Positions 1 to 64,000 of a DNA stretch of 64,000 nt are shown here, in pieces. Each line of letters starts with the position of its first letter. Within the stretch, counting starts at the first letter, position 1. The stretch spans positions 786,724-850,723 of the forward strand of contig CP066690.1 of the NCBI GenBank assembly GCA_016432465.1, given 5' to 3'. Made by a program: the position numbers and the translations under genes. The notes under the pieces were generated by a model. That model worked only from the letters and a program-made list of their open reading frames with translations. It was not told the origin of the DNA and did not search any database. Source of the stretch: Candidatus Sungiibacteriota bacterium. Lineage in GTDB: Bacteria; Patescibacteriota; Minisyncoccia; Sungbacterales; HO2-52-23.

Positions 1-22
1 TAAAGAGAAAAACATCGTTATA

Positions 23-670
23 TTGCGGGTAAAGCACTTGACGCGCTTCAGTCTGGTTGCCCCTGCGGATACTACTCCTCCTGCTCCTCCAACCAAAGCC
101 GTAGCTTCTGCTCTGGGAGAAGGAAAGGTGAAAGTAAGCTGGCAGAATCCCGTTTCCGATTTTGCTTACGCCAAAGTATACCGGAGCGACAAACTGGGCG
201 AGCTTGGCAAGCTCGTTGCGCCGCAGCTGAAAGGCAGTCAATATATTGACGGTTCAATAGCCGATGGCGTGACTTACTACTATGCCGTACGCTCGGTTGA
301 TCCGGCAGGGAATGAATCCAATAACCAAGATCAGGTAAATGTTAAGGCCATAGGGACGTCAGCCCAAGTGTCAGCGCCCGTAAAGCCGGCTTCCGCCGCA
401 GTATCGGTAAAAAAAGGCGGACTCTCGCGAAACCTAAGTCAGGGTGCAAAGGGTGATGATGTAAAAACACTGCAGGAATTGTTAATCAAAGAAGGATTTT
501 TGTCCGCGGGTTCCTCAACCGGATTCTTTGGTAACCTGACTAAACAAGCGGTAATACGTTTTCAGGAAAAATACGCCTCCGAAGTTCTTACTCCGGTAGG
601 ACTTACCAAGGGTTCAGGATTTGTAGGAACAGGAACGCGAAAGAAAATCAACGAGCTGCTTGCAAAATAA
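23..670 (+). CDS. Cell-surface protein, C-terminal part (5' end outside window); C-terminal peptidoglycan-binding (PG_binding_1-like) domain
   Basis: ORF open to the window start. The C-terminal LSQGAKGDDVKTLQELL...FGNLTKQAVIRFQEKY fits the 3-helix peptidoglycan-binding domain pattern. A hairpin terminator follows. Confidence 0.45.
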   Translation: MRVKHLTRFSLVAPADTTPPAPPTKAVASALGEGKVKVSWQNPVSDFAYAKVYRSDKLGELGKLVAPQLKGSQYIDGSIADGVTYYYAVRSVDPAGNESNNQDQVNVKAIGTSAQVSAPVKPASAAVSVKKGGLSRNLSQGAKGDDVKTLQELLIKEGFLSAGSSTGFFGNLTKQAVIRFQEKYASEVLTPVGLTKGSGFVGTGTRKKINELLAK

Positions 671-702
671 ACAAAATCCCCGCCGAACGGCGGGGATTTT
701 GT
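671..702 (+). terminator. Rho-independent terminator AAAATCCCCGCCGAACGGCGGGGATTTTGTTT
   Basis: Perfect GC hairpin plus T-run directly after the stop codon. Confidence 0.8.
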
Positions 703-734
703 TTATAAAGAGTTTGGAGATGACCCCAAAGAAA

Positions 735-1448
735 TTAGGCAGCAACGTTTCCCCACAAAGTTATAAAGATGGATTTCATCATGGTGGCGTAAGGACGATC
801 GGTAATAAGCATACCCCGCACTGGTTTCTCAAACGGAATAATACCCACCGAATTACCAAAGATAAAAACATAACCCGGAAAGTTGAAGGATTCGGGAAGG
901 ATTCTGTTTTCGTGCAGCTTAATGCCGGAGTCGCTTTTCTCGTCATCAGGAAAACGGAGAGAATTGAGAAAAATACCCCTTTCTCGTCTTCGTTCCCCAA
1001 AACCATATTTTCCACCGATAAGCTCCAGCAGTTTTTTAGTTGATCCGATTGATTGTATCAGCTTTTCTTTAGACCTTAGGGCTTCTTCGGTCATGCTTCT
1101 TACTGCATCCTGTCCTTCAAAAAAGCGGATGTGGGGAGTGGTGGGAAGTCTGCGCAGTTCTTTCTCCAGTTCCGGTATTAGTCTTTCTGCTAAAATGGCT
1201 TGACGTTCAAAAAAGGTTTTAAGCTTGGTCGGGTGTTCAGCCACAAATCGTCTTACCCCTCGCTCTTGGTAGGAACTCACCAGCCCCATAGAAATCAAAT
1301 TCTCCAGGATATGATAGGCGCTGGTCCGTTTAATTCCGGCTCTACGCGCAATATGGCCGGCCGGAGCGTCAGCCAAACTCAAGAGGGCCCTGTACAGAGC
1401 TTCTGTTTTTTTATCTAAACCAAGAGGTTGCAATAGTATTTTTCGCAT
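735..1448 (-). CDS. TrmB-family HTH transcriptional regulator
   Basis: N-terminal winged HTH (GHIARRAGIKRTSAYHILENLISMGLV) and overall TrmB-like layout. Length 237 aa. Confidence 0.5.
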   Translation of the reverse strand: MRKILLQPLGLDKKTEALYRALLSLADAPAGHIARRAGIKRTSAYHILENLISMGLVSSYQERGVRRFVAEHPTKLKTFFERQAILAERLIPELEKELRRLPTTPHIRFFEGQDAVRSMTEEALRSKEKLIQSIGSTKKLLELIGGKYGFGERRRERGIFLNSLRFPDDEKSDSGIKLHENRILPESFNFPGYVFIFGNSVGIIPFEKPVRGMLITDRPYATMMKSIFITLWGNVAA

Positions 1449-1638
1449 AAGTGACGATTACTTTCGTCAACTCTATCTTAGCACACCCCACCAGAAATTA
1501 CAAGCATCTAAGCCAAATTATAGAGGAAAGGTTTTTGTCAGGCATATTATGCCCTGATTTTATGACAATATTATGTCAATAATATACAGTGAAGGTGCGG
1601 AATGGTTCCGTGGCTGTTCTTTGAGAAAGGAGATCAAG

Positions 1639-2022
1639 ATGGCGGAGAACAAGGTTTATAGAGTAGTGTGTCAGAAGTGGCTGGAATCTGAACGAGGTTG
1701 GGGTACACGTCCTGATGGGTACTCACTGCATCTCACCGATAAGGAAAGAGAGCAATTTATTAAGGAATATTGGGATCGGATGCCTGATCAGGCCCCTGAC
1801 GAGTATTCTCGAGATGACGGTGATCCGTATGTGTGTGAGGTAAGCGAAGCAATTTTTAAGAAAATTAAGGAAAGTAGGAACGGAATCCGTTGTTGGGGGA
1901 CAGCCCCTTATCCGGGGGGAACTGATGGGTGGATCCCGCTTCCGTCTACATCTACAAAATTAGATCGGGCCACAATAGAAGATCTTAATAAAAAAACAAC
2001 CGGCCGTCATGGTCTAAAATAA
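1639..2022 (+). CDS. Hypothetical protein (start MAENK preferred over upstream alternative at 1573)
   Basis: Clean ORF, first gene of a tightly spaced 3-gene co-directional unit. No recognisable motif. Confidence 0.35.
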   Translation: MAENKVYRVVCQKWLESERGWGTRPDGYSLHLTDKEREQFIKEYWDRMPDQAPDEYSRDDGDPYVCEVSEAIFKKIKESRNGIRCWGTAPYPGGTDGWIPLPSTSTKLDRATIEDLNKKTTGRHGLK

Positions 2023-2027
2023 GCGGG

Positions 2028-2333
2028 TTGCCAGTGGAGAACTACAAAGTTATATATTACGACAAACCCATCAGTGAAGGACGGTTTGGTCGTATAATAG
2101 AAGGTGAAAAGTTAAGCGTACCCTTTAAGGCATCCGATTTCAACTATCTGGCAAAGGCAGCTGAAATATTAGCTGAAATAGCAACTAGAAAGAAAATTCA
2201 CTTCCATGATGTGTTGGTAGAAGAAGATGGTGAATATCCTCATGGTCGTGGATGGTCTGGATTAGTTGACGTGGGCACGCAGGATGCAATTAACGTACTA
2301 TTGAAGAAGATTTCTGCTTTAGCTATCAGTTGA
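2028..2333 (+). CDS. Hypothetical protein
   Basis: ORF 6 bp after the preceding gene. No motif recognised. Confidence 0.35.
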   Translation: MPVENYKVIYYDKPISEGRFGRIIEGEKLSVPFKASDFNYLAKAAEILAEIATRKKIHFHDVLVEEDGEYPHGRGWSGLVDVGTQDAINVLLKKISALAIS

Positions 2334-2368
2334 CCCCGCTAGAGACTACTTAAAAACGGAGGTAAACA

Positions 2369-2959
2369 GTGAATCGTCACGAATTTTTCCAGAAACTCAA
2401 TGGTGTGGTTAAGCAGCAGGATGACGGCACTAAAATTTCTTGGGCCTACTGGTTGGCTAAATCTACACATCGTACACAATTGCGTATTAACGGTGAAAGA
2501 TATTTTGAACATTGCCGTAGGGTAGCCTTAAACCTTGTGCATTATGGGCCAACGGACGCGGATGAAATTATAACGGCACTTTTGCACGATTGTCTGGAGG
2601 ATGGATTTTTACCGCAGGATTTCATCAAAGCTCTTTTTGGAGACTTTATCGCTAAAGGCGTGGAGGTCTTGAGTAAGTATCGGCCCAGGTTCAATGGAGC
2701 AGGTATAATTACAGAAAAAATAAGAATAAGCGACGATGATTATTACCGGGATATTTCCTGCGCTCCGTCTTGGATACGACGAATCAAACTTGCTGACCGT
2801 CTGGATAACATAAGAGATTTGGGGGTTCGTACTCCGGAACGACGACAACAATACATCCAAGAAACGAAAACATATCTCATGCCTCTGGCGCGTATAACTG
2901 ATGAGCGATTCCTTAAGGCACTGGAAGAACGCTGTGAAATTCATGCCGGTAAAGTTTAA
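2369..2959 (+). CDS. HD-domain (p)ppGpp hydrolase-like protein (RelA/SpoT hydrolase domain only; small alarmone hydrolase type)
   Basis: GERYFEHCRRVA...ALLHDCLED matches the RelA/SpoT HD hydrolase signature (H...HD). 196 aa with no synthetase domain. Confidence 0.6.
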   Translation: MNRHEFFQKLNGVVKQQDDGTKISWAYWLAKSTHRTQLRINGERYFEHCRRVALNLVHYGPTDADEIITALLHDCLEDGFLPQDFIKALFGDFIAKGVEVLSKYRPRFNGAGIITEKIRISDDDYYRDISCAPSWIRRIKLADRLDNIRDLGVRTPERRQQYIQETKTYLMPLARITDERFLKALEERCEIHAGKV

Positions 2960-2960
2960 G

Positions 2961-2992
2961 GGGCTATTCTGCTTGAGCAGCCCCTTTTTGAT
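2961..2992 (+). terminator. Rho-independent terminator (GGGGCTATTCTGCTTGAGCAGCCCCTTTTTG)
   Basis: Hairpin plus T-run right after the 2959 stop. Confidence 0.75.
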
Positions 2993-3007
2993 TCATAAAT
3001 TTTTGCT

Positions 3008-3041
3008 TGACTTTTCATGTTGGTTATGCTATCATATAATT
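3008..3041 (+). promoter_or_regulatory. Sigma-70-like promoter (TTGACT-17-TATCAT/TATAAT) for the 3114 gene
   Basis: Good -35/-10 spacing, followed by an AAAGGAG ribosome-binding site and a GTG start. Confidence 0.5.
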
Positions 3042-3113
3042 AAAGTTCGGGGATACGGCATAGTGCCGTTTTCCTTTTGAAATCAAACATAAGAGAAAGA
3101 AAGGAGTAAGACA

Positions 3114-4259
3114 GTGGAATTCAAGTATCCCACATCAAGGCAGTTCCCCTTTGACGAGGTGTGCGAGAAGATCGTGCACGCTCTCGAGGTGAGAAACTGG
3201 AAAGTTCCGGGCATCAAGATTGAGTTCAACCAGTGGGGGACCGGCGAGGAGAAGTATCGCTTCGTATCAGTGATCGAAGGAGCGAACTTCCAACTCCAGT
3301 TCAGTCTCATCAGAATCGAGAGCGTTTCCCAGATCAACATTCCGGGGATGGAGCTCAACGTCTATTCCGACGAATCAGGTCCTGGCTTCTATCTCTACGT
3401 CGGCGACGACTGGAATCGTGATCGTAAGATGTTCGAGCTGGGCAGCAAGTGCAACAGTAAGCTAAGGGGTGAGCCGCGGATTTACCTTAGGTATGAAGGT
3501 ATCTGTCATTGCGATAACACGATGAACCTCCCGCAGAGCCTCCCGCACCTTCATCGGGGCAAGCGGTCACCACTGCTCAGGCACACGAACGACCTGGATC
3601 GTGAGTACGATCCGGTCGGTCACGAACCGAAGGAGTTCGTGACAAGCGAGATTTTTACCAAGTTCACCGACTGGCTTTCGGAAAATGTGCTTCGAGTCAT
3701 CGAAGTGCAACCTCTGCCCGAGAGACGGATCGACATCTTCCACGAGGAAGTGATTCCGTTTCCGGTTTCGATCGGCCCGCTCTTCACGTTCGGAACACTG
3801 GACGAGGTTGAGCGGATCACACAGGGCAAGCAGGATCCAAGCAAGCTCGAGCCAAGGCGCCGTTACGGGCTCCGGGGAAATGAGTTCGGAGTGGGAGAAG
3901 TGACGCAACACACTCCGATCGATGCCCTGCGGATTCCGGGGTATTACCGGCGCACTGGCAGTTTTTCGTACAACGAGGAGTTCGTGATCCGTGTGGCGCC
4001 GAGGTCAGCCAATCATATCTTCGTCGTTGATCACGGAGCTTTCGAGAGAGCGGCGGAGAAAACCCTTTCTCGGCATCACAGGGGGTATTGGGTGACAGAC
4101 AAGGATTTGGACGGGTGGAGGCAGGCCAAGCAGCACACGCGAATCCCGATCGCACAGTATGACGGCAAGTTCAAGCAGCCGGTCGTCCTGATCGATCGGG
4201 AACTCTCCTTCGACGAGGTCGAGGTCGTGAGCGGTCCCCACAAGGATCGTTCCGCCTGA
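3114..4259 (+). CDS. Hypothetical protein, compositionally atypical (high GC) gene with own promoter and terminator
   Basis: 381-aa ORF starting at GTG with an RBS. GC visibly higher than its neighbours, which produces spurious overlapping ORFs in other frames. Confidence 0.5.
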   Translation: MEFKYPTSRQFPFDEVCEKIVHALEVRNWKVPGIKIEFNQWGTGEEKYRFVSVIEGANFQLQFSLIRIESVSQINIPGMELNVYSDESGPGFYLYVGDDWNRDRKMFELGSKCNSKLRGEPRIYLRYEGICHCDNTMNLPQSLPHLHRGKRSPLLRHTNDLDREYDPVGHEPKEFVTSEIFTKFTDWLSENVLRVIEVQPLPERRIDIFHEEVIPFPVSIGPLFTFGTLDEVERITQGKQDPSKLEPRRRYGLRGNEFGVGEVTQHTPIDALRIPGYYRRTGSFSYNEEFVIRVAPRSANHIFVVDHGAFERAAEKTLSRHHRGYWVTDKDLDGWRQAKQHTRIPIAQYDGKFKQPVVLIDRELSFDEVEVVSGPHKDRSA

Positions 4260-4341
4260 TCCCCAAGTAGTACAAAGGGGGTGTGCGTGAGGCAACTTGC
4301 GTACACCCTGTTTTTTTCGGCGCAACGAACTTTACTATTTA

Positions 4342-4446
4342 TCCCCCCACCCTCCCAGAATACCCCGCAGCTTGCTGCGGGGATGAATGGGCGCCGTAGA
4401 AATCCTTCCCGCGGGGTCCACTACCCCGCTGGGAAGGTGGGGGGAT
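4342..4446. repeat. TIR element family copy 1 (TCCCCCCACCCTCCCAG ... CTGGGAAGGTGGGGGGA; ~105 bp)
   Basis: 17-bp terminal inverted repeats enclosing a GC-rich core. Near-identical inverted copy at 5820-5925, related copies at 14232, 44094 and 51346. Confidence 0.8.
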
Positions 4447-4476
4447 TTATTCAAACCTTTAAGTGTGCTATAGTAA

Positions 4477-4495
4477 TAGTGTATACAATACACTA
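4477..4495. promoter_or_regulatory. 19-bp perfect palindrome TAGTGTATACAATACACTA upstream of nadD-nrtR (candidate NrtR operator)
   Basis: Exact inverted repeat. The same half-sites recur at 15299, 16774 and 18319. Confidence 0.55.
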
Positions 4496-4523
4496 TATTT
4501 GCGTTATACTATTAAATACCAAC

Positions 4524-5108
4524 ATGAAGATTGGAATTTTGGGCGGGACGTTTGACCCGCCTCATAAGGGCCATAAATTAGTCGCGGGAATAGTTAAAAA
4601 AGAACTGGGGCTAGACCGGATTATTTTTATTCCCACCAAAGATCCGCCCCATAAAGTAAGGCCCAAAGTATCGCCGCAACATCGCTTTTTTCTGACCCGT
4701 CTTTTGGTAAGGGGTAAAAAGGGGTTCCTTGTTTCTGACTTGGAATTTAAACGTCCCGGGAAATCGTATACCGCCGACACCGTTCAGGAGCTTAGAAAAC
4801 TCTACCCCCAAGATAAGCTTTTTTGGATTATTGGCGCCGACGCCCTGCTTTATATGCCGCGCGGCTGGAAAGAGGGCTACAAGATTTTAGATAAGTGCCA
4901 ATTTGTAGTAGTAGTAAGGCCCGGCTATTCTTTGAAAAGCGTGCCCGGCCGCATCCTTCAGAAAGTTATTATTGTAAAAAATAGGGCGCGAGACGATATT
5001 TCAAGTACCGAGATACGCAGATACCTTAAGAGTGGGAAGAGTATTAAGGGTCTTCTCACGCCCCAACAAGAAATTTATATAAAACGTAAGCATCTGTATA
5101 AAACATGA
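4524..5108 (+). CDS. nadD: Nicotinate-nucleotide adenylyltransferase
   Basis: MKIGILGGTFDPPHKGH...PTKDPPHK (HxGH-type nucleotidyltransferase, NadD pattern). The longer ORF from 4281 is a read-through of the upstream repeat. Confidence 0.85.
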   Translation: MKIGILGGTFDPPHKGHKLVAGIVKKELGLDRIIFIPTKDPPHKVRPKVSPQHRFFLTRLLVRGKKGFLVSDLEFKRPGKSYTADTVQELRKLYPQDKLFWIIGADALLYMPRGWKEGYKILDKCQFVVVVRPGYSLKSVPGRILQKVIIVKNRARDDISSTEIRRYLKSGKSIKGLLTPQQEIYIKRKHLYKT

Positions 5109-5788
5109 TAAAACGACAATTTCTCAAAAAATTTGAAAAACCCATGATGACAGTTGATGTTGTCTTTTTTACTATTGATCAAAATAAGTTAAAAGTTCTT
5201 CTCGTAAAAAGGAAATACGATCCCTATGGGGGTTTCTGGGCCCTGCCCGGGGGGTTTATTAGAAAAAACGAAGAGATGTATGAAGCGGCCGCAAGAGAGT
5301 TAAAAGAGGAAACAGGGGTGCGTGGAGTGTATTTGGAGCAGCTTTATACCCTTGGAGCTTTAGGCCGTGATCCTCGGGGCCGGGTGGTTACCGTGGCCTA
5401 TTTTGCGCTGGCACCGCGCCCGACTAAGAAACTTAAGCCCTCTTATGATGCGGCAGAAGCCGGATGGTTTTTGGTGGACAAATTGCCGAGGCTCGCCTTT
5501 GATCATAAGAAAATTATTGTTTATGCTTTGAGACGGGTGCGTAATAAAATTCAATATACCAATGCGGCTTGGAGTTTGCTTCCCGCAACTTTTAGTCTGG
5601 GTGAGGGTCAAAAAGTTTACGAAAGTATCTTGGGCCACCGGCTGGATAAAAGAAATTTTCGCAAAAAGTTTCTATCCCTCGGATTGCTGCAAAAAATATC
5701 TAAGGTTCGCCGCGGGCTTCGTCAGCGTCCGGCCCAACTATATAAATTTAAAACAAAAAAATACGTGGAACTTAAAAGGTTTTTCTAA
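5105..5788 (+). CDS. Nudix hydrolase with C-terminal winged-helix region; NrtR-like NAD-metabolism regulator / ADP-ribose pyrophosphatase
   Basis: Intact Nudix box GFIRKNEEMYEAAARELKEETGV, C-terminal ~90-aa helix-rich extension, ATGA overlap with nadD, and NAD-gene context. Confidence 0.55.
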   Translation: MIKRQFLKKFEKPMMTVDVVFFTIDQNKLKVLLVKRKYDPYGGFWALPGGFIRKNEEMYEAAARELKEETGVRGVYLEQLYTLGALGRDPRGRVVTVAYFALAPRPTKKLKPSYDAAEAGWFLVDKLPRLAFDHKKIIVYALRRVRNKIQYTNAAWSLLPATFSLGEGQKVYESILGHRLDKRNFRKKFLSLGLLQKISKVRRGLRQRPAQLYKFKTKKYVELKRFF

Positions 5789-5819
5789 CCCTCAATATAA
5801 ATATGGCAGTCAAAAATAA

Positions 5820-5925
5820 ATCCCCCCACCTTCCCAGTGGGGTAGTGGACCCCGCGGGAAGGATTTCTACGGCGTCTATTCATCCTCGCAGCAAGCTACG
5901 GGGTATTCTAGGAAGGTGGGGGGAT
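5820..5925. repeat. TIR element copy 2 (inverted relative to copy 1)
   Basis: Reverse complement of 4342-4446 with a few substitutions. Confidence 0.8.
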
Positions 5926-5943
5926 AAACAATATCTTGGGTTT

Positions 5944-7860
5944 TTGCGCCTAGCAGCAGCGTCACCTCCTCTTAGAATTGGTGACGTAGACTATAATGTT
6001 AAAAAAATTTTGGAATTTGCCAAACGCGCTGATAAAGAGTCGGTTGATATCCTCGTATTTCCCGAGCTTTCCATTACTGCCTATACTGCGTCGGATTTAT
6101 TCTTTAACCGCACACTTCTTGCGCAGGCCCTTAACGGCCTTGCTAGAATTCGTCTGGCTTCCCGCGCTCTGGGCAGCGTACTTGTTGTGGGCGTTCCTAT
6201 TGCGCAGGAAGGAAAGCTTTTTAACACCGCGGCCGTGGTTTTTAAAGGAAAAGTTTATGGTCTCGTTCCGAAAACCTACGTTCCCGGATACAAAGAGTTT
6301 TATGAAGAGCGCTGGTTTGCTTCGGCCCGGGATTTGGTAGTCAAAGAAATTATGCTGGGTGGCCAGATGATTCCCTTTGGCACTGATATTTTGTTTCGTA
6401 TGCCCAAAATTTCCGGCGCGGTTCTGGGCGTGGAAATCTGCGAAGATCTTTGGATGCCTATGCCTCCCAGCTCTTTTCAGGTCCTCCGCGGCGCAACTAT
6501 TATTGCCAATCTTTCTGCATCCAACGATTTGGTGGGAAAGGCGGACTATCGCAGAGCGCTTGTTACCCAGCAGTCTGCCCGTGGAGTTTGTGCCTATGTT
6601 TATAGTTCCTGCGGCGTGCATGAATCAACTACGGATGTTGTTTTTGGGGGACATGCCTTGATTGCCGAAAACGGTGCGCTTCTTGCCGAGTCCAAACGAT
6701 TTATAAGAGAGGGCGAGATGACCCTCGCCGATATTGATGTAGAACATATGCTAGTGGATCGCGAACGCATGACGAGTTTCGGCGAATCAATACACGAGTC
6801 GCCGCAAAAAGAATTTCGTATAATTGATATTCCTTTACCAATACCTTTTCATCCGATTCCCAGACGTTTTATTGACCCTAATCCCTTTGTTCCTTCCAAT
6901 CCGGAGGAACGAGACCTTCGCGCCAAAGAAATTTTCTCCATTCAGGTGGCGGGGCTGGCCAAGCGTCTGGAGGCGGCCAAAATAAATAAAATGATTTTGG
7001 GTCTTTCTGGGGGACTGGATTCTACTTTGGCGCTGCTTGTAGCAGTTAAGACAGCCGAAACCCTTAACCTGCCTCATAAAAATATTTTTACCTATACCAT
7101 GCCCGGATTCGGAACTTCGCATCGTACTAAAAATAATGCTGTAAAACTGGCTCGGGCTTTAGGGGTAAACATAGAAACTATTGATATAATCAAAGGCGTA
7201 CTTCAGCAGTTCAAAGACATTAAACATAGTCCTAACGAAGAGAATACTGTCTTTGAAAATGCGCAGGCAAGATACCGCACCTATACTCTTATGGATAAGG
7301 CCAATCAAATTCATGGCTTGGTGATTGGCACCGGCGATCTTTCGGAAATTGCTCTGGGCTGGAATACTTACACCGGAGATCATATTGCGCATTACAACGT
7401 AAACTGCAGTGTACCTAAAACTTTGGTAAGATATCTGGTGCAATGGGCGGCTGAAACCCAAGTGGATAAAAAAACGCGGCGCATTCTTGAGGATATTTTG
7501 GCCACACCCATCTCACCCGAGCTTAGGAAAAATCATAAACCCGGCGAAATTTCTCATCGGACCGAAAAGCTTATCGGGCCTTACGAGTTGCATGACTTTT
7601 TCCTGTATCACTTTATCCGTTGGGTCTCTTCTCCTAAAAAGATTCTTTTCTTGGCGGAGCACTCATGGGGCAAAAAATACAAAACCCCAGAACTTAAAAA
7701 ATGGCTTAAGGTATTTTTGCAAAGATTTTTTGGCTCTCAATGGAAAAGGTCTGTGGCCACTGACGGCCCCAAGGTTGGATCGGTTTCTCTCTCTCCCCGC
7801 GGGGACTGGCGAATGCCGTCCGATGCCGAGGTTAAAATGTGGAGTGAGGAATTAAAATGA
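5944..7860 (+). CDS. nadE: Glutamine-dependent NAD+ synthetase (N-terminal nitrilase-like + C-terminal NAD synthase domains)
   Basis: VDILVFPELSITAYT (CN-hydrolase) and LGLSGGLDSTLAL (PP-loop). The start is proposed at TTG 5944 (LRLAAASPPLRIGDVDYN...), because the 5' extension of the ORF back to 5803 only translates the repeat. Confidence 0.8.
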   Translation: MRLAAASPPLRIGDVDYNVKKILEFAKRADKESVDILVFPELSITAYTASDLFFNRTLLAQALNGLARIRLASRALGSVLVVGVPIAQEGKLFNTAAVVFKGKVYGLVPKTYVPGYKEFYEERWFASARDLVVKEIMLGGQMIPFGTDILFRMPKISGAVLGVEICEDLWMPMPPSSFQVLRGATIIANLSASNDLVGKADYRRALVTQQSARGVCAYVYSSCGVHESTTDVVFGGHALIAENGALLAESKRFIREGEMTLADIDVEHMLVDRERMTSFGESIHESPQKEFRIIDIPLPIPFHPIPRRFIDPNPFVPSNPEERDLRAKEIFSIQVAGLAKRLEAAKINKMILGLSGGLDSTLALLVAVKTAETLNLPHKNIFTYTMPGFGTSHRTKNNAVKLARALGVNIETIDIIKGVLQQFKDIKHSPNEENTVFENAQARYRTYTLMDKANQIHGLVIGTGDLSEIALGWNTYTGDHIAHYNVNCSVPKTLVRYLVQWAAETQVDKKTRRILEDILATPISPELRKNHKPGEISHRTEKLIGPYELHDFFLYHFIRWVSSPKKILFLAEHSWGKKYKTPELKKWLKVFLQRFFGSQWKRSVATDGPKVGSVSLSPRGDWRMPSDAEVKMWSEELK

Positions 7861-7869
7861 TACCCGAAG

Positions 7870-8060
7870 CAGAGCCTAAAGAATTTAAAAAGTGGAGCCC
7901 CACGCGCAGAGCGCGTGGCACCCTGTGTTGCGGGGTTCCTCCCACGCTCGCGCGTGGGGCGGAACCCCGCACCGAGGGTCATTTCATCCACGGGAAGTAA
8001 GACTTCCCACGGGCAAAGCCCGTGGCCCTCTGGTGCGCGGGTAGCTATGGGGTGGCCACC
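7870..8060. repeat. Cluster of GC-rich palindromes (REP-like), including GGGAAGTAAGACTTCCC at ~7992-8008
   Basis: CCACGCGCAGAGCGCGTGG, CCCACGCTCGCGCGTGGG, GGGAAGTAAGACTTCCC and CACGGGCAAAGCCCGTG hairpins in ~190 bp of noncoding DNA. Confidence 0.6.
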
Positions 8061-8317
8061 CGCCGGAGGATTTATATGATGACGACTACAATACTGCTAA
8101 GAAAGCTTTAAGATATTTAGTGGAGTCAATAAACAGGAATTTTAAGGCTGCTTTATCTTTGGAAGAAATAGTCAAGCTATATCAAAAGTCCTATGAAGAT
8201 GTTTTGAGTAAAAAAAGACAGCGTAGGACAAGGTGATTAAATTTTATACCTGCTCGGTTAGGTGGTCTTCTCATCTTAATCATAACAACAGGCGGCCTTA
8301 AGGCCGCCTTGCTGGGT

Positions 8318-8590
8318 TTACTGGGCTTTGGTTTTTGCTTCTTGTTTTGCCCGGGCTCGGGCCAAAGCTATAGGAAGGAAGTATTTTTGCCAAATATTAT
8401 TGGCAACATTTAGCAGTGTCGCGCCTACCATCCAACAGCCAAAATATAATCCTATTCCAAATACTACTCCCTTAGAATTCCCACTCTCGAAATATCCATC
8501 CGGCCCAATAACTCCTAAAAGGTAAAATAGGTTCCACGCCAGAGGTGTAAGCATAAAAACAGTTCCCAAAAGCGCATAAAAAATATACAT
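8318..8590 (-). CDS. Small membrane protein (2 predicted TM helices)
   Basis: Hydrophobic 90-aa ORF with a basic C-terminal tail. A hairpin GGCGGCCTTAAGGCCGCC lies just downstream at ~8292-8309. Confidence 0.35.
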   Translation of the reverse strand: MYIFYALLGTVFMLTPLAWNLFYLLGVIGPDGYFESGNSKGVVFGIGLYFGCWMVGATLLNVANNIWQKYFLPIALARARAKQEAKTKAQ

Positions 8591-8682
8591 TTTCTCTCCT
8601 TTCGGGTCGGCCCTAGGTTACCCTAAGCCAGCCACCTTTTCTATTATAGAATTTATAATGATATACGTCAAGTACAAAAGCT

Positions 8683-8716
8683 TGACAATTACGCTAGAGT
8701 TTGTTATTCTTTATAG
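8683..8716 (+). promoter_or_regulatory. Sigma-70-like promoter (TTGACA-17-TATTCT) plus GGGAGG RBS for pncA
   Basis: Consensus -35 and an acceptable -10, about 30 bp upstream of ATG 8743. Confidence 0.45.
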
Positions 8717-8742
8717 AGGGCCTACAAAGGGAGGCTAGAACA

Positions 8743-9336
8743 ATGTCTAAAGATGCGCTGATTATTGTTGATGTTCAGAACGATTTTTGTCTGGGTGGAT
8801 CCTTGCCTGTGCCGAACGGCGATAAAGTGGTAGAGCCGTTGAACAGAATGATTGGTAAGGCGGCAAAAAAAGATGGAGGGCTTATAATCGCTTCGCGCGA
8901 TTGGCATCCAAGAGAAACAAACCATTTTGCCGAGTTTGGGGGACGCTGGCCCGTACATTGCGTACAGGGAACCAAGGGTGCTGAATTTCACCCCGGACTT
9001 TTACTGCCAGCCGACAAAGCCATTATAGTTTCCAAGGGCATGGCAAAAGATGAAGATGCCTACTCTGCTTTTCAGGGTTCCGCAGTGCTTACGACCGCAG
9101 ATGATATAACTACTGTAACTATGTATTTGCGCGATATTCTGGGCGGCTGCGGGGTTGATACTCTTTATATCGGGGGTCTAGCCACTGATTATTGTGTAAA
9201 AGCAACTGCGCTTGATGCGCGCAGATTCGGATACGAAGTATATTTGCTGATTGATGCTTGCCGGGGGGTGGCCGCAGAAACCACCTCGGACGCCTTGATA
9301 GAAATGGCCCGGGCAGGGGTGAAGTTTATTTTATAG
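8743..9336 (+). CDS. pncA: Nicotinamidase/pyrazinamidase (isochorismatase family)
   Basis: MSKDALIIVDVQNDF... catalytic Cys in IGGLATDYCV, metal-binding DWHP. Confidence 0.8.
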   Translation: MSKDALIIVDVQNDFCLGGSLPVPNGDKVVEPLNRMIGKAAKKDGGLIIASRDWHPRETNHFAEFGGRWPVHCVQGTKGAEFHPGLLLPADKAIIVSKGMAKDEDAYSAFQGSAVLTTADDITTVTMYLRDILGGCGVDTLYIGGLATDYCVKATALDARRFGYEVYLLIDACRGVAAETTSDALIEMARAGVKFIL

Positions 9337-9397
9337 ATGACATCATAATTAAGTTTTTGGAGCCGCCTGTTGGCGGCCTTTAGATTATACATTTTAG

Positions 9398-9426
9398 ATC
9401 GTTAGATTTGCCTTTAAAACATAAAT
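9398..9426 (+). promoter_or_regulatory. Sigma-70-like promoter TTGCCT-17-TATAAT for pncB (preceded by hairpin terminator ~9364-9380)
   Basis: Spacing and hexamers are good, with a GCGGAGGA RBS before ATG 9486. Confidence 0.5.
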
Positions 9427-9485
9427 CTTGTATAATAAATTTAGAGTTTCCAAGGGGTCTTTGACTGCCAGCGGAGGATACAACA

Positions 9486-10955
9486 ATGCTGGAGGCGCAG
9501 CTTATTTTTGACCGTTACCATGCAACAATGGATCAGTTTGCTTCGGGAGAGCACGCCCTGATTGGTGGTAAACCTTTAGCCGACCTGCCGGCCACATTTT
9601 ACGTATCGCAGCGCAAACTTTCTTTTGCTCCTTGTGTTGGTCATGAGCGTCTGCTGGAGGGTTTGATGAGACGAAACATTGATGTACCCAGAGCGCGGTT
9701 TCTTCGTGAGGATAAGGCAGGACTTTCTCGAACCGCCGAGCGTCTTGCTTCAACCTCTAACCCTTTCTTGATTCGTTGTGTAAAGCCCGGAACTATTATG
9801 TTCGCCCGGGAGCCTTTTGCAGATATCACAGGTCCTTTTGCCGAGACGCAGATGATGGAAGTAAGGTTTGAGCACGCATTTGACGAACCCATGACGGTTG
9901 CGGGCAGGGCTTTAGCCATACGGCTTGATGCGGGAGAACGCTGGATTTCTGATTTTTCCTTACGTCGGGATGGAAGTCTTGGTAGAGCGGTGGACATTGC
10001 CAAGTACTCTTATATCGGAGGTTTTGACGATACCTCCAACATGGAAGCCGCGTTTCTTTTGGACATTAATGCCGTGGGCACCATGGCTCATTATCTGGTG
10101 CAGGCGTTTCTGGTGTCTAGTCGCTATCCCCAGCGTTCGGAAAAAGGAGTACGCAAACACTTTCAACAAGCATGTTTTGAACAATGGTTAGATGCGCACC
10201 CCAAAGGCACAACCCTGCTGTTGGACACTATTACCTTAAGGCTTGGAGTAATCCACACTATTCGTGCTGCTAAAAGTTCGGAAGGCAGACGCGGGGCTTT
10301 AAGGGCAGTACGTATTGACTCTGGTAATTTGATTAAAAACGCGCTTTGGGTGCGTGCGATGCTGGATGCCAATGCCCTTGAAGACGTTAAGATTATTCTC
10401 ACATCTGACCTTGACAGGAATCTGATTGCCGAGATTGTTAAACGCTGTCCGGCAGTATACGGATTTGGCGTAGGCACAAAACTTGCCGCCGAGGTGGAAA
10501 ACGTCGCCGGTGTTATATTTAAGCTTTCCCAGATTGATGACCTGCCGACCCTCAAGTGTTCCGAAACTCCCGGGAAAGAAACTCTCCCCGGTCGCCTGCA
10601 GGTATGGCGGTGTATTGATCATGAGGGATTTTTCGTCAAAGATGTAATTGGTACTGATGGTTGGGCGGCAAGCGAACAAGATAGAAAAGAATTTTCTTCT
10701 GCCTTTCCGCTGTTGCAGCCGTGGTGGGGCAATGCTTTCAAGACTGACTTTCTGCCTTATGAACAGCCGCGTATGCCGACCATTCAGGAACAGCGCGTGT
10801 TTGTACAGCAACAGGTTAAAAGATTTCGTGATATCCATAACTATCCGGTAGAACTCTCCAGTCTGACCAAAGAACGGATTAGGTATCTTACAGAAATGAT
10901 GACCCGTGATGAGATGGGAGAGAGTGGGGTCGTCATGGTTGACTATCCATCGTAG
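9486..10955 (+). CDS. pncB: Nicotinate phosphoribosyltransferase
   Basis: 489 aa with the GFGVGTKL motif and a NAPRTase-like N-terminus. Adjacent to pncA. Confidence 0.65.
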   Translation: MLEAQLIFDRYHATMDQFASGEHALIGGKPLADLPATFYVSQRKLSFAPCVGHERLLEGLMRRNIDVPRARFLREDKAGLSRTAERLASTSNPFLIRCVKPGTIMFAREPFADITGPFAETQMMEVRFEHAFDEPMTVAGRALAIRLDAGERWISDFSLRRDGSLGRAVDIAKYSYIGGFDDTSNMEAAFLLDINAVGTMAHYLVQAFLVSSRYPQRSEKGVRKHFQQACFEQWLDAHPKGTTLLLDTITLRLGVIHTIRAAKSSEGRRGALRAVRIDSGNLIKNALWVRAMLDANALEDVKIILTSDLDRNLIAEIVKRCPAVYGFGVGTKLAAEVENVAGVIFKLSQIDDLPTLKCSETPGKETLPGRLQVWRCIDHEGFFVKDVIGTDGWAASEQDRKEFSSAFPLLQPWWGNAFKTDFLPYEQPRMPTIQEQRVFVQQQVKRFRDIHNYPVELSSLTKERIRYLTEMMTRDEMGESGVVMVDYPS

Positions 10956-10961
10956 TTTTTG

Positions 10962-10998
10962 AAGCCGAAACGCAACCGCGTTTCGGATTTTAGTTTTT
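10962..10998 (+). terminator. Rho-independent terminator (GCCGAAACGCAACCGCGTTTCGGATTTT)
   Basis: Hairpin plus T-run after the pncB stop. A second hairpin CCGAGAGTTCACGCTCTCGG at ~11013-11032 serves the convergent minus-strand gene. Confidence 0.7.
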
Positions 10999-11047
10999 TG
11001 AAAATGATAAAGCCGAGAGTTCACGCTCTCGGTCTTTGACTTAACTG

Positions 11048-11872
11048 TTAACTGCAGGGCAAGGCGTTTAAGGTTTGTAGCATCAACTTGCCTTCGCCGG
11101 ACTCGCCCTGCTCCGGATCGCCAACAAAAATAGTATAAGAGCAGTTTTTGATGGGGTTTTCGTCATCTTTTCTGGTGAAGTCTTGAGACTCCCAACGTTC
11201 TTGTGTGGAAATAAAGGCGGTGATAGTTATATGGTGGCTCACCAAAAGAACTTCTCTTTCGGAGAACTCACGGATAAGTTTTCCCGAAAGAAGCCGCATC
11301 CGTCCCTCTACCCCCAGAACATTTTCTCCCTGCGGATAGCAATAGTCATATTTGCCGTCTCTCAAGTAAATGTACCTTTGTTCTGGGTGGAAGGTTTCCA
11401 TTACTCTCCAGTTATTGTAGAGACCGGCAAGCCCGATGTCTATTTCTCTAATAAGCGGTTCAGTCTCCTGTTTTATTCCAGCAAGTTCCGGCCATCCGCG
11501 GGTCATTCCTTCCAGTGTCTGTTTGGTGCGAAGATACGGCGAGACCAGAATAACGTCGGGAAGCCGTGCATCAGGAAGAATTTTCAGGGTTCGCCCCAGA
11601 CGTTCTGCCTGCAGCCAGCCGGTATCAGTTAGGGGTGTTAGTCGGTTACTGTAAGGCAGGAAATACTTTCTATACATTTTTACTGCCAACCCACGCAGTT
11701 CCTTTGAGGCTTTTACATACGGCCAATGTCTTTGGAACTTATCTAGATTAAATTCCTGCTCAAAGAGCTTTACAAAACGCTGATATTCCGGATCTTTCCT
11801 TTGCTGTTCTTTGACTCTGTTAAATTCTGATTCTCCGTGGCGCACTAAGATGACTTTACGCGGCCATTTCAT
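11048..11872 (-). CDS. Histidine phosphatase superfamily protein (phosphoglycerate-mutase-like)
   Basis: N-terminal ILVRHGESEFN (RHG catalytic motif) and C-terminal LLVSHH second histidine. Confidence 0.6.
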   Translation of the reverse strand: MKWPRKVILVRHGESEFNRVKEQQRKDPEYQRFVKLFEQEFNLDKFQRHWPYVKASKELRGLAVKMYRKYFLPYSNRLTPLTDTGWLQAERLGRTLKILPDARLPDVILVSPYLRTKQTLEGMTRGWPELAGIKQETEPLIREIDIGLAGLYNNWRVMETFHPEQRYIYLRDGKYDYCYPQGENVLGVEGRMRLLSGKLIREFSEREVLLVSHHITITAFISTQERWESQDFTRKDDENPIKNCSYTIFVGDPEQGESGEGKLMLQTLNALPCS

Positions 11873-11957
11873 TCGTTAGTCCCCCCGCAAGGTTTCTTTA
11901 ATCGTACCACGATTTCTCTGATTTTGCAAACTAAAACCGAAGCATGAGCTTCGGTTG

Positions 11958-13145
11958 CTATCTTCCCTCCAAAATGGTCTGCATAATCATTCCGACAGTT
12001 GACCAGTCAAGCAGTCGTGTCTCAATAATTTCGCCCAATGTTTTTACTTCAAGTGAGGTTTGTTCTCCTTCAGCGATATTTCCAAAGACCGTGCGGTTTC
12101 GAGCATTAGTCTCAAAATACTCAATTTCTTCGGGTTTAAGTCGGATAGAAAAAAGGTGGGTGTGATGCGCAGAAAAAGTTCCGGCAACCTGACGCGAACC
12201 ATGGGCAACCAGGCGGCATTTTTCAAATTCTTTTCCGGTTTCTTCCTTAATCTCCTCCAGGGCAATTTCTTCCGGTGTCAGCCACCATTGGGGTGAGGAG
12301 CCGCTGGGCAGCTCGTGGATAAATCCATCCGGAGTTCTCCCCGAAGGCCGGAACTCTTTTACCAAAACAATTTTTGTATTCAGCGGGTTGAAAGCTTCCT
12401 GCCATAGCACTGTGGCCGAGGTATCGGTTCTGGACAGGGCAAAATCAAACTCGCTTGTTTTGAATCTATTTTCCGAGGCAATAAAGATCCGTGCCTGTAG
12501 TATCCATCTGTAAACAAATGACCCCTTAGCATTCTTGCGGGAGCACCAAAGTACCTCGGCCCCTTCCAGTATATTTCCTGCTGTCTTTAGACCTTCATAC
12601 CACAATTGGAATGATTTCGCGTTCCAGATGTGAAGCGGTATGTCGCATTCACCGCCATTTCTCTCGGCGCCGCCTCCAATGTAGGAGACCGCAAAATCAA
12701 GGGTGTCTTTCAGCGTTTGAAAGCGCGGGACGTCTTGCCTGTCTGCCGTCAGTTCAAGATATTTATTTCTAGGAAGATCAGGTGGAGCGCCATAAACTAT
12801 TTTGCCCGAGCGTACCCAAAGACCAAATTCCACGTTGGTGGTAAAGGCAGGCATGGTAGTAAGGTTTCTTGGCACCCAAAACACAATAAGATCCGCCCTG
12901 TTAAGGCCTATTCGCTCCCAAGCAATCTGGTGTTTGTATTCTTGATTGTTTATATCTTCTTCTCTTGGTCCGTCGCGATTTTCCGGTATAAATACATGCC
13001 CGTCATAGCCAAGTTCCTCCAGAATTTTGATTGCCCCGGGAATGCGCCAAGAGGGAGTAGTGCGTTTCCTCGGCGTCGGCCCTGCAAGAAATATAGATTT
13101 TTTAACGTGCGTAGGAAAAGGTTCTCTGGTATAAATCAGTTCCAT
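11958..13145 (-). CDS. Two-domain protein: N-terminal Rcl/DNPH1-like nucleoside 2-deoxyribosyltransferase-fold domain fused to C-terminal Nudix hydrolase
   Basis: N-terminal IFLAGP...ADLIVFWVP...TTNVEFGLWVRSGK fits the Rcl/NDT pattern. The C-terminal half has the Nudix box LPSGSSPQWWLTPEEIALEEIKEETG. Confidence 0.5.
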   Translation of the reverse strand: MELIYTREPFPTHVKKSIFLAGPTPRKRTTPSWRIPGAIKILEELGYDGHVFIPENRDGPREEDINNQEYKHQIAWERIGLNRADLIVFWVPRNLTTMPAFTTNVEFGLWVRSGKIVYGAPPDLPRNKYLELTADRQDVPRFQTLKDTLDFAVSYIGGGAERNGGECDIPLHIWNAKSFQLWYEGLKTAGNILEGAEVLWCSRKNAKGSFVYRWILQARIFIASENRFKTSEFDFALSRTDTSATVLWQEAFNPLNTKIVLVKEFRPSGRTPDGFIHELPSGSSPQWWLTPEEIALEEIKEETGKEFEKCRLVAHGSRQVAGTFSAHHTHLFSIRLKPEEIEYFETNARNRTVFGNIAEGEQTSLEVKTLGEIIETRLLDWSTVGMIMQTILEGR

Positions 13146-13260
13146 GACGTCCTCCCCCTGCTGGCAATGTTTAAAGTTTAAACTTTTTTGTTAAAAAAAA
13201 CAAGCGAAAACCCACACCGAATTTTGGTGTGGGAAGTCTGACTTTCTGTGGGTGATTGGG

Positions 13261-14142
13261 CTATAGTATTACTGCTCCTTCATATTGCCAGTAGGGCCGG
13301 ATACGTCCGTTAGGAGAAAAAATTATATTTCTCAATTCTTCCGAGTCTGGCTGGATAGAAAGACAGTTATTAAGACAGAAATTCTGGCCGTTGACGTCAA
13401 AAACTACTGCACCATGGGTTAGGGTATACAGTCTCCTTCCTTGTGTAAAAAGAAATTGCTGGATATCCCCAAACTGTTCAGTGGTTAGCTGGTGCTCACT
13501 GGTCCACTCCCATACTTTTTTGTCTCTGGCCAGTCTTTCCTCTGGTTTTTCGACCGGCGTTCCGGTAAGTTGTTCCACCCTGTTTGTTTTGGCAAATTCA
13601 ATAAGACGTGTCAGCTCTTTGCTGTTATCAATAAACCCCCCGGTCAGAACGCAAGTTAGTCGCACCGAGAAAAGCATGTCGTGCAATGTTTGGATAAGAC
13701 GCGGCAGGTCAAAATAACTTTTGGGAGAGTGAAAAAAGAATTCTCCATTTTTCCCCGGATCGTAGTGGGCAATAGATATGGCAATAGTAGTCATACCAAG
13801 TTCGTACCACATTTTGAGGTGGGAAGCGTATACTTCCGGTTTTCGAGCAAGCAGACTGCCGTTGGTTTGCAGTTCAATAAGAGGAAATTCAAAGGGCTCA
13901 AGCTCTTGTAGAAATCGCGTAATTTGTTTTGGAAAGATCGTAGGTTCACCCTTGCCGGTCAGCATGACTGTGGTACATCCGCATTGTTTGGCTAGTCGGC
14001 AGGCAATTTTGAAGTTCCGCCAATTTACCTCCGGCTCCTTAGTCTCTATCCCCTCAGGTAGTGTCATTTTGGAAACACAGGGCGAGCAACAGGCATTACA
14101 GGCCTCACTTCCGGCGATAATGCTGAAGGTCTGGATGCGCAT
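13261..14142 (-). CDS. Radical SAM enzyme (small activase/QueE-like fold, family unassigned)
   Basis: CNACCSPC equals CX3CX2C, plus the glycine-rich TVMLTGKGEPT SAM-binding motif. 293 aa. Confidence 0.6.
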   Translation of the reverse strand: MRIQTFSIIAGSEACNACCSPCVSKMTLPEGIETKEPEVNWRNFKIACRLAKQCGCTTVMLTGKGEPTIFPKQITRFLQELEPFEFPLIELQTNGSLLARKPEVYASHLKMWYELGMTTIAISIAHYDPGKNGEFFFHSPKSYFDLPRLIQTLHDMLFSVRLTCVLTGGFIDNSKELTRLIEFAKTNRVEQLTGTPVEKPEERLARDKKVWEWTSEHQLTTEQFGDIQQFLFTQGRRLYTLTHGAVVFDVNGQNFCLNNCLSIQPDSEELRNIIFSPNGRIRPYWQYEGAVIL

Positions 14143-14231
14143 CTTCTACCCTCCGGTCCTGCGGTCTCTTTAAGGGTAACATAGAAATATTACTTTGTCC
14201 AGCCAAAAAGGAAGCCGCCCGCGGGGTTTCA

Positions 14232-14331
14232 TCCCCCCACCCAGGGAACCGCGGCTGGAAGGCCGCGGAGGAATGGCATAGTCTCTCGCGAAACGAGAAA
14301 CACAAGATAACCCACCCGGGAGGGTGGGGGG
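14232..14331. repeat. TIR element copy 3 (variant termini CCCCCCACCC/GGGTGGGGGG, different core)
   Basis: Inverted G/C-run termini enclosing the CCGCGGCTGGAAGGCCGCGG hairpin. Confidence 0.6.
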
Positions 14332-14333
14332 AC

Positions 14334-15206
14334 TCATCTAAACGCGAATTTTTCCTGCAGGCTTTTGAAAAAATAGTTTTTTTCAAGTTCCAAAAAGCGC
14401 ACCAATCTCTCGGATTTTTTAATAATTATGCGGTCTCCCGGGCGCAGCGCGAGAGCCCGTTCCGTGTCAGTCGAGAGCATGACGTCCACCGGCTCTTTTG
14501 TATCCTGCAGTAGAAATCGGCCACTTTTTCTAAAACCCCCAATCTTCACGGTGATGGTTCTGTCCCTTTTAATAACGAGGCTCGGCGTAGGCAGACTATG
14601 GTCCATTAATTCTGTGATGATAAAACATTTGATGTCGGGCATAACAATGGGGCCGTGGGCGGATAGATTGTAGGCAGTAGAGCCGGTTGCCGTAGAAACC
14701 AAAACCCCGCTGCCGTGGATTTTTTGTACACAATGCTCGTCCACATACACTTCAATATCAACAACCCCCGAAAGATTCTGGACCGCAATCTCATTCAAGG
14801 CGTATCCGGACAAAATTCTTTTGCCTCTACGTTCAACCACTGCTCGCATCATCATATGCGGTACCACGCGGTATTTACGGCGCAAAACACTAAAGAGTCC
14901 CGCTACGAAGTTTTTGGGGTTTCTGACGGAGGCAAGAAATCCTACATGACCAAGGTTCAGGCCCAAAATACGCGGATTCCAACGCTGAAATTTTTGAGCA
15001 GCTTCCAGTATGGTTCCATCCCCGCCCAGTACAATCAAAAGTTCCGGGGCTGATTTTTTTTGCCGCGGAACCGCATTGGATGCCAGAATTTGAATTTTGG
15101 TAAAACGTTTTTTTAGGAGTCGGGCAAGTTTGTTTTCCCAAAATTTGGCAGCTTTAACTTCCGTCCGAAAATAAAAAGCTACTTTTTTAAATGCTAAGCC
15201 GGACAT
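14334..15206 (-). CDS. nadK: NAD+ kinase
   Basis: GGDGT motif (LIVLGGDGTILEAA) and NE/D motifs; 290 aa. Confidence 0.8.
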   Translation of the reverse strand: MSGLAFKKVAFYFRTEVKAAKFWENKLARLLKKRFTKIQILASNAVPRQKKSAPELLIVLGGDGTILEAAQKFQRWNPRILGLNLGHVGFLASVRNPKNFVAGLFSVLRRKYRVVPHMMMRAVVERRGKRILSGYALNEIAVQNLSGVVDIEVYVDEHCVQKIHGSGVLVSTATGSTAYNLSAHGPIVMPDIKCFIITELMDHSLPTPSLVIKRDRTITVKIGGFRKSGRFLLQDTKEPVDVMLSTDTERALALRPGDRIIIKKSERLVRFLELEKNYFFKSLQEKFAFR

Positions 15207-15261
15207 GCGGTAATTTTATCACGTTTAGCCCTTTTTTGCCAAGTAGACTCCGGTTAACACC

Positions 15262-15290
15262 TTGACTTATTTTCACCGGCGTACTATACT
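15262..15290 (+). promoter_or_regulatory. Sigma-70-like promoter TTGACT-17-TATACT
   Basis: The -10 ends 8 bp before the palindrome at 15299. Confidence 0.5.
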
Positions 15291-15298
15291 AATACTGG

Positions 15299-15317
15299 TA
15301 GTGTAGCGTGTACACTA
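15299..15317. promoter_or_regulatory. 19-bp perfect palindrome TAGTGTAGCGTGTACACTA (candidate NrtR operator) in the nadK/15342 divergent region
   Basis: Exact inverted repeat, same family as 4477. Confidence 0.55.
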
Positions 15318-15341
15318 TTTGGTTCTTTTGGGGAGGATGTT

Positions 15342-15803
15342 GTGAGGACGGTTGAGATTGTGGTACGCAACAAAGACGGGAAATTATTTTTCTACGGTGA
15401 TGGGATTTATTTTAATTTTCTTAGTGCCTTTCCTTTTTGGGGAGGAGAGCTGTGTTTACTACGAGATGGCAAGATCATTGATCGCGCTCGCATTGATGAA
15501 CACGGCACACATGCGCCTACTGTATGCTTTTTGGGGCTAAAGAGTGTGGGCACGTATGCAACAACAGATCTTTTTGTCGTTCAGTTCCAAGAGGGTGATC
15601 TGCTAAAAATTGAGTTTCTGGACACGGTCGGCGAATTACGGCAATGGGTTATTAATGACTTTATTGATACGGAGGTTTGGAAGCGGGTAAAAGAGAGTGG
15701 TCATACCACCCCATCCTATGCGGTTCTGGAGTTATATGCGGAAGAATGGGAGCGTTTATGTAAAGAGATTAAGGATAAAAACATAGATACATTTGAAATT
15801 TAA
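15342..15803 (+). CDS. Hypothetical protein (GTG start, RBS GGGAGGA)
   Basis: 153-aa ORF immediately downstream of the operator-bearing promoter. Confidence 0.4.
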   Translation: MRTVEIVVRNKDGKLFFYGDGIYFNFLSAFPFWGGELCLLRDGKIIDRARIDEHGTHAPTVCFLGLKSVGTYATTDLFVVQFQEGDLLKIEFLDTVGELRQWVINDFIDTEVWKRVKESGHTTPSYAVLELYAEEWERLCKEIKDKNIDTFEI

Positions 15804-15911
15804 GAAACAAGGCACCCGTCTAAGGGTGCTTTAATGCAAAATTTTTTGATTGACTGTTGTATTTAAAGGGGGTACTATTGTTTAGGTTTGGATACAAGGG
15901 ACTCTTAAATA

Positions 15912-16718
15912 ATGCGGCAGCCGCTTCATAAAAAGGCGCGTCTGGAAAAGCCGTCTGTATATCCCGAAAGATTTTCTGTCCCCGACGACAAAGTAGACTG
16001 GTGTAGCTATTTTGGAGAATACCGCCCGCCTTATTTTGTGGCACCAGAAATTTTGGAGCGGTTTTATCAAAATCCGTCAGAAGTAGATCCAGAAGATTGC
16101 TGTAAGATTAAAAGGCCGTTTTACAGTTTTGAAAATAAGGTGGAGCTTGATAGTTCTAATCGGCCGAGAAATCCCAGAGGCAGAACCGGTCTTGCGGGTA
16201 GGGGCATACTTTGGAGGTGGGGAGCTAACCTAGCAGTTGATACGGTTTTAAGCAGGCTTAATGCAGAAACGGACGAGTTGGAGTTGCTTCTTATAAATAG
16301 AAAAGACACCGGAGAGCTCGCTCTTCCTGGGGGTATGGTGAATAAAGGTGAAAAGATTCGGGAGGCACAAGAGCGGGAATTTGAAGAAGAAACAGGTCTC
16401 AAGATTTCTATGGAAGACTCCGAAACGGTTTATTGCGGTTATGTGGATGATCAAAGAAACACAGATAACGCTTGGATGGAAACCGTGGCCTCGCATAAGC
16501 ACATGGGTAGTAATCAGGCAAGTACTTTAAGTTTTCGGGCTGGCGATGACGCCGAGAATGTTCTTTGGCATTCTTTGAAACCCGAGCTCATCACTAATCT
16601 TTATGCCAGTCATGACGAAATTGTTAGGCTGGCTATGTATAGGTTTTACGATCGCTGTGGCGGTTGGTTGACTGCAAAAACAAAGGAACAAATTGAGGCA
16701 GTGATAGTCCGTCAGTAG
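15912..16718 (+). CDS. NUDT9-like ADP-ribose pyrophosphatase (Nudix)
   Basis: RNPRGRTGLAGRGILWRWGAN, Nudix box GGMVNKGEKIREAQEREFEEETGL and RNTDNAW resemble the NUDT9/ADPRase family. Confidence 0.6.
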   Translation: MRQPLHKKARLEKPSVYPERFSVPDDKVDWCSYFGEYRPPYFVAPEILERFYQNPSEVDPEDCCKIKRPFYSFENKVELDSSNRPRNPRGRTGLAGRGILWRWGANLAVDTVLSRLNAETDELELLLINRKDTGELALPGGMVNKGEKIREAQEREFEEETGLKISMEDSETVYCGYVDDQRNTDNAWMETVASHKHMGSNQASTLSFRAGDDAENVLWHSLKPELITNLYASHDEIVRLAMYRFYDRCGGWLTAKTKEQIEAVIVRQ

Positions 16719-16773
16719 TACGGACTTTTTTCATTGACATATTGGCTATTACAGGCTATAATTTAAATAGCAG

Positions 16774-16792
16774 TAGTGTGCTATGCACACTA
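16774..16792. promoter_or_regulatory. 19-bp perfect palindrome TAGTGTGCTATGCACACTA just downstream of TTGACA-17-TATAAT promoter (candidate NrtR operator)
   Basis: Exact inverted repeat overlapping the predicted transcription start of the 16834 gene. Confidence 0.55.
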
Positions 16793-16833
16793 TTTGATCC
16801 TTGAGTAATTGGTGCCTGTAGAGGAGAAAGAAA

Positions 16834-18168
16834 ATGTATGAGAAAGTCTACGACGTCGCCATTATTGGCGGAGGGGTTACTGGCACAGCCCAAGCGTATA
16901 TCTTTTCTTATTTTGTGGAGGGGGTTTCCCGGATTTTGCTCGTTGAGAAAAATAATAATGTGGCGCTGGTAAATTCGCACACAGTCAGCAACGCCCAAAC
17001 ACTGCATGGCGGCGATACAGAAACAAATTTTGGTTTAGAGAAGGCGTTGAAGATGAGAGACGCGGAGCGAATGCTCTCGGCGTTTCTTGAGAAATTTAGT
17101 CACGGTCAGGGCGCATTCCGCCGGCTCTATAAAATGGCTTTTGGAGTAGGGGAGAAAGAGGTTCGGATTCTCTCCGAGCGCTTTGCCATGATTAGGAGCT
17201 ATTATCCTACTTTGCAGTTTCTGGGACGCGAGGAGCTGGTGCGCATTGAACCGAAGCTCTTGGAAGGACGTGATCCCAGCATACCCGTAGCAGCGCTTTA
17301 TCGTCCCAATGGTTATGCGGTGGATTATCGAAAACTGGCAGAGTGTTTTGTGGCTGAAGCCAAAAAAACAGGCAAAGTGGAAATTTTACTTGGCACAAAA
17401 ACGAATGAGATCATAAGGCGGGGCAATCTCTTTGAGATACGCACATCCAAAGGCAATTATCTTGCTAAAGCCGTGATGGTGGCAGCAGGACCCTATAGTC
17501 TTCTTTTTGCTCACGCCTTGGGTTATGCCGGGGATTATACAATTCTTCCGGTTGCCGGAAATTTCTACCACACTAAGGCTGTCTGTTTTCCTGGAAAGGT
17601 ATATGGTGTTCAAGATCCTGTATTACAGTTTACCGCAGCGCATATTGATTCTTCCGTGGATAATCCTGGAAAGATGCGTCTTGGTCCTACGGCTGACGTT
17701 GTTCCTCTTCTTGAAAAACACCACTGGATGACTTTTATAGACTTCTTGCGTACGGGGATCATTGGGTTACGCGGTGCCCGCGCTATTGCCAAGATTTTTT
17801 GCAACTGGAAGGTTGTGAAATTTGCAGCGCGTAACATCGTCTACAAGCTTCCTGTTGTTGGTAAATGGTACTTTTTGAAAAAGGCAGCGCAGAAACTCGT
17901 ACCCACCCTTCGTTATCGTGATATCCAGTTTGCCAAAGGAGAGGGTGGTATCAGGCCGCAGTTGGTGAACGTAGAAGAGGGGCGACTGGAAATGGGTACA
18001 GGGAAGATTTTGGGCGATAGTATTATTTTTGATATCACCCCTTCGCCCGGGGCTTCGGACTGTTTGAGGAATGCTGTGGTAAACGCTAAGCACGTCGTCC
18101 AACTTTCAGGCGGTGCATACGTTTTTGACGAAGAAAGTTTTCAGAAGGAGTTCGGCCTCCACACCTAG
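16834..18168 (+). CDS. FAD-dependent oxidoreductase (DAO/L-2-hydroxyglutarate-oxidase-like); candidate functional substitute for L-aspartate oxidase
   Basis: N-terminal dinucleotide-binding motif YDVAIIGGGVTGTA, 444 aa. It sits immediately upstream of nadA-nadC and carries the shared operator. Confidence 0.5.
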   Translation: MYEKVYDVAIIGGGVTGTAQAYIFSYFVEGVSRILLVEKNNNVALVNSHTVSNAQTLHGGDTETNFGLEKALKMRDAERMLSAFLEKFSHGQGAFRRLYKMAFGVGEKEVRILSERFAMIRSYYPTLQFLGREELVRIEPKLLEGRDPSIPVAALYRPNGYAVDYRKLAECFVAEAKKTGKVEILLGTKTNEIIRRGNLFEIRTSKGNYLAKAVMVAAGPYSLLFAHALGYAGDYTILPVAGNFYHTKAVCFPGKVYGVQDPVLQFTAAHIDSSVDNPGKMRLGPTADVVPLLEKHHWMTFIDFLRTGIIGLRGARAIAKIFCNWKVVKFAARNIVYKLPVVGKWYFLKKAAQKLVPTLRYRDIQFAKGEGGIRPQLVNVEEGRLEMGTGKILGDSIIFDITPSPGASDCLRNAVVNAKHVVQLSGGAYVFDEESFQKEFGLHT

Positions 18169-18318
18169 CGGTGGAGGTTTTTCTTTTATCTTTCGTCCTC
18201 CAGAAAACGCGGCAGCTTGGGAAGTCAGACTTCCCTTGCTGCCGAGTAGTTCATCACCTTTATCATTGAGCGGTTGATGCCCTCTTGACTTTTTTTGAAG
18301 AGCGCGTTACACCTTACT

Positions 18319-18337
18319 TAGTGTACAGGTTACACTA
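18319..18337. promoter_or_regulatory. 19-bp perfect palindrome TAGTGTACAGGTTACACTA upstream of nadA (candidate NrtR operator)
   Basis: Exact inverted repeat. Confidence 0.55.
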
Positions 18338-18358
18338 ATTGGACCCTTGAAAAAGGAG

Positions 18359-19474
18359 ATGGCCGTGCAAGAAATAGTATCCGGCGATATCCTACCGGCG
18401 CGGGAGGCCATTGAAGCCATTGATGAGACTGACCTTGGGCCGCCGATTGAAATACCAGCAATATCCCCGGACGCTTTCCCGGAAAATATCACGGATGAGG
18501 AGCGGAAGTTTTTAAGATCCGAAATTCAACGCCTCAAAGAGGAGCGTAATGCCCTAATTTTGGCCCACAATTATATGCCCAAAGACGTGCAGGATATTGC
18601 CGATGTGGTGGGGGACTCGCTTTATCTTGCCCAGCGGGGTACGGCATCCAATGCGGATATTCTTTGTGAGGCCGCAGTGCTTTTTATGAATCAGATTTTG
18701 GCAATCATGAAAAAGCCGCACCAGAGGGTTTTGGCGCCGAGTATGTCGGCCTTATGTTCTTTGGCAGCGCATGCGGACGCGGAAAAAATCCGGGCGTGGA
18801 GGCAAGAGCATCCGGACGGCATTGTCATAAGTTATGTAAATACCTACGTGGACGTAAAAGCCGAAAGTGATTATTGCTGTGCGTCCGCGAACTCCCCCAG
18901 GGTTATTCTTCATGTTCTCGCGCATCATCCCGGAAAACCTATTCTTTTTCTCCCCGATGTTTATCTTGGTTTTTATGCGGCAAAACTTCTGCAGCAGCAA
19001 GGCGAGTCTTTGGATCGGCTGTGGCTTATGATGGGCGTATGTCACGTGCACGATCGCATACGGCCTCATCATGTAGAAGCGGCACGCAAACTCTATCCCG
19101 GAGCGGCAGCCGTGGTGCATCCGGAATGCGGTTGCACCAGCGCCTGTATGCGTCAGATCAGTGATGGTTTGGTGCCTTCCAGCATGATGCAGTTTCGTTC
19201 CACTCAAGGCATGATTGATTTTGTAAAACAATCACCCCAAAGGGTTGTGATTGTGGCGACGGAAGTCGGGAACCTAGTTCCTATGTCCAAGGCCGCACCA
19301 GATAAAGTTCTGATTCCTGCCAACCGCGAGGCAGTCTGCGCTTTCATGAAGCAAAATACACTGCGCGGCGTTTATGGGTCGTTGCGCGATCTCAAATATG
19401 AAATTTCGATTGATGATCCGGAACTTGCTAAGCGCGCCCGCATCCCCATTGAGCGGATGCTCGCGATTGTGTAA
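18359..19474 (+). CDS. nadA: Quinolinate synthase
   Basis: ILAHNYMPKDVQDIADVVGDSLYLAQ and the three-Cys cluster context. ATG 18359 with AAAAGGAG RBS is preferred over TTG 18347. Confidence 0.85.
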   Translation: MAVQEIVSGDILPAREAIEAIDETDLGPPIEIPAISPDAFPENITDEERKFLRSEIQRLKEERNALILAHNYMPKDVQDIADVVGDSLYLAQRGTASNADILCEAAVLFMNQILAIMKKPHQRVLAPSMSALCSLAAHADAEKIRAWRQEHPDGIVISYVNTYVDVKAESDYCCASANSPRVILHVLAHHPGKPILFLPDVYLGFYAAKLLQQQGESLDRLWLMMGVCHVHDRIRPHHVEAARKLYPGAAAVVHPECGCTSACMRQISDGLVPSSMMQFRSTQGMIDFVKQSPQRVVIVATEVGNLVPMSKAAPDKVLIPANREAVCAFMKQNTLRGVYGSLRDLKYEISIDDPELAKRARIPIERMLAIV

Positions 19475-19485
19475 GGAGACAAGAG

Positions 19486-20322
19486 ATGAATGAACTCTGG
19501 CTTGAACCGGAACTTAAGCGTTTTTTGCTGGAGGATATAGGGTATCTAGAAATTGATTTTGGGGTTCCAGCGCGTTACATTACTGCCGAAATTGTTGCTG
19601 GAGGCGAAGGAGTATTTTGCGGTGGTCGTTTTATAGCAAAACTTTTTAATCTTTTGGTTCCGCCGGAGATTAGACCGCTGCAGATGATTCATTGCGAACC
19701 GGAAGGCGCAGAATTTAAAAAAGGAACAATACTGGCCAGTTTCAGAGTCAACGCCGAAGCCCTGCGGCACGGCACTCGTACGGTACTCAACCTACTGACG
19801 CACCTTACGGCGATTGCCACGCGTACTCGCGAAGTAGTAAAAGAGCTGCAGAATTTTTCAGTTACCTTGCTTGATACTAGAAAAACAACTCCGGGATTGA
19901 GGATTTTTGAGAAATATGCAGTTCGCGTGGGCGGCGCATCCAACCATCGCATGGGCAGGTTTGACGGCATACTTATTAAAAAAGAAGACATTAAAATTGA
20001 TGGCGGGATCAGGAATGCCGTGGAGAAGGCATGCCGCAAGAAAGCGTACCTTGTCGCTGTGTCGGTGGAAATAGAAACACTGGAGGAATTGGGGGAGGCG
20101 CTGGGAGACAAGCGCGTGACGCATCTTTTGGTTGATAACCCCAGTATTGAACTTCTCCAAAGAACAGTAGAGCGTTGCGCCAGCACCCATATAATAGAAG
20201 CATCAGGGGTGGGAAAGTTGGACCTTCGCGAGGTAGCGGCCACCGGTGTGCATTATATCTCTCTAAGTTCGTTGATTCTCGGCGCAAAAACAATTAAGAT
20301 GAAGATGAGAATAGTCTCCTAA
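19486..20322 (+). CDS. nadC: Nicotinate-nucleotide pyrophosphorylase (quinolinate phosphoribosyltransferase)
   Basis: LLDTRKTTPGLRIFEKYAVRVGGASNHRMGRFDGILIK matches the NadC signature. Confidence 0.85.
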   Translation: MNELWLEPELKRFLLEDIGYLEIDFGVPARYITAEIVAGGEGVFCGGRFIAKLFNLLVPPEIRPLQMIHCEPEGAEFKKGTILASFRVNAEALRHGTRTVLNLLTHLTAIATRTREVVKELQNFSVTLLDTRKTTPGLRIFEKYAVRVGGASNHRMGRFDGILIKKEDIKIDGGIRNAVEKACRKKAYLVAVSVEIETLEELGEALGDKRVTHLLVDNPSIELLQRTVERCASTHIIEASGVGKLDLREVAATGVHYISLSSLILGAKTIKMKMRIVS

Positions 20323-20323
20323 A

Positions 20324-20348
20324 AAGGCGGCCTCGGCCGCCTTTTAAA
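20324..20348 (+). terminator. Rho-independent terminator (AAAGGCGGCCTCGGCCGCCTTTT)
   Basis: Hairpin plus T-run after the nadC stop. Confidence 0.8.
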
Positions 20349-20381
20349 ATTGATAACTTTGGTATAAAATACGTTTTAGAC

Positions 20382-22673
20382 ATGGCAACTAACGATAAAA
20401 AAAGGCAAATTCCCATTACCCTAAGTCGCACCTTGGGCGTCTGGGAAGTAACTCTTCTTGGGGTGGGGGCGCTTTTAGGTGGCGGGATTTTCACCCTTTT
20501 AGGGCATGCGGCTGGACTGGCCGGAGGCGGTCTTATTTTTGCCATGATGCTGGGTGCGGCGATTTCTTTTTTAAACCTTAATTCTTATGTTTCGCTTGCC
20601 ACTACCTTTCCCGAAGCTGGCGGAGGGTATCTTTGGGTTAAGGAAGGATTAGGGGACTTGCAAGGATTTATGTCCGGCTGGATTTCTTGGATGGCGCACT
20701 CGGTTGCCTGTTCTCTTTATGCCGTAAGCTTTGGTATTTTTGCCGCAGAATTTGCTTTTTCGCTTCTTGGTGTACCCATGTTTGGAATTTCGCTTTTTAC
20801 TTGGAGGCTGCTTTTTACAACTGCAGTGGTGGTTTTTTTCGGATTGGTTAACTATCGCGGTGTAGCCCTTACGGGTAAAGCGGGCGGCTACATTTCACTT
20901 ACGCTTATTGCTATACTACTTTTTTATATCTTTTTTGGAGTGAAGCGGATGACTGGTCTCCCCGATCTTTTAAATATTAATTTCTTGCCCTTGCTTCCTT
21001 TTGGACTTGTGGGGGTACTGCAGGCAGCATCGCTTTTTTATATTGCTTTTGAGGGGTCCGAAATTCAGGCGCAAACCGGCGAGGAAGCCAAAGACCCCGC
21101 ACGGACGCTAAAAATTTCGCTTTTTTCTTCTTGGGCTATTATTTCAGTCCTCTATCTTTTAATTGCGTTTGTCATTGTCGGCGCGACCAGTAATTTGGGC
21201 GAACCTTCCTGGAAAGTTCTTATGGGACATTCGGACCGCGCCATTATTGAGTCAGCCAAACAGTTTATGCCTGTGGGCTATATTCTTATGGTGTTGGGGG
21301 GGTTGCTAGCCAACATTGCTGCGCTCAATGCCACTATTTATTCTTCTTCACGGGTCCTTTTTGCTATGGCGCGGGACAAATTTGTCTGGCCCAAACTCGC
21401 CGATATGCATGAACTTAATCTCACGCCCTACCGCGCTGTACTGCTTTCGGTGGCCGCAATTATTTTTGTGGCCGTTTTCCTGCCCCTGAAAGATATCGCG
21501 GGGGCTGCTGACATTCTATTTATACTGCTTTTCTCACAGCTTAATCTTGCCTACATAGAACTTCGGCGCAAAAAGCCGGAAGCGCGCTGGTATTACGTGG
21601 TTCCTTTTGGGCCGGTGCTGCCGCTTACGGCAGTAGTGCTTTACTTCGTCCTCGGAGTTTCGCTTTTTCACGTAAGTCCTATTGCTATTTATTTTACTGC
21701 CATCTGGTTTCTTTTGGGCCTCGTGAATTATTTTGCTTTTACCAAAACACAGGAGCGCGAGGATCTGGAACGGGAAGTTATGTATGAGCATACTACGCGA
21801 TTCCGTGAGAAGTTAGGATATCGCATAATTCTGCCGGTAGCTAATGAAGAACACTGGAATATGTTTTCGCAGATCGCCCTTGCTGTGGCGCGCGAGGAAC
21901 AGGGAGAACTTTTGGTCTTGAGAATTCACGAGGTTCCTCCAACTCTTCCCTTGGCTGCGGGTTTTAACACCGACCACGAAAGAAGGGTGCTGGACAAAAT
22001 AGAAAAATCGTCTATTGAGAAAAAAACGAATATAGATACGAGATTGCTTGCGGCGCGCTCCGTCCCGGAGACTATTTTAGAAACAGTAGCGGTGGAGAAT
22101 GGAGACCTGCTGATTATGGGTTGGGACGGCTATGTTGATACCAAGGGTTTTATCTTTGGCCGCAAGGTAGATACGGTATTGCATCGCGCCAAAAGCGACT
22201 TGCTAGTGGTTAAATTGCAGGACCCGGAACACATAAAAAGAATCTTGGTTCCGGTGCCCTTAGATGAAAATCCCAATCTTCGTTTTGCCGGAAAGGTTGC
22301 AACCGCTTTGGCCAACTGGTTTGACGGGGAAGTTACTGTGGTTATGATCATACCGGATTACACCTCAAACATCAGTTATGCTCGTTATCACGTGTTGTTG
22401 GAGGATAGGATTCGAGAACTAAAGTTTAAAACTACCAAAGAAATAAAATTAAAACTAATTCGTTCCAACCATATTGCCTCTGCTATTATCAAGGAGGCTA
22501 ATCATCACGATGTGGTGCTTTTGCCAGCGGCCCGCGGCCGCATTACCAAGGTTATTGGGATGGGATCAATTCCGGAACAAATCGCTAAGCATTGCCGCAA
22601 AACTATAATCATGGCCAAGGGGCATCGTGGTATTATTCAGCCGTTTTTTGACTACGTCAAATCGCGCTTTTGA
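20382..22673 (+). CDS. APC-family amino-acid permease fused to tandem universal stress protein (UspA-like) domains
   Basis: About 12 TM helices with GGGIFTLLG/APC pattern. The C-terminal ~300 aa shows two Usp-like alpha/beta repeats (RIILPVANEEHW..., KRILVPVPLDENP...). Confidence 0.65.
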   Translation: MATNDKKRQIPITLSRTLGVWEVTLLGVGALLGGGIFTLLGHAAGLAGGGLIFAMMLGAAISFLNLNSYVSLATTFPEAGGGYLWVKEGLGDLQGFMSGWISWMAHSVACSLYAVSFGIFAAEFAFSLLGVPMFGISLFTWRLLFTTAVVVFFGLVNYRGVALTGKAGGYISLTLIAILLFYIFFGVKRMTGLPDLLNINFLPLLPFGLVGVLQAASLFYIAFEGSEIQAQTGEEAKDPARTLKISLFSSWAIISVLYLLIAFVIVGATSNLGEPSWKVLMGHSDRAIIESAKQFMPVGYILMVLGGLLANIAALNATIYSSSRVLFAMARDKFVWPKLADMHELNLTPYRAVLLSVAAIIFVAVFLPLKDIAGAADILFILLFSQLNLAYIELRRKKPEARWYYVVPFGPVLPLTAVVLYFVLGVSLFHVSPIAIYFTAIWFLLGLVNYFAFTKTQEREDLEREVMYEHTTRFREKLGYRIILPVANEEHWNMFSQIALAVAREEQGELLVLRIHEVPPTLPLAAGFNTDHERRVLDKIEKSSIEKKTNIDTRLLAARSVPETILETVAVENGDLLIMGWDGYVDTKGFIFGRKVDTVLHRAKSDLLVVKLQDPEHIKRILVPVPLDENPNLRFAGKVATALANWFDGEVTVVMIIPDYTSNISYARYHVLLEDRIRELKFKTTKEIKLKLIRSNHIASAIIKEANHHDVVLLPAARGRITKVIGMGSIPEQIAKHCRKTIIMAKGHRGIIQPFFDYVKSRF

Positions 22674-22750
22674 AATTTTTTGTTAGTTGTGGTATACTTA
22701 AAATATGAGGTTCTTCGAAAATCTTTGAGGCTGGAAAAAGGAGGGAGTCG

Positions 22751-23701
22751 GTGGTCAGGAAGCCATTATCTTTGGGGCTTTTTCTACTGCTTTGGGTAGC
22801 ATTTGTGACGGCCTGCGGATCTTCCGGAGGCGGGGGTTCTGGCAGTCAGGGGGGCGGACCATCTTTTAATCTGCCTTCGGATCTATCTGCGTTTTTGGTT
22901 AAAAAAGTATGTATTGATAATCCACAGCAGGATCCTTACACCTGTACGAACCGCAGGGAATTAATGCCCGGGGAGTCGCTTCATATAAGTAATGTTGATA
23001 TGGAAGATAGTCAGGTAAGTGACGCCCTGCCGTTAGCAGACGGTCGAGTGGTGGCTACATTTGATTTTCCGCCTTTTCATATATTTAATAATGATATTGA
23101 CGGGTATGATTTGGCCGGAAAGTCCTTGCTTTTCTACGGCATCCAGGTCACGCGTGATCCGGTCAGTAAGGGAGTGACTTGGTTTAGGCGTGAAAACGGC
23201 GTCTGTAGCCAGTTTGATAGCTGGATTCTTTTCCCAAGATTTCATTCAGGAAATGGTATGTTGTCCGGACACATTGTTGCGTTATTGCACGGCGAACCTT
23301 GGGAGAAAAAGGGTCTGCCTTATCCAGGACTATGCACGGGCACAGATGTGCCGGCGCTTACCAAGTGGAGTTCACAGATTGTAGTGTATACGTCACACGG
23401 CACTCCACCGGTTGCCAAAGTGATGCTGACCATTGTTTCGGAACACTACAATAGCGCTTCGGAAGAGACCGCGACCATGATTGAAATTTTCTATTCAACC
23501 GATGTCTATGGTTTCCGAACCCGTTGGGAGCTTTGGGTGAGACAAGAAATCGGCGAGTCCCCGGTTTCCGACCAAAAGTGTAATGGCCCCAAGAGAAAAG
23601 GCCCTTGGCTTATGGTAGACTGCCGTGATTTTTCAAAAGTTCGTGTAAATTCTCCGCCTTTTGATTCAGTGGTCTGGCTTGTGCATGTGCCCGTGCCCTA
23701 A
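22751..23701 (+). CDS. Putative lipoprotein (signal peptide with lipobox FVTAC, Gly/Ser-rich linker)
   Basis: N-terminal hydrophobic segment ending in VTAC followed by GSSGGGGSG. Confidence 0.45.
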   Translation: MVRKPLSLGLFLLLWVAFVTACGSSGGGGSGSQGGGPSFNLPSDLSAFLVKKVCIDNPQQDPYTCTNRRELMPGESLHISNVDMEDSQVSDALPLADGRVVATFDFPPFHIFNNDIDGYDLAGKSLLFYGIQVTRDPVSKGVTWFRRENGVCSQFDSWILFPRFHSGNGMLSGHIVALLHGEPWEKKGLPYPGLCTGTDVPALTKWSSQIVVYTSHGTPPVAKVMLTIVSEHYNSASEETATMIEIFYSTDVYGFRTRWELWVRQEIGESPVSDQKCNGPKRKGPWLMVDCRDFSKVRVNSPPFDSVVWLVHVPVP

Positions 23702-23770
23702 TTGGGACGGGCTTTTACATTAAGGTTGCCGTTATAACCTAAAATAGTATATAATAAAGGCCATCTGATT

Positions 23771-24688
23771 ATGAGTGTCTGGACCGAGAAAACAAAAAAT
23801 ATCAGAAAAACTTGGCTTCTTATGTCCGTATTTTTTGGCGTGGTTATTGCGATTGGCTGGCTATTCAGCCGTCTTTACGGAAACTCCAGTATTCTTTATA
23901 TTGCCGTATTTTTTAGCATCTTTATGAATGTGTTGAGTTATTGGTTTTCGGATAAAATCGTGCTGATGTTGCATCGGGCGCGCCCCCTAGACGCCAAATC
24001 TCACCCGGAACTTTACCAAATAGTGGCCAGACTTGTTTCTTTGGCTGGTTTGCCCATGCCCAAACTTTATATTATTGATGATCCGGCTCCGAATGCTTTT
24101 GCAACCGGCCGTAATTCCAAACACGCCGTAGTGGCTGTAACCTCCGGGATTTTGGAGCGTTTGAGCCCTGCGGAACTGGAAGGGGTCCTAAGCCACGAGC
24201 TCTCCCACATTGGTAATCGCGATATGCTGGTGTCCACGGTTGCTGTAGTACTCGTAGGATTTGTTTCTATACTCTCTGATATTTTTATGCGATCTATGCT
24301 TTTTGGGGGTTGGGCTGGTAGAGATGATGATCGAGACAGGGGAGCGGGCGGGTTTATACTTGTTATCGGTATTATTTTTTCTATTCTTGCGTCCCTGATT
24401 GCTTCTTTGATTCATCTTGCTATTTCGCGTAGGCGCGAGCTTTTGGCGGATTCTTCCGGGGCGCTGCTTACTCGTGCTCCGCAGAATTTGGCTTCTGCTC
24501 TTGGAAAAATTGCATCGTATTCGCGGCCGCTATCAAGCGCCAAAAACGCTACGGCCCACCTTTTTTTCGGCAACCCGTTTGGTGCGGACCGAAGTGGTTT
24601 GCACAAAACATCTTGGATTATAAAGATGTTTTCCACACACCCGCCAATTGAGGAACGGATTGCGGCGCTTGAACAAATAAAAGTATAA
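23771..24688 (+). CDS. htpX: Zinc metalloprotease HtpX (M48 family)
   Basis: N-terminal TM helices and HELSHIGNRD (HExxH); typical HtpX length. Confidence 0.8.
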   Translation: MSVWTEKTKNIRKTWLLMSVFFGVVIAIGWLFSRLYGNSSILYIAVFFSIFMNVLSYWFSDKIVLMLHRARPLDAKSHPELYQIVARLVSLAGLPMPKLYIIDDPAPNAFATGRNSKHAVVAVTSGILERLSPAELEGVLSHELSHIGNRDMLVSTVAVVLVGFVSILSDIFMRSMLFGGWAGRDDDRDRGAGGFILVIGIIFSILASLIASLIHLAISRRRELLADSSGALLTRAPQNLASALGKIASYSRPLSSAKNATAHLFFGNPFGADRSGLHKTSWIIKMFSTHPPIEERIAALEQIKV

Positions 24689-24691
24689 GCC

Positions 24692-25285
24692 ATGCGTATA
24701 GTTGTTGCTACCACTAACCCTGCGAAGTTTAAAGAAGCCAAAGAGGTACTGCAGGGAGAAGACTTAGAAATTTTGAGTCTGGGTGATTTTCCAAATATAA
24801 ATCCGGTGGAAGAGTCCGGCGATACATTTGAAGAAAATGCGGTTTTAAAAGCCAAAGGGTATTTTTTACAGACTCAAATTTCATGTATTGCTGATGATGG
24901 GGGATTGGAGGTAGAGTACTTAGGCGGCGCGCCGGGGGTGCATAGTAAACGTTGGCTGGGATATGAAGCAACTGATTGGGAGCTGGCGCAGGCCATACTT
25001 AAGAAACTTGAGGGTGTATCGTGGGAGCAGAGAAAAGCGCGCCTCGGCGGATTTATTTCTTTTTTTGACGGCAAAAATCTTTTAACCCGTGAGGATTGGA
25101 TTGATGGGTACATAATGGACGAGTTAAAAGAAGAAATTTGTCCCGGATTTCCGTACCGCCCCCTTCTTTATATTCCGCAATTTCGTAAAACCTACGCCGA
25201 GCTTACAGAAGAAGAGCACAATAAAGTAAATTTCCGAAGAAAAAATTTAAGGGCATTAAAATCAAAAATTTTGGAATTATTATAA
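24692..25285 (+). CDS. rdgB: Non-canonical purine NTP pyrophosphatase (Ham1/RdgB ITPase family)
   Basis: MRIVVATTNPAKFKEAKEVL N-terminus and length 197 aa fit the Ham1 family. Confidence 0.7.
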   Translation: MRIVVATTNPAKFKEAKEVLQGEDLEILSLGDFPNINPVEESGDTFEENAVLKAKGYFLQTQISCIADDGGLEVEYLGGAPGVHSKRWLGYEATDWELAQAILKKLEGVSWEQRKARLGGFISFFDGKNLLTREDWIDGYIMDELKEEICPGFPYRPLLYIPQFRKTYAELTEEEHNKVNFRRKNLRALKSKILELL

Positions 25286-25289
25286 TATC

Positions 25290-25562
25290 ATGGAGTCACC
25301 AGAAATTACGCCCAAAAAAGAAGAGTCGCCACAACGCAGAAGGTCTCCGGAAGAACCGGGCGAAGTTAAATATGCCCCCAAAGATTACAATATTCCGGAA
25401 GGAGAACGAAAGAGACAAAAATCAATCGTAGAACGTAAAGTGGACGGCCAAACCCACCGCATAGAAATTTGGTATGAAGAAATACGGTCTGGCGATTGGC
25501 AGAAACTTCCCGGAGAAAAAGATTTGGGCATAGCGGAGCAAGAGTTTAAAAATGCGGCATAG
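25290..25562 (+). CDS. Small highly charged hypothetical protein
   Basis: 90-aa ORF 4 bp after rdgB; no motif. Confidence 0.3.
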   Translation: MESPEITPKKEESPQRRRSPEEPGEVKYAPKDYNIPEGERKRQKSIVERKVDGQTHRIEIWYEEIRSGDWQKLPGEKDLGIAEQEFKNAA

Positions 25563-25596
25563 GGAGGCGTCGCAAATCGCAATCCCATTTATAAAT

Positions 25597-25680
25597 GGAG
25601 GGTTGGCCGAGCGGTTTAAGGCGCACGCTTGGAAAGCGTGTGGGAGAAATCCCTCACAGGTTCGAATCCTGTACCCTCCG
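25597..25680 (+). tRNA. tRNA-Ser (anticodon GGA), long variable arm
   Basis: GGAGGGT acceptor, GGTTCGAATCC T-loop, anticodon loop TTGGAAA, 84 nt. A hairpin terminator follows at ~25688-25720. Confidence 0.85.
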
Positions 25681-25788
25681 ATAGATTGTGCGCCCGTTCG
25701 AGAGACCGGGCGCCCTTTTTATAAAAAAACAACCTACTCGGCTAAAAGCCTTTCGGTTGGTGATCTTTGTGGGATACGGTTATCCCTA

Positions 25789-25983
25789 TTACTCCTCGCG
25801 TGAATACGATTGAGCTTGCCACATACTAACGCGCCGACCGCTCTCGGTTACAACTCCGAACCCACCCTCTGATGGTTTCGCAAGCTGACCCTTATCATTG
25901 ATGCCCCATTTGGAGACAATCTTTTCAAGCTGGCCGTTTACCTTGACGTGTGTAGCTTCTGTCACATCGACTCCGTGCTTCAT
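25789..25983 (-). CDS. Small hypothetical protein (64 aa)
   Basis: ORF with plausible spacing; weak. Confidence 0.25.
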   Translation of the reverse strand: MKHGVDVTEATHVKVNGQLEKIVSKWGINDKGQLAKPSEGGFGVVTESGRRVSMWQAQSYSREE

Positions 25984-26144
25984 TTTGTTCCCTCCTTAAG
26001 ACTGCGGTTGAAAGAACTCTTAAAGATTATCAAAGATAGGTTCTGTTTGTCAACCAACAGACTTAGAATACCCCCCCGAGGAAGGTTGACGAAATGTAAT
26101 AAAAAATGTTATTCTAGAGTTATGCCTTTTGAAAGGATACTACT

Positions 26145-27230
26145 ATGGAAACAGGTGCGACTCAAAAAATTCGACAGGCCGTAGGGGTTATTGAAACTTG
26201 CATCGGCCTCAAGGGCGTATGGGCAAGCCCTATTCGTTACAAATATCAGTGCTGGACACGTGATTTTGCTCTAGCCACTGAAGAAGCGCTTCTGGACCTT
26301 GGTAGACCAGAAGTTGTTAAACTTCATTTAAACGAACTTTCTAGGCGCCAATACAGTGATGGGCGTATACCCATTATGTTTCTGGACAAGCCGTTGCGAT
26401 GGCTTCTGCTCAAGGCGTGGCACGCCATTAAGAATCGACGAATGTCATTTCTTCTTCGCCAATATTTCAGTAAAGATGGCATCGGCCAGCTTTCGCCCTG
26501 GACGCGGGATTCAGAACTGCTTTATGCGCTTGCTGTCGCCAGCTTTGTACGTCGAACACACGATGACACTTTTCTTATGAGGCATACTTCGCACATTCGG
26601 GCGGCTCTTGGTTACGTCGAGTCATCACTTATGAAGGGCGGACTTATTTTCGGAGGCGACTGGCGAGACACACGCCCCGACCTTACTGATAAATTTCTTC
26701 TGACAAACAACTGCTTGCTATATCAGGCATATGCGCTACTGGGCGAGACAAAAAAGGCAGAAGCCATCAAGGCCGCTATCAACGAGCGATTTTGGACCGG
26801 TTCTTATTATCGTGACTATATCGGTATTGATGATTTTGATACCTTGGGCAATTCCCTGGCCATTCTTTTTGATGTAGCGCCACAGGATCGTTGGCCATCC
26901 ATTATTGAGAGCGCAGAGGCGCTGGATACACCATACGGATATAAAATAAATAAGGTGACCTTGCCCCCAAAGTCGAAAGAAGAAACCGCAGTCATGTTGA
27001 GAACAAATCAGTTCGGCGTGATCTGGCCATTCATTCATGGGTTTATGATCTTGGCCGCCCTGAAAGGAGGCAGGACCGATATAGCAAAAAGACAGCTCCA
27101 AAAGTGGACTACACTTGACGGGTTCTATGAGTTTTATGATCCAACCACTGGAAGGGGTTATGGTAGCGTTGATCAGGTTTGGAGTGCCGCACTCTATTTC
27201 CGGACTGCGCATGCGTTAGGTGTAACGTAA
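26145..27230 (+). CDS. (alpha/alpha)6-barrel glycoside hydrolase-like protein (GH15/GH63/GDE-type)
   Basis: YKYQCWTRDFALA (Y..W.RD motif of glucoamylase-like hydrolases); 361 aa. Confidence 0.4.
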   Translation: METGATQKIRQAVGVIETCIGLKGVWASPIRYKYQCWTRDFALATEEALLDLGRPEVVKLHLNELSRRQYSDGRIPIMFLDKPLRWLLLKAWHAIKNRRMSFLLRQYFSKDGIGQLSPWTRDSELLYALAVASFVRRTHDDTFLMRHTSHIRAALGYVESSLMKGGLIFGGDWRDTRPDLTDKFLLTNNCLLYQAYALLGETKKAEAIKAAINERFWTGSYYRDYIGIDDFDTLGNSLAILFDVAPQDRWPSIIESAEALDTPYGYKINKVTLPPKSKEETAVMLRTNQFGVIWPFIHGFMILAALKGGRTDIAKRQLQKWTTLDGFYEFYDPTTGRGYGSVDQVWSAALYFRTAHALGVT

Positions 27231-27281
27231 GACATACACGGAGAATGTACAAAAATGTAACGCCGCTTTTTGAGCGGCGCT

Positions 27282-28484
27282 TTAATGTTTAAGGGCGCGC
27301 AGGACCGCCCTCCAAGAGTGTAAAGAAGTCCGTGGAGTGGCAAGAAACACAATCACTGCGAGTCCAAGGTATATATATGTAAAGACGTTTCGTGCCTCGC
27401 TCCAGGGCATGACAAGCTGGGTGCAAAATAAAATGGCAAGCGCAAAGGCCTCCTTGAGAGAAAGACTTAAATTGGCAAGCAGTACTACTGCGAATAGTGA
27501 CTGTGCGGCGGTAAGAAAAATTTCCTGACTCTGGCGTGCGTCCAGAGGAAAATAGGTAAGTCCGGCCGAACCGTGCCACTTTTCCGAAAGCCAAAAGACG
27601 AGAGGAAGAGTGCCGATAAGAAGCGTCCATTGGTTTATTTTGGAGGAAACAAGAACCCCGAGGCCCTTGGTAGCTTTTAGTCTCCAGGCAAAAAGGAGTG
27701 CTATGACAAATTCCGGAGTTTCGGAAGCAAGTGGGGCAAGCCATTGTACCAAGATGAACTCGTCAATTTGCAGCGCTTTCCCTGTCGTAATCAGACTATG
27801 GGCGAATGGTTCTGCGGAGATGGCAATAGCCAAAGCCGCATAGGCCATGAGGCCCACCCAGACAGCTACCCGACACTTTTTGGGTTCAATTTCAGAAATT
27901 GCCTTGGCCGGTCCAATGATTTCAAGTTCCACTCTGGGGAAACGCAGAATCTTAACAAGATAAAATATAAACAACCCGCCAAGAAGCAATCCGTCAAACC
28001 AGGCCAGAAACCCTTTCAGCGGTATGGTAAAAGCATAAAGAGTCGCAATAGCAAGAATTCCGCAATCCAGACGCTGGATGGGATGAATCTGCACACTGGT
28101 TTTATGGCCTTTGGTTTTTAGGGCCGACAAAAAGACCAGCGAGGCCCAGCCGATGCCAATCAGCAGACGGTTGGCGCCGGTCATATTGGCAATGGCATAA
28201 GGCGCAAACGATATGTCTTTTCCTGCGGACCAAGCCAGAGTACTATCCACTGCATATTCGGGGAGAACGGCGATCAAAGCAATTAAGGCGATAATCAAAG
28301 ATCCGGTAACGTCACGTTCCGCAGCTTCCGAAGCCCAAGTTAGCAGAAAAGCTGCTGCAAATATAGTTAACCCAGTAATTAGAGAAATAAGAATGGGACT
28401 CGGTTCGGCACCGAAAATTTTCAGTGCAATCCAGGGGATTGGCACAAGACTCATAGAGATAGCCCATCCGAATTTCCCAGCCAT
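27282..28484 (-). CDS. Polytopic membrane protein, possibly Ca2+/cation antiporter (CaCA) family
   Basis: About 10 TM helices; LAPLASETPEF resembles the GxSxPE alpha-repeat of Na/Ca exchangers. Confidence 0.4.
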   Translation of the reverse strand: MAGKFGWAISMSLVPIPWIALKIFGAEPSPILISLITGLTIFAAAFLLTWASEAAERDVTGSLIIALIALIAVLPEYAVDSTLAWSAGKDISFAPYAIANMTGANRLLIGIGWASLVFLSALKTKGHKTSVQIHPIQRLDCGILAIATLYAFTIPLKGFLAWFDGLLLGGLFIFYLVKILRFPRVELEIIGPAKAISEIEPKKCRVAVWVGLMAYAALAIAISAEPFAHSLITTGKALQIDEFILVQWLAPLASETPEFVIALLFAWRLKATKGLGVLVSSKINQWTLLIGTLPLVFWLSEKWHGSAGLTYFPLDARQSQEIFLTAAQSLFAVVLLANLSLSLKEAFALAILFCTQLVMPWSEARNVFTYIYLGLAVIVFLATPRTSLHSWRAVLRALKH

Positions 28485-28609
28485 TTATCCTCCAGTTTTT
28501 CCGTTGCGGCGCAAATTTTTTCAGTGAACTATTAGTCAAATTGTAACATTTCATTAGATTTAAGTCAAGCCAATTTGCAATTCGTTTATTTACCCCATAT
28601 CATTTAATT

Positions 28610-30370
28610 ATGACTCTTACCCCGATTGACGATATTAAAGGGCGTTTGGATATCGTGGATGTAATCCAGGGCTATGTCCGGCTTCAGAAGGCCGGGATAA
28701 ACTATAAGGCCCTGTGCCCATTTCACATGGAGAAGACACCGTCATTTTTTGTATCGCCTTCTCGTCAAATCTGGCACTGTTTTGGCGGATGCGGCAAAGG
28801 GGGGGACATTTTTAAATTTATAATGGAGATTGAAGGACTGGAATTTCCGGAGGCATTGCGGACGCTGGCGACTCGCGCGGGCGTGGTTTTAAAACGGGAA
28901 GACCCAGCCATACGCTCGGAGAAAAATAGATTACACGATCTCAACGAAGAAGCAACTAAAATTTTTGAAAGGAACCTTGTTCTTACTCCGGCAGTAAAGT
29001 TGTATCTCAAAAAGCGAGGGGTTGCCGACGAGACAATTCAAGGATTTCGTATTGGATTTGCGCCGCAGAGTTGGGATTTTTTACTGAAAGCCTTAACCGT
29101 TGGGGGATTTAAAAAAGAAGAAATTGAAAAAGCGGGCCTCGCCATAAGGTCAGAAGATGGGACTTCGTGGTACGACCGTTTTCGCTCACGGGTCATGTTT
29201 CCGATTAGTGATGCCAATGGCCGTGTGGTAGGTTTTAGCGGGAGAGTGTTTTCCGCCGAAGGCGGATCCGCCTCTGGCGGAGAGGCATCCAAAGCCGCGC
29301 AGATAGAGGCCAAATACGTAAACACGCCGCAAACCCTTCTTTACGATAAATCTCGTGTCCTCTATGGCTTTGAAAAGGCCAAAAACGAAATCCGCGCTAA
29401 AAATCAGGTGATCGTAGTTGAGGGCCAGATGGACTGTATCATGTCGCATCAGGCTGGAGTTAAAAACACTGTGGCTGTTTCCGGCACCGCCCTTACTCCT
29501 TACCAGTTAAAAATTTTACGTAGGCTTTGTGAGACCCTGATTAGCTCTTTTGACACAGATGCCGCGGGCGAGTCCGCTACTAAACGGTCGCTGGCTCTGG
29601 CTTCGCAATTTGAATTTGAAAGGAAAATTGCAGTGATACCTTCGGGCAAGGACCCGGCCGACACGGTGGCAGAAGATGCGGCCCTATGGAGAAGCGCCGT
29701 GGATGGGGCACGACCGGTAGTAGACTTTTATTTTGATAAAATGTTGCGGGAGCACGATCCTCGCACGGTTGACGGAAAAAAGAAAATTTCGGCGACGCTT
29801 CTGCCGTTGCTCTCGGAACTTGCTGGCGAAATAGAAAAAGCACATTGGGTAGGAGAACTTGCTAAACGCTTTGGGATCCGTGACGATGCTGTCTGGAACG
29901 AATTAAATAGGGTAAAAAGCGGACCACAGGAATACAGTGTTGATACCGCTCCCCGCAGTCGTATTCCAACGAGACGTGAACTTCTGGAGGAGAGATTGCT
30001 TACTCTTCTGACGCTTGTTAGTCAGGAGGTCCGCGATCGGGAATTGAGCGGCGGGAATGATTTCGTCTTTACCTCCGCTTTAAACGAGAGATTATTTGAA
30101 AACCTTAAGGAGAAGGCGACGGCCGTCAGCGATCTCTCCGGGCACCTAAACCTCTTACGGTTTAAGGGAGAAGTACTTGTCCAGATGACAAGCAATATTG
30201 AGGAAGAATTTGTGGTTTGCAAAAGAGAACTTGAAAAAGAGTGCATTAAGGAAAAACTCCTTAAGATAGGAGAGGAAATTGAGCGAAGTGAAAAAAGGGG
30301 GGATCACGTTGATGTTGTCTCGCTTCTGCAGGACTTTCAGGCCCTTTCCGGAAAGCTCAAAACTTTATAA
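28610..30370 (+). CDS. dnaG: DNA primase
   Basis: [11 protein letters not shown]...WHCFGCGKGGD zinc-binding motif, Toprim region EGQMD; 586 aa. Confidence 0.9.
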
Positions 30371-30375
30371 TTTCT

Positions 30376-31599
30376 ATGAATACAAAAAAATCAATAAAAA
30401 AGAAAGCAGCAGTTAAGGGTTATGAAAGAAAAAAGAACCGCGCTTCTATTTTGGTTAAGCAGGCGAAGATTAAAAGTCCGATTCCAACAAAAATCCAGCC
30501 AGGCCTAAAAAAAGTTGCCAAGGAGGTTGAGCAGAAAATCAAGGCGTTAATGGAACGGGGCAGGGGGCGCGGCTTCGTGACTTATGCTGAAATTCTTTAC
30601 TATTTCCCTACGATTGAGGAAGATATTTTGCTGCTGGAAGATCTTTATCAAAGGCTGGAACAGGGAAATATTGAAATTCTGGAGTCGCGGGAACTTCTGG
30701 GAGAAGCGGGTGAAGAAAAAGCCGTCGCTAAAAAAAGAAAGCGGGAGGAGGCCATTGACTTTGAGCAGTTATCGCAGGACTCGGTGCAGATGTATCTGCG
30801 CGAAATCGGCCGGATCACCCTACTTACCGGTGACGAGGAAAAAGACCTTGCCAAGCGTATTGAAAGGGGAGATGAGGAAGCGCGAAAAAAACTCACTCAA
30901 GCCAATTTGAGGTTGGTGGTTTCTATTGCCAAGCGCTACGTTGGCCGCTCGCCTCACCTGACGCTGCTTGATTTGATTCAGGAGGGAAATATCGGCCTTT
31001 TCAAGGCAGTAGAAAAATTTGATTACCGCCGCGGCTATAAGTTTTCTACTTATGCTACGTGGTGGATTAGACAGGCAATTACGCGTGCCTTGGCGGATCA
31101 GGCGCGAACCATACGGATCCCGGTGCACATGGTGGAAACAATTTCTAAATACCAGCAGGTCAAGCGCCGCCTTATTCAGGATTTGGGACGCGAGCCTTTA
31201 CCGGAAGAAATTGCGGCGGAGATGGGACTGGAATTGGAAAAGGTGCACCACATTGAAAGGATTGCGCAGGAAACGGTGTCTTTGGAAGCTCCGGTGGGAG
31301 ACGACGAGGAAGACTCGGTCTTGGGAGAGTTTATTGTTGATGAAAAAACGCTTTCCCCCGCGCAGTTTGCCGCGCGTCGTCTCCTTAAAGACCAGCTGAT
31401 TACGATTATCAAAGAGTTGACCCCACGCGAGCAGAAAATTTTGAGTATGCGTTTTGGTTTGGAGGATGGCATCACGCATACCCTTGAGGAAGTCGGTAGT
31501 GAGTTTGGTGTAACCCGCGAGCGCATCCGCCAAATTGAGGCCAAGTCCCTGGAGCGTATCAGACTACACGAGGCCTCCAGAAAACTTGAAGAATATTAA
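30376..31599 (+). CDS. rpoD: RNA polymerase sigma factor, primary (sigma-70 family)
   Basis: Region 2.4 [14 protein letters not shown], region 4 [22 protein letters not shown]; conserved dnaG-rpoD arrangement. Confidence 0.9.
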
Positions 31600-31671
31600 A
31601 ATTTTGTATAGAATTTAAAACATTCCGGCGTAGCCCCGACGTTAAGGTTGGGGCCCCGCACCAAATTCTCT

Positions 31672-31800
31672 CTCTGCAGTAGTTCAACGGTAGAGCGGCG
31701 CGCTGTTTCAGCCTGAGGCTGATCCGCCTCTGGCGGAAAGGAGACGGTCGCAGGTTCTCAGCCAAAGGCTGATTCGCCTCGGGCGAAGAATCCTGCAGCA
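31672..31800 (+). pseudogene. tRNA-Asn-derived sequence carrying two ~30-nt insertions (anticodon loop and T-loop) and a degenerate acceptor/anticodon stem
   Basis: D-arm TAGTTCAACGGTAGAGC, CTGTT...AAGGAGACGGTCGCAGGTTC...GAATCCTGC are collinear with the downstream tRNA-Asn. Insertions lie at 31708-31737 and 31758-31787. Confidence 0.5.
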
Positions 31801-31827
31801 AATATATTTACAAATAAAATCCTCTGC

Positions 31828-31900
31828 TCCGGTGTAGCTCAGTGGTAGAGCGGCTCCCTGTTAAGGAGACGGTCGCAGGTTCGAATCCTGCCACCGGAGC
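31828..31900 (+). tRNA. tRNA-Asn (anticodon GTT)
   Basis: TCCGGTG/CACCGGA acceptor, anticodon loop CTGTTAA, T-loop GGTTCGAATCC. Confidence 0.8.
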
Positions 31901-32306
31901 AAAGGGCGTGATTTGGGGTAGAAATCCCCGAATCGTGCCTTCACTGGGGGCTTTTCCGAGGTTCGAATATTATTTCGAGGTTCGGAGAGCTCCAACGCAT
32001 GATGAGAAAGTGTCATGAGCAATGCACCGCTAGGAATGGCGGTGTTTTGCTTTTGTTCGAATTTTTTCCATGCGGGGGTAAACTTTGCGAGTATTTCGAA
32101 GGCTTTGCTGTACTACAGTTCACAGTATTACGATGGCATAAACCTCACGCAGTTGAGGCCGCGAGTTGTTGCTTTCAAAACATATAAAACACACGACGGC
32201 ACTCTAATAGAGTTGTTTCAAGGAAACCGTGGGATGAGACCGGATCTCGATTTTGTTATAAAGATTTTTATCCCCGGGATATGGGAATAGATGAAAATTA
32301 GCAACC

Positions 32307-32828
32307 TTATCGAGGCACCGGTAATCCTATTTTTTGCAGCGGTAAGTAATTGAAGTAATATTGACACCCAACTGAAATAACATAATCGAGCGTATCTTTA
32401 TATGCGGGATTTTTGAACCAATCGTTGAGAATATAGACATATTCAACCTCGATATTCAGCGGTGCCATAAGTTTGCGATATTGTTTTTTCTTAAAGTCGC
32501 AAGTTTGTAGCTTCTCATCAACCGATCCCGCGACTTTCTGAAATTTCATCTCAATAATAAAGAGTGTGTTATTTACGATTACATATAAGGCCTCGTCTGG
32601 AAAAAGACGCTTCGAAACTAATTTATGCCAATTGATCTTCCTTTCCAATAACAACTTATATAGCCCCTGCTTGCGGTAACTGCGAGCTACTTCTTTGCCA
32701 CGATAATAAATTACACTGCCTTTCACAGAATAATCCTTAGCCTTTTTGAGAATTTCTAAAATATCGCGCTCTTTCTCAAAATTTAATCCCGTAATTGTAT
32801 TTCCCCCTCCTACACCTTTTGCCTTCAT
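32307..32828 (-). CDS. Putative type II restriction endonuclease (PD-(D/E)xK)
   Basis: FPDEALYVIVNNTLFIIEMK (PD...ExK spacing), 173 aa, 5 bp downstream of and co-directional with a DNA methyltransferase. Confidence 0.4.
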   Translation of the reverse strand: MKAKGVGGGNTITGLNFEKERDILEILKKAKDYSVKGSVIYYRGKEVARSYRKQGLYKLLLERKINWHKLVSKRLFPDEALYVIVNNTLFIIEMKFQKVAGSVDEKLQTCDFKKKQYRKLMAPLNIEVEYVYILNDWFKNPAYKDTLDYVISVGCQYYFNYLPLQKIGLPVPR

Positions 32829-32833
32829 AATTT

Positions 32834-34315
32834 TTATATTTTATTAAATTTTAGTGATAGATTTCGATTCAATTCTTCAAAGCGTTTAACGGATAAATCT
32901 AAAAATTTTGGTTCGGTATCGATGCCTATAAATTTTCTACCATGAAGATAGGCCGCGATGCCAGTAGTGGAACTCCCGGTGAATGGGTCAATAACTAAAT
33001 CACCTTTATTTGTGCTTGCGAGTACTATTCTTTTTAACAAATCTTCTGGTTTTTGTGTAGGATGTTTCCCAAACCTTTTTTCTATCGGTCTTGGCGTGCC
33101 CATTGACCAAACCGAGCGCATTTGGAGACCTGGTTTTTTTAAATTATCCTCTGCCCAATGGCCATTTTTCATTAGATCATAATTGAATGTATGTTTCGCC
33201 TTTCTTTCTTTTCTCGCCCAAATTAAGGTTTCGTGACTTGCGGTAAAATATCGGCAACTAAGATTCGGTGACGCGTTTGGTTTAAACCACGCAATATCGT
33301 TTAAGATATGATAACCGAGGGCCTGTAGGGCGTGACCACACTGATAAATTGAATGGTAAGTACCACTGACCCAAAGAGTGCCGTGCGGCTTCAAAACTCT
33401 CCGACACGCCTCCATCCATTTGTAATGAAAATCATAGTCATCTTTGAACCCCTTGCTTTTGTCCCAATCTCCCTTATTCACGCTAACCATTCGCCCTGCG
33501 TGAACCGTAAAGCCGCCATTGGAAAGGTTGTAAGGTGGATCGGCAAAAATCATATCAACTGAGTTTTCTGGAAGTTTTGCCAGTACATTGAGACAATTCG
33601 CTTGGTAAAGTTTAAACCCTGGCTTTTCATAATATGGTTTTGATGTAGTTACTTTCTGTTCTCTGTTGTAGAATTTTATTTCTGGAGAAATTTCTAATGG
33701 GGTAGTGTTGATGTTCTCACGAATAACATCGAGAACTATTCCTTGTATTGAAACATCCCGGCCATTTCTAAAAATAAGCGGCTCCATGCTTCTATTTGCT
33801 GGCTGTAAACGGATATGACCGCGCTCTCTATAAAATTTCTTTAGCGTCGCTTCGTGATTGTCTATAAGCGCAACTACTTTTTGGCCATTGTCAGCAACGG
33901 CTTGTTGTTTCACTAAAACGACATCGCCGTCGTTAATATTCTCGTCAATCATACTGTTGCCAACTACGCGGAGGGCATAGAATTCACCACCTCGAGGCAA
34001 CTTACTTTGAGGGACCGCGATGGTTTCCTTTTCTTGTATCGCTTCAATCGGCTGGCCCGCGGCAATAGTCCCGAGTAGCGGGATTTTCACCAGCCTGGCG
34101 GCTTTTTCCACTAAACTAATACCACGCGTCGAATTATCATCTTTAGTAATAAATCCCTTATCTGCCAAAGTTCCGATATGCTGGTGGATCGTAGAAAGTG
34201 ATGCGAGTCGGAAGTGTTTTTTAATTTCTTCCAAAATTGGTGAAAGGCCCTTCTTGTTGATATAGGACTTGGTATAGTCGTAGATTTGTTTTTGTCGCTT
34301 GGTTAGAGTAGCCAT
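32834..34315 (-). CDS. LexA (complete wHTH + S24 autopeptidase) fused to C-terminal beta-class N6-adenine/N4-cytosine DNA methyltransferase
   Basis: Residues 1-200 align with LexA: LTKRQKQIYDY, cleavage-site IPLLGTIAAGQP, catalytic VVGNSM Ser and LKKF Lys. Residues ~270-490 carry IFADPPYN (motif IV) then DPFTGSSTTGIAA (motif I). Confidence 0.75.
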   Translation of the reverse strand: MATLTKRQKQIYDYTKSYINKKGLSPILEEIKKHFRLASLSTIHQHIGTLADKGFITKDDNSTRGISLVEKAARLVKIPLLGTIAAGQPIEAIQEKETIAVPQSKLPRGGEFYALRVVGNSMIDENINDGDVVLVKQQAVADNGQKVVALIDNHEATLKKFYRERGHIRLQPANRSMEPLIFRNGRDVSIQGIVLDVIRENINTTPLEISPEIKFYNREQKVTTSKPYYEKPGFKLYQANCLNVLAKLPENSVDMIFADPPYNLSNGGFTVHAGRMVSVNKGDWDKSKGFKDDYDFHYKWMEACRRVLKPHGTLWVSGTYHSIYQCGHALQALGYHILNDIAWFKPNASPNLSCRYFTASHETLIWARKERKAKHTFNYDLMKNGHWAEDNLKKPGLQMRSVWSMGTPRPIEKRFGKHPTQKPEDLLKRIVLASTNKGDLVIDPFTGSSTTGIAAYLHGRKFIGIDTEPKFLDLSVKRFEELNRNLSLKFNKI

Positions 34316-34402
34316 AAACGATTGACTCAGCGTACTTATTTTCTTACACTATCAGTATACCGAAGATTTGCCGAAGATGTAACAAGTGAGTTATCCACAG
34401 AC

Positions 34403-35347
34403 ATGGGAACAAAAACATCAAATCCAAAAAGACAGCATTATGTACCGGCCTGCTATTTAAGAGAATTTACTGATCCGCGAGACGGATTGCTTTGGATATT
34501 TAATAAAGACGGGAAAAATGTTCGTAGACAGAAACCAGAAAAAACTTTTACATCAAATCATCTCTACACGATAAAAATAAGTGGCACCAAGGACTACCGC
34601 ATCGAACAAACACTTTCGAATATTGAAGGTAACTACGCCGGTATATTTCAAAGTAAAATCAAGAAGAAACTCCTTCTAACAGACTACGAACACATTATTT
34701 TATGTGTTTTTGTTGCAGCCCAACTTCAAAGGACATTGCGCATGAAGAAGAATCATGAAAATTTCATCCAACAGATTATAGATCACGGCAAACAGCTATT
34801 AATGGTTCACGGTAAGAATACTAATTCTAAGCAAATACAAGAATGGGAATCGTATAAAAATGACATCCATAAACTTCAGTTGTTAGATGGGTTGCCCTTT
34901 TTAACTAAAATTTTGCATCAGATGAGTGTTGCGTTTGTATGCTCGGCAAATCCTCAAAAACACTGGTTCATTACATCTGATGATCCATGCACTCTTTTCA
35001 ACCCAGATTTACAATGGCAGCGTTTTTATGGCCCGGGTTTTGGACAGAAGAATGTGCAACTAACGATGCCTCTATCGCCGGAAATAACTGTTTTCTTTTG
35101 CTGGGCTAATTATCATGGCTATTCACTTGCTGACGGCTATACGGTGGAAGAAATGATGAATAGGATGACGCGCGGGCACTGTCACAAAGAATTTGTATCT
35201 CCATTTGGCAATAAAAAATGGATATGGTTTAGTAGGATTCCTTTGGACCCGATATTTCTAATCAAAGTGTTAAAAACACGGCTTCGCTTTTTCTTGCATG
35301 ATGTAAAAATAAAGTGGAGGCGGCGTAAGTGCAAACGATATGAATGA
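34403..35347 (+). CDS. DUF4238-like protein
   Basis: N-terminal QHYVPACYLREF and C-terminal WFITSDDPCTLF match the two DUF4238 signature blocks as I recall them. Start MGTKTSN is preferred over the upstream alternative at 34322. Confidence 0.5.
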   Translation: MGTKTSNPKRQHYVPACYLREFTDPRDGLLWIFNKDGKNVRRQKPEKTFTSNHLYTIKISGTKDYRIEQTLSNIEGNYAGIFQSKIKKKLLLTDYEHIILCVFVAAQLQRTLRMKKNHENFIQQIIDHGKQLLMVHGKNTNSKQIQEWESYKNDIHKLQLLDGLPFLTKILHQMSVAFVCSANPQKHWFITSDDPCTLFNPDLQWQRFYGPGFGQKNVQLTMPLSPEITVFFCWANYHGYSLADGYTVEEMMNRMTRGHCHKEFVSPFGNKKWIWFSRIPLDPIFLIKVLKTRLRFFLHDVKIKWRRRKCKRYE

Positions 35348-37082
35348 TCTAGTCGAAAAAATTAAAGAAGTAGAGGCATCTTCGTTATCTGACGCAGAAA
35401 AGCTACAGCAGTTTGTAAATTTCATGGTCTCGCTTAAACCCGTTGATAATTCAGCGGCTTTAGTATTAGCTTGCACCTACGGAATATCTTCTGCGCAGAG
35501 ATTAGGTAGGTCAGAGATGGAAGCGCAATTTTATATAACTAGGGCTAAAGTATTCATTATGCAAACTGGTACTCTGATCCATGAGATGAAAAATATTACT
35601 TTAGCACCGCACTGGTTTCAGTTTGCTCTTGAGTCAGAAAAGAAAAGGTATGCCGAACTGGATATGCAAGTCAAAAAAATCTGGAGCGATGTTCAAGCTG
35701 ATATAGAAAAAGCATTTGAGGCGATCAATAAAAATCGTATCGCTGGTGCCGTTGCCTTCGTCTTAAAAACTACTGGTGAAGTTTATGGTCAATACTATTT
35801 ACAACTCAGGTTGTACTGTTTTAAATCAAAGTCGCCGTTTCATGCTCGGTTAGCAAACATGAAAATTTTTCGATGGATTGGGGCCGATGATTTTTTCGTT
35901 CTCAGTAAGGAGGCTAGAGGTAAACTTAAAACTGTGAAAAATGATTGTTTAACAAACCTATATAAAGCGATTGCTCTTTTTAAGCAACATAAGAATTACG
36001 ACTACCTGGCTGACGCCCTGCTTGCTCTTTCAACAGAATATCGTTCTTTCCAAAGTCCAATAAGGTCAAGATTTTATCTTACTCAAGCGGAAAGACTGAT
36101 AAAAAAGCATAAACTAACAGAACTTGAAGGCAACTTAGCTCTTATGAAGCGATGGGAGCCATTTAGTAACTATAATCCTAAAAATTTTATGGACATTAAC
36201 AGACTTGTAGAAGCTAATACTGCGTTTAGGAGGTTTGAAAAGGAGCTCTCTGGGTTTAGCGTCTCCGACAATAAAGCAAATAAATTTATGTCTTTGCTGT
36301 TAAGCTCTCTTGAATCTTTTGAGCTTGTTTCTACCCGTTACGCAAATATTAGAAACAAAATACAAGATATACACAAAGAAGAATGGGCGCAGAGAAAAGC
36401 AAATCCAGAAAGAAAATCATGGCCCGCACATCCTGATGAAAAATACTCCTACGCCGCCGTACGAGTAGATGCTGAATCTCTTTTTATATTTGGAATAATC
36501 ATGGTTCGCAGGACCCTCCCATTGATAGAATTGTTTATTCTCGATAAGCCACCGGCTAAAACATTCGAAGATTTGAGCAATTTCTATAGTTGGATTTCAA
36601 CTACCCCGAACCCATCAAAACTAACTGCTGATTTAAGAAATGATTTCGGTCATCATTTCAGATGGCTTTATGCGGTACTAAGATTTTACAGAAATAGATT
36701 TGTTGAGCATCTCAGTGAACCGCGACAACAAGGAATGAACTTTGATTTGGGAGGGAAAAAATTTGCATTACACTCCTATAAGTGGAATTTTAATGCGAAT
36801 GACGAAAAAGCTATTTTGGATTTTAAGAATAAACTGGAAAAAAGAGGTATAACGATACCAAATGAACATAATCCACGACATTATGTACAACTGGTTTTTG
36901 ATAACTTGGATCAGGTTCCCGAAGATTTTCTGCAGGACGCACTAAGATTAATTGATGATATCGGGATAGATTCGCCGTCACCAACAACTTTAATAAATCA
37001 CATTGAGGCGTATCTTCGGGATTTATTTAATTTTATGAGTGATCGTATTGGAGACAGCCACTTGGCTCAATACCGCAAATAA
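35340..37082 (+). CDS. Large hypothetical protein (580 aa, predicted helical)
   Basis: 8-bp overlap with the preceding gene (operon); no motif recognised. Confidence 0.4.
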   Translation: MNDLVEKIKEVEASSLSDAEKLQQFVNFMVSLKPVDNSAALVLACTYGISSAQRLGRSEMEAQFYITRAKVFIMQTGTLIHEMKNITLAPHWFQFALESEKKRYAELDMQVKKIWSDVQADIEKAFEAINKNRIAGAVAFVLKTTGEVYGQYYLQLRLYCFKSKSPFHARLANMKIFRWIGADDFFVLSKEARGKLKTVKNDCLTNLYKAIALFKQHKNYDYLADALLALSTEYRSFQSPIRSRFYLTQAERLIKKHKLTELEGNLALMKRWEPFSNYNPKNFMDINRLVEANTAFRRFEKELSGFSVSDNKANKFMSLLLSSLESFELVSTRYANIRNKIQDIHKEEWAQRKANPERKSWPAHPDEKYSYAAVRVDAESLFIFGIIMVRRTLPLIELFILDKPPAKTFEDLSNFYSWISTTPNPSKLTADLRNDFGHHFRWLYAVLRFYRNRFVEHLSEPRQQGMNFDLGGKKFALHSYKWNFNANDEKAILDFKNKLEKRGITIPNEHNPRHYVQLVFDNLDQVPEDFLQDALRLIDDIGIDSPSPTTLINHIEAYLRDLFNFMSDRIGDSHLAQYRK

Positions 37083-37103
37083 TCTTTTTTAATTACAAAT
37101 ATT

Positions 37104-37589
37104 ATGGCCGCAGGATGGGTACATGCATCGATGGATTTAATGGCGTTTGGACGCAGTTATTTTGATTTGCATAAATACAAAGATCATCCTTGGAGAGAGT
37201 TGGGATATAAGCATAGGCAAATAAATCACGATTGGTATAAAGAATTCGGTAAAAGCTGGAATTTCAATGAACCATTCCCCCCAATAATTCACATGAGAAC
37301 TGATGCTATAGAGAATCCAGATGAGGCGGAACAATTTCAATCGTGGACTTCACACGATTATTTGGATCGTATCTGGGATACTCTTGATTTTGAACGGCGG
37401 AGAAGTTTTGAGCTGGCTTGCAAATGGTTTTTGGAAAACCCCGAAGAACTGAATCGAGTTTACGAAATCGATGTTTTTAGAGGTTTAATTTTCCGTGTTA
37501 TTGACGGAAAAGAAGTAACTGAGAATTGTCCTGAACTCGTCAAAGAATATCAGCGTCTCCGTAGCTATGTGGCAAGGATTAATTTGTAA
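37104..37589 (+). CDS. Hypothetical protein (161 aa), third gene of DUF4238 operon
   Basis: Co-directional, 21 bp after the preceding gene. Confidence 0.35.
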   Translation: MAAGWVHASMDLMAFGRSYFDLHKYKDHPWRELGYKHRQINHDWYKEFGKSWNFNEPFPPIIHMRTDAIENPDEAEQFQSWTSHDYLDRIWDTLDFERRRSFELACKWFLENPEELNRVYEIDVFRGLIFRVIDGKEVTENCPELVKEYQRLRSYVARINL

Positions 37590-37855
37590 ACTTCTTAAGC
37601 TCGTCTAATTCGGGTCAATCTGGTGCCAGTGGTACAAAGCTCTGACCCGGGGTTAATCGCTCGCCACAGGGGCACACAGCTCGTAATTCGCGGTGTTTCT
37701 ACCAGTAGTTCACGATCTTAAACGGAGAAATGTTGCCGGGAATCTGCCAAATAGCGGTTCTAAATGCGTGAAGCGCGCGGAGCAAGATATAGGTAGCGGA
37801 TGGCAAATAAATCTGTTTCTGTGTACAACTCTGGATTTTTCTTGGGATAATTGAT

Positions 37856-39100
37856 ATGGTAACAGTAATGAGGTTTACGCCTAAAAAAATTACACTATTG
37901 ATTGCGGGAGCAGTGTTTACTGCCGGACTTGCAGTGGGCTTTGTTATTCCTGTTTTTGCGGCTGATGATTACAACAGCTCAAGGTCAAATACCTCAATAT
38001 CAGTAGTAAACATACCAATAGCAAACAAACACGTTGGAGATATTCTTTTGCGCTACGGCGCGGGCGGCGCGGAGATCAACGAGGTGACGGACGCTCTTGC
38101 TCGAGGTATTAGCACAGCTGACCTCAAGGCAATGCTGGTTAAGTTTGGTGTAAGCGATACGGGCATTGAGGCGGTCTTTACAAAACTTGATGAGCTTGGG
38201 GCTGGAGCTGATTCTCCCGAAAAAGAATTTACAACAGGAGGGGCGGTTTCTGCTCCTGCCGCGGGGAAAACACCGCAACCAGCAGCAGTAAATCGAGAAG
38301 TTAAGCGAATGAGTGGCAAAGTTTCTGCTCCTAATACACAAGACGATCCAAGACGAGGCAAGGGAAGCGTCAATTTTATAAATAAACCAGACAGAGGCGC
38401 ATTTCACGATACGCAGCAGGAAATTCTTGCAGAGTTTGATAGGTACGAAGAAGGCAAAAGCGTAAGAGAAAAAACAGATAAAATAGAAAAACTCCGAGCC
38501 AACCGCGAAGCATTTCAAACAGAAATAATATCTGTGAATTTAACTATTCGCGAAAACGCAAAAGCGCTTCGCGATAATTTCCGAGAAAATGTAAAAACAA
38601 CAATAGGCCACGTGGACCACGGAAAGACGGCGCGCATTGCCGTTGCCCACGGCAAAGGACTGCGCATGCTCAATCGTTACCGTTCAGCCATGGTCCGGTT
38701 TGACCATATTTTAAGCCGGCTGGAATCGCGTATTGAAAAAATGAGAATTGAATTTGAAGCTGAAGAGCGAGCAAAAACCGGCTCTGTAAATAATACATTT
38801 CCGCCACGCAACATGGCTATTCTTATTGAGAAAGCCAAAAATATGAGCGTTGAAAACGAGGCAAAGATGGAAGAACTTAAGGCAAAATATGAATCCCTGC
38901 TTTTGGGCGAAAATGCAAAGGGAGTCTTAGCCAAATTGACCATCGTTCCTGAAAAAGGGGAGGAAGCCCGCGCGCTCGCCGCAGAACTGAAAACAGACAT
39001 AGAAAACCTCCGCGCCATAATTATTGAGATATATACGCAAGGAGCCGGCTACCGCGGCGGCGTCGATTTCAACAGTTCCAGATCAAATACCAGTATATAA
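37856..39100 (+). CDS. Membrane-anchored/secreted coiled-coil protein with NSSRSNTSI motif at both termini
   Basis: N-terminal TM/signal (LLIAGAVFTAGLAVGFVIPVFA), a long charged helical middle, and the nonapeptide NSSRSNTSI at residues ~40 and at the extreme C-terminus. Confidence 0.4.
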   Translation: MVTVMRFTPKKITLLIAGAVFTAGLAVGFVIPVFAADDYNSSRSNTSISVVNIPIANKHVGDILLRYGAGGAEINEVTDALARGISTADLKAMLVKFGVSDTGIEAVFTKLDELGAGADSPEKEFTTGGAVSAPAAGKTPQPAAVNREVKRMSGKVSAPNTQDDPRRGKGSVNFINKPDRGAFHDTQQEILAEFDRYEEGKSVREKTDKIEKLRANREAFQTEIISVNLTIRENAKALRDNFRENVKTTIGHVDHGKTARIAVAHGKGLRMLNRYRSAMVRFDHILSRLESRIEKMRIEFEAEERAKTGSVNNTFPPRNMAILIEKAKNMSVENEAKMEELKAKYESLLLGENAKGVLAKLTIVPEKGEEARALAAELKTDIENLRAIIIEIYTQGAGYRGGVDFNSSRSNTSI

Positions 39101-39194
39101 TCATGGCTATTTACCCCGTTAGAAGTTCTTGGCAGAAAAATTTTTATAAAAATTTTTCTGCGCTGAATTAACGGGGATATAGTAAAAACAAAGT

Positions 39195-39575
39195 ATGTCA
39201 GAAACAAATTATAATAATCGCATGGAGCAGACTTATAACGGGGCAAGAAAAAACACACTTATCATTGCAATTATTATTCTCGCTGTTGTCGCGGGAGGAG
39301 TATTATTTTTCTTGAATCGGGGCCCTTCGTATCAAAAAGAGTCGCTTACGATTGAGCAGGGTTTGACGCCTATTGAACTTTCTCCAGAAGAACAGCAGGC
39401 GCTTCAAGCCGAAGGACTCGCCATTCCTTCTGGAGAAGACACAGCCGCAAAAAATTTGCAAACCGTGCGAACTTCCGACGAACTTGACGCTATTGGATCC
39501 GATCTCAACGAAACCAATCTATCAGGACTTGATGCCGAATCAGAAGCAATAGAAAGCGACCTCTCTGGGCTATAA
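39195..39575 (+). CDS. Small single-TM protein with acidic C-terminal tail
   Basis: TM LIIAIIILAVVAGGVLFFL; 126 aa. Confidence 0.3.
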   Translation: MSETNYNNRMEQTYNGARKNTLIIAIIILAVVAGGVLFFLNRGPSYQKESLTIEQGLTPIELSPEEQQALQAEGLAIPSGEDTAAKNLQTVRTSDELDAIGSDLNETNLSGLDAESEAIESDLSGL

Positions 39576-39798
39576 ACCTTGATAGGAGTAAAACAGAGGG
39601 CCGAGGGGCGCAACGGGGATTTATTCTTTCCCGCTCGCCACGTTAGAGATCCGCATTGTAAATGCGGCAGATACCATTGGCATCTCATCTCTAACGGGGC
39701 GAGCTGTTCCCGCAAAAAACTCCCGTGCTGGGAGTTTTTTGTTTCCAAACAATAGTGGGTTGAGGCGTGGGGGTAAAATGTTGTAAGATATAAAAAAT

Positions 39799-40146
39799 AT
39801 GCAATTTTTAATTAAAGTCCTAATCTCGGCGTTGATAATTGCTCTGGTGTCTGAGGCGGCACGACGGTTTACTTTGGTCGCCGCTCTTATTGCCTCGTTG
39901 CCTCTTACATCAATTTTGGCTATCATGTGGCTTTATCGTGATACAAATGATGCACAAAAGATTATAGATTTATCATCAAATATCTTTTGGGCAGTATTAC
40001 CCTCGTTGCTATTCTTTATTGTCCTACCAACACTTTTAAAAATGGGGTTTAAGTTTGGTTCGGCTATGGTTATATCATCAATAGTCATGTTCTTTGGGTA
40101 TACCATCTATGCCGTTTTACTCAATAAGCTTGGAATAAAGATATAG
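39799..40146 (+). CDS. Small membrane protein (3-4 TM helices)
   Basis: Hydrophobic 115-aa ORF lying between the two halves (B and A) of the left repeat. Confidence 0.35.
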   Translation: MQFLIKVLISALIIALVSEAARRFTLVAALIASLPLTSILAIMWLYRDTNDAQKIIDLSSNIFWAVLPSLLFFIVLPTLLKMGFKFGSAMVISSIVMFFGYTIYAVLLNKLGIKI

Positions 40147-40252
40147 AAATAGCGGTGGGGGTAAGTTTATAAGTTCGCATATTCCCTCAAATCTGGGATG
40201 TAAATATATTCATTTTGTCTCTTAAAAATGGTTCTAACATTGTTCACGGTGC

Positions 40253-40289
40253 GGAGCATCTCCGAAAGGCCAGATAAAACTGGCTTCAT
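40253..40289. repeat. Direct repeat A (GGAGCATCTCCGAAAGGCCAGATAAAACTGGCTTCAT); second copy 43695-43731
   Basis: 34/37 identical to the copy at the right end of the 3.4-kb module. Companion repeat B: TTGTTTCCAAACAATAGTG(G/A)GTTGAGGCGT at 39739-39768 and 43732-43761. Confidence 0.75.
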
Positions 40290-40324
40290 GGTTAGTAATA
40301 AAAAAGATGCCCAAGATACGGGCA

Positions 40325-41440
40325 TCAGCTTTTGATTCGCTCTCTGTCTTTGCGGAATGCGTCAAATGCGCCTATGGCAATATCAAGAAGATCTTCGCGA
40401 AGGCACAGTTCATCGCAGAGCATCATGGTGCGGTAGCCTATGTCGTACAACCACGTTAGATCGCAGAAGTCTGCACAGGAGGGAATATCCCTATTGATAA
40501 GTGATAGAAGCGTCGTCTCTACCAGTCTCGCTGGATCCTGTTTGTTTAAGTCAAGGGCACGAACCAGTTTAATTGCTTCAGAGATTTTGCGGTTTCTAAT
40601 ATCGTTGACTACCGAAAGAAGAATTCTTGAGCCAACACACGCTTCGGGGTCTTTTCCAACAATCAGTCTTAGGGCGTCCACTATCATGTGTGGCCACTCC
40701 AATTCTATAAAAAGATCGCCGCGGGCAGCCACCAGAATAAGGTTGTCTGATTTTCGGAATCCTCGCGCCACGAAATTAAGACCGCGCCGGTTTTCTATTT
40801 TGAGCATTACGACTGTATCTCTGCCAATCAATTCTTGAAACTCGTCAATATCTCTTTGGTCTTCCACGTAGGACAGGAAGTAGTTCTTAAATCCTGCCCT
40901 TTGAACTTTTTCCAGTTTGCTTTTCTCTTCATCGGTAAACAGTGGGCCGCTGGTTTTTAAGGATGGGTCTAGGATGTGAATAGACTCTCCGGGGTAAACC
41001 ATGTACGCAGGTCCACCGCGAAAAACAAGACGCCGGCCGTCCTCCTCAAGTTTTTCCAACATGGCGCTATCGGCGCCGGCCTTGAATAAAACCATCACCG
41101 GCGTTTTTACAGAAATTGGGTGATTGAGTCTCAAGTCTAAGTGGGTGGTGTTTTCCTTGTCTACCCACGCAACACGCAATTGTCTGCCCTTGGCGTCAAA
41201 GTACAGAGGCACTGCGGGCTTAAGGTCGTGCAGGGCTGTAAGTTCTTTTTCCAGTTCCGGATTATTTATCATGGCGCTATTCAGTCGTATTCCTGCAATT
41301 CTTTTGTCATCCATAAATTTAGTGAAATGCGGGAAGCTTGACCACAGTGTTACCATAAGCTTGAGGGGTTTAAATAAAAGAGCCTCTGGAGACTTGACTC
41401 GCGAGAGGCTCGGGAAAAATCTACGCAGTCCTGTGACCAT
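40325..41440 (-). CDS. Pyruvate-kinase-like TIM-barrel domain protein (PK/HpcH-type KIEN...ARGDL motif)
   Basis: VMLKIENRRGLNFVARGFRKSDNLILVAARGDLFIE resembles the PK barrel active-site stretch; the rest is unassigned. Confidence 0.35.
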   Translation of the reverse strand: MVTGLRRFFPSLSRVKSPEALLFKPLKLMVTLWSSFPHFTKFMDDKRIAGIRLNSAMINNPELEKELTALHDLKPAVPLYFDAKGRQLRVAWVDKENTTHLDLRLNHPISVKTPVMVLFKAGADSAMLEKLEEDGRRLVFRGGPAYMVYPGESIHILDPSLKTSGPLFTDEEKSKLEKVQRAGFKNYFLSYVEDQRDIDEFQELIGRDTVVMLKIENRRGLNFVARGFRKSDNLILVAARGDLFIELEWPHMIVDALRLIVGKDPEACVGSRILLSVVNDIRNRKISEAIKLVRALDLNKQDPARLVETTLLSLINRDIPSCADFCDLTWLYDIGYRTMMLCDELCLREDLLDIAIGAFDAFRKDRERIKS

Positions 41441-41450
41441 CTCTGACTCC

Positions 41451-42416
41451 TTAGTTTTTTCTGATCGTTACAGATCGTCCTTCGCCCAAAGACTTCTTTG
41501 ACTGTTCGCCGCTCGGCAAAGCATGTATGGTGTGCAAAGACGTCATTACAGTTTTGACCTGCTCCGGTGTTTGACGACCACTAAGCTCTTTCCGGAAATA
41601 ACCTATTTTCCCGGCTTCTCGGGCCATGATGCCGAAAATTACGTCAACCACGCGGCCGGGGTCAGCCAGAAGTGCAATGTGGTCTTCACCGACCAAAGCA
41701 GCCCAATTTTCATGAACTCTCTTGGTAGTGCCGGTTAGCGGACCATCAGAAAGCACCTCGCGGCCATAGGGCTTTTGAATAAAGTAGACCGAGAATTTCT
41801 GTTTCAATTCGTCAAAGATCTGACTGGTTCTTACCTTCTGGGGAAGCTTTACACGAGCGATCAATTCTGCTTCTTCCGGATCAACGAAGTCATAGGGCGA
41901 TTCGTCGCCAATGACGATCAGAAGCGGCCTCACGGCATTGGGCATAACAACGTTTCGTGCACAATAGAGAGCCGCAAGTTCATAGCTCTCCTGGGTTGTG
42001 CCGCCGCCTTCACCCTCAATCACCAGTTCCTTAAGTCTTTGAGCGTGGTCTGTTCCTTTGGCAAAGGGTCGCATCTGGAGCGGATACTTCTCGTTGTTGC
42101 GGGCATCGCCTATAGCACCCCAGCTAATTTCTACGTCTGTCCCCATGTATTCTGTCTTTGCCTCGTGTTCCAGATATGGCATTTTTGAGAACATGGTTGC
42201 TGGCCACTCACCCATTGAGCCTGACTGATCCGTAACAATAGCCATTGGGTTTTCGCTTTCAGTAGAGATACTTGCTGGAACCAAATCTTTAACGGTAGTC
42301 CCGCGGCTGAGGGCCTTATCCATGCTAGTTGCGGCAAAGTCTCGGTAATTCCTGCGTGCGCTCGCAAAGTCGTGACCAGCCCAGACGCCCGGACTATAAT
42401 CGCCAGCCTCTGACAT
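41451..42416 (-). CDS. von Willebrand factor A (VWA) domain protein
   Basis: MIDAS motif VTDQSGSMGEW. The start is moved to the internal Met (MSEAGDY...) to leave a 160-bp divergent promoter region. Confidence 0.55.
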   Translation of the reverse strand: MSEAGDYSPGVWAGHDFASARRNYRDFAATSMDKALSRGTTVKDLVPASISTESENPMAIVTDQSGSMGEWPATMFSKMPYLEHEAKTEYMGTDVEISWGAIGDARNNEKYPLQMRPFAKGTDHAQRLKELVIEGEGGGTTQESYELAALYCARNVVMPNAVRPLLIVIGDESPYDFVDPEEAELIARVKLPQKVRTSQIFDELKQKFSVYFIQKPYGREVLSDGPLTGTTKRVHENWAALVGEDHIALLADPGRVVDVIFGIMAREAGKIGYFRKELSGRQTPEQVKTVMTSLHTIHALPSGEQSKKSLGEGRSVTIRKN

Positions 42417-42580
42417 ACTGCCTCCTGTTGTTTTGGGATTTTCGGAGTGGTACCCATCCTGTCCACTCCGACCCACCAGTGATTGTACAGCTAAGTCACC
42501 TATTCTGTCAATGGCTTGACAAAAATGACACTTCTGGGTAGCATATAAGCAGCTCCCCAATTTTTATTATAGGTGGTTTG

Positions 42581-43636
42581 ATGGCTCACGCTAGGTCCAT
42601 TGAAGAACTTTACGAAGTGCTGGAAGTTAGTCTAAAGGCTTCTCCGGAGGTTTTGCATGCAGCCTTCAGGGCTCTTATGGCTAAACATCATCCAGATCCG
42701 CCCAACAGAACGGAAGCAGATGAGGAGCGTGCTAAAGAAGTCAGCGAGGCGTATGCCGTTCTTTCCGATCCCAGGGCCCGAGCGAGGTATGAACATAGGT
42801 TTAGAGACTTGACCGGCAAGATTGTTGGAGAATACCGCATACTGGCAAAAATTGCCGAGGGCGGATTTGGATGCACTTACAAGGCCGAGCACATGACTAT
42901 TGGCGAACCGGTGTGTATTAAGCACTGTCATAATCTGGATCCTTTTGATGAAGCAATTCTGATTGAGGAAGCTAAGGCCATGTGGGATCTTAGACATTAT
43001 TCAGTTCCGGCAGTTCGTGGTTTGTTAAGAATGCCGGACGGAAAGCTGGCTTTAGTGATGAGTTATATTCCCGGTCCAACGCTGACTCAACTCGTTGAGA
43101 AGTTATCAGAAAACAGCAGGAGATTGGATCCGGAACATGTAGCTTGGGTCACGGAGAGGGTTTTAAATGCTTTGCGTTACATCCACTATCAAGGTATAGT
43201 GCACGGTGATTTAAAACCGCACAATATCATTGTTGAGCCGGACAAACATTTAGCCTCTGTTGTTGACTTTGGGCTGTCCAAGATTAAACCTAAAGCCAAG
43301 TCCGGAAGTAAGGGTTACACTGAGTTTTTTTCGGCCCCCGAAGTTATAGCCGGCGGAACGATATTGCCGGAGGCTGACATGTATAGTTTGGGCATGACAA
43401 TGATTTATGCCTTATCCGGCGATCCGGACTGTTTGTTACGAAAAGAGGTACCAACCAATACACCCCTGCCCATGCAGAAGTTCATCAAGAAATTGATTGT
43501 CCGTGATCCTTTGTCTAGACCAAAATGGCCGAGTAGCCCGAATGAGATGGATCTTTGGGACGAGTTTTTGGAGATTCGCAGAGAATCTTTTGGCAGGAGT
43601 CGTTCTAGTCTGAAACCAATTCCGGGATTTAACTAA
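42581..43636 (+). CDS. J-domain (DnaJ-like, HPD) fused to Ser/Thr protein kinase
   Basis: N-terminal LYEVLEVSLKASPEVLHAAFRALMAKHHPD...AYAVLSDPRARARYE (J domain). The kinase part has GGFGCTYKA (Gly loop), HGDLKPHN (catalytic loop) and DFG. AGGTGG RBS and ATG 42581; hairpin terminator ~43645-43682. Confidence 0.75.
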   Translation: MAHARSIEELYEVLEVSLKASPEVLHAAFRALMAKHHPDPPNRTEADEERAKEVSEAYAVLSDPRARARYEHRFRDLTGKIVGEYRILAKIAEGGFGCTYKAEHMTIGEPVCIKHCHNLDPFDEAILIEEAKAMWDLRHYSVPAVRGLLRMPDGKLALVMSYIPGPTLTQLVEKLSENSRRLDPEHVAWVTERVLNALRYIHYQGIVHGDLKPHNIIVEPDKHLASVVDFGLSKIKPKAKSGSKGYTEFFSAPEVIAGGTILPEADMYSLGMTMIYALSGDPDCLLRKEVPTNTPLPMQKFIKKLIVRDPLSRPKWPSSPNEMDLWDEFLEIRRESFGRSRSSLKPIPGFN

Positions 43637-44093
43637 TCTGTTTTGGGGTTTCCCCGCACGGAATAAACCGTGCGGTGTTTTTATCTGGCCTTTTGGAGAT
43701 GCTCCAAAAGGCCAGATAAAACTGGCTTCATTTGTTTCCAAACAATAGTGAGTTGAGGCGTAGTGAAAACAGGATTATCCACAATTTGAATTTTGTATAA
43801 TTAAAAACGCCCTTCTCTTGGCGAGTTGGGCGAGGATGTAACTCGTAGCGTTGTGGACCGATATACGTCGGGAGCAGGGCCGCCAGCGCGGTGACCTTCC
43901 GATTTCATCGGGCAACTGCTACGGGGCTAAAACTCTCTGCGTTGTTGACTGGGTCAGCCGCTGGCACTGCCCAGGCAACGCAGAGGGATTATAACAACCT
44001 AAGCATAGCATAATCAGTCATGACCTGTCAACCACAAGTAACCCCTCATAAAAAGCATCGGTGTCTGTTACGGAGGCGTGTCAAGCGCAATAA

Positions 44094-44274
44094 ATCCCCC
44101 CACCTTCCCAGCGTGGTATTGGACCCCGTGGGAAGGATTTCTACAGCGCCCATTCATCCCCGCAGTCCAGCCTTCGTCCCGCTTCTAGCGGGACTACAGT
44201 CGCACGCCGCCATAGCTTTGGCGACGGCGCGCGGAGTAGGCCAAGCTACGAGGTATTCTGGGAAGGTGGGGGGA
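44094..44274. repeat. TIR element copy 4 (~180 bp, with ~75-bp internal insertion)
   Basis: Termini TCCCCCACCTTCCCAG / CTGGGAAGGTGGGGGGA, core collinear with copy 2 plus extra GC-rich segment. Confidence 0.75.
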
Positions 44275-44282
44275 TAAAAGCG

Positions 44283-45719
44283 TTATGGGGTTGGGTGCTT
44301 CTTTAGAAATTTAACCCTGCCCAGCGAAAAGAGGCCGTAGCTTGCCAGCAAAAATATAAAGGTATTGACCGGATAGCGGTGCCGGCCGTAGTCGCTGAAG
44401 CCCGCAACAATGGAGGTGGTTGCGTAATATATAATAAGTAGAGCAAGGAGGAGAGCAATCACTCTCCCAGCGCCCCCCCTTTTAACTGCCAAAAAAGCGC
44501 CGAGAGCCCCCAAGATGGTCAGAAATATCCAGAAAATTCTACCCGCTAATGGTATTAAAAAAAGTACTCCGAGTCTTTGCCAGACGAGCTTGGCAAGCGC
44601 CCCGGGCCCTTCTTTGATAAGCGTCACGGATGGGGAAAAGTCCATGGCAAAGCGCGGAATTACCCTGTATTGCCGTAAATAAGTGGCATATAAATCTTGG
44701 GTAAAGAAAGAATTTATGCTTATCGCAAAAACAGCCAGCGTTTCTTTGGGATTTTCAAGCATAATTTTAATTCCTTCACGCGCCAACAAAGATCCGTAAG
44801 CCGGATTTTCTTTTAAATCCTTAATAGTAAGGCCTTCCCGTAAAGCCAGGGTTTTATAAAGTTTTTCCTGCACTTCGCCATAAGGCTGGTCTGTTTTATA
44901 GTTCATTACCGAGGTGCCAAGAGACGAATAAATGTTGCGAACTCCGGTGGTGGACACGCTTATTGTGCCAAAGCGAATGTAGTTGCGGAGCAGCCAAGGC
45001 GAGAGGGTGAGGAGAAAGAAGACGGTAAACACTAACAGGATTAAGGCCCTCTGTTTAGCCGCCAGCACGATTCTTTCTTCGGGGGCGGGATCCGACCGCA
45101 CTCTTTTTAGGGATCCTTTAAGAAGAAGAATGAAAAGAAAAACGGCGGCCGGTATAAAAAGAAATTGAGCGTGAGGGCGAGTAAGAGTAGAAAGGCCAAG
45201 AAGTAAACCGGAAAAGAGAGCCGAACGGACTGAAAAATCTCCCAGCAGTTTTATAAAGAAAAAAACAGCCAGAAGCAAAAAGAAAACAGCAACCACGTCG
45301 CTCATTACGGTAATACTCCATAAAACCCCCAAGGGCTCAAACGCCGTGAGTCCGGCGGCCACTCCGGAGACGAAAGGGCGTACAGATAAACGCTCGCCAA
45401 TTCGGAAGACCACCAACGGCATTAACGAAGCAAGAATAATTTGTAAAATCAAAACCGGAAGTATGGAACTGGCTATAAGTTTTGATCCGGCAATTAAAAG
45501 CGGATAAAGAGGCGGGAAAAAGGCGGTCGGTAAAAAAGGCGGTTCGGGTTCCCGGGAGAATCCGTGTCCTGCCAGAAGATTATTGGCAGTTCGCAAAAAT
45601 ATTCTGGAGTCAGTAAGTTCCAGCCCCGTTTCTCCAAAATTGAGAAGCAGCGCAGAAAGGAGCAGCAAGCGAACAACCAAAGCAAGAAGGATAATTATAA
45701 TAAGTTTTTTTGGAATCAC
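44283..45719 (-). CDS. ArnT/PMT-like (GT39/GT83-type) polytopic glycosyltransferase
   Basis: About 12 TM helices and an N-terminal loop with conserved acidic/aromatic pattern typical of lipid-linked-sugar glycosyltransferases. Confidence 0.55.
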
Positions 45720-46342
45720 AGCGATTCTTTTTTTGCGACAACGATAAAAGTTGGTGATAAGTAATGCGTCAAAAGCGGATGTGAAAGGGTAAACTTTAGA
45801 AGTGCGTAAGGGAAGAACCCAAAAATTTTGGCGTGAGGGAAAAGTTGCATGACATCTTTAAGACTAAAAAACTTTTTGTGGTCAGGATTTTGCAGATCCT
45901 TAGGAGTATAGCCGAAAATTTTAAAAAAGGTATAAAGCCAAAAATAGGAATTAGGCGTAGTAAGCAGCAGTAGGCCGCCTGGCCCCAAAACCCGTTTGAT
46001 CTCCCGGATCAGATGATTGGGCGTATATAAATGTTCCAGCACGTCACTTGACCAAACAAGGTCAAATGACAGATCAGGGAAGGGGAGTCCTTTTTCCAGA
46101 TCCACAATTCTAGTTTTGGAGTACTGCATTTCATGATCAACCGAAGTTACGTTATAGCCAAGACCGGTCAACTTCTGTGACCAAAAGCCGTCTCCGCAAC
46201 CCATGTCCAGCGCTGTTTTTCCGGTAACAGCAAATTTCTTAGCAAATCGGAAACAAACCTTTTTGCTTTTAGCCCAGTGCCGCGCGTGTCCGGTGCCAAG
46301 GTCAATCAAGGGTAAATTTTTAAGAAATTGTAAAAAGCCCAT
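45716..46342 (-). CDS. Class I SAM-dependent methyltransferase
   Basis: [15 protein letters not shown] (motif I). Confidence 0.6.
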
Positions 46343-46415
46343 TTTAATGATTTTACTAATGAAACTAGCAGTAGACCTGTTAGGTTATATATACAGTGTA
46401 TACTAGGGAAAATTT

Positions 46416-47597
46416 ATGGTCTCGACAAGTAAGGCACCAGAAAAATGGGCCGCCAAAGTTCCGCAGCTTGATTTGGGGCGCTACGCCAGATTAGTAAGTG
46501 AGAAATGGCTGCGGTGTCTGAAAAACATTACCGACTCCGGGAAAGTTCTTAACGGACCGCATAAAAAAGCATTTGAGGAGGAGTGGGCGGCGTATCTCGG
46601 AGTAAAACACGTATTGGGGGTTGCTTCGGGTACCGATGCCCTTGTTCTTTCTTTGGAAGCGTTGGGTGTTGGTCGGGGGGATGAAGTAATTATTCATGCT
46701 AACGCCTTTATTGCGGACGTAGAGGCCATCATTGCTTTAGGGGCACAGCCGGTATTGGTTGATATGTCTTCTGAAGATTTGGGGCCGGACTATGAGGCGT
46801 TACCCAATGTTGTTTCCGAAAGGACCAAAACCATAATTGCTGTTCATATGCTTGGTTTGCCATGCAATGTCGGAAAGTTAATAAGATTTTCCGAAAAGTA
46901 CAACATTCCCCTGATTGAAGATGCTTCCCATGCTCACGGGGCCGCGGTTCAAGAATTGCACGGAGTTGAAGGGACGGGCGGCAGAGGAAAAAAAGTCGGA
47001 AGTTTCGGCAAAATTAATGCCTTTAGCTGCGGTCCTGTAAAAAATCTTGCCGCTTTGGGTGATGCTGGTTGTATTGCTACTGACGATACCGCTCTTTATG
47101 AAAAAGTAAAACTCTTAGCGGACCACGGACAGGCGAAAAAATATGAGCATGTGGTTTACGGATGGAATAGCCGGCTGGATGAGGTGCAGGCAGCTTGGTT
47201 AAGACTGGGGCTTACCACTCTTGATGAACGAAATCTCCGGCGGGCCGCAATTTACTTGCGCTACGTTAAGGCCTTACGCGACCTTGAACCAATGATAGAT
47301 CGCAAAGAAGGTCCTCCCAGCGATAAGTTTCCTGTTTTTCACCGCGCCGTATTTTTTAGCAAAAGACGGGATGAACTGCAGGGGTTCCTGCGCGCGCGCG
47401 GAGTTGAGACCGGAATTTACTATCCCCATGCTTTGCATGAGCAGGAAGCGTGGAAGAGAGCAGGGCTTCCCGCGGGATCTTTTCCTGTCGCCGAGAGATA
47501 TGCGCGTCAAAACATTGCCCTACCGCTTTTCCCCGAGATGACCGAGGAGGAAATAGAGTATGTCATAAGTTCCGTACGCGAGTTTTTCAGACGGTAG
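46416..47597 (+). CDS. DegT/DnrJ/EryC1/StrS-family PLP-dependent sugar aminotransferase
   Basis: GPHKKAFEEEWAAYLGVKHVLGVASGTDAL, Lys-containing segment SFGKINAFSCG; 393 aa. Confidence 0.8.
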   Translation: MVSTSKAPEKWAAKVPQLDLGRYARLVSEKWLRCLKNITDSGKVLNGPHKKAFEEEWAAYLGVKHVLGVASGTDALVLSLEALGVGRGDEVIIHANAFIADVEAIIALGAQPVLVDMSSEDLGPDYEALPNVVSERTKTIIAVHMLGLPCNVGKLIRFSEKYNIPLIEDASHAHGAAVQELHGVEGTGGRGKKVGSFGKINAFSCGPVKNLAALGDAGCIATDDTALYEKVKLLADHGQAKKYEHVVYGWNSRLDEVQAAWLRLGLTTLDERNLRRAAIYLRYVKALRDLEPMIDRKEGPPSDKFPVFHRAVFFSKRRDELQGFLRARGVETGIYYPHALHEQEAWKRAGLPAGSFPVAERYARQNIALPLFPEMTEEEIEYVISSVREFFRR

Positions 47598-47645
47598 AAA
47601 TTTTTAACTTTTGCCCGAGGAGGTTTTGATTCCCGGGCTTTTCTT

Positions 47646-48551
47646 ATGCCGCCAGAAATTTCCATTGTTGCTCCGATGCATAATGAAGAGGGTAATGCCC
47701 GGCCGCTTTACAATGCAATTAAGCAGACTATGGATAATCTTGGCCGCAGTTACGAGATAATTTTTGTTAATGATTTTTCCCGAGACAACACATTAAATAT
47801 TTTTAAAGAGATAAAGTCTCGTGATCCCAACTTTCATTACTGCGATCTTGAAGAAAATGCAGGAGAAAATTGGGCCATGCTGGCCGGTGTTTCCCGGGCG
47901 CAGGGAAAGATGGTAGTTACGATTGACGGCGATTTTCAAAATGATCCGCGCTACATACCTCTACTTTTAGATAAATTGAGTCAGGGCTACCGCGTAGTGA
48001 GCGGTTGGCGCAGAAATAGAATAGGAGGATTTTTTAGCAGAATCGCGCCTTCCGTAGCGGCCAACTTTCTTATTTCACTTATTTCCGGGGTGAGGGTGCA
48101 TGACTGCGGCTGTGGTCTTAAGGTCTATCGTAGGGAGGTTCTGGCGGGAAAGTTTGTGCCCAAGGGCTTTATGAATCGTTTTTCACCCGTTGTTTTCGGA
48201 GTAAAAAATCAGGAGTTTGCGGAGGTTGAAATTGAGGATCGGGTCAGGATCTATGGCCGGTCGCATTACGGCGCCAAGAGGATCTTGATAGTCTTTAACG
48301 ATCTTTTTGCCCTTCTTTTTATACTCCGCGGCTTCCGCAAGATGCGTCCTGTGGTTCTGACTCTGGCGTTGATATTTCCTGTTTTGGGACTTTTGGCCGC
48401 AACTTTGCTGCCTCCGCGTTCGTTACAATTTATAGTTCTTGTAGGCGCGGTCTTGCTCATGGAGACGGTTTTGGTAAGTATCTACTGGAATCTGGGCCGT
48501 TTTCTTGAAGCCGAAGTCCGCCCTCGTTTTAAAATTAAGGAGTTTGTATAA
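47646..48551 (+). CDS. GT2 polyprenol-phosphate sugar transferase (DPM1/ArnC/GtrB-like) with C-terminal TM helices
   Basis: ISIVAPMHNEEGN...IIFVNDFSRDNT, DGD motif, 2 C-terminal TM segments. Confidence 0.75.
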   Translation: MPPEISIVAPMHNEEGNARPLYNAIKQTMDNLGRSYEIIFVNDFSRDNTLNIFKEIKSRDPNFHYCDLEENAGENWAMLAGVSRAQGKMVVTIDGDFQNDPRYIPLLLDKLSQGYRVVSGWRRNRIGGFFSRIAPSVAANFLISLISGVRVHDCGCGLKVYRREVLAGKFVPKGFMNRFSPVVFGVKNQEFAEVEIEDRVRIYGRSHYGAKRILIVFNDLFALLFILRGFRKMRPVVLTLALIFPVLGLLAATLLPPRSLQFIVLVGAVLLMETVLVSIYWNLGRFLEAEVRPRFKIKEFV

Positions 48552-49579
48552 TGTCCGATCCACGGCATAAAATACGGCTGGGTCTGGTGGGACTTGGGTA
48601 TTGGGGGCCAAAACTTCTGCAGAAATTTTCCCGAATTGAGGCAGCGGAAGTAGTGCGGTTTTGCGAGAAGTCAGAAGATCTGCTGCGCGATTTTGCGGAG
48701 CGCTACCCCCTGCGCTACCCGCCCACCGTCTCTTTTGAGGAGTTAATTTCTAACGAATCATACCCGCTCGATGCCGTTATTGTTGTAACCCCGCCGGAAA
48801 CCCATGCTGCGCTTGTAGCACAGGCAATGCTACGGGGCTTGGACGTATTTGTGGAAAAGCCGCTGGCCACTAATTTGCAGGACGCGTTGTATCTCGCCAA
48901 GTTGGCACGGGAAAAGAACCGGGTACTTATGGTTGATCATACTTTTTGTTACGACCACGCCCTTCTTTATGTAAGAAATTTATTGTCAGATCGGAAGTTT
49001 GGTACTGCCGACTTTCAAGGAAGCGCGTTTGAATGGCTGGGCGCGCGGAAAAAGCCTCAAGGCCCCAGTATTCTTTGGGACTCCGGACCTCACGCCGTTG
49101 CCGCCATGTTATTTTTACTGAAGAAAACACCAGAGCGGATTAGCATGCGTGTCGTAGAAAATCTCTCCGAAAACATACCAGCAACGATGACCGGATATGC
49201 AGAGTTTACCGACGGGCATAAGGCAGAAATTCGTCTTGCTTGGCAAGACGGTGTATTGGATGGCAAGATCGTAGAAAAAGCAGCTCGGGTTGCCATTTTT
49301 GGGGATAGAAGAAAGGTTTTGTACGAAGGCACTTTTGGAAAGCGGGAGGTGCTGCTGCATCATGATTGGGACGGAGCAATACTCGCACCCGGACTCACCT
49401 ATGAGGATGAACCACTGCAGACCGTATGTGAAGAGTTTATTCGCGCCGTGGCTGAGGGCGGCTCCGCTTTTACGGACGGAGACTTTGGTGCCAAGGTCGT
49501 GGCCATTCTTGAGGCGGCAGAACGTTCCTGTATGCGGGAAGGAGAACCGATACCAATAGTTTTGCCCCAACTTTCTTAA
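48551..49579 (+). CDS. Gfo/Idh/MocA-family NAD(P)-dependent oxidoreductase
   Basis: IRLGLVGLGYWGPKLL Rossmann N-terminus; 342 aa. Confidence 0.7.
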   Translation: MSDPRHKIRLGLVGLGYWGPKLLQKFSRIEAAEVVRFCEKSEDLLRDFAERYPLRYPPTVSFEELISNESYPLDAVIVVTPPETHAALVAQAMLRGLDVFVEKPLATNLQDALYLAKLAREKNRVLMVDHTFCYDHALLYVRNLLSDRKFGTADFQGSAFEWLGARKKPQGPSILWDSGPHAVAAMLFLLKKTPERISMRVVENLSENIPATMTGYAEFTDGHKAEIRLAWQDGVLDGKIVEKAARVAIFGDRRKVLYEGTFGKREVLLHHDWDGAILAPGLTYEDEPLQTVCEEFIRAVAEGGSAFTDGDFGAKVVAILEAAERSCMREGEPIPIVLPQLS

Positions 49580-49614
49580 GCTACCGCCAGAAAAATTTTG
49601 GCGGTATTCTTTAA

Positions 49615-51330
49615 ATGATTCCTTTGTTGCGTAACAACTATATCCGATTTTTTATTTCCGCCGCTGTTGCAGCGGGCGTCTTTTATTTTTTATGGAAAGT
49701 GGTTTTACGTGAAGATTTATCGCTCCTTTCTTTTAATTTTGCTGTACGTTGGGGAATGGCGGCGCTGGTTCTAAACTTTGTACCGCTTCTGGTAAAAAGT
49801 ATACGATTTCATTATTTTTTACGCGGTCAAGTTCCCAAGGGGACAATTTTAGGCACGGCCGCGATCCATAGTTTTTGGAACTATCTGCTTCCCTTCCGGG
49901 TAGGTGAACTTTCCTACGTTTATCTCATAAAAAAAACCGGTAGAGTCAGTACCGCAGAAACCATAACTTCTCTGGTGGCCGGACGCATTTTTGATGTTTT
50001 TGTGGTCATGCTTTTATTAAGTATCGCATCTTTTTTACTGTTCACGCCGAACGTAGTAGGATCTTTAGCTATCCAGTTTTTGTGGGGAGGAGTTTTGGTT
50101 GGTCTGGTGGGAGCCCTGATTTTGGGTAAACAGGCGGATAAGCTGACGGCTTTTTTGGGGCGTAGATCCTTAAGGTTTCAGGAGAAAGGATTAAAAGTTT
50201 TTGCTAAAATTTTTACCAACTTCCGGGGGATAGTTACGGCCTTGGGAAGGCTCAATACTACCTCAAGCCTTGCCGTCTTTTTTATCCTTTCTATTTTTGT
50301 TTGGGTTAGCGACTTTATTTTTGTTTGGACGGCTTTGCGCGCTGCCGGGCTTGTACTGTCTCCCGCGTCAGCGATTTTTATTGCGGCTTTTCCGGTGATT
50401 GCCGGTCTTCTGCCCCTGCAAACACCCGTGGGAATTGGTACTTTTGAAGGAACAATGCTCGCGGGGTTTGCGCTACTGGGCATTACCGGCCCCCAAGCAG
50501 TTTCCGCCAGCATTATTCTGCACGCCGAGTTGGTTTTTTTCTCTTTTATTTATGCATTGCTGGGTTACTGGTTTTATGTGCGTCCGATACTGGCAAAAAA
50601 AATAAGCGATTCTCCTGAAAGCCACACCGAGTTTTATCAGGCCCTCCAGAGTCCGGCTGGTGATTTTAGAAACCGCAATTTAGCAGAGCTTCTTGTTTCT
50701 TATGCCAAAGGAAGTTCTTTGCTTGACGTCGGGTGCGGCTATGGACTTTTGTTGTTGTTGGCCAAGCAGCGTGGTTATCAGGCCGTAGGAATTGAGCCTG
50801 ATCCGAAAATACGGTTAGTAGGGGAAGAGGCGTTTGGTCGGTTAGAAATTTACCCGTCTGCTATTCGTGATTTTAATCCGCCCAAACTTTTTGATACGGT
50901 AACAATGATTGACGTTTTGGAGTGTTTGGAGCAGGACAAAGAAGCGCTGGCGCGCGTTGTTTCCTGGGTGAGTCCGGGGGGGCGTCTTGTCCTAGCCGTA
51001 CCCGCGCACCCCTTGCTTTTCGGGACACGGGATAAGATGTTGAAATATTTCAGACGTTATAGCAAAAAAGACCTCGTGCCAGTTTTGCAAAACCTCGGTT
51101 TTAATAAAATTTATACACGCCACTGGAACGTACTGGGAGTGTTACCCTACGCCGTTCTTTATAAATTGTTATCTTTTCGCTCGCACTTTGAAGGTTGGCG
51201 CGGAGGCGGCGCCAACGGCGTAGTCAGGACTCGGCTCTCGTCACTTCTGAACTTCTGGTTCAGACACGTAGAAAATCGTCTTAATGCGGGATTGGGCCTG
51301 ACGCTGATTGTGGTGGCAGAGAAGGAATAG
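49615..51330 (+). CDS. Fusion: N-terminal polytopic membrane domain (flippase-like/UPF0104-type) + C-terminal class I SAM methyltransferase
   Basis: About 8 TM helices, then LDVGCGYGLLLLLAKQRGYQAVGIEPD (motif I) and a VSPGGRLVL post-I motif. Confidence 0.5.
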   Translation: MIPLLRNNYIRFFISAAVAAGVFYFLWKVVLREDLSLLSFNFAVRWGMAALVLNFVPLLVKSIRFHYFLRGQVPKGTILGTAAIHSFWNYLLPFRVGELSYVYLIKKTGRVSTAETITSLVAGRIFDVFVVMLLLSIASFLLFTPNVVGSLAIQFLWGGVLVGLVGALILGKQADKLTAFLGRRSLRFQEKGLKVFAKIFTNFRGIVTALGRLNTTSSLAVFFILSIFVWVSDFIFVWTALRAAGLVLSPASAIFIAAFPVIAGLLPLQTPVGIGTFEGTMLAGFALLGITGPQAVSASIILHAELVFFSFIYALLGYWFYVRPILAKKISDSPESHTEFYQALQSPAGDFRNRNLAELLVSYAKGSSLLDVGCGYGLLLLLAKQRGYQAVGIEPDPKIRLVGEEAFGRLEIYPSAIRDFNPPKLFDTVTMIDVLECLEQDKEALARVVSWVSPGGRLVLAVPAHPLLFGTRDKMLKYFRRYSKKDLVPVLQNLGFNKIYTRHWNVLGVLPYAVLYKLLSFRSHFEGWRGGGANGVVRTRLSSLLNFWFRHVENRLNAGLGLTLIVVAEKE

Positions 51331-51345
51331 ACGTATTCCGGATTT

Positions 51346-51389
51346 ATCCCCCCACCTTCCCAGAATACTCCGCTGGGAAGGTGAGGGGA
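51346..51389. repeat. TIR element copy 5 (minimal: termini only, 44 bp)
   Basis: TCCCCCCACCTTCCCAG-AATACTCCG-CTGGGAAGGTGAGGGGA. Confidence 0.75.
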
Positions 51390-51428
51390 TTCATTGTCAC
51401 AGAACTACCGTCGTGTTAATCTTTAAAA

Positions 51429-53654
51429 ATGCAGCGAAACACTCTTGAGCGTACCGTAGTTTGGGTAGTCAAAATCGGGCTTTGGTTATTGCCGTTTTTG
51501 CCTCTTTATATTTCTTCAACCATGCTCTTCCCGTTTATTACCGGGAAGAATTTTGCTTTCAGGATTTTGGTTGAGGTCCTTTTTGCTTTTTGGGTTGGGC
51601 TGATGGTTGCCTGGCCTAAGTATCGTCCTCGGCTCACCCCGCTTTTAAAAGCGTCCACCATTTTTATTCTGATTGTTTTTTTAGCCGATCTTTTCAGCCC
51701 CAGCCCCTACCGAGCTTTCTTTTCTAACTACGAAAGGATGGAAGGGTTTATGATGGTTTTTCATCTCTGGCTTTATTTCCTGATGCTCTCCAACGTCTTT
51801 CGGACAAAGAAGGATTGGTTAGTTTTTTGGCACTCAACACTGGCCGCAAGCATTGTAGTCGGTTTTGTCGCGCTTATGCAAAAACTGGGATATCGCGTCT
51901 CTATCCAAGGGGGTTATCGCGTGGATTCCACCATTGGTAACCCGGCCTATCTTGCGGCGTATCTCTCCTTGAATGTCTGGATTATTTTTATGATGCTCCG
52001 GAGATTTTGGAGCAGGTGGTGGCTTCGTATTGTCTACACCGCGGCTTTGCTTTTTGAACTCATCATAATTTATTTCACCGCCACTCGCGGGGCGGCCGTT
52101 GCTTTTGCGCTAATAACGCCGTTGATGGCGCTGGCGGTAGTTATTTTCTGGCCGCGGCTTTTTCCTAATCGTATTTCTTGGCGTCCCTTGGCCGTTGCTG
52201 CTGTCCTGGTTTTCTTTGCTATTCCCGTTATATTCTGGCAGCTGCGTAACACCCACCTTATCCGTTCCAACCAAATTCTTAACCGCTTTGGTTCGATTTC
52301 CCTGCAGGATACAACTACGCAGGCCCGTTTTTCTATCTGGAAGATGTCACTTAGAGGAGTATTAGAGAGGCCGCTTTTTGGTTGGGGACAGGAAAATTAT
52401 TATCTTGTGTTTCAGAAATATTTTGATCCCAAGCTTTATTCCAGCGAGCCCTGGTTTGATCGTTCGCACAATGTGGTGCTGGATTGGCTAGTACATACAG
52501 GCGTCTTTGGTTTTGTTGCATTTTTTTCAATGCTGGGCGCGGCTTTCTGGGGTGTGGGGAGAGCTATACGAAGAGGCAGGATTGATGCCGGAGAAGGGAT
52601 ATTTTTGGGGGCTGCCTTGGGGAGTTACTTTATCCAAAACCTATTTGTTTTTGACAACCTAAATACCTATCTTCTTCTTTTCGCATTTTTTGCCTACACC
52701 AACTCTTTATATGAAGGTGAGCCAGAAGGGCGCCCCTCTTCTATACCCAACCCAAATTATGGACTGGCTATGGGCGGGGCGGCTTTGCTGCTGGTGTTAC
52801 TGCTTTTTTACCCGCTTCACTTCAAGCCCATTCGTCAGGCGCAGGCCCTCATTAGTGCCTTGAGGCTAAGTTACAGTAACGGCAATGCCGTTCAAATCAG
52901 GACCGCTTTTGAACAGGCGCTTTCCTATCAATCTTTTGGCACCACCGAGGTCAGGGAGCAGTTGGGAACTTTTGCGCGCGGAGTCCCCAATATCCAGCGT
53001 TTTACCGAGGATGAACAAAGAGGGTTTGTTAATTTTGCCGTGGAGGAACTTAAAAAAGAAATTTTAAAACCCAGCCGCGATGCTAAACACATGATTTTTA
53101 TCGCCTCTATACTAAATCAGGCGGCCCGCCTTAACCCCGCTTACGTTGATGAGGCAGTAACGATTATGCGGGAGGCCATCCGTCTTGCGCCCGCCAAACA
53201 AATTTTTTACTTTGAACTGGCCCAAGCGTATATTCTGCGCAAGGAATATGATCAAGCAATTGAAGTATTGCGTCAGGCCGTTCAGCTGGAACCCAATTAC
53301 GGGAAAGCAACCGGTAATCTCTTTGTTGTTGGTGCTCTGGCCGGACGTGCAGATATAATGAATGAGGCCTTCGGCAAGATTAATTTAAAAACTGCAGGAG
53401 AAGAAACGCTTAATACGGTTGGAAAAATTTATCGGAATTCCGGGGCGTATGAGCAGGCGAGGAAAGTTTATGAGCAGTTGGTAGAAATATCACCCGAAAA
53501 AGCTTCGTATCACGCAACACTGGCAGCTCTTTTGGGGGAGTTGGGAGAATATGAGTTGGCGAAAAAAGAAATTGGGCAGACCGTAGCGCTTGATCCCGCC
53601 GCCGGGGAAGAGGCCCGGGTGTTTCTCGAAATGTTGAAACAAAAAATGAGATAA
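51429..53654 (+). CDS. O-antigen ligase/Wzy-like polytopic membrane protein with C-terminal TPR repeats
   Basis: About 12 TM helices with a Wzy_C-like loop (FTATRGAAVAF), C-terminal ~250 aa of TPR-like repeats. Confidence 0.55.
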   Translation: MQRNTLERTVVWVVKIGLWLLPFLPLYISSTMLFPFITGKNFAFRILVEVLFAFWVGLMVAWPKYRPRLTPLLKASTIFILIVFLADLFSPSPYRAFFSNYERMEGFMMVFHLWLYFLMLSNVFRTKKDWLVFWHSTLAASIVVGFVALMQKLGYRVSIQGGYRVDSTIGNPAYLAAYLSLNVWIIFMMLRRFWSRWWLRIVYTAALLFELIIIYFTATRGAAVAFALITPLMALAVVIFWPRLFPNRISWRPLAVAAVLVFFAIPVIFWQLRNTHLIRSNQILNRFGSISLQDTTTQARFSIWKMSLRGVLERPLFGWGQENYYLVFQKYFDPKLYSSEPWFDRSHNVVLDWLVHTGVFGFVAFFSMLGAAFWGVGRAIRRGRIDAGEGIFLGAALGSYFIQNLFVFDNLNTYLLLFAFFAYTNSLYEGEPEGRPSSIPNPNYGLAMGGAALLLVLLLFYPLHFKPIRQAQALISALRLSYSNGNAVQIRTAFEQALSYQSFGTTEVREQLGTFARGVPNIQRFTEDEQRGFVNFAVEELKKEILKPSRDAKHMIFIASILNQAARLNPAYVDEAVTIMREAIRLAPAKQIFYFELAQAYILRKEYDQAIEVLRQAVQLEPNYGKATGNLFVVGALAGRADIMNEAFGKINLKTAGEETLNTVGKIYRNSGAYEQARKVYEQLVEISPEKASYHATLAALLGELGEYELAKKEIGQTVALDPAAGEEARVFLEMLKQKMR

Positions 53655-53693
53655 TTGGTAACCACCAGCGCCCCTAGCTCGTTTTATTATGTG

Positions 53694-54620
53694 ATGGCAC
53701 AGGAAAGACTTAAAATTGGGATTATAGGGGTGGGAATGGTGGGGACACCGCTTAAACGCTATTTTGAAGAACGACAGGGTTACCAGAGGGGCGAGACCAT
53801 TTTTCTTTACGACATAGACCCCAAGAAGGGCTATTTTGATGACATCAACAGGGCTGATGTTATTTTTATTTCTGTTCCTACACCCCGTTCCCCGGATGGA
53901 TCGGCCAATGTTTCGGCCGTTGCCTCTGCCTTGGAGATGATTCAGGGAAATAAAATCGCAGTGATTAAATCAACGGTGCCTCCCGGCACCACCGAGTTTT
54001 TTCAAAAAAAATATCCACAGCACAAAGTTTTATTTAACCCGGAATTTCTTACCGAGAAGCACGCTTGGGAAGATTTTATAAAACCGGATCGCCAGATTGT
54101 GGGTTTTACGGATCAGAGTCTTGATGCCGCGCATTTTGTGCTTTCGCTTCTCCCCAAGGCCCCTTTTATGTCGCCGTGGGGCCTTAATACTTACCGCCCC
54201 ATCAAGATTACCGCCACCGAAGCGGAGATTATTAAATACGGCGGCAACATTCATTTTGCCCGCAAGGTCAATTTGGCTAACGTCCTGGCTTTGTTTACCG
54301 AAAAACTCGGAGCAAATTATGAAAATGTGCGGGTGGGGTTGGCTGCAGATTTTAGAATAGGGGATTCGCATCTTGACGTGATCCATGGCGGCTATAAGGG
54401 GTTCGGGGGTTTTTGTTTCCCAAAGGATCTAGATGCTTTTGTGGCGCATTTGGGATCTCATGGTCTTAAGGAAGCGGCGGAACTTTTGCGTAGTGATCGC
54501 GCCTTTAACGAAAAACTTTTGGCGGGGCAGGGGCTGACACTGGAAGATGTATCAGTGCACGACCATGAATGGATACATAACAAATTAAAAACGAAAAGTG
54601 AAAAAGGCAAAACGGAGTAG
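53694..54620 (+). CDS. UDP-glucose/GDP-mannose dehydrogenase-family nucleotide-sugar dehydrogenase (short form)
   Basis: LKIGIIGVGMVGTP N-terminus, NPEFLTEKHAWEDFIKPDRQIVG family motif, catalytic Cys in GGFCFPKD. Confidence 0.6.
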   Translation: MAQERLKIGIIGVGMVGTPLKRYFEERQGYQRGETIFLYDIDPKKGYFDDINRADVIFISVPTPRSPDGSANVSAVASALEMIQGNKIAVIKSTVPPGTTEFFQKKYPQHKVLFNPEFLTEKHAWEDFIKPDRQIVGFTDQSLDAAHFVLSLLPKAPFMSPWGLNTYRPIKITATEAEIIKYGGNIHFARKVNLANVLALFTEKLGANYENVRVGLAADFRIGDSHLDVIHGGYKGFGGFCFPKDLDAFVAHLGSHGLKEAAELLRSDRAFNEKLLAGQGLTLEDVSVHDHEWIHNKLKTKSEKGKTE

Positions 54621-55512
54621 TAAGCCTAGAATACTTCTGACCGGGGGTTCGGGCTACATTGGATCAGAAATTAGAAAGCGCTTGGGTGAGCGTTTTCATT
54701 TTATCAATATGGATATTAAGTCAGGCCGCCGGGATGACGTACGAAATTTTAAACGTCTTCGGCGTGCCGTACGCAGTGTAGACGGTGTTTTGCACTTGGC
54801 GGCCGTTTCCCGCCCCAAATGGGGGTACCAGGATCCCTACCATTGTCTTATCACCAACGTGGTGGGCACCATTAATGTTTTGGAAGCAGTACGGTTGATA
54901 AACCCCCGTGCTTGGATCATTTTAGCTTCCAGTCGGGAGGTTTTTGGAAATTTGGCCAAATTTCCCGCAACCGAAAAAAGCCCGCGCAACCCTCTTAATG
55001 CTTATGCTGTCTCTAAAGTTTGCGGTGAAGACCTGCAGCGGCAATACGCAAAAAATTATGGACTGCGGTGCCTTACGCTGCGTTTTTGCGGAGTATATAC
55101 CGGACGCAGAGATATTCTGGACCGCGTTATCCCGCACTTTATTTTGCAGGCGTTAAAGAGTCGTCCCCTTATTATTGAAGGCAGCGGCAGACAAAAGGGT
55201 GACTATGTTTATATAGATGATGCCGTAGAAGGAGTGAGACGCGCGATTCACCACGTTTCTTCCAAGCGGACCGGATTTTATGATCATATTACTCTAGCCG
55301 CCCAAAACCCGATTACTCTCACCGATCTTGCCCGGATGATCATAAAGCTCGCGGGCAGCAAAAGTTCTGTTATCCATGCTCCACCCAGAAGTTATGATCA
55401 GCAGGGATTTTGGGGCACGTTCAAAAAAGCATATCGTCTTCTGGGCTGGAGGCCGCGGGTTTCTCTCCCTGCGGGATTGCGCCGCTCTATTAAGGAACTA
55501 CGAAAATTATGA
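54598..55512 (+). CDS. NAD-dependent epimerase/dehydratase (SDR extended family)
   Basis: ILLTGGSGYIGSEI, YAVSK catalytic motif. Confidence 0.7.
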   Translation: MKKAKRSSKPRILLTGGSGYIGSEIRKRLGERFHFINMDIKSGRRDDVRNFKRLRRAVRSVDGVLHLAAVSRPKWGYQDPYHCLITNVVGTINVLEAVRLINPRAWIILASSREVFGNLAKFPATEKSPRNPLNAYAVSKVCGEDLQRQYAKNYGLRCLTLRFCGVYTGRRDILDRVIPHFILQALKSRPLIIEGSGRQKGDYVYIDDAVEGVRRAIHHVSSKRTGFYDHITLAAQNPITLTDLARMIIKLAGSKSSVIHAPPRSYDQQGFWGTFKKAYRLLGWRPRVSLPAGLRRSIKELRKL

Positions 55513-56420
55513 GTACAATAAAAGTAATAGTAACCGGAGGGGCGGGCTTTATTGGTTCGCATCTGGTTGATGCTCTGATTGAGAAAGGATATGAAGTTTA
55601 TGCTCTGGACACGTTTCTAGCGGGGAAACGTGAACACTTAAATCCGGCTGCGATATTGCACGAGGCCGATATTCGTGATTTTGATAATTTGGTAAAAATT
55701 TTTCAGGGCGCGCGCTATGTTTTTCATACTGCAGCTCTGCCTCGGGTACAGCCTTCAATTCAGGATCCGCGCACCACCCATGATATAAATGTAAACGGGA
55801 CCTTAAATGTTTTGGTGGCAGCGCGGGATGCGGGGATAAAGAGGGTGATTTATTCTGCTTCTTCTTCCGCCTACGGCAATCAGGAAAAACTTCCGCTGCG
55901 GGAAGACATGGGGGCCTGTCCCTTAAGTCCTTACGGAATGCAAAAATATATAGGGGAGCTTTATTGTAGGCTTTTTTCGGAAATCTATGCTTTGGAGACT
56001 GTGGCTCTTCGTTATTTTAATGTTTATGGTCCTCGTGCTTCCACCCAAGGGGCTTATGCCTTAGTGATTGGAAGATTTTTGGAGCAAAGAAAACAGGGAG
56101 AGTCCCTGACTATAGTTCCAGATGGCATGCAGTCGCGAGATTTTACACATGTACGGGATGTGGTGCGTGCGAATATCTTGGCTGCCGAATCCCCAAAGGT
56201 CGGCAGGGGCGAAACCATTAACATTGGGGGAGGAAAAGATCGAACAGTACTTGAGATCGCAGACCTCATAGGGGGTCCGAGAGTTTTTATTGAGCCCCGG
56301 CTTGAGCCCAAACACACGTTAGCAGATATTACTAAAGCCCGGGAACTTCTGGGTTGGAGTCCGGAGGTAAACTTTGAAGATGGAATTCAGGAGCTGAAGA
56401 ATTTATACGGCATTAGATAA
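55509..56420 (+). CDS. NAD-dependent nucleotide-sugar epimerase/dehydratase
   Basis: IVTGGAGFIGSHL, YGMQKY catalytic YxxxK. Confidence 0.75.
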   Translation: MSTIKVIVTGGAGFIGSHLVDALIEKGYEVYALDTFLAGKREHLNPAAILHEADIRDFDNLVKIFQGARYVFHTAALPRVQPSIQDPRTTHDINVNGTLNVLVAARDAGIKRVIYSASSSAYGNQEKLPLREDMGACPLSPYGMQKYIGELYCRLFSEIYALETVALRYFNVYGPRASTQGAYALVIGRFLEQRKQGESLTIVPDGMQSRDFTHVRDVVRANILAAESPKVGRGETINIGGGKDRTVLEIADLIGGPRVFIEPRLEPKHTLADITKARELLGWSPEVNFEDGIQELKNLYGIR

Positions 56421-56454
56421 CTAAAATCCCCCGATGGTAATCGGGGGATTTTAG

Positions 56455-57831
56455 TTATCTTCCCGTCCGATGCAGAAGGGCAAATAGAGTTTTTATAATT
56501 ATAAGAAAATCAAGCAGAGCCGATCGATTTTTAGTATAATAAAGGTCATACTGCATCTTTTCCGGCGCATCTTCCACCGAAGCGTCATTCTCCATATTAA
56601 CCTGCGCCCAGCCGGTAAGCCCCGGTGGGATCAGAAGTCTCATCTCGTAGAATGGGATTTTTTGTTTAAGCTCGGCAACGTAATGGGGGCGTTCCGGCCG
56701 CGGCCCCACAAAGGACATCTCACCCTTTAGGATATTTATAATTTGGGGAAGTTCATCCAGATAACTTTTTCTAAGAAACCTGCCGGTACGGGTGTGGCGC
56801 GGGTCACGACCGGCCTCTTTTTGACCGCTAAGGTTTTCCGCGTCTTTTACCATAGAGCGGTATTTTATCAGCCAGAAGTCTTTTCCGTGCCGTCCCACCC
56901 TCTTTTGACGGTAAAAAGTCGGTCCCTCCGAATCAAGCTTTATGGCCAGGGCAATAAATGGTAAGAGGAGTAGAGTCGGAATGCCGAGCAGAGTGGCCAG
57001 CGCCACGTCCCCGATTCTTTTGAAAAATTCGTAAAACTTTTTTCGGATGCCGATAAGGTTTTCCAAAAACCAAACCTCTCCGATTAAGGAAAGAGGAATT
57101 TTCCCGGTAAGCATTTCATGATACTGGGGAAATTCAGCCACCGATATCCCCAGCGGTATTACCTGAAAGAGAAGTCTAACCAAGGTTTTATTTCCTTTAA
57201 GATCGCTGGTTATGACAATGGTATCAGCGCCGGTATCACGCAGAATATGATCCAGATTTTGATTAAATTGATAGTGGGGAAGGGGAAGGATATCTGGATC
57301 GTTTCGGGACTCACCGTTAGAGACAAAAGCCACTGGCCGCTGTCCCAATTGAGGGTTTTTAAGAAGGAAGTCCGCCAGTTCCACCATTTCCCGGTTTACT
57401 CCAAAAAAAATAACGCGCGGAGCATGGGTACGGATGATGATGAGATTAAAAAGATAGCGCCAAAGGAAAATATAGATGGTGGCAATTCCCGTGATAAGAA
57501 AGAGATTACGCCGCGGTTCTATTTCAAATATGGGGATAAGATAAAGCACTAGAATCGTGACTACGGCGTTGGTGGCCATGACGCGCAGCAGCCGGTACAA
57601 AAAGACCTTACTATTTTTCATAAAGCGCAGGTCATAGAATCCGAATGCCCCGAATATTACGAGCCAGAGGAGAAAAATTATAGAGAAGGGAAGGAGATGT
57701 CGCTTAACCAATAGGGTATCAAGTTCATAATATTGCCGTAAAAAAAGAGCGCCGAACAGCGCGGCATAAAAAAGGATCAGGTCGCCCAAGATGAGTAAGG
57801 AGACTTTTAAAGAGTGTCCCCGTTTAAGCAT
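56455..57831 (-). CDS. Polyprenyl-phosphate hexose-1-phosphate transferase (WbaP/bacterial sugar transferase family), initiating glycosyltransferase
   Basis: C-terminal FKRIGDVALATLLGIPTLLLLPFIALAIKLDSEGPTFYRQKRVGRHGKDFWLIKYRSM signature, N-terminal TM helices. Confidence 0.75.
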   Translation of the reverse strand: MLKRGHSLKVSLLILGDLILFYAALFGALFLRQYYELDTLLVKRHLLPFSIIFLLWLVIFGAFGFYDLRFMKNSKVFLYRLLRVMATNAVVTILVLYLIPIFEIEPRRNLFLITGIATIYIFLWRYLFNLIIIRTHAPRVIFFGVNREMVELADFLLKNPQLGQRPVAFVSNGESRNDPDILPLPHYQFNQNLDHILRDTGADTIVITSDLKGNKTLVRLLFQVIPLGISVAEFPQYHEMLTGKIPLSLIGEVWFLENLIGIRKKFYEFFKRIGDVALATLLGIPTLLLLPFIALAIKLDSEGPTFYRQKRVGRHGKDFWLIKYRSMVKDAENLSGQKEAGRDPRHTRTGRFLRKSYLDELPQIINILKGEMSFVGPRPERPHYVAELKQKIPFYEMRLLIPPGLTGWAQVNMENDASVEDAPEKMQYDLYYTKNRSALLDFLIIIKTLFALLHRTGR

Positions 57832-58981
57832 AAATTTTAATCATGTTCTCAATCATATCACGGAGCCGAAACCTTGTCTCGGATTTTTTTCTGGCATTTT
57901 CGCCAAGGGTTTTGCGTAGTCGGACATCTCTCAAGAGAAGGTCTAGGGTCTGGGTAAGCCTTAGGGGGTCTTGGGGCGGTATCAGGAGACCGTCGTGCTG
58001 GTGCGTAATCATATCCGGTATGCCGCCTACGGAAGTTGCGACAATCGGCAGACCCGCTTGCATAGCTTCCATTATGGTGTAGGGTAGTCCCTCTTTGAGC
58101 GAAGGCAAAATAAAAATATCAAAGCCCTTAAGATAGTGCGCCGCTTCAGGAAGAAAATCAACAAGAAATACTGAACCATGCAGTCCAAATTCCTGAATAA
58201 GGTTTTGAAGTTTGGAACGTTCTTCCCCCCAGCCAATGAGCAATGTCAAACATCGAATGTTTGACATTGCGTAGTTGGGGTTGTGCAGGGCCTGTAGGAG
58301 ACCGGTTAGTCCTTTATTAGGAGTAAACTCGGCTATAGTTCCTATGATAATAGTGTCAGTTTCAAGTTTTTTGGATAATTTTTCCGCAAAAAAATTACGG
58401 GCAGCGGCGCGTTCCATAAAATTAACCGGCCCGATTCCGTTATAGATTAAGGCGAGTTTTCTGCTGGGTATAAATTGTTTTGCCGCGTTAAGGTCGGCGG
58501 TATTTATTAGAATTATTTTGTCCTGAAATAGCGCCCCCAACCAACTTAAAAATCTGATAAATTTTTTCTGCCACCACGGGCGTTTCTCGTTAAAGGGCCA
58601 GCCGTGGACGGTGAAAATAGTTGTAAGTTGTAAGTTGTAAGTTGTAAGTTTGGCGGCGAAAGCCGCAATAGCGCCGAGGCCGCCGACTTTGCTGCTGTTT
58701 AAATGTATAATATCCGGTTTCTCGCGCACAAAAATTTTAAAGAGGTACCAAAGAGACACCAACTCTTTCCATAAATTTATGTCGCGCTGGAGTCCGGGAA
58801 TAGTAATGGTGCGGACTCCCGCTTTTTGTAATTTATCAAAAAGCGGACCGGAACCACCGGTTGCTACCACCACCTCGAATTGACCCCCGGGGAGATTTGT
58901 CGCCAAGTCAAAAATGTACCGCTGGGCTCCTCCCCAAACGGATTTGGTGATTACATATAATACTTTTTGGTGGTAGGCCAT
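57824..58981 (-). CDS. GT4-family glycosyltransferase; contains heptanucleotide tandem repeat (candidate phase-variable)
   Basis: EGLPYTIMEAMQAGLPIVATSVGGIPDMI (GT4 EX7E region). The repeat tract at 58619-58651 encodes KLTTYNLQLTT. Confidence 0.75.
   Translation of the reverse strand: MAYHQKVLYVITKSVWGGAQRYIFDLATNLPGGQFEVVVATGGSGPLFDKLQKAGVRTITIPGLQRDINLWKELVSLWYLFKIFVREKPDIIHLNSSKVGGLGAIAAFAAKLTTYNLQLTTIFTVHGWPFNEKRPWWQKKFIRFLSWLGALFQDKIILINTADLNAAKQFIPSRKLALIYNGIGPVNFMERAAARNFFAEKLSKKLETDTIIIGTIAEFTPNKGLTGLLQALHNPNYAMSNIRCLTLLIGWGEERSKLQNLIQEFGLHGSVFLVDFLPEAAHYLKGFDIFILPSLKEGLPYTIMEAMQAGLPIVATSVGGIPDMITHQHDGLLIPPQDPLRLTQTLDLLLRDVRLRKTLGENARKKSETRFRLRDMIENMIKIYA
58619..58651. repeat. Tandem heptamer (AGTTGTA/GTTGTAA) x ~4.6 inside GT4 coding sequence
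   Basis: AGTTGTAAGTTGTAAGTTGTAAGTTGTAAGTT; the unit length is not a multiple of 3. Confidence 0.9.
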
Positions 58982-59057
58982 ACAGGTAATATAACGTAAT
59001 TTGACTTTATTTGGTCAACATGATAAATTGTCGTAAGAGCATTGCGGAGGCTAAAAC

Positions 59058-59519
59058 ATGAGGATTTTCTTTATCTGCAAGGTGAGGGGAGTAACTGAAG
59101 ATAGTGAAGAGTATCAAAGGCAAAAGGCATATGTTGAGGAATGGGAACGCCAAGGGCATGAAGTGCATTGGCCGCATCGAAACACAGAGCAGAAGGATCC
59201 TAAACACGGCACTGGAATATGCCGCACGACCTTTTGGGCTATTTTTTGGTCAGATGAGGTGCGCGTGTTATTTGATCCTACAAGTGAAGGTTTTATTGCG
59301 GATATGATGATGACTTTTGCTCTGAAAGAGCTGGGTAACAATAACCTCTTTAAACGGTTTGTTGGGAGGAGAAAAGTTGTTGTCATGAATCCAGAGGCGC
59401 TGGAGAGAAAAATCGCAGAAGAAATAGAACAACAGATTATAAAAGGAGCAGATCCGCTTTTTGTAAAAAGTTATGCTATGGTTCTTCAGGATTTTGCCCG
59501 TGAGACGGCGAGTTTCTAG
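59058..59519 (+). CDS. Hypothetical protein (153 aa)
   Basis: Clean ORF followed by terminator hairpin GTCCAACATTTAACGTTGGAC plus T-run at ~59533-59560. Confidence 0.35.
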   Translation: MRIFFICKVRGVTEDSEEYQRQKAYVEEWERQGHEVHWPHRNTEQKDPKHGTGICRTTFWAIFWSDEVRVLFDPTSEGFIADMMMTFALKELGNNNLFKRFVGRRKVVVMNPEALERKIAEEIEQQIIKGADPLFVKSYAMVLQDFARETASF

Positions 59520-59597
59520 TTATGTCCAACGCGGTCCAACATTTAACGTTGGACATTTTTTATAATCCGGCAGACTAATTATTGTGGATAAATCCCC

Positions 59598-59727
59598 TTG
59601 ACTTTTTAAATAGGAGGATTATAATATAGGTGTGAGTGTCTTTTAGGAGGTGTTCCGCTTACAGCGGAGTATTCCTAAAACTCCAATTTGTCCGCGTAAA
59701 ACCCCCTTTCGGGGGTTTTACGTTTTG
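59598..59727 (+). ncRNA. Candidate small RNA: promoter TTGACT-16-TATAAT, ~95-nt transcribed region ending in intrinsic terminator GTAAAACCCCCTTTCGGGGGTTTTAC+T-run
   Basis: Promoter-to-terminator unit with no convincing ORF, 400 bp upstream of murB. Confidence 0.3.
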
Positions 59728-60123
59728 GATGGGTCTCATCCACACCAAGCAGATAAAATATGAAGCTCCACGGGCAAGCCTGTGGTATCCACGGTTTCAT
59801 GGTTAAGCCTGTGGTCTTCTGGTGCGTGGATAAAAGTCTAGGGGGGTCACAGAGGGTTTAACTCCAATACACTTGTCCTTCGTCCCCCACCCAACTTTGA
59901 CCGGAGATTTACTTACAAGGCGCCAGAAGGGTTTAACTCCAAAACTTTGTCCTTATGTGAGTGCCGGCTTCTGACGCCGTGAAAATAAAATGTCAAAGTT
60001 GGGTGGGGAATAAATGAGTGCCTGCTCCATAGCCCATCAAGAAAAAGGTGGGAGGATGAATGAGTGTCTCTAGTAAACCTTCTTGCTTAAACCCCTCATT
60101 ATTATATAACATAGATCTGTAGC

Positions 60124-61161
60124 ATGCCAGTAACTATAAAAGAAAATATCTCCCTCGCGCCCCACACTATATATAAAATAGGGGGGCCTGCGCGATATTT
60201 TGTGGAGACGAAAAATTCAGATGAGCTTAAACAGGCGCTTGATTTTGTAGCAACAAAAAAAGTTCCTATTTTTGTTTTGGGAGCAGGCTCAAATATATTA
60301 GTGAGCGATAAGGGGTTTGATGGTTTGGTAATTCGTATGGCCGGCGGGGAAGTTAAGGTTGAGGGCGAGAGATTGACTGCGGATGCCGGAGTTATGATGG
60401 CGCAAGCGGTATTGAAATCAGCGCAGGCTGCTTTAAGCGGTTTTGAATGGGCCATCGGAGTTCCCGGAACTATTGGCGGATCGGTGCGGGGCAATGCCGG
60501 GTGTTTCGGCGCAGAGATGAAAGATGTCGTTGAATCGGTGAAAATTCTTGACTTGGGGAAGTCGGACTTCCCAAGGAAGTCCGACTTCCTGATATTGAAA
60601 AATACACAGTGTGAGTTCTCGTATCGCGATTCAATTTTCAAAAAACATCCGGAGTGGATTATTCTTTCCGCGACCCTAAAACTTCAAAAAGGAGATCCTG
60701 CTAAAATTCAGGAGAAAATAAAACGCATTACTGCCGAGCGCGCACAAAAACAGGACATTGGCACCAAATCCTGCGGGTGTATTTTTAAAAATATTTCTTG
60801 GGCCCCGTTAGAGGTAAGCCGCCCCTTGGCGGCTGCCGCCGTGCCGTCCGGGCAGGGCGGACCTCTAACGGGGTGGGCAAGAAAAGATATAAATAAGGAA
60901 AAGATTCTTTCACAATTTCCCGAGCTTGAACAATTTAAGGATCAACCCAATGTCCCGGCCTCGTTTCTTATTGATAGGGCAGGACTTAAAGGAAAAAGTG
61001 TTGGACATGTTTTTATCTCCCCAAAACACGCCAATTATTTTGTAAATGAGGGCGGTGCAACGGCTGAAGGGGTTGTCACGCTTATTGGGATTGCCAAAGA
61101 CACCGTGCGACATAAGTATGAATTGTCGCTTGAGGAAGAAATACAGTATGTGGGATTTTAA
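60124..61161 (+). CDS. murB: UDP-N-acetylenolpyruvoylglucosamine reductase, with two in-frame palindromic insertions
   Basis: N-terminal FAD-binding domain (IYKIGGPARYFVE...VPIFVLGAGSNILV), and a C-terminal domain ending EEEIQYVGF. About 45 extra residues relative to typical MurB, located at the palindromes. Confidence 0.8.
   Translation: MPVTIKENISLAPHTIYKIGGPARYFVETKNSDELKQALDFVATKKVPIFVLGAGSNILVSDKGFDGLVIRMAGGEVKVEGERLTADAGVMMAQAVLKSAQAALSGFEWAIGVPGTIGGSVRGNAGCFGAEMKDVVESVKILDLGKSDFPRKSDFLILKNTQCEFSYRDSIFKKHPEWIILSATLKLQKGDPAKIQEKIKRITAERAQKQDIGTKSCGCIFKNISWAPLEVSRPLAAAAVPSGQGGPLTGWARKDINKEKILSQFPELEQFKDQPNVPASFLIDRAGLKGKSVGHVFISPKHANYFVNEGGATAEGVVTLIGIAKDTVRHKYELSLEEEIQYVGF
60555..60589. 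repeat. GGGAAGTCGGACTTCCC palindrome (1.9 copies) in-frame inside murB (encodes GKSDFPRKSDF)
   Basis: Same palindrome family as 7992, 13231 and 18219, which are otherwise intergenic. Confidence 0.8.
60804..60873. repeat. GC-rich palindromic insertion inside murB (CCCCGTTAGAGGT ... ACCTCTAACGGGG arms)
   Basis: 13-bp inverted arms around a GC-rich core, translated in-frame as an Ala/Gly/Pro-rich loop. Confidence 0.6.
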
Positions 61162-61223
61162 GGGCTTGGCCTAAATTTTCAATCCCGACTGGTCGGGAGA
61201 AGAAAATTTAGCTGCCAAACCTT

Positions 61224-61375
61224 AACCCCGCACTAATTTTGCCGCGTAAATCTGGGCAGTGCACCATTGAAACCTGAAATGGAATACATTTGCAGCCCGC
61301 GCGTGCCGAATAGGCACACACCGTTATGGGTGAGGCGGGCTGCCCCGTTTCATGTTGCAAAATTAGTGCGGGGTT
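61224..61375. repeat. 19-bp inverted repeat pair (AACCCCGCACTAATTTTGC ... GCAAAATTAGTGCGGGGTT) enclosing ~115 bp
   Basis: Perfect inverted repeats immediately after the murB stop, at the edge of the high-GC insert. Confidence 0.7.
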
Positions 61376-61581
61376 GATGACTATTGCAAGATTTAAATGG
61401 ATATGGTATTATGAAATTATAAAAAAGCTAAGCTCTTTTGATTAAGTTTGCGAGTTCGCCATAGCGTTTGGCGTGTTTGGAAAGCACTTCAAACGCTGTG
61501 GCGAATGGGAGGGTTAAATCGGTGCTCGCATGGTGCGACTGCCGACAAAACCGCGCTACGGCTCGTGCAAGGAGGCCCATC

Positions 61582-62190
61582 ATGGGCGACCATACCAATC
61601 TCATCATTACTGCAGTGAACACGCTGACTGCGAACGCGGACCTGGGGTCATTAGATCCCGAACGGTTCCAGGTCCAGGACCGGATCATTCGCGATGGGCA
61701 GCGCGCCGGTCGCGAGTTCCGGAAGTTTCTCGAGCTCGGCGCCGAAATCCAAATTGTGGTGCCTGAGCTCCATGTCATCGACTGTCGTATCGCCTCGATG
61801 CCACGAGAGTGGCGAGAGACTGGGTGGAAAGTCGAGTGGCACCGCAACCTCGGGCATCAGGTCTTCACGCCTGATGCCATCCGTCTGCACCTCGCCGAGG
61901 AGCAGAAGGATGGCAGGATCGTGCGCGGCGACAAGCTGCGCAAGATCATCGAGACCGAGCCGGTCCTCACGGACAACTGGCTTGACTTTCTCCTCGAGCA
62001 TCCGGAGTTCATACCGGAGTCGTGGAAGGGGAAGGCCATCTTCTTCTGGGGGACTGGCTACCGCCACCCCGACGGCGGCCTCTACGTCCGTTTCCTCTCT
62101 TTTAGTGTTGGGCTGTGGTACTGGCGCTGCTACTGGCTCGGCATCGACTGGTCTCAGTCGTACCCGGCTGCGGTGCTCGCAAGCTCCTGA
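61582..62190 (+). CDS. Hypothetical protein within high-GC insert (start at MGDHTNL assumed)
   Basis: Longest ORF in a ~0.9-kb GC-rich segment that also yields overlapping ORFs in all frames. Coding status uncertain. Confidence 0.3.
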   Translation: MGDHTNLIITAVNTLTANADLGSLDPERFQVQDRIIRDGQRAGREFRKFLELGAEIQIVVPELHVIDCRIASMPREWRETGWKVEWHRNLGHQVFTPDAIRLHLAEEQKDGRIVRGDKLRKIIETEPVLTDNWLDFLLEHPEFIPESWKGKAIFFWGTGYRHPDGGLYVRFLSFSVGLWYWRCYWLGIDWSQSYPAAVLASS

Positions 62191-62351
62191 TCGCTTGGTC
62201 GCTGGGTCACTTGTGCGCAAGGCACTTTGACCCTCTGACCCTTACCTGCCATCAGGCAGGCAAAGAGTCGGTTCACCCCTGGTGGACCGACTCTTAAATT
62301 AACTATGATTGAAGTCGAACTTCAATCATTAAAACTTCAATCATTAACTGC

Positions 62352-62449
62352 CACGGCGGAGGAAGTGGCGACTCTTGTTGAAACTGCAAAAGATACTGTG
62401 CGGAGAAAGTACGGCTTGCTACTTGAGGAGGAGATACAGTATGTTGGGT
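62352..62449 (+). pseudogene. Orphan divergent duplicate of the murB 3' end (encodes ...EEVATLVETAKDTVRRKYGLLLEEEIQYVGFV*)
   Basis: About 75% nt identity to 61065-61161 (EGVVTLIGIAKDTVRHKYELSLEEEIQYVGF*), with no upstream murB body. Confidence 0.7.
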
Positions 62450-62513
62450 TCGTTTGATACCCCTAAAAAGCTATGCTAAACTGTTTTTGTGGTTCTTTTT
62501 GGGGGCGTAAATA

Positions 62514-63011
62514 ATGCGGAAACTAGGCAAGTTCTTTCGTGCTGGTATTATTTTAGTGGCTATTTGGGTTTTTGGATTCTATGCGGGGTATCAGTACAGC
62601 TGGCGAGAGAGTGCTTGGCTCAAGGCAGGAGATTTTTATATGGCAGATTTTGATTTACACGGTTGGACAATAGCCGAGGTTAATACCGCAGGACGTCTGA
62701 GAGCTATCTTATGGGAAGAGATGCGGAAATTGGAAGAGGGCAAAAAACTGCCATATGCGAAGTGGGAAGTCAAACTCGGAACTCACAAGAAGACAAAGAG
62801 GCCGGCACTTCTTGTTATTAAACATCGTACTCTTTATTGGTCACCTGTCGTTATATATTCAGTAAATATGAAAGATATGGATTTGGTGAATGGCCCGAGG
62901 TTGCGTCCCATAATGGAGTCTGTGAAGAGTAGTAACCCAGAAGTTGTATACAAAGAATTTATAAGATCGGATGTCGTACCGGTAGTTTATCGACGACTTT
63001 ATCAAGATTGA
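62514..63011 (+). CDS. Hypothetical membrane-anchored protein (N-terminal TM)
   Basis: TM helix GIILVAIWVFGFYAGY; 165 aa. Confidence 0.35.
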   Translation: MRKLGKFFRAGIILVAIWVFGFYAGYQYSWRESAWLKAGDFYMADFDLHGWTIAEVNTAGRLRAILWEEMRKLEEGKKLPYAKWEVKLGTHKKTKRPALLVIKHRTLYWSPVVIYSVNMKDMDLVNGPRLRPIMESVKSSNPEVVYKEFIRSDVVPVVYRRLYQD

Positions 63012-63099
63012 GACAGTGGTGCACCGCACCACTTTTATTTATAAAAGAAAGTTATCCACACTTGATTATAAATAAATTTTTGTTGATTATTAAACTATA

Positions 63100-64000
63100 A
63101 TGACTAACGGAAACGGAGCATCAAGCGAAATAAAAACTCCATTAAAATTTTTATTTGTGTCGCTGGAAAGTCTAAGCGGTGATTTGGCTTGGACCCTGAA
63201 AAAAGAAGGACATGAAGTTAAAGCATACATCAAAGCTAAAGGCGACCAAGATGTCTACAACGGATTTATTGATAAAATAGATAGATGGGAAGACCATACG
63301 GATTGGGCAGACATTATTTTATTTGATGACGTATCGTTTGGTGAGACCGCGGAAAAACTGCGTAAAAAGGGTAAGCTGGTGATTGGAGGGTCGGTGTACA
63401 CCGACCGGCTTGAGATTGACCGCGAATTTGGCCAGCAGGAGCTGAAAAAGCACGGCATCAGTATTCTTCATAGCTGGAACTTCAATGGTTACGATGATGC
63501 GATTGCTTTTCTAAAGGCCAACCCGGACCGCTATGTATTTAAACCGAGCGGCAATACACCTTCGGTCGGCAAAGGGCTTTTATTTATTGCTCAAGAAGAA
63601 GACGGAAAAGATCTTCTGGAGCTTCTGGAGAGGAACAAAAATGTGTGGCAGAAAAAAGCGCCGTGGTTTCAGCTGCAGAAGTATGTTTCGGGTGTGGAGA
63701 TTGCAGTGGGCGCCTTTTTCAATGGCCACGAATTTATTTATCCGATTAATGTAAATTTTGAACACAAGCGTGTATTCCCGGGAGACATCGGTCCCTTCAC
63801 CGGTGACATGGGTGCATTGATGTTTTGGGATACGCCCAATGTTCTTTTTAACGCTACACTGGGTAAAATGCTGCCCGCCCTGCAGACTTCGGGCTACATT
63901 GGGTATATTGACATTAATTGTATTGTTAACGGACGCGGTATTTATCCTTTGGAGTGGACTTGTAGATTCGGGTTTCCCACGATTTACGTACAACTTGAAG
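63100..64000 (+). CDS. purD: PurD-family ATP-grasp enzyme (phosphoribosylamine--glycine ligase-like), 3' end beyond window
   Basis: HKRVFPGDIGPFTGDMGA and LEWTCRFGFP match PurD B/C-domain motifs. The ORF is open to the window end, which is why it is absent from the stop-delimited ORF track. Confidence 0.6.
   Translation, partial: MTNGNGASSEIKTPLKFLFVSLESLSGDLAWTLKKEGHEVKAYIKAKGDQDVYNGFIDKIDRWEDHTDWADIILFDDVSFGETAEKLRKKGKLVIGGSVYTDRLEIDREFGQQELKKHGISILHSWNFNGYDDAIAFLKANPDRYVFKPSGNTPSVGKGLLFIAQEEDGKDLLELLERNKNVWQKKAPWFQLQKYVSGVEIAVGAFFNGHEFIYPINVNFEHKRVFPGDIGPFTGDMGALMFWDTPNVLFNATLGKMLPALQTSGYIGYIDINCIVNGRGIYPLEWTCRFGFPTIYVQLE

Follow-up and report, generated by a model that had tools for sequence, protein, structure and literature searches.

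Fusion of a complete LexA repressor with the methyltransferase of a mobile restriction-modification cassette in Patescibacteria: a probable self-cleaving controller

A 64-kb stretch of DNA (the whole stretch analysed, called the window below) of a Patescibacteria bacterium encodes a 493-aa protein in which a complete LexA is joined to the N-terminus of a DNA methyltransferase. We believe that the gene belongs to a mobile type II restriction-modification (R-M) cassette in which this LexA has taken the place of the usual control (by a small C-protein, or by no controller at all); the fusion would repress its own operon and be derepressed by RecA-stimulated self-cleavage. We hold this reading to be moderately probable. 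The first-pass annotation of the locus had been interpreted along the same lines; that interpretation is supported, and every computationally testable part of it held up. The host is tiny and uncultured.

According to the list of open reading frames, the fusion gene occupies positions 32834..34315 of the minus strand (stop codon included) and a 173-aa gene follows on the same strand at 32307..32828, with a gap of 5 nt; these lengths and coordinates had been given exactly. The reading of residues 1 to ~200 as a complete LexA, followed by a beta-class methyltransferase, is borne out by profile searches. Pfam assigns LexA_DNA_bind (PF01726) to residues 1-65 (55.5 bits vs a cut-off of 23.7), Peptidase_S24 (PF00717) to residues 79-194 (101.6 bits) and N6_N4_Mtase (PF01555) to residues 253-476 (196.8 bits). 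The NCBIfam model TIGR00498 (lexA) gives 185.8 bits vs a cut-off of 110.95 and places residues 1-200 on model positions 1-201 of 203, i.e., an equivalog-level, full-length LexA. In a sequence search of the PDB, T. maritima LexA matches residues 4-199 (6.3e-33), and the top match is CcrM (6pbd) over residues 237-478 (1.3e-58). Structure prediction, which had been proposed as a check, gives three folded modules (AF2).

All features of the protein are given here on the minus strand. The winged-HTH DNA-binding domain (residues 1-65, positions 34121..34315) is folded in the AF2 model and contains the recognition helix “STIHQHIGTL” (residues ~41-50, within the same positions). The S24 peptidase/dimerisation domain (residues 79-194) lies at 33734..34081. 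The predicted self-cleavage bond is Ala86-Gly87 (codons at 34055..34060; AAG at residues 85-87), and the low pLDDT of the loop 86-95 fits a mobile cleavage loop. The S24 Ser/Lys dyad consists of Ser121 (codon 33953-33955; GNSM at 119-122) and Lys159 (codon 33839-33841; TLKK at 157-160). A disordered linker (residues 201-224, positions 33644..33715, pLDDT 26-29), which is the most gapped and least conserved stretch in the alignment of 36 fusions, leads to the methyltransferase domain (residues 225-493, positions 32837..33643). The latter carries DPPY at 259-262 and FTGSS at 445-449 (FTGS from 445) and matches the PADLOC model MTase_II with 326.5 bits; its catalytic (DPPY) and AdoMet (FxGxG-like) motifs are intact and invariant across the family alignment.

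The cleavage site and the catalytic residues named in the first-pass annotation are thus present, and they are also conserved. The Ala-Gly pair, the serine of GxSM and the lysine of T[LV]K occur in 31/31 aligned fusions, which represent three divergent LexA lineages; in a set of 36 aligned fusions, where identity falls as low as 61%, A86-G87, S121 and K159 never vary, even as the HTH drifts. Judging from these alignments, the cleavage site and the Ser/Lys dyad are under purifying selection.

This conservation bears on the view that the LexA module is a DNA-binding and dimerising controller only, i.e., a built-in C-protein or an M.SsoII-like autorepressor that supplies the dimer of a beta-class methyltransferase, damage-induced cleavage having no physiological role. 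CcrM, the closest solved homologue as well as the top PDB match, works as a dimer, and sister cassettes manage with an XRE protein or without any controller, both of which agree with such a view. Moreover, in one established mode of R-M control, known from the SsoII/Ecl18kI, EcoRII and MspI type, an N-terminal HTH enables the methyltransferase to repress its own promoter, and this autorepression involves no cleavage (PMC3874152). We nevertheless find this explanation unlikely, because invariant protease residues are not expected were proteolysis dispensable. The fusion resembles the SsoII type in having no separate controller gene, but theirs is a simple HTH without a protease, whereas here a whole LexA (wHTH and S24, with the conserved Ala-Gly) is added; a self-cleaving S24 module could thus make the release of repression by a DNA-damage signal irreversible.

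The resemblance to CcrM and other HinfI-type beta-class N6-adenine methyltransferases extends to the order of motifs (motif IV, DPPY, before motif I) and to similar flexible DNA-binding loops. It is limited, however: the CcrM equivalog model NF050803 gives 249.6 bits vs a cut-off of 830 and aligns at model positions 6-252 of 350 only. The fusion lacks the C-terminal non-specific DNA-binding domain of CcrM, ending 17 residues past the Pfam domain, and its methyltransferase is paired with nucleases.

An operator suited to the fusion is predicted in its own promoter, as in lexA autoregulation. The consensus scan finds the promoter-like hexamers GTTACA (-35) and TATACT (-10) with an 18-nt spacer at 34354..34383 (minus strand); by the same scan, promoter-like sites are no commoner in the region than in shuffles. 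The spacer is filled by the direct repeat ATCTTCGG-caa-ATCTTCGG with a period of 11 bp (34360..34378, minus strand), our predicted LexA operator. The SOS-box-like palindrome that was to be sought in 34316-34402 is absent, and this direct repeat stands there instead. It recalls the operator GTTC-N7-GTTC, with the same period, of alphaproteobacterial LexA (PMC4951493).

An operator-like element lies in the -35/-10 spacer of 31/31 fusion promoters (binding itself is only predicted), and a TATAAT-like hexamer lies 3' of the repeats in all fusion loci. Depending on the type of the LexA recognition helix, the element consists of TTCGG repeats in class A (helix type H-Q-H), of TTCTA repeats in class B (H-F-H) or of the palindrome CCGACCA-N2-TGGTCGG in class C, all of which differ from described SOS boxes. 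Helix type and operator type co-vary perfectly in the 31 loci (17, 8 and 6 per class), which amounts to about three independent clades rather than 31 events. That the elements are helix-specific makes the supposed control of the operon by LexA more credible. A simple occlusion model is harder to apply to L009, L012 and L096, three loci where the box described below and the repeats are together oriented opposite to the gene.

Upstream of the operator, at the 5' edge of the cassette (34390..34399, minus strand), stands the invariant 10-mer TGTGGATAAC, an exact match to the DnaA-box consensus TTATCCACA. It is present upstream of 31/31 fusion genes; 33/61 of its occurrences in 1.12 Mb are no more than 160 nt away from the start of a fusion, and the window has only two exact copies. 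Sequence conservation between loci begins at this box, the genes upstream of it being unrelated. Several other roles were considered and rejected. As a LexA operator the box should not be invariant, considering that the helices differ; as a -35 element it is redundant in the third lineage (the palindrome operators), whose promoters carry a separate TTGACA. A plasmid-like iteron origin made of box and repeats does not agree with two short repeats only, the lack of a rep gene and the palindrome that replaces the repeats in the third lineage. Similarly, GAGTC right before the ATG was dismissed as a self-methylation site, the conserved part being AGTCAA and not GANTC.

At the centre of the cassette, which is highly mobile in Patescibacteria and swaps both its nucleases and its controllers, stands the methyltransferase of ~270 aa. 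The methyltransferase domain of the fusion is 70-88% identical to unfused enzymes of about 270 aa from many Patescibacteria. The controller is absent, an XRE C-protein gene or a fused LexA, and LexA fusions, though widespread, are in the minority. An XRE/HTH_3 C-like gene lies directly upstream in at least 14/128 unfused cassettes vs 0/35 fused ones; LexA therefore holds the controller slot. In those sister cassettes the gene encodes a 66-aa HTH_3 protein and ends at the start codon of the methyltransferase, which again favours the wiring to LexA; no separate small HTH_3 controller gene was found in the window or in any of the 35 fused loci. C-protein R-M systems thus share with the fusion the cassette family and the position of the controller, but a C-protein is a small XRE-type activator/repressor made from a gene of its own; it has palindromic C-boxes and takes no signal input.

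The same comparison argues against the fusion being the organism's only LexA, running a genome-wide SOS regulon, so that damage signalling and genome methylation would be physically coupled. We consider this improbable. It is true that the fusion scores as an equivalog of LexA (and shares full length and catalytic residues with the SOS repressors 3k2z and 1jhh), that no second lexA was found in the 64-kb window, and that the genomes of Patescibacteria are small and in many cases streamlined. However, the cassette is mobile and occurs sporadically: methyltransferase domains with and without LexA are interleaved (81-95% identity), flanking genes are different in every locus compared, and fusions make up ~10 among the best 80 of at least 594 species-level genome matches. 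The exact operator repeat occurs in the 64-kb window only at the fusion's own promoter (~93% of the genome lies outside the window), and one-mismatch matches in the window are at chance level. The locus sits in a low-GC patch (0.37-0.42 at 32-38 kb vs about 0.47), and related genomes have separate lexA genes; the five standalone lexA loci examined represent another LexA family, which has a TTACGC motif and lacks the box. Unlike the SOS repressor, the fusion is extended by a 270-aa enzyme and travels on a mobile cassette, the evidence for a regulon being within its own operon only. The circuit appears to be self-contained and not the global SOS regulator of the cell.

The co-directional downstream gene had been described as nuclease-like, and we agree: its synteny is conserved, and the 173-aa protein is a PD-(D/E)XK restriction endonuclease candidate (P77-D78 ... 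E93-M-K95) with a restriction-endonuclease fold. The spacing of its motif, reported as PD-x16-EMK, is in fact PD-x14-EMK. A sequence search of its profile against the PDB gave no meaningful match and a fold search was required; the best structural matches of the latter are type II restriction endonucleases. This family lies directly downstream of the methyltransferase in about 40/164 loci, and three other nuclease families occupy its slot elsewhere, the further partners being MutH-like, DUF6996/7 and ~190-aa proteins. Four unrelated families thus alternate beside near-identical methyltransferases, a pattern typical of R-M partner swapping. A type II restriction endonuclease model of PADLOC matches one of the four (3.4e-32). 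In many loci the slot next to the methyltransferase is taken by a MutH-family gene; this MutH/Sau3AI-like partner of the relatives scores 33.6 bits with PF02976 (cut-off 23) and ~50 bits with the Sau3AI and MutH equivalog models (cut-offs 300 and 243; the test included NF040973). The 173-aa protein of the window has no match to the MutH/Sau3AI family.

MutH is a repair nickase, and its substitution for the 173-aa gene is one reason to ask whether the cassette is an R-M system at all: the enzyme could be an orphan, epigenetic methyltransferase resembling CcrM, and the 173-aa protein a repair or other nuclease. The 43 unfused loci that showed neither of the two partner families searched, and the 17 fused loci that lacked a partner before two further families were found, point the same way, as does site frequency in the window, where neither GATC (O/E 0.92) nor GANTC (0.98) is depleted. 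Against this stand the alternation of nucleases, the PADLOC match and the structural matches described above, the C-protein genes that accompany some cassettes, and the extreme mobility, with 82-100% identity across different candidate phyla; we regard the proposal as quite improbable. Pooled host DNA shows a weak and not decisive preference for GATC (0.73 vs 0.84 for GANTC), and the recognition site of the methyltransferase (GANTC or GATC) is a prediction only.

That an assembly error or a frameshift joined two separate genes has a negligible probability: the sequence is MAG-derived, and in one relative (L043) lexA and the methyltransferase are separate adjacent genes in different frames, but the search for fusions in other genomes, as earlier suggested, yields at least 120 non-identical protein clusters (61-90% identity; JGI, ENA, Logan and NCBI assemblies), all with the three domains uninterrupted and a conserved junction region, and chance or a mis-join is excluded because these assemblies are independent.

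Returning to the LexA-controlled R-M cassette, we propose that a dimer mediated by the S24 domain would bind both TTCGG half-sites in the -35/-10 spacer and repress the M-R operon, which would provide homeostatic control of methylase and nuclease. DNA damage, an attacking phage or cleavage of under-methylated host DNA by the nuclease of the cassette itself would give rise to filaments of RecA on ssDNA, and these would stimulate self-cleavage at Ala86-Gly87. The loss of the DNA-binding domain would derepress the operon, and the freed S24-methyltransferase should still be catalytically competent. The invariant DnaA-box-like 10-mer may serve as a second input. Self-cleavage, its dependence on RecA (and hence the SOS link), induction by damage, binding to the operator and activity of the cleaved methylase are parts of the scheme that we infer. 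Neither recA nor a second lexA lies within the window. The nuclease being co-transcribed with the methylase, derepression would therefore raise both; the selective logic of this could lie either in self-protection or in heightened defence.

A bolder version, which we put forward tentatively as possible, is that of a damage-triggered type II R-M switch. RecA filaments formed upon phage attack, repair synthesis or nicking of under-methylated host DNA by the own nuclease would make the promoter-tethered LexA-methylase cut itself; the derepressed operon together with the free active methylase would form a circuit of restriction alleviation or defence boost, gated by replication status through the DnaA box. 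By the same token, LexA-type repressors might be general, unrecognised regulators of defence operons in Patescibacteria (R-M, Shedu, CBASS). Standalone LexA homologues do head Shedu-, CBASS- and R-M-type operons there, which suggests that regulators of the LexA type form a shared layer of control over defence genes. Patescibacteria are reported to rely heavily on R-M systems and to have few CRISPR systems.

C-proteins or HTH-bearing methylases are the usual explanation for how hosts of type II R-M systems survive a lag in methylation, which occurs when the system has entered a new cell, following repair synthesis and under stress. A self-cleaving LexA on the methylase would give such a system a direct DNA-damage input, which, to our knowledge, is so far known only for type I restriction alleviation and some abortive-infection operons. 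In type I alleviation, unmodified repair products are spared after DNA damage through proteolysis of the restriction subunit by ClpXP, whereas the present circuit would act via the LexA-fused methylase; we know of no established type II equivalent. Damage-responsive repressors of defence operons are established, namely CapH+CapP, CapW/BrxR and CapK+CapS, and CapK/S loci sometimes adjoin R-M systems (10.1101/2022.04.27.489752; PMC11662680; PMC13373217). They are similar to the fusion as head-of-operon repressors inactivated upon ssDNA or DNA damage, but they use a separate metallopeptidase, a WYL sensor or a kinase, and none is LexA/S24-based or fused to an effector or antitoxin enzyme. The first-pass annotation knew of no R-M controller of this kind, and we found no description of a LexA-fused methylase in that role in the searchable literature. 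The family is large, natural and modular (sisters with a C-protein or no controller; three LexA lineages with their own operators), which makes it well suited to clean comparisons and experiments.

Finally, the locus had been placed in an AT-rich island beside tRNA-Asn. The low-GC patch does adjoin tRNA-Asn (31828-31900); as an island it does not stand, being a mere compositional dip, with no integrase found among the neighbours of the cassette and no repeat of 12 nt or longer from the 3' end of the tRNA found in the search for an island boundary (a tRNA-derived att repeat). Between the tRNA and the operon, and convergent to the latter, lies a truncated relic of an alternative partner gene, from one of the four nuclease families (32108..32278, plus strand, within the open reading frame 32015-32290). 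Its alignment with the N-terminus of a ~190-aa partner gene shows 74% identity across 57 aa (E 2e-29); that gene is convergent to the fusion in six other loci (L001, L011, L012, L097, L098 and L101).

The ORF at 32834-34315 (-) encodes a 493-aa fusion of LexA with a DNA methyltransferase, and is followed, after a gap of 5 nt, by a 173-aa gene on the same strand (32307-32828); the coordinates of this pair in the first-pass annotation were exact. Its claim of a full-length LexA at the N-terminus agrees with the profile searches. The Pfam matches LexA_DNA_bind (residues 1-65), Peptidase_S24 (79-194) and N6_N4_Mtase (253-476) each lie far above the gathering score, and TIGR00498, the NCBIfam LexA equivalog, aligns end-to-end with residues 1-200 at 185.8 bits (cut-off 110.95). 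The closest solved structures are Thermotoga LexA (residues 4-199) and CcrM (residues 237-478). The AlphaFold model, with 36 homologues as input, comprises three folded modules (wHTH, S24 beta-domain and methyltransferase), with low confidence in the predicted cleavage loop 86-95 and a disordered linker 201-224. The Ala-Gly context and the catalytic serine and lysine motifs were correctly noticed (AAG, GNSM, TLKK); the C-terminal part, with DPPY and FTGS and with CcrM as its best structure, is indeed a beta-class methyltransferase.

We presume that the fusion would act in three steps: dimers formed via the S24 domain would bind an operator and repress the M-R operon; RecA-ssDNA filaments would stimulate cleavage at Ala86-Gly87; and the operon would then be derepressed, with release of the free S24-methyltransferase. 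Such a mechanism would combine two established modes, the autorepression of HTH-bearing methylases known in R-M control (PMC3874152) and the DNA-damage-responsive control of defence operons (CapH/CapP, CapW, CapK/S; 10.1101/2022.04.27.489752; PMC11662680; PMC13373217). Derepression may mainly protect the host, or it may mainly boost defence. A purely structural or regulatory role of the LexA part, with no cleavage, is made less likely by the constancy of the residues that cleavage needs: A86, G87, S121 and K159 do not vary in an alignment of 36 fusions, nor do the methyltransferase catalytic residues, while the wHTH recognition helix is variable. Fusions to this methyltransferase involve at least three LexA lineages, all of which retain the Ala-Gly, the serine and the lysine.

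The promoters of the 31 fusion loci with upstream DNA have a common layout: an invariant TGTGGATAA(C/G), then 0-12 nt, a repeat or palindrome element, and a TATAAT-like -10, the element being placed between the -35-like and -10-like hexamers. It occurs in three classes, which correspond perfectly to the LexA recognition helix, a co-variation representing about three independent clades and not 31 events. In class A (17 loci including the window), the helix ST.H[QE]H goes with TTCGG direct repeats of 11-bp period; the window copy is ATCTTCGG-caa-ATCTTCGG (34360-34378, minus strand), flanked in a consensus scan by GTTACA and TATACT with an 18-nt spacer. Class B (8 loci; ST.H[FY][HY] or STVNHY) has TTCTA direct repeats of the same period, and class C (6 loci; a divergent LexA with SSNQ.LLD) has the palindrome CCGACCA-N2-TGGTCGG. 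Since the position of the element is constant while its sequence switches with the DNA-binding helix, as should be the case for a self-operator, we consider it a predicted self-operator. A precedent for 11-bp-period direct repeats is the alphaproteobacterial LexA operator, GTTC-N7-GTTC (PMC4951493). If the fusion were a global SOS regulator, one would not expect a mobile and sporadically distributed cassette, nor an operator whose exact copies in the 64-kb window are confined to its own promoter, with 1-mismatch matches at chance level; this reading is also disfavoured. No second lexA was found within the 64-kb window.

The sequence TGTGGATAAC, which matches the DnaA-box consensus exactly, stands unchanged at the 5' edge of all LexA-methyltransferase cassettes, whatever the LexA lineage or operator (34390-34399, minus strand, in the window). 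It is distinct from the -35 and does not co-vary with the recognition helix. The 1.12 Mb of fetched DNA contains it 61 times, in 33 cases no more than 160 nt from the start of a fusion; it is also found upstream of some unfused methyltransferases and of lexA genes of the L032/L043 type (two comparison loci described below), and a further standalone LexA family lacks it in its promoters. The genes upstream of this box are unrelated among loci (RpoC-, UvrB- and RuvB-like genes among them), so the conserved cassette starts at the box; DnaA-dependent control and a cassette boundary are the candidate roles. The other exact copy in the window (63051-63060, minus strand) is intergenic, beside a hairpin. 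In three fusion loci (L009, L012, L096) box and repeats as a whole face the other way with respect to the gene (CCGAA repeats, then TTATCCACA); evidently, the element can work, or at least persist, in both orientations. No GGAGG-like sequence precedes the fusion ATG in the window or at the equivalent site in about nine fusion loci; AGTCAA(T/C) stands there in Shine-Dalgarno position, 8-13 nt 5' of the ATG (34319-34331, minus strand, in the window).

The 173-aa protein, 100% identical to a "hypothetical protein" in a Candidatus Sungiibacteriota MAG, has a nuclease fold. Its family counts 821 clusters at the 50% level, and PDDEXK_11 matches 45 of 55 members. The PD...ExK motif ascribed to it is nearly invariant in the family (P77-D78, E93-x-K95), with a spacing of x14 and not x16. 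In 160 loci, taken from metagenomes and species-representative genomes, the methyltransferase of about 270 aa, 70-88% identical to fusion residues 226-493, forms the core of a highly mobile cassette across many Patescibacteria lineages; fusions are a minority (about 10 of the 80 top-scoring species-level genome matches, out of at least 594). The slot beside the methyltransferase holds four unrelated gene families: the 173-aa family, MutH/Sau3AI-like proteins of 206-214 aa, DUF6996+DUF6997 proteins (PADLOC type II REase model, 3.4e-32), and a convergently encoded protein of about 190 aa with no assigned fold. The last is convergent to LexA-methyltransferase genes in L001, L011, L012, L097, L098 and L101. 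In the window, the 173-aa gene has just past its 3' end a 91-aa ORF (32015-32290, plus strand; homologous part ~32108-32278) that matches the N-terminal 57 residues of this partner at 74% identity (E 2e-29). This ORF is a truncated relic and points to an earlier partner having given way here to the 173-aa nuclease gene.

Because methyltransferase domains with different partners, LexA-fused or unfused, are interleaved at 81-95% identity, both partner and controller must have been exchanged repeatedly. This swapping and the REase folds speak against the view that the gene pair is not an R-M system. In at least 14 of 128 unfused cassettes, a 66-aa HTH_3/XRE gene runs up to the start codon of the methyltransferase, the classic arrangement of C-protein R-M systems; it was found upstream of the fused methyltransferase in none of 35 fused loci. 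L043 (3211-4777) carries a complete 243-aa lexA as its own ORF, with the stop about 10 nt before the ATG of an unfused methyltransferase in another frame, an arrangement that may have preceded the fusion; L032 has the same lexA and upstream gene with no methylase adjoining. Finally, among 5.8 billion proteins searched there are at least 120 clusters with all three domains (61-90% identity), drawn from assemblies of JGI, ENA, Logan and NCBI, which rules out an assembly artefact or a mis-joined gene.

As for the recognition sequence, CcrM similarity argues for GANTC, and the MutH/Sau3AI-like partner and the slightly stronger GATC depletion in pooled host DNA argue for GATC; neither is depleted in the window. 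The most under-represented short palindromes of the whole window are TCGA (O/E 0.50-0.58), CTAG (0.56), CTNAG (0.55-0.58) and CCNGG (0.66-0.68), which may be a footprint of other R-M systems in the genome.

The first-pass annotation knew of no such R-M controller, and our full-text searches likewise returned no description of a LexA/S24-methyltransferase fusion, or of LexA with methyltransferases in CPR, having this architecture; in a Thermus-phage preprint, LexA-like repressors adjoin defence genes, unfused. What appears new is the predicted autoproteolytic LexA switch on an R-M controller belonging to the methylase-borne repressor type; the proteins are already public, and those that bear a name are called just "modification methylase" or "site-specific DNA-methyltransferase". 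Standalone LexA homologues (~200 aa) head Patescibacteria operons in L166-L175 with SduA_C (Shedu), SAVED+SMODS (CBASS), GmrSD_N+HNH, and EcoRI-type and C5 methylases, which suggests that LexA-type control of defence genes is common there and that a broader association of LexA with defence genes finds its covalent extreme in the fusion. The promoters of these homologues share a TTACGC motif, which is palindromic in L170 and L172.

Variants were also observed. A 613-aa fusion (L010 3998-5839, L091 2527-4368) has about 120 additional C-terminal residues with no Pfam match, and a second TGTGGATAA box lies further downstream in these loci, ahead of another methyltransferase gene. The fusion in L041 (3956-6276) joins a LexA like that of the window to a beta-class methyltransferase that is far more divergent (199 bits), and a D12-class (Dam-like) methyltransferase comes next, a two-methylase layout reminiscent of DpnII; the promoter has the box and TTCTA repeats. 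Divergent from the window fusion, within the same low-GC patch, are genes for a DUF4238 protein (34403-35347, plus strand; Pfam 1.9e-30; PADLOC candidate "DUF4238-Pers", 6.6e-8) and for 580-aa (35340-37082, plus strand) and 161-aa (37104-37589, plus strand) proteins with no family match, which together may form a small defence island. The first of these genes probably does not start at the TTG at 34322, since its DUF4238 match lies wholly beyond the ATG at 34403.

Follow-up and report, generated by a model that had tools for sequence, protein, structure and literature searches.

Do the three co-directional genes that lie beside a restriction-modification (R-M) locus in this genome form one dedicated anti-phage system, as the initial annotation had proposed, or do they have a different organisation? 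Our analysis of the surrounding DNA (the window, i.e., the whole stretch of 64,000 nucleotides) and of related loci shows that they belong to a swappable cargo slot, located within a small island on the chromosome of a CPR-type, probably Saccharibacteria-like, bacterium. The left edge of this slot is formed by the gene for a LexA-S24-methyltransferase fusion together with a promoter/operator-like leader, and its right edge by a gene of 161 aa. The present cargo consists of a DUF4238 gene and a translationally coupled TPR-fold module (A), plus an add-on module (B) that is fused in-frame to A.

Coordinates of the features in the window
Feature	Position	Strand	Description
tRNA-Asn (GTT)	31828..31900	+	Left boundary of the low-GC island (ARAGORN, Rfam)
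173-aa probable Type II restriction endonuclease	32307..32828	-	PD...EMK motif PDEALYVIVNNTLFIIEMK
493-aa fusion protein	32834..34315	-	LexA winged-helix domain, S24 autopeptidase and N6/N4 DNA methyltransferase
Promoter-like site of the cargo operon	34322..34350	+	TTGACT-17-TACACT; consensus match only
Candidate operator	34361..34378	.	Tandem direct repeat CGAAGAT-N4-CGAAGAT, 11-bp period
9-mer TTATCCACA	34391..34399	+	Same sequence as the DnaA-box consensus; immediately precedes the start of gene 1
Gene 1	34403..35347	+	314 aa from ATG; DUF4238 protein, core component 1
Gene 2	35340..37082	+	580 aa; module A plus module B
Module A	35340..36164	+	Gene 2 residues 1-275; TPR-fold partner, core component 2
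Fusion junction	36162..36188	+	From DNA alignment with locus L025
Module B	36189..37082	+	Gene 2 residues 284-580; accessory helical domain, candidate RNase effector
Gene 3	37104..37589	+	161 aa; His/Asp-rich, right-flank gene of the cargo slot

The three open reading frames (314, 580 and 161 aa) were confirmed where they had been annotated, including the 8-nt overlap of genes 1 and 2 (ATGAATGA) and the 21-nt spacer between genes 2 and 3. The longest frame of gene 1 would comprise 341 aa from a TTG at 34322, but spans the conserved promoter and leader. All modules have a dN/dS of about 0.07-0.11 (0.07 for gene 1), and since purifying selection thus acts on each of them, genes 1-3 are real genes. 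The proposed location in an AT-rich island next to a tRNA gene also held: in the GC profile, the GC content is 0.37-0.42 at 32-38 kb, compared to about 0.45-0.51 in the flanks, and tRNA-Asn marks the left boundary. Just 5' of the tRNA lie dnaG (28610-30370) and then rpoD (30376-31599), both identified by Pfam. An att-like repeat of the tRNA-Asn end was not found downstream of the tRNA, Rfam families were detected neither in the island nor in the GC-rich spacer after gene 3, and profile searches revealed no phage genes in the window's island.

Gene 1 belongs to the DUF4238 family, as initially suggested. It matches Pfam PF14022 with 107 bits (E 1.5e-30; cutoff 27), with residues 10-230 aligned to model positions 1-235 of 281, and carries both signature blocks, the N-terminal QHYVPACYLREF (QHYVP..YL..F) and FITSDDPCTLF (central F.TSD.P), which are nearly invariant in an alignment of 38 subfamily members. 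Its 240 relatives bear CPR names wherever the source gives one, which extends the family into CPR bacteria, where immunity is poorly charted. PADLOC model DUF4238-Pers matched gene 1 only partially (residues 162-228, 30.8 bits, E 5e-8), and phrog_29785 did so over the same stretch. A search for solved relatives of DUF4238 gave noise only, tblastn found no match to gene 1 in P2-like phages, and the sole match among phage records was 28% identical. The literature assigns no biochemical activity to DUF4238 (10.1101/2024.10.26.620412).

The 580-aa product of gene 2 had been described as having no recognisable motif. This holds for profile libraries, in which neither gene 2 nor gene 3 has a Pfam, PADLOC, NCBIfam or PHROG match, but not for structure and alignment, which reveal a TPR domain in A and an R-x5-H motif in B. 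Gene 2 is not an orphan either, although a word-indexed search came back empty; exhaustive HMMER searches, tblastn on the loci and exact-match lookup recovered its relatives, which we suspect had been crowded out by chance matches among 8000 word-sharing candidates. The structure model of module A is a right-handed superhelix of paired antiparallel helices that matches solved TPR domains. No TPR family of Pfam is matched by the window's own A, while 6 of the 42 members of a combined A/B alignment match TPR_12. NTPase or HTH domains were not detected in A or in gene 2 as a whole.

Across related loci, module A directly follows DUF4238 in 78 of 85 cases, with overlapping or near-abutting reading frames, and the remaining seven run into contig ends within about 310 nt of DUF4238. 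In the window, the start of A overlaps the stop codon region of DUF4238. The pairing is obligate, and the conserved unit is these two genes, not the trio that had been proposed: B is found in four lineages, and gene 3 accompanies at least six unrelated cargos. In 69 non-redundant loci, the neighbourhood of the pair is mixed. Large serine recombinases are its most frequent neighbours, often convergent and immediately 3' of A (13 serine-recombinase ORFs in 12 loci), and about eight methylases and three AbiU2 proteins occur as well. Many housekeeping genes are present in the same set. In two lineages (L071 and L084), DUF4238-A is immediately preceded by a genuine HEPN_AbiU2 gene, and most pairs lack a recognisable extra effector. 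Two DinB_2 proteins were seen among the neighbours in other loci. Scans of IMG/VR viral contigs with DUF4238, gene 3 and B found no relatives, the B alignment being too divergent for pattern scanning.

The strict, translationally coupled layout would also suit a toxin-antitoxin-like addiction module, with DUF4238 as the toxin and the TPR protein as its neutraliser, which would mainly stabilise small mobile elements, such as serine-recombinase cassettes and R-M islands, instead of acting against phages. With a large serine recombinase so often right after A, the pair gives the impression of a minimal element that carries no other cargo; it also adjoins an R-M system, itself an addiction system, and is not found on viral contigs. 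However, both proteins are, with about 300 aa, large for classical type II toxin-antitoxin systems, an antitoxin-type DNA-binding domain was detected in neither of them, and DUF4238 without any partner shields E. coli from T7 (PMC9122126). We consider a mainly addictive function improbable, bearing in mind that addiction and defence by abortive infection are not mutually exclusive.

The 580-aa frame of gene 2 goes back to a fusion of two ancestral genes, A and B, which are still separate in L025, L030 and L009. Alignment with the DNA of L025 reveals two compensating changes: the T-run at 36162-36164 is one T shorter, which removed the ancestral TAA stop of A, and the A-run at 36180-36184 is one A longer, which restored the frame of B. 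The resulting linker, SNYNPKNF (residues 276-283), falls into a stretch with a pLDDT below 50 in the structure model (residues 276-284), and four independent run assemblies show the same junction sequence. As an accessory, B is rare: it is limited to four lineages and missing from most DUF4238-A pairs. It is predicted to be all-helical, has about 300 aa and contains an invariant motif, Y450-R451-N452-x-F454-V455-x-H457, plus a Q...G element, followed by a beta-hairpin. R451-x5-H457 is invariant in every aligned member of the B family (44 clusters at 50% identity), with N or D after the R, and fits the conserved R-x4-6-H motif of the HEPN RNase superfamily. HEPN families were absent from the Pfam matches at E<=5 for 17 B members, hhalign of B against the AbiU2 neighbours gave a probability below 1%, and a PDB profile search with B was negative.

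Elsewhere, B is a stand-alone gene of about 300 aa or the C-terminal module of proteins of about 600 aa. The latter were rejected as A-B or DUF5677-B fusions, as their N-terminal part is a different helical domain, and none of the third-position genes downstream of A in other loci qualified as a remote B homologue. This DUF4238 subfamily always has a TPR-fold partner at its side; sometimes it recruits a HEPN-type or an R-x5-H module, and a single lineage has the accessory fused to the partner.

Gene 3 behaves as an edge and is probably no component. Its homologues (72-83% identity) follow Type I R-M genes with DUF4268, a PIN/ResIII protein with a 1200-aa protein, a 1248-aa protein, TIR with 8xMP, or a DUF5677-like protein with B, while one lies amid metabolic genes and distant homologues have housekeeping contexts. 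The large proteins upstream of gene 3 in L003 and L114 are homologous to each other, the one in L024 is not. At the DNA level the locus is a mosaic in which the cargo swap falls exactly between the leader and gene 3, and in other strains the cargo behind the same leader is replaced by classic defence genes. Some copies of the slot lie near terminase genes (L003, L005). Because both its flanks differ between loci, gene 3 is not simply part of a syntenic host core; it is the conserved right-edge gene of the slot and probably not part of the DUF4238 system. Its predicted structure is confident and matches no solved structure, and gene 3 and module B are both conserved families without a solved or annotated relative.

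These observations bear on two further readings. That the three genes together make up a single dedicated defence system of three components, the model of the initial annotation, would agree with their tight spacing on one strand, with no terminator-like site seen between them, with the joint occurrence of all three reading frames in independent assemblies of the same strain, and with the adjacency of B and gene 3 in L009. This model is largely refuted by non-conservation and retains only a very small probability: the other 84 DUF4238-A loci lack gene 3, most pairs lack B, and gene 3 homologues trail unrelated cargos or sit among housekeeping genes. Alternatively, all variable cargos could have gene 3 as the functional partner that they share, perhaps a metal-dependent effector or regulator, so that the unit would be a variable sensor cassette plus gene 3. 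Its constant last position on the same strand, 3-25 nt behind very different cargos, its identity of 60-91% between loci at a dN/dS of about 0.1, its variable flanks and an invariant His/Asp constellation in the alignment, which suggests catalysis, would fit such a role. Yet L116 and the distant homologues have no defence-like cassette next to gene 3, DUF4238-A does without it in about 84 loci, and Type I R-M and ThsB-TIR need no such partner, which leaves a common-partner role quite improbable.

The left edge of the slot deviates from the R-M system that had been annotated there. A methyltransferase and a neighbour with a PD...EMK motif are indeed present, but the methylase is a fusion with a complete LexA protein (Pfam LexA_DNA_bind 4.8e-15, Peptidase_S24 2.7e-29, N6_N4_Mtase 6.2e-58; PADLOC MTase_II 3e-98; TIGR00498 lexA 7e-55, 185.8 bits, cutoff 110.95). 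Read from the sequence, it keeps A86-G87, S121 (GNSM) and K159 (TLKKF), which we take to be cleavage site and catalytic dyad by analogy with A84-G85, S119 and K156 of E. coli LexA. L009, L025 and L026 encode proteins of this same architecture, and no phage record covers at least 80% of the protein. The neighbouring 173-aa protein matches PDDEXK_11 below the cutoff (E 7.6e-4, 19.7 bits, cutoff 23.7), and its equivalent in related loci is a BglII-type or REase_II enzyme.

The leader between the two divergent genes holds a candidate operator, which reads CTTC-N7-CTTC on the lexA strand. This tandem repeat lies between the -35 and -10 elements of the minus-strand promoter of the lexA fusion (GTTACA...TATACT, 34383..34354) and a short way downstream of the plus-strand promoter, whose sequence is kept in L009 and occurs as a variant in L025. 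In its architecture, the repeat equals the SOS box of Caulobacter, GTTC-N7-GTTC (PMC9578287). Its single occurrence in the window is by itself not significant; the repeat is conserved in the window, L009, L024, L025, L026 and L030, and in L026 it is duplicated, so that a copy precedes both the lexA-MTase gene and DUF4238. A palindromic LexA box was rejected, as the leader contains only the direct repeat and a GTATAC hexamer. The 9-mer TTATCCACA is found at the same place in L009, L024, L025, L026 and L030, always oriented the same way with respect to the lexA gene, and the stand-alone lexA in L005/L006 is preceded by TGTGGATAA. Judged by this arrangement, the fusion protein probably regulates both its own promoter and the cargo operon.

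Could the operon then be a LexA-regulated cassette for DNA damage or stress that has no role against phages, with the R-M methylase doubling as the cell's LexA? The fusion protein is the only LexA homologue within the window, the SOS-box-like candidate operator is common to both promoters, and two DinB_2 proteins lie near pairs elsewhere. On the other hand, the view is limited to 64 kb of the genome, so that another lexA may exist, classic defence genes lie behind the same leader in other strains, and DUF4238 has validated anti-phage activity (PMC9122126). A stress cassette of this kind appears very unlikely.

In our preferred reading, to which we give an even chance, the locus is a mobile variant of the known DUF4238 defence family that comprises two genes under LexA control, namely with a TPR sensor or adaptor and an optional tethered effector; we infer its mechanism as follows. 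DUF4238 and A would form a complex, in which the TPR domain of A, as sensor or adaptor, would bind a protein or peptide of a phage or other invader and control a toxic or interference activity of DUF4238, leading to abortive infection or exclusion. B may act as a tethered HEPN-like RNase effector with its invariant R-x5-H dyad; that A and B act together physically is indicated by their fusion, which is Rosetta-stone evidence. The LexA-like N-domain of the methylase would bind the tandem CGAARAT repeats common to the two divergent promoters and keep the operon low, until RecA-stimulated autocleavage at A86-G87, following for instance DNA damage in the course of infection or restriction, detaches the N-domain and relieves repression. 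Gene 3 would be co-transcribed, yet functionally separate.

What makes a defence role plausible is that anti-T7 activity of one DUF4238 protein has been validated by experiment (PMC9122126) and that DUF4238 figures in the list of additional domains for validated TIR defence systems of E. coli (PMC11350192); this part of the initial annotation stands, except that the unit is the pair. A LexA-gated two-gene system is further supported by a context of mobility and defence (low-GC island by a tRNA, recombinases, methylases, AbiU2), by the conserved SOS-box-like repeat with its duplication in L026, and by intact cleavage-site and catalytic residues of LexA. Against it speak the only partial match to the model of the validated system (DUF4238-Pers), the ordinary housekeeping genes that flank many pairs, a candidate operator that is a direct repeat and not the usual palindrome, and the lack of IMG/VR matches, with the best phage-record match just 28% identical.

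The LexA-methyltransferase fusion and the conserved leader facing a swappable cargo suggest, on the sequence level, a direct wiring of restriction-modification, SOS signal and second-line defence. A more far-reaching and tentative proposal, unlikely though by no means negligible, is that of a damage-gated immune slot of CPR bacteria: a self-cleaving LexA on the R-M methyltransferase would silence a swappable second-line cassette via the shared operator until RecA is activated, for instance by restriction- or phage-generated DNA ends. In our locus the cassette would be DUF4238-TPR(-B), and in others TIR-8xMP, giant 1200-aa proteins or DUF5677-like proteins with B; DUF4238-TPR would be an undescribed two-component form, and B and gene 3 new families. 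The pairing, the add-ons and the fusion offer handles on the mechanism of DUF4238, namely on its sensor, its actor and the proteins that touch each other.

The closest described relative is Rst_DUF4238 of DefenseFinder (DUF4238-Pers of PADLOC), a single-gene defence from a P2 prophage hotspot that on its own shields E. coli from T7 (Rousset et al. 2022, PMC9122126). Both belong to the PF14022 family, with its two signature blocks, and both sit in a variable hotspot alongside further defence genes; neither has an established mechanism. Our locus differs in that the system HMM is matched only at residues 162-228 and not over the full length, in the constant TPR partner, and in its chromosomal location in CPR-type bacteria with a LexA-methylase flank. 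The E. coli TIR systems (PMC11350192) likewise unite DUF4238 and a distinct effector-type domain, much as DUF4238-A is found with B or AbiU2. Their effector is a TIR NADase, whereas the add-ons described here are an R-x5-H module (B) or HEPN_AbiU2, the TPR partner is always present, and most pairs have no recognisable extra effector. As in the P2/P4 hotspots (PMC9122126) and the island hotspots of Pseudomonas (PMC12629846), conserved flanks enclose unrelated cargos that are exchanged exactly at gene boundaries; unlike those, our slot has a LexA-fused methylase on one side and an uncharacterised His/Asp-rich gene on the other, and the host is of the CPR type.

TPR modules also occur in Avs/STAND sensors and in RRNPP regulators (Rap, PlcR, NprR, ComR), but A has no detected NTPase or HTH domain, and its partner is DUF4238 instead of a nuclease or protease. 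With HEPN RNases such as AbiU2, Abi_2/AbiD-F and MNT-HEPN toxins, B shares an invariant R-N/D-x4-H dyad in a predicted all-helical domain, and it differs from them by its size of about 300 aa, the beta-hairpin after the motif, and the lack of a HEPN profile match or of profile similarity to AbiU2. Regulated Type II R-M systems are known with control by C-proteins or with methyltransferases that bear an N-terminal HTH, e.g. M.SsoII. Similar to these, the methylase of our locus carries a DNA-binding domain and is placed to autoregulate via an operator in its own promoter. In contrast to these, it contains a complete LexA, with winged helix and S24 autopeptidase including the cleavage site, which would let its regulation respond to RecA and DNA damage, and its candidate operator faces a swappable cargo operon.

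We found that the conserved unit of this locus is a mobile two-gene module, DUF4238 and its TPR-fold partner A (the N-terminal half of gene 2), which picks up varied accessories. The comparison drew on 80 metagenomic loci, for which members of the DUF4238 subfamily served as anchors; HMMs built from our own alignments were used to search them, and genes in the fetched loci were taken from our own longest-ORF calls. In 78 of 85 loci the next gene after DUF4238 is of the A family and either overlaps it or nearly abuts it, and each of the seven loci without one ends within about 310 nt of DUF4238. Among these DUF4238 loci, module B (the C-terminal half of gene 2) is restricted to the window, L025, L030 and L009. 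Gene 3 is limited to the window and L009, with the addition of L024, a contig-end fragment; otherwise the genes that follow A vary, and most of them are unannotated. It is this constancy of A amid changing neighbours that defines the unit as a pair. The initial annotation had expected all three genes to be conserved together, which did not hold: only DUF4238 and A recur, B occurs in four loci and gene 3 is tied to a variable cargo slot. CPR names occur among the DUF4238 relatives.

In raw counts, taken without a background set over 149 flanking proteins that come from 69 non-redundant loci, large serine recombinases are the commonest neighbours (13 ORFs, 12 of 69 loci), often convergent right after A, followed by about eight DNA methylases or R-M genes, three HEPN_AbiU2 and two to three LexA-family proteins; the remainder are scattered housekeeping genes. 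In L071 and L084 the AbiU2 gene is co-directional with DUF4238 and lies immediately upstream of it, within a compact cassette (L084:7326-12118, L071:1717-5365) in which HEPN_AbiU2, DUF4238 and the TPR partner are joined by a 228-aa unknown and, in convergent orientation, a large serine recombinase. This cassette looks like a minimal mobile element with the DUF4238 pair and accessories as its cargo.

Features of the cargo slot and its surroundings in the window
Feature	Position	Strand	Remarks
tRNA-Asn	31828-31900		preceded by dnaG and rpoD; low-GC stretch begins right after
91-aa ORF	32015-32290	+	may not be a gene
Terminator-like hairpin	32024-32045		inside start of 91-aa ORF
LexA-S24-N6/N4 methyltransferase fusion	32834-34315	-	493 aa; profile matches
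Promoter-like site TTGACT-17-TACACT	leader	+	consensus match
Tandem repeat CGAARAT-N4-CGAARAT	34361-34378		conserved leader
TTATCCACA	34391-34399	+	perfect DnaA-box consensus 9-mer, directly before first cargo start codon
Gene 1, DUF4238	34403-35347	+	314 aa counted from ATG
Gene 2	35340-37082	+	580 aa
Gene 3	37104-37589	+	161 aa
Spacer	37590-37855		266 nt, GC-rich, non-coding
414-aa protein	37856-39100	+	

Much of the earlier description of the window was borne out. The three co-directional ORFs agree in coordinates, with an 8-nt overlap (ATGAATGA) between genes 1 and 2 and a 21-nt gap before gene 3. Gene 1 matches Pfam DUF4238 with 107 bits against a cutoff of 27 and carries both quoted signature blocks, which are near-invariant across the subfamily alignment. 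The AT-rich, tRNA-adjacent island was also recovered: GC content is 0.37-0.42 in the stretch holding genes 1-3, starting directly past tRNA-Asn, and about 0.45-0.51 outside. Adjacency to an apparent R-M system was likewise borne out: upstream of gene 1, the opposite strand carries a methyltransferase and, with a PD...EMK motif, a 173-aa protein; the methylase itself is a LexA-S24-methyltransferase fusion. Similarly, genes 2 and 3, described as free of recognisable motifs, have no match in Pfam, PADLOC, NCBIfam or PHROGs, but B holds a near-invariant R-x5-H block. The dN/dS ratio is about 0.07-0.11 in every module, and these are therefore functional genes. At the left of the island, the 91-aa ORF between tRNA-Asn and the endonuclease gene gave no family match. 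Its right edge is the spacer 3' of gene 3, which gave no Rfam match; a search for an att-like repeat of the tRNA-Asn end was negative. The 414-aa protein beyond has a hydrophobic N-terminal segment, a coiled-coil-like middle and an NSSRSNTSI peptide repeated near both termini, and matches nothing in Pfam or PHROGs.

Gene 2 arose by fusion of two genes. An exhaustive HMMER scan yielded 122 cluster representatives, of which 77 are confined to residues 1 to about 275 and 44 to about 284-580. L025 has a DUF4238 of 91% identity and carries the two halves as neighbouring genes, 275 and 302 aa long, that share one frame; A ends with CCA TTT TAA and an ATG follows 21 nt on. Relative to L025, the window has one T fewer in the T-run 36162-36164 and one A more in the A-run 36180-36184, and through these two indels the A stop is read through, the frame of B is re-entered and the linker SNYNPKNF is made. 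The fusion is real, because the exact 580-aa protein and the identical junction occur in independently assembled contigs from at least four sequencing runs. Stand-alone B genes are also present in L030 and L009. An orphan status of gene 2, as suggested by a word-indexed protein search with zero matches, was rejected as a false negative. That search missed the protein although the collections contain its identical sequence as well as dozens of relatives, and for low-complexity helical proteins a lack of homologues in such a search alone should not be trusted.

The AlphaFold2 model of gene 2 (pLDDT 85.7) has two domains, and its fold comparison returned a match list filled by TPR structures. Domain B is predicted to be helical, with a beta-hairpin following the block Y-R-[ND]-x-F-[IV]-x-H...Q-x-G, which is essentially invariant in the alignment (R451 and H457 in the window). 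The block holds an R-x5-H dyad in which N or D follows the Arg, a pattern shared with HEPN RNases. B has no HEPN profile match, no profile link to the AbiU2 neighbours and no relative in the PDB or the viral structure library; for DUF4238, too, no solved structural relative was found. An RNase function of B is offered tentatively, as is membership in HEPN. In other proteins, of about 600 aa, B makes up the C-terminal half behind a helical N-domain of another kind, as would be expected of a portable module.

Gene 3 is a conserved flank of the variable slot, not a DUF4238-specific component. Its homologues form 36 clusters; identity to gene 3 is 60-91% for most full-length members, and H7, H23, D27, H37, H42, E76, H84, D85 and D88 are invariant. 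Close homologues stand at the end of unrelated cassettes: in L001 Type I R-M with DUF4268 and unknowns, in L003 PIN_12, ResIII and a 1216-aa protein, in L005/6 ThsB-TIR with 8xMP, in L009 a DUF5677-like gene plus B, and in L024 a single 1248-aa protein. One homologue (L116, 72%) is set among metabolic genes, and those at 40-47% identity span many bacterial and archaeal phyla in housekeeping contexts. This diversity of settings identifies gene 3 as the slot flank and makes its membership in the DUF4238 system improbable. Proteins of 1198-1248 aa lie directly 5' of gene 3 homologues in L003:4279-7929, L114:1243-4839 and L024:95-3841, with no Pfam match on record; the L114 protein (1198 aa) is homologous to that of L003, and the L024 protein, which stands behind the leader shared with the window cargo, is a separate family. 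A further cassette (L005:5922-9588, L006:841-4480) holds a stand-alone LexA, a ThsB-type TIR, 8xMP, the gene 3 homologue, a 366-aa unknown and HNH_5. It adjoins terminase and ParB-methylase genes, so the slot also exists inside a phage-like element.

DNA comparison shows the slot to be a mosaic. From LexA through B the window matches L025 throughout; with L009 it has the LexA part, leader, B and gene 3 in common, and with L024, an 89-94% identical MAG contig, leader and gene 3 only. One breakpoint coincides with the first start codon and the other lies just 5' of gene 3. The LexA fusion on the left joins a complete LexA, made up of a winged-helix domain and an S24 autopeptidase with A86-G87 (A-G site), S121 and K159 (Ser/Lys), to an N6/N4 methyltransferase, and is an apparent member of a Type II R-M pair. 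Divergent fusions of 39-45% identity stand beside DUF4238 or B cassettes in L009, L025 and L026, and none of 553 matching phage records reaches at least 80% query coverage.

The 87-nt leader between this fusion and gene 1 is conserved across L009, L025 and L026. On the lexA strand, its CTTC-N7-CTTC repeat occupies the spacer between GTTACA and TATACT. In L026 a gap of about 530 nt separates the lexA fusion from DUF4238, and each of them has its own upstream copy of the repeat. The Caulobacter SOS box is a direct repeat of matching spacing, GTTC-N7-GTTC (PMC9578287). Promoter-like sites were no more numerous in our scan than in shuffled sequence. The DnaA-box 9-mer recurs at L009:3168, L024:70, L025:5464, L026:5246 and L030:63 and, as reverse complement, upstream of stand-alone lexA at L005:5886 and L006:778, always in the same orientation relative to lexA. 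LexA-type control of the cargo operon has about an even chance.

The DUF4238 protein and its TPR partner are probably produced in a coupled manner and form a complex, in which the TPR domain would most likely sense an invader protein or peptide and control DUF4238 activity. The natural fusion argues that A and B interact, and B could act as a tethered effector, possibly HEPN-like. Both divergent promoters are probably under repression by the LexA-like domain, from which RecA-stimulated autocleavage would release them. Judged by sequence and gene context, a role of the DUF4238-A pair in defence or exclusion is moderately likely.

The closest known system is Rst_DUF4238, a lone DUF4238 gene of the P2 hotspot that blocks T7 (PMC9122126). 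DUF4238 is also among the domains listed for validated E. coli TIR defence systems (PMC11350192), and its mechanism is still unclassified (10.1101/2024.10.26.620412). Gene 1 belongs to the same Pfam family as Rst_DUF4238; however, it matches the system HMM only in part, its subfamily has the obligate partner A, unlike the single-gene system, and we found no phage context for it, in contrast to the P2 hotspot. Gene 1 is therefore not a member of Rst_DUF4238, and the DUF4238-A pair is a variant within the known DUF4238 family rather than a categorically new system.

Follow-up and report, generated by a model that had tools for sequence, protein, structure and literature searches.

The locus analyzed here raises the question of whether a bacterial gene truly joins an Hsp70 co-chaperone J domain to a Ser/Thr kinase in one polypeptide and, if so, in which context such a protein acts. 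The gene (42581..43636, plus strand; 351 aa, stop codon included in the coordinates) lies in a 64-kb window, by which we mean the whole stretch of DNA that was analyzed, from Candidatus Sungiibacteriota. Its open reading frame spans 42578..43636 on the plus strand, the probable start is the ATG at 42581, and an AGGTGG is found 5' of this codon at 42571-42576. The product, which we call J-kinase, is identical to the database protein P0001.

The J domain covers residues 10-71 (nt 42608-42793, plus strand), where the Pfam profile DnaJ (PF00226) matched over its positions 2-63 of 63, helices I-IV included, with an E-value of 2.3e-15 and 56.9 bits, which is twice the gathering cut-off of 27.8 bits. 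The HPD tripeptide is H37-P38-D39 (nt 42689-42697, plus strand). Residues 1-80 alone matched solved J domains with E-values from 2.5e-11 to 2e-8, including those of DNAJB8/B6, Thermus thermophilus DnaJ2, and Escherichia coli DnaJ. A sequence-only reading of this DNA had proposed the J domain and had named a lack of profile support as the result that would speak against it; as both the profile and the solved structures clearly support the domain, this assignment stands. Among the full-length homologues, HPD is retained in 103/115 and altered in 12/115, and the helix II/III signature of the family (AAY+AL..+YHPD ... EAY.VLSD...R..Y) agrees with functional J domains. By its sequence, J-kinase is a class-C J-domain protein with a canonical, HPD-bearing N-terminal J domain, and the place of the client-binding region is taken by the kinase. 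As this J domain is canonical, HPD-bearing, and conserved across the family, we infer that it recruits DnaK. A search of the 64-kb window and of the DNA within 6 kb of each locus of the gene cassette described below gave no Hsp70 gene; we presume that DnaK of the housekeeping set is the partner.

The kinase domain (residues 85-285, nt 42833-43435, plus strand) matched Pfam Pkinase (PF00069) with an E-value of 9e-34 and 117.5 bits at a cut-off of 31.7 bits, and its best solved relatives are StkP, PAK, MELK, and PknA. The motifs can be read directly and comprise the Gly loop AEGGFG, K114 in VCIK (nt 42920-42922, plus strand), E130, the catalytic loop HGDLKPHN (H208-G-D210-L-K212-P-H-N215; nt 43202-43225, plus strand), D229-F-G (nt 43265-43273, plus strand), P253-E254, and DPLSRP, so that the earlier call of a kinase with a Gly loop, a Lys, HGDLKPHN, and DFG was right. 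K114, E130, H208, G209, D210, K212, N215, D229, and E254 are retained in 115/115 full-length homologues, and the domain looks intact, with all catalytic residues present. An arginine preceding the catalytic aspartate defines the "RD" subclass of kinases, which is regulated by activation-loop phosphorylation. As HGD replaces HRD in J-kinase and is invariant in all 115 homologues, J-kinase is a non-RD kinase, which is a subclass feature, and by its motifs the protein still belongs to the Hanks-type Ser/Thr kinases. No Pfam domain was found C-terminal to the kinase, the J domain and the kinase being the only domains detected in J-kinase, and the C-terminal ~65 residues close with the conserved tail FGRxRSxxKPIPGF (SFGRSRSSLKPIPGF).

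Comparison with related proteins confirmed that the fusion is real and that it defines a family in Patescibacteria, to which the present copy from Candidatus Sungiibacteriota belongs. DnaJ and Pkinase occurred together in 116 of the best 120 clusters at 90% identity, and of the clusters at 50% identity, about 60 appear to belong to the J-kinase family. Within the family, the J domains share a mean pairwise identity of 48% and the kinase domains one of 63%, and both domains are therefore under constraint. As a negative control, we used 77 generic kinases of other phyla, obtained from a contig profile scan with a generic kinase motif (3/80 loci among the matches listed were family members), and none of the 77 had a J domain. 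The architecture, which had been described as rare in bacteria, is therefore rare outside this lineage but not within it. We found neither the fusion nor the cassette described in the literature on J domains and kinases in bacteria, including the large J-domain protein survey PMC10410713, or in that on the mycobacteriophage kinase; the J Mol Biol 2020 census of bacterial and viral J-domain proteins may mention them.

The context of the gene is constant. J-kinase heads an obligate cassette of three genes, in which it is followed by a vWA-MIDAS protein and by a pyruvate-kinase-like (PK-like) enzyme that has no C-terminal domain, and comparative genomics showed that the three genes move together among the chromosomes of Patescibacteria and the genomes of huge phages. 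The three genes lie side by side in 8/8 loci first examined (the window and seven related loci) and are found together in 17/19 IMG/VR loci. When 80 metagenome loci were chosen through the vWA gene alone, J-kinase was present in 55/55 and the PK-like gene in 55/55 of those loci that had room for the respective gene, and both were present in 45/45. The gene had previously been treated as standing alone, a view that these counts do not support, as J-kinase is one third of a cassette. In an all-against-all clustering of neighbors from 72 loci, only the three genes were common (72, 68, and 66 loci), with the next family in 11, and a fourth conserved cassette gene was therefore rejected. PP2C genes were encountered within 6 kb in only 4/80 metagenome loci (L004, L113, L171, and L174) and were absent from 76/80. 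Usually, the three genes form a single collinear operon in which neighbors lie some tens of bases apart; J-kinase is collinear in 52 loci and divergent in 3, and the adjacency thus survives inversion.

The window shows the divergent arrangement, with the vWA gene (41451..42416, 321 aa) and, downstream of it, the PK-like gene (40325..41440, 371 aa) both on the minus strand. A divergent control region (42482..42544) between the vWA start (42416) and the J-kinase start (42581) contains two sigma-70-like promoters placed back to back, which are consensus matches only: TTGACA-17-TAGCAT on the J-kinase side (42516-42544, plus strand) and TTGACA-18-TACAAT on the vWA side (42511-42482, minus strand). 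An intrinsic-terminator-like hairpin (CCGCACGG-AATAAA-CCGTGCGG, followed by TGTTTTT) is found at 43654..43685 on the plus strand, 18 nt past the J-kinase stop, implying that J-kinase is monocistronic in the Sungiibacteriota genome. A terminator-like hairpin with a T-run (40296..40326, minus strand) directly past the PK-like stop likewise appears to close the vWA/PK-like transcription unit. The 646-bp spacer downstream of J-kinase contains terminator hairpins and repeat-derived structured DNA, for which an Rfam search gave nothing at either threshold. A PP2C pseudogene downstream of J-kinase was considered and rejected, as tblastn found no PP2C anywhere in the window.

The first partner had no match in Pfam, NCBIfam, or PADLOC, and a sequence-profile search against the PDB gave no match either, so that only fold comparison succeeded. 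Its AlphaFold2 model has a mean pLDDT of 87.9, and with this model Foldseek retrieved the VWA domain of NorD as the top match, followed by integrin beta I-like domains and SpaC, at a probability of 1.00 and an E-value of about 2e-6. The sequence contains D63-x-S65-x-S67 within VTDQSGSM, and these MIDAS residues are invariant in the family, whose members have ~320 aa and share an invariant N-terminal tail (MSE[SA]GDYxPG..GHDF..AR..Y). The protein also matches phrog_2971 with an E-value of 3.5e-23. The protein has a vWA fold by its model and a metal-binding MIDAS motif by its sequence.

The second partner is predicted to be a pyruvate-kinase-like enzyme by its fold and catalytic residues. The Pfam pyruvate kinase barrel PF00224 scored 25.6 bits, below the cut-off of 30, and TIGR01064 27.4 bits versus a cut-off of 306. 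The family profile matched solved pyruvate kinases in the PDB with an E-value of 1e-9, and the AlphaFold2 model (pLDDT 90) retrieved pyruvate kinases only when compared to the PDB by Foldseek (E 2e-16, TMq 0.61-0.67). The invariant residues R52, N54, D82, K84, R89, K214, E216, and D242 align with R32, N34, D66, K68, R73, K220, E222, and D246 of PykF. Like pyruvate kinase, the enzyme has the A-domain barrel, a B-type insertion, and the catalytic Arg/Asn/Asp/Lys/Glu/Asp set, but it stops after the barrel without the C-terminal domain responsible for allostery and tetramer formation, and with ~305-370 aa it is short.

For the fusion itself, two eukaryotic parallels are instructive. The J domain of the DNAJB1-PRKACA chimera brings Hsp70 to the kinase. 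GAK likewise unites kinase and J domain in a single polypeptide, with the J domain targeting Hsc70 to one particular assembly, the clathrin coat. The chimera, which occurs in fibrolamellar carcinoma (PDB 4wb7 and related entries), has the J domain followed by the kinase in one chain, as has J-kinase, and both of its domains match J-kinase (J domain, residues 9-71; kinase, residues 153-282). It differs in being a somatic human gene fusion and not an evolved family, in having an AGC kinase, and in having no partner vWA or PK-like genes. GAK (DNAJC26) and auxilin (DNAJC6), which the sequence-only reading had put forward as the analogue, remain a fair functional analogy, but the chimera is closer in domain order. 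The J domain of GAK and auxilin is C-terminal and accompanied by PTEN-like and clathrin-binding regions, whereas that of J-kinase is N-terminal and accompanied by no domain other than the kinase; moreover, these proteins are eukaryotic, and nothing suggests a common descent of the fusion.

The closest known system to the whole cassette is the TerY-P or YegL-PphC-YegI vWA-kinase module, of which the cassette is nevertheless not a member. TerY-P triads consist of a vWA protein, a PP2C, and a Hanks-type kinase that ends in a zinc ribbon or OB fold (PMC10542128). Both systems couple the gene of a MIDAS-bearing vWA protein to that of a Ser/Thr kinase, and both are linked to Hsp70, in the cassette by the J-domain fusion and in E. 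coli K-12 by gene adjacency, the HSP70-family gene yegD adjoining yegI (kinase), pphC (PP2C), and yegL (vWA). A PP2C is also an occasional neighbor of the cassette, and the module is mobile, with genomic surroundings that vary. Unlike TerY-P, the cassette has no PP2C as a component, its third gene encodes the PK-like enzyme, and its kinase has an N-terminal J domain instead of a C-terminal zinc ribbon or OB fold. Its vWA protein matches none of the Pfam and PADLOC models, including the vWA/TerY models, and an hhalign comparison with YegL aligned 55 columns that covered the MIDAS strand only, with a probability of 50%.

Our best explanation, which we put forward tentatively and as an inferred mechanism, is that the cassette is a chaperone-coupled phospho-switch over a minimal PEP/pyruvate phosphotransferase. 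The three products would act as one complex or pathway, in which J-kinase would bind or phosphorylate the vWA protein and/or the PK-like enzyme, and the MIDAS site of the vWA protein would serve as a metal-dependent adaptor, as in TerY-P and MoxR-vWA systems. The J domain would dock ATP-bound housekeeping DnaK onto the assembly, and Hsp70 could thereby remodel, release, or stabilize the partner of the kinase. The net effect would be a phospho-switch controlling a PEP/pyruvate phosphotransferase from which the allosteric C domain has been lost, be it in host physiology, phage takeover, or conflict. In favor of this explanation, some relatives (P0397, L193) have an extra N-terminal vWA domain on a J-like kinase, with the downstream vWA and PK-like genes retained, and a vWA domain has thus been joined to the same kinase family. 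Precedents are the yegD neighborhood of E. coli, the TerY-P triads, and the phage J-protein Rki, which binds DnaK. What counts against it is that part of the wider family does without the J domain, as 11 relatives are complete kinases lacking it and vWA-fused forms of the J-like kinase have no HPD. Kinase and J activity are also not always required jointly, as the Bixzunavirus homologues described below show, no Hsp70 gene was found near the cassettes, and the PK-like enzyme might be an ATP supplier instead of the target.

A more far-reaching version of this mechanism draws on the MoxR AAA+/vWA pairs NorQ-NorD and CbbQ-CbbO, in which a vWA-MIDAS adaptor and an ATP-driven remodeling machine are aimed at one enzyme; the VWA domain of NorD, as described above, is the top structural match of the cassette vWA protein. 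The cassette could be a hitherto unrecognized type of Hsp70-coupled enzyme control and the Hsp70/J-domain counterpart of these activases, with the vWA-MIDAS adaptor and J-kinase jointly loading DnaK onto the minimal PK-like enzyme and phosphorylating it, gating the flux from PEP to ATP, and the cassette being exchanged between huge phages and their Patescibacteria hosts. We regard this version as unlikely, and the comparison is an analogy only. The motor would be a J-recruited Hsp70 and not a MoxR ATPase, with a kinase interposed.

The alternative that fares best is rather doubtful but has several observations on its side. The cassette could be a phage-derived takeover or auxiliary module belonging primarily to the gene set of huge phages. 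Its J domain would hijack host DnaK as Rki does, while the kinase would reprogram host proteins and the PK-like enzyme would raise the supply of ATP from PEP, and the Sungiibacteriota copy would have been captured or domesticated. A precedent is Rki of phage RB43, a phage-carried class-C J-domain protein that engages host DnaK (PMC3486835, PMC13254874), but Rki lacks a kinase, its gene is not linked to vWA or PK-like genes, and according to a census cited in PMC13254874, 48/49 unique phage J-domain protein sequences have no second known domain. The whole cassette is present in LR745208.1, a 485-kb record deposited as phage, and the 17/19 IMG/VR contigs that carry it (45-485 kb) have neighbors typical of large phages, such as Thg1, EF-G, R2K ATP-grasp, endonuclease VII, HNH, and ThyA/ThyX, although the IMG/VR calls may include misclassified CPR contigs. 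About 200 Bixzunavirus mycobacteriophages have a degenerate kinase and vWA pair, which in phage Roots515 is gp264/gp265, and cellular kinases are interspersed with viral ones in an NJ tree. In the window, direct repeats of 31 and 37 nt bracket the cassette, a low-GC island adjoins, and a related Sungbacteria genome has different flanks; such direct repeats were not seen in 5 other loci. On the other hand, the window is clearly chromosomal, with dnaG-rpoD, tRNAs, and envelope glycan genes and no phage structural genes nearby, the G+C content of the cassette is that of the surrounding genome, and the cellular copies are intact. A phage derivation moreover concerns origin and role and is compatible with the phospho-switch mechanism.

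We consider it improbable that the cassette is an anti-phage defense or counter-defense system of the TerY-P/kinase-effector type, in which the vWA protein or the J domain with DnaK would sense infection and the kinase would phosphorylate host or phage proteins, leading to abortive infection. This view can draw on the fact that TerY-P-like modules of vWA, kinase, and PP2C are defense systems (PMC10542128), on phage sensing by bNACHT25, which requires DnaJ as cited in PMC12619734, on the four loci with adjoining PP2C, and on the patchy, mobile nature of the cassette, which in the window lies beside an island holding a LexA-methylase fusion. The best PADLOC matches of J-kinase are mad6 and PD-T4-6 (E 3e-38 to 6e-35), and NCBIfam gave a partial MADS6 match. 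However, the PADLOC matches span the generic kinase core only, with scores like that of Pfam Pkinase, and the vWA and PK-like proteins have no match to the defense models of PADLOC-DB 2.0, so that membership in a known defense system, with 2/3 cassette proteins unmatched, was rejected. PP2C is missing in the window and in 76/80 metagenome loci, the neighbor clustering of 72 loci showed no nuclease or other toxic effector among the linked genes, phages themselves carry the cassette, and a metabolic PK-like enzyme is no known defense component.

Even less probable is a J domain that is merely a structural or dimerization appendage or an autoinhibitory lid of the kinase and does not engage Hsp70, so that the protein would simply be the kinase of a vWA-kinase pair. 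The J-less relatives, the vWA fusions without HPD, the minority of full-length members with an altered HPD, and the missing linkage to a dedicated Hsp70 in the window and within 6 kb of the cassettes would fit this idea. Against it stand the retention of HPD in 90% of the members, the helix II/III signature as in functional J domains, and the Pfam score at twice the cut-off. The Bixzunavirus homologues, furthermore, retain HPD but have lost the catalytic Asp and DFG of the kinase, which is the pattern expected if HPD function is selected and which also shows that the kinase and J activities are not always needed together. Finally, it is very improbable that J-kinase is a stand-alone signaling kinase whose J domain brings DnaK to general kinase substrates with its neighbors being irrelevant, since, although in the Sungiibacteriota genome it is divergent from the other two genes, with a promoter-like site and a terminator of its own, the two partner genes are present wherever the contig allows a view (100%) and usually form one collinear operon with it.

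J-domain proteins set where Hsp70 acts, and an active kinase as the "client-binding" part, in a family conserved in prokaryotes and phages, would tie chaperone targeting to Ser/Thr phosphorylation, a link for which eukaryotic GAK and an oncogenic human fusion have so far been the main examples. Because the linkage is strict, it supplies testable partners, a MIDAS adaptor and a regulator-less PK-like enzyme. The presence of the cassette in huge phages, and of a reduced form in easily handled mycobacteriophages, offers both a story of host-virus exchange and an experimental entry point, and if the MoxR-like version of the phospho-switch were true, the cassette would mark CPR-infecting huge phages. 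As the metabolism of Patescibacteria is minimal, a PK-like enzyme annotated as "pyruvate kinase" but coupled to a kinase, a vWA protein, and a J domain may affect the reconstruction of their glycolysis.

The J-kinase gene lies in an open reading frame at 42578..43636 on the plus strand and its likeliest start is the ATG at 42581, with an AGGTGG Shine-Dalgarno-like sequence ending four bases before it. Its 351-aa product is identical to P0001, a database protein from Candidatus Sungiibacteriota (Patescibacteria/CPR phylum). The sequence-only reading had placed a J domain ahead of a Hanks-type kinase, and both were borne out by Pfam: PF00226 aligned residues 10-71 with profile positions 2-63 of 63, so that the J domain is complete, and PF00069 matched residues 85-285 (E 9e-34, 117.5 bits). 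A lack of profile support for the J domain had been named beforehand as the refuting outcome; the support is present (E 2.3e-15; 56.9 bits, cut-off 27.8), and the refutation fails. NCBIfam concurred, with partial matches of DnaJ models at residues 9-73 and of PknB-type kinase models at residues 83-280. Residues 1-80 alone matched the solved J domains of human DNAJB8/B6, T. thermophilus DnaJ2, and E. coli DnaJ (E 2.5e-11 to 2e-8), the last of which is 37% identical over 65 aligned residues, and the solved structures nearest to the kinase part are StkP, PAK, MELK, and PknA. Every motif that had been quoted was found in the protein, which carries HPD at residues 37-39 of the J domain and, as kinase motifs, AEGGFG, K114, E130, HGDLKPHN (residues 208-215), DFG (229-231), and an APE-like PE (253-254). 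The observation of a J domain and a kinase in one gene is confirmed, and the domain reading is right.

A homology search returned 885 proteins at E <= 1e-5, and a HMMER search run exhaustively over 1.84 billion representatives yielded 300 clusters at E <= 1e-30; among the 150 top-ranking ones, about 60 resemble members of this family. The earlier claim that the fusion is rare in bacteria holds outside the J-kinase lineage, where none of the 77 ordinary Hanks kinases of other phyla among the matches listed in a genome scan had a J domain, but not inside it, where 116 of the 120 top-ranking clusters at 90% identity had both Pfam domains, the remaining four being fragments. Sungbacteria, Parcubacteria, and Paceibacterota appear as source names. 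HPD is intact in 103 of 115 aligned full-length members, and none of the 115 departs from K114, E130, H208, G209, D210, K212, N215, D229, or E254. Pairs of members are on average 48% identical in the J domain and 63% in the kinase domain. Judged by these alignments, a canonical J domain under selection is joined to a complete, likewise selected Ser/Thr kinase. As HGD is invariant, the family consists of non-RD kinases, which usually do not require activation-loop phosphorylation.

At its margins, the family is plastic in domain architecture. Eleven J-less relatives are complete kinases of 253-274 aa that start with a Met at the kinase domain, and all of them retain the C-terminal FGR tail of the family, while in the database proteins P0366 and P0397 the kinase is preceded by a vWA domain at the N terminus and then by a J-like domain that lacks HPD. 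At one related locus (L193, 1-4937), a variant kinase with such an extra N-terminal vWA and an HPD-less J-like domain is still followed by separate vWA-like and PK-like genes. Ahead of this variant cassette lies a second kinase-like gene, whose CxxC...CxxC zinc-ribbon-like tail recalls TerY-P kinases.

The vWA-like gene (41451-42416, minus strand, 321 aa) is divergent from the J-kinase gene. The mechanical open reading frame (41451-42560, minus strand) is 48 codons longer upstream and begins with a TTG at 42560, whereas the conserved start MSEAGDY is at 42416; the homologues and the database gene calls all begin at the conserved Met, and the longer version would run into the divergent promoter region. 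The protein had no match in Pfam, NCBIfam, or PADLOC, but a DxSxS motif was detected by eye, and it matched phrog_2971, a family of unknown function (E 3.5e-23). An AlphaFold2 model built with 32 homologues as input (mean pLDDT 87.9) resembles vWA domains, with the NorD VWA domain as the best match and integrin beta I-like domains and SpaC next (Foldseek probability 1.00, E about 2e-6), and D63, G66, and S67 are invariant in the family. The first ~25 residues (MSE[SA]GDYxPG..GHDF..AR..Y) are nearly invariant and yet modeled with low confidence, which is the signature of a putative linear motif that binds some partner.

The PK-like gene (40325-41440, minus strand, 371 aa) encodes a protein whose match to the Pfam PK barrel is sub-threshold (25.6 bits against a cut-off of 30), but its family profile matched solved pyruvate kinases with E 1e-9, and pyruvate kinases were the only structural matches of its model (pLDDT 90, E 2e-16, TMq 0.61-0.67). 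In the alignment, the invariant residues R52, N54, D82, K84, R89, K214, E216, and D242 correspond to R32, N34, D66, K68, R73, K220, E222, and D246 of PykF. The C-terminal allosteric/tetramerisation domain of pyruvate kinase is missing. By these aligned residues and the modeled fold, the partner is catalytically equipped and lacks the regulatory domain.

The three genes are side by side in the window and in 7/7 related loci. As a kinase-independent sample, we used 80 metagenome loci that were retrieved by the vWA profile. The J-kinase gene was directly upstream of the vWA-like gene in all 55 loci whose upstream sequence spans 1.3 kb or more, the PK-like gene was directly downstream in 55 of the 55 loci with room, and both partners flanked the vWA-like gene in 45/45. 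All-against-all clustering of the open reading frames of 72 loci found only the three cassette genes as families common to the neighborhoods (72, 68, and 66 loci), followed by a Thg1-like family in 11 loci, and no fourth gene, PP2C and Hsp70 included, was conserved among the neighboring frames. J-kinase, vWA-like, and PK-like genes form an obligate three-gene cassette that moves as one unit.

The cassette is usually a collinear operon in which the kinase comes first, then vWA, then PK-like, spaced by tens of bases; the divergent arrangement of the window recurred at three loci, all from close Sungbacteria relatives. In the window, the 164-bp divergent spacer contains back-to-back promoter-like sites for both directions, and terminator-like hairpins follow the J-kinase gene (43654-43675) and the PK-like gene (40326-40306). 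In a related Sungbacteria genome (L004), a PP2C phosphatase gene directly follows the kinase (11092-11835); no PP2C was found at 43637-44282 or elsewhere in the 64-kb window. Despite ~75% protein identity, the flanking genes of these two loci differ on both sides, so that the cassette context is non-syntenic. A full cassette is also present on contig CAIWSB010000093.1, whose bin is labeled 'Candidatus Woesearchaeota archaeon', reflecting either mis-binning or transfer into DPANN archaea.

The window itself is chromosomal, with dnaG-rpoD, two tRNAs, NAD-synthesis genes, and an envelope glycan cluster, and the G+C content of the cassette equals the local one. Two pairs of direct repeats flank the cassette, at 39738-39768 / 43731-43761 (31 nt, 97% identity) and at 40253-40289 / 43695-43731 (37 nt, 89% identity); they are contiguous on the right and separated on the left by an open reading frame for a 115-aa membrane protein (39799-40146), and the 37-nt unit contains the hairpin AAAGGCCAGATAAAACTGGCTT. 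The repeats may be a scar left by recombination of a mobile cassette, or they may merely be a reused terminator element; five other cassette loci had no flanking repeats. Downstream of the kinase, a G+C-rich spacer (43795-44285, plus strand) folds at -208 kcal/mol, compared with -171 +/- 7 for shuffled sequences (z = -5.3), and had no Rfam match. Since parts of it are repeated at 4338-4451, 5815-5928, and 51343-51396 (stretches of 26-77 nt, 88-100% identity), it consists at least partly of a family of REP/MITE-like interspersed palindromic repeats, as opposed to a single ncRNA gene. Elsewhere, the region at 32-38 kb, adjoining tRNA-Asn (31828-31900), has a G+C content of 0.39-0.40 compared with about 0.47 in the rest of the window, suggesting an integrated island. 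It contains a gene (32837-34315, minus strand) for a 493-aa protein with LexA DNA-binding, Peptidase_S24 autocleavage, and N6/N4 DNA methylase domains, an unusual fusion of an SOS-type self-cleaving repressor with a methyltransferase, followed by a DUF4238 protein and large open reading frames without family match.

In tblastn searches of GenBank phages, the vWA-like protein matched 219 records. LR745208.1 (485 kb, deposited as uncultured phage) has the entire collinear cassette, with HPD, HGD, and DFG intact in the kinase and proteins 39-43% identical to those of the window. In about 200 Bixzunavirus (cluster C) mycobacteriophages, a vWA-like gene (30% identity) always comes directly after an annotated 'serine/threonine kinase'. 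This kinase has a degenerate J domain, which matches DnaJ weakly (E 0.0014) with HPD present ('SAVHPDRV'), but HGA replaces HGD and IDW replaces DFG; with the catalytic Asp and DFG lost, it is probably a pseudokinase that retains the J motif. In Mycobacterium phage Roots515, this pair is gp264-gp265 (L091, 2757-4942), near a polynucleotide kinase and a PurA-like gene. In IMG/VR, the vWA-like gene was on 19 contigs of 45-485 kb, 17 of which had the full cassette, and their kinases interleaved with cellular ones in a quick NJ tree that carries no support values. The neighbors on these contigs (R2K ATP-grasp, Thg1, RNase HII, EF-G, ADP-ribosylglycohydrolase, ThyA/ThyX, DHFR, SmpB, endonuclease VII, and HNH) are genes characteristic of huge phages. 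At L099 (8132-10273), L102 (7919-10000), L111 (7883-9961), and other IMG/VR loci, the gene next to the PK-like gene on its downstream side encodes full-length EF-G, and 11 loci have Thg1-like genes at most 6 kb from the cassette, which therefore tends to be located among translation and RNA-repair genes in large phage-like genomes.

The nearest known system is the TerY-P / YegL-PphC-YegI module. Unlike this module, the cassette has no PP2C, its kinase has no zinc-ribbon or OB tail, and no TerY-level similarity was found for its vWA-like protein; the cassette may therefore work like a TerY-P module, yet is not a member. GAK/auxilin, which the sequence-only reading had named as the eukaryotic analogue, is analogous only in combining a kinase with a J domain, whereas the DNAJB1-PRKACA chimera has the domain order of the J-kinase, and both its domains match the query. 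We found no published description of the fusion or the cassette among the papers searched, which did not include the main census of J-domain proteins in bacteria and viruses. Public databases name the proteins 'protein kinase', 'VWA domain...', and 'pyruvate kinase' or 'hypothetical protein'.

J-domain proteins dock ATP-bound DnaK through HPD by an established mechanism, and the J domain of the J-kinase would do the same, with the kinase domain standing where the client-binding domain would be. The vWA-MIDAS protein would be an adaptor or phospho-target, a role in which vWA proteins do act in MoxR-vWA systems. The same role has been proposed for the vWA proteins of TerY-P triads (PMC10542128). 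The PK-like enzyme would be the regulated output or, alternatively, a local ATP source. A connection to Hsp70 has precedents: in E. coli K-12, the HSP70-family gene yegD adjoins yegI (kinase), pphC (PP2C), and yegL (vWA), and J proteins encoded by phages, such as Rki, are known to capture DnaK (PMC3486835, PMC13254874). The J-less active kinases, the HPD-less vWA fusions, and the HPD-bearing pseudokinase show that J and kinase activities can be lost separately, and the variant forms fit a scaffold-like complex, with each activity modulating a common core of kinase fold and vWA protein. This mechanism is the leading one, but as a whole it is tentative, and we regard it as possible rather than probable.

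The cassette appears to be a new form of the vWA-kinase signalling theme, in which a putatively Hsp70-linked kinase is combined with a vWA protein and a PK-like enzyme, and CPR bacteria and huge phages both carry it. Its role may lie in host physiology, phage takeover, or conflict, and the Bixzunavirus pair is a relative of the cassette that is open to experiment.

Follow-up and report, generated by a model that had tools for sequence, protein, structure and literature searches.

A heptanucleotide repeat tract within a GT4 glycosyltransferase gene of Candidatus Sungiibacteriota: a probable low-copy slippage switch with natural OFF alleles in related bacteria

Background

The lic2A, lgtC and lex2A genes with their tetranucleotide repeats, and other genes with poly-G tracts, are examples of surface-glycan genes governed by simple sequence repeats (SSRs). 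SSRs control ON/OFF frameshifts of the LOS, LPS and capsule glycosyltransferase genes in Haemophilus, Neisseria and Campylobacter (PMC2651432). A heptameric repeat, AAGACTC, is present in the 5' coding region of neuO, the capsule O-acetyltransferase gene of the E. coli K1 prophage CUS-3 (PMC13001214). The number of neuO units ranges from 3 to 53, with about 20 being common; the gene is OFF in 66 % of genomes, and its switching has been measured (PMC13001214). Every three units lengthen the protein by a 7-aa peptide, expression depends on the frame being kept, and the mechanism is slipped-strand mispairing (PMC13001214).

Heptamers are reported to be the most abundant class of long SSRs in many bacterial genomes, and a cause related to the polymerase footprint has been proposed (Mrazek et al. 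2007, as summarised in passages of PMC4692102 and PMC4679880). The heptamer arrays described in these passages comprise the cyanobacterial STRR, GGGNATC in Xanthomonas and Nostoc (GGGAATC in Xanthomonas) and TAACTGA in Beggiatoa (PMC4692102, PMC4679880).

No paper tying phase variation to CPR or Parcubacteria was found in the literature searched. The CPR (Patescibacteria) are uncultivated, ultra-small and mostly episymbiotic bacteria, and attachment to hosts and contact with phages are believed to be mediated by their surface glycans. The present analysis concerns a heptanucleotide tract in a 64-kb stretch of DNA, referred to below as the window. Slippage is an already known mechanism; it is the lineage, at the level of phylum, that is new for it. 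We put at about 60 % the probability that the tract in this genome is a low-copy ON/OFF slippage switch of a glycan pathway.

Results

The tract and its reading frame

The tract, identified by TRF and direct reading of the sequence, is a perfect 32-bp array at positions 58619-58650, with period 7, consensus AGTTGTA, 4.6 copies, 100 % matches and a score of 64. On the + strand it consists of four AGTTGTA units followed by AGTT, and the pattern is broken at base 58651. The first-pass annotation of the window gave the correct unit and copy number and ended the tract at 58651, 1 nt too far. On the coding (minus) strand the array is (AACTTAC)n and corresponds to nt 332-363, codons 111-121, of the GT4 gene (57824-58981). 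The sequence and the open reading frame agree with the annotated placement in the 5' third of this minus-strand gene, in frame, and with the annotated peptide: AAA CTT ACA ACT TAC AAC TTA CAA CTT ACA ACT is translated as KLTTYNLQLTT.

When the window was shuffled 200 times with dinucleotide composition preserved, no shuffle (0/200) contained a perfect tract of at least 32 bp with a period of at least 5, and perfect tracts with periods of 4-12 did not exceed 18 bp. With the exception of one 12-nt tetranucleotide run, the array is the sole perfect tract of period 4-12 with at least three copies in the window. A second AGTTGTA array was sought across the 64 kb, as were other period-7 tracts and comparable tracts of any other period from 4 to 12, and none was found.

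Gain or loss of one or two units, introduced in silico, leads to stop codons at aa 125-149, in line with the frameshift that had been predicted for a one-unit change, and gain or loss of three units keeps the frame. The loss of three units from the GT4 gene gives a short loop as found in more distant relatives. As in SSR contingency loci, the tract is a tandem SSR inside an ORF, its unit is not divisible by 3, and a one-unit change costs the full-length product, in silico for this gene and in natural OFF orthologs described below. The copy number of 4.6 is at the low end for hypermutability and below that of most characterised switches; the orthologous tracts that slipped have 3-5 units.

The GT4 protein

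The ORF encodes a GT4 glycosyltransferase of 385 aa, in frame (ON) in this genome. It matches the Pfam families Glycos_transf_1 (1.6e-33; 116 bits at a curated cut-off of 26.4) and Glyco_transf_4 (4e-18; 66.5 bits at a cut-off of 28.5), and its PDB profile matches are BshA, HepE and PglA. The AF2 model (36 homologs) has a mean pLDDT of 92.3, and Foldseek aligned it with HepE, BshA and PglA at a TM of about 0.8 (E = 1e-20), so that model, structural search and PDB profiles agree on a GT-B fold with two Rossmann domains. The E-x7-E motif of the C-terminal domain is present as E297-GLPYTIM-E305, both E being invariant in the 36-sequence alignment. By homology the product would act on a surface structure. 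The protein is 100 % identical to an annotated protein of a Candidatus Sungiibacteriota MAG, encoded on a 923-kb contig; exact look-ups of both proteins in a contig index gave no contig. The closest other protein among 5.8 billion database entries is 61 % identical, and copy number is compared below among orthologs that are at most 61 % identical to the window protein.

In the AF2 model the tract residues (pLDDT about 93) close helix 97-114, make up loop 115-119 and open strand 120-125, which runs into the invariant T-x-HGW motif. That the segment is well ordered, and no disordered linker, speaks against a switch. The possibility that the tract is an insertion in a disordered loop was considered and rejected, since the spacing equals that of BshA and the model is confident at the site.

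Genomic neighbourhood

The GT4 gene leads a two-gene operon that borders a glycan cluster; its partner codes for an initiating sugar-phosphate transferase. The second gene (56455-57831, minus strand; Pfam PF02397, 5.9e-61) encodes a Bac_transf initiating phosphoglycosyl transferase of 458 aa, and its ATG overlaps the GT4 stop codon as ATGCTTAA (57824-57831, same strand), as read directly from the sequence. Because of this stop-start overlap translational coupling is probable, and an OFF state of the GT4 gene could have a polar effect on the Bac_transf gene.

The envelope-glycan cluster itself (44283-56420) was delimited from the ORF list and Pfam matches. It lies upstream of the GT4/Bac_transf pair, with murB on the other side, and contains genes for a PMT_2-like transferase, a methyltransferase, a DegT aminotransferase, a GT2, an oxidoreductase, an LPG_synthase_TM-methyltransferase, a Wzy_C/TPR polymerase-ligase, a UDP-sugar dehydrogenase and two epimerases. 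The Pfam assignments of the neighbours, including Wzy_C and Bac_transf, bear out the earlier placement of the tract gene within a large envelope-glycosylation cluster.

Two further features of the window were recorded. Positions 32001-38000 form a low-GC block (0.39-0.40, in comparison to 0.45-0.49 in the rest of the window) which may be acquired DNA, and a perfect 2 x 15-nt tandem repeat, AACTTCAATCATTAA, is located at 62318-62347, just downstream of ORFs at 61468-62230 that have no Pfam match.

Homologous tracts in orthologs

Ortholog loci were collected from species-representative genomes (80) and metagenome contigs (80), the latter by searching with the C-terminal part alone, which keeps frameshifted loci from losing rank. 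The loci scored were the 147 with an HLNS and an FT-x-HGW motif on either side of the site, irrespective of frame. Lag-7 identity of at least 0.75 at exactly the tract site was found in 23 of them. The site common to the window and its orthologs is the same helix/strand junction, where tracts of 4-5 copies are present; relatives with a motif spacing of 72 nt have no tract.

The units differ from lineage to lineage: CTTACAA in the window, and GCTACAA, CCTACAA, CTTTCAA, CTTATAA, CTAAAAA, ATTCAAA, ACGCTTC, ATGGGTT, TCGTGTN and TACTCGT in others. The encoded peptides, among them LTTYNLQ, ATSYKLQ, KFKIQNS, LVTRYSL and VMGYGLW, are unalike where the units differ, and therefore the common feature is the DNA period and not the peptide. 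The 12 lineages with the 90-nt spacing all keep an AACT core; at the remaining positions of the unit they differ from one another but agree internally (0.84 vs 0.43 permuted, 0/5000). Such agreement within lineages calls for concerted evolution or repeated re-expansion, either of which needs slippage, and units that are lineage-specific yet homogeneous within a lineage point to concerted evolution.

The closest ortholog, P0002 (locus L001, 61 % identical), matches the window in both peptide and unit number, and its tract DNA is identical to that of the window at 30 of 32 positions. Where the two proteins have identical amino acids, the codons are also identical in 9 of 11 cases within the tract and in 94 of 213 (44 %) elsewhere (binomial P = 0.013); as a test on one close ortholog with modest significance, this is not leaned on. 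The first-pass annotation had held that one and the same copy number in all reads and strains, together with conservation of the repeat at the protein level in orthologs, would speak for a structural repeat instead of a slippage tract. The orthologs go half way in this direction: P0002 retains peptide and copy number and no in-frame length variants of plus or minus 7 aa were found in the ten 90 %-identity clusters searched, but the peptide follows from the DNA repeat. On the sequence comparisons, the tract peptide is the by-product of the DNA repeat and not the reverse.

Other orthologs carry heptanucleotide tracts at a second site, roughly +330 to +400 nt past the HGW codons, where the linker between the domains leads into the IIGxGE strand (L003, L005, L006, L012, L018, L051, L090, L091, L110 and L119); the window gene has no tract there. 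In L119, TACTCGT is repeated four times at both tract sites of one GT4 gene (2305-2344 and 2711-2749), and a one-base variant, TTACTGG, is repeated three times in a neighbouring GT4 paralog (L119:422-457). The pattern suggests either tract-to-tract exchange or a heptamer preferred by that genome.

Natural OFF alleles and their ON partners

Four natural OFF alleles were found, only by a targeted fragment search for which first residues 1-121 and later a profile of the N-terminal region served as query. Their length departs from the in-frame state by exactly 7 or 14 nt, and the ortholog fragments they encode have 181, 153, 154 and 131 aa. Full-length ON partners of two alleles, L083 and L084, were obtained by cluster look-ups.

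The L083 allele has a motif spacing of 83 nt (90-7); its upstream frame ends with KLSTIN and a stop codon, and its downstream frame is open for 222 aa up to the normal C-terminus. L083 (OFF, 181 aa) was compared with L165, a contig from a JGI sample encoding the 400-aa protein P0202 (ON), and over 6546 nt there were no mismatches and one 7-nt gap, in the tract. The idea that L083 is a decaying pseudogene, raised by its short C-terminus, was rejected, as the ON allele P0202 has the same C-terminus. The L084 allele has a spacing of 71 nt, the addition of 7 nt restores its frame and its downstream frame is open for 299 aa. No mismatches and one 7-nt gap separate it from L170 (JGI sample) over 6462 nt and from L171 (Logan) over 5863 nt, both of which encode the 389-aa protein P0310 (ON). 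P0202 and P0310 share 44 % and 35 % identity with the window protein, and their tracts align with its tract residue for residue. Tract-length polymorphism between otherwise identical contigs was thus seen in two orthologs (L083/L165; L084/L170 and L171).

The other two alleles deviate by 14 nt. L167 has a spacing of 76 nt (90-14), with one AAACTATGGACTAA double unit absent in comparison to the L020 type, and L168 and L169 represent one allele from MEGAHIT and Logan assemblies, with a spacing of 88 nt (102-14). The downstream frame is open in all three contigs. L166 was rejected as a slippage allele since it carries a 1-nt deletion.

Since the ON and OFF members of the matched pairs are alike but for one heptamer, slippage at the homologous tract toggles the gene in nature. 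As read from the assembled alleles, slippage can demonstrably cause frameshifts at the homologous tract in related organisms, and with the 7- and 14-nt OFF alleles and the two matched pairs the slippage mechanism put forward in the first-pass annotation is upheld at homologous tracts. The two OFF alleles with full matches were both assembled in ENA entry ERZ27293400; in a tract of 35 nt the assembler itself is an unlikely source of the 7-nt gaps. The occurrence, twice, of a unit indel with no substitution in about 6.5 kb argues for a high indel rate of the tract, which would be close to the summed substitution rate of several kilobases, with some ascertainment bias.

Out-of-frame alleles were absent from two untargeted scans (0/145 loci, about 20 of which have a strong tract). 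Because all these loci are in frame, OFF states are rare, roughly on the order of a percent, and not common among the sampled genomes. The label of a classic contingency-locus architecture therefore overstates the case: the tract has 4.6 units and 0 of 145 untargeted loci are OFF, vs 66 % of genomes for neuO.

Period-7 bias and tracts in other genes

Arrays of at least four copies at 85 % identity or more were counted in 897 kb of related loci. Period 7 accounted for 60 of them, and periods 4, 5, 6, 8, 9, 10, 11 and 12 for 4, 10, 2, 1, 0, 0, 0 and 1, respectively. Tract density in the GT4 gene is about 5-fold that of the flanks (13 in 74 kb vs 10 in 297 kb). Tracts are also present in several GT4 paralogs of the related loci and, in frame, in one MurB hairpin loop of five relatives (L006, L009, L098, L109 and L166); in L009 the AAAATTC unit of the GT4 gene is found again in murB, there on the opposite strand. 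In-frame tracts in murB mean that the presence of a tract alone does not show an evolved switch.

Most of the period-7 arrays in the 897 kb are in frame in coding sequence. The murB gene of the window (60124-61161, + strand) has at 60557-60589 two 15-nt arms, GGAAGTCGGACTTCC and GGAAGTCCGACTTCC, which are separated by a 3-nt spacer and 100 % complementary. The same arms are also a 93 % direct repeat in frame, encoding GKSDFPRKSDF, and are situated in the MurB hairpin loop that holds the heptanucleotide tracts of the five related genomes. In three short-loop relatives without a tract (P0258, P0261 and P0286) the GT4 gene is frameshifted at a poly-A run right after 'GIKK', at the same structural position; these breaks may reflect a homopolymer switch or a sequencing error.

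Discussion

Proposed mechanism

We propose that the tract would be a hot spot of slipped-strand mispairing which acts as a frameshift switch of a surface-glycan glycosyltransferase. With its current 4.6 units the gene would be ON. If replication added or removed one or two heptamers, the frame would shift and the enzyme would end at aa 125-149, lacking the HGW strand and the entire C-terminal nucleotide-sugar domain; a further slip would restore the frame. The OFF state would probably also uncouple translation of the overlapping downstream initiating transferase. Rather than a chance feature of one genome, the window tract may be the best-preserved copy of an old heptanucleotide tract common to many Parcubacteria orthologs, which repeated slippage would homogenise. 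Switching of the kind seen in the orthologs would then also take place in this organism; it would be reversible, alter the cell surface and, because the units are few, proceed at a modest rate.

Alternative explanations

The serious rival to such a switch is a tolerated mutational hot spot, in which an intrinsic 7-nt bias of replication slippage, physically the same mechanism, has no adaptive role. Tracts would survive only where a 7-aa-periodic peptide fits the fold, and OFF alleles would be loss-of-function mutants removed by selection. Its weight comes from the period-7 arrays beyond this gene, dominant throughout the 897 kb, together with the literature on heptamers as the leading class of long SSRs in many bacteria (Mrazek et al. 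2007, in passages of PMC4692102 and PMC4679880). The in-frame tracts in MurB of five relatives, where an ON/OFF state would hardly be useful, and in other GT4 paralogs fit it well, as do the rarity of OFF alleles in untargeted samples, the low copy number and the frameshifts unrelated to the tract in fragments of the family (the 1-nt deletion of L166 and the poly-A sites). A neutral bias does not readily account, however, for the roughly 5-fold enrichment in the GT4 gene, for the recurrence of tracts at the same two sites of the gene in many lineages, or for the persistence of non-triplet units in coding sequence that has next to no tracts of periods 6, 9 and 12. Moreover, the OFF alleles are the assembled consensus in their own samples, with reading frames otherwise intact. 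We consider this explanation possible but rather unlikely.

Two other readings are far less probable. The tract might encode a stable structural peptide, KLxTxNxKLxT, or reflect a codon coincidence, the DNA period being incidental and slippage not meaningful. The identical peptide in the 61 %-identical ortholog, the related KL.T.N.KL.T peptides of constant length in many others, the coincidence of the AACT core of the units with conserved residues and the well-ordered tract region in the AF2 model would suit a structural role, but a 7-nt period pairs different codon positions, so selection at the protein level cannot create it. The unrelated peptides of the orthologs all come from different heptamers at one site, variable unit positions co-vary within lineages and real alleles differ by whole units; the ON/OFF allele pairs largely refute a purely structural peptide, which is left with very little probability. 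It is just as improbable that the tract belongs to a dispersed heptamer-repeat system of the sort proposed for the cyanobacterial STRR, Beggiatoa TAACTGA or Xanthomonas GGGAATC repeats. Such an array would act as DNA or RNA, through binding or regulation, and its place in coding sequence would be fortuitous. Heptamer repeat families are known in other phyla (passages of PMC4692102 and PMC4679880) and some relatives have one unit at 2-3 loci (TACTCGT in L119, AAAATTC in L009). Against this, the CTTACAA unit occurs at one locus only in the 64-kb window instead of at many, the units vary too widely among lineages for a common recognition sequence, the known systems are mostly intergenic, and no factor or motif was found.

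A broader version of the slippage switch is put forward as a speculation, with the odds clearly against it. Lineage-specific heptamer arrays would be repeatedly written into, and homogenised in, structured segments of envelope-biosynthesis enzymes of Parcubacteria, forming a CPR 'phasome'. It would cover the two sites of this GT4 family, other GT4 paralogs and the one MurB hairpin, with a unit sometimes present at several sites per genome. Slippage or templating specific to 7 nt would provide stochastic switching of envelope synthesis, and the window would be its cleanest example.

Significance and comparison with known systems

The matched ON and OFF metagenomic alleles would be the first sequence-level evidence known to us of CPR envelope diversification by SSR slippage. 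In-frame tracts of period 7 only, laid over ordered protein segments including those of murB, bear on the question of why heptamers dominate the long SSRs of bacteria.

The tract shares with the SSR genes of Haemophilus, Neisseria and Campylobacter a non-triplet intragenic repeat in the 5' part of a surface-glycan glycosyltransferase gene. Those SSRs differ in having units of 1-5 nt and longer tracts, and in belonging to host-adapted pathogens with measured switching rates and frequent OFF isolates. With the heptanucleotide class of long SSRs it has in common an excess of period 7, short arrays (2-6 or more units) and lineage-specific units. The STRR, GGGNATC and TAACTGA arrays, however, lie mostly between genes, and a role as regulatory or G-quadruplex elements has been discussed for them, whereas the Parcubacteria arrays keep the frame of enzyme genes and replace the sequence of structured segments.

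The closest known analogue of the window tract is neuO. Both have a heptamer repeat in the 5' coding part of a gene for a surface-glycan enzyme, which is ON depending on the frame. Unlike neuO, a prophage acetyltransferase gene, the window gene is a chromosomal GT4 gene with 4.6 units, and OFF states are rare among its orthologs. The neuO tract encodes an N-terminal extension of the protein, whereas the tract described here encodes part of the folded core.
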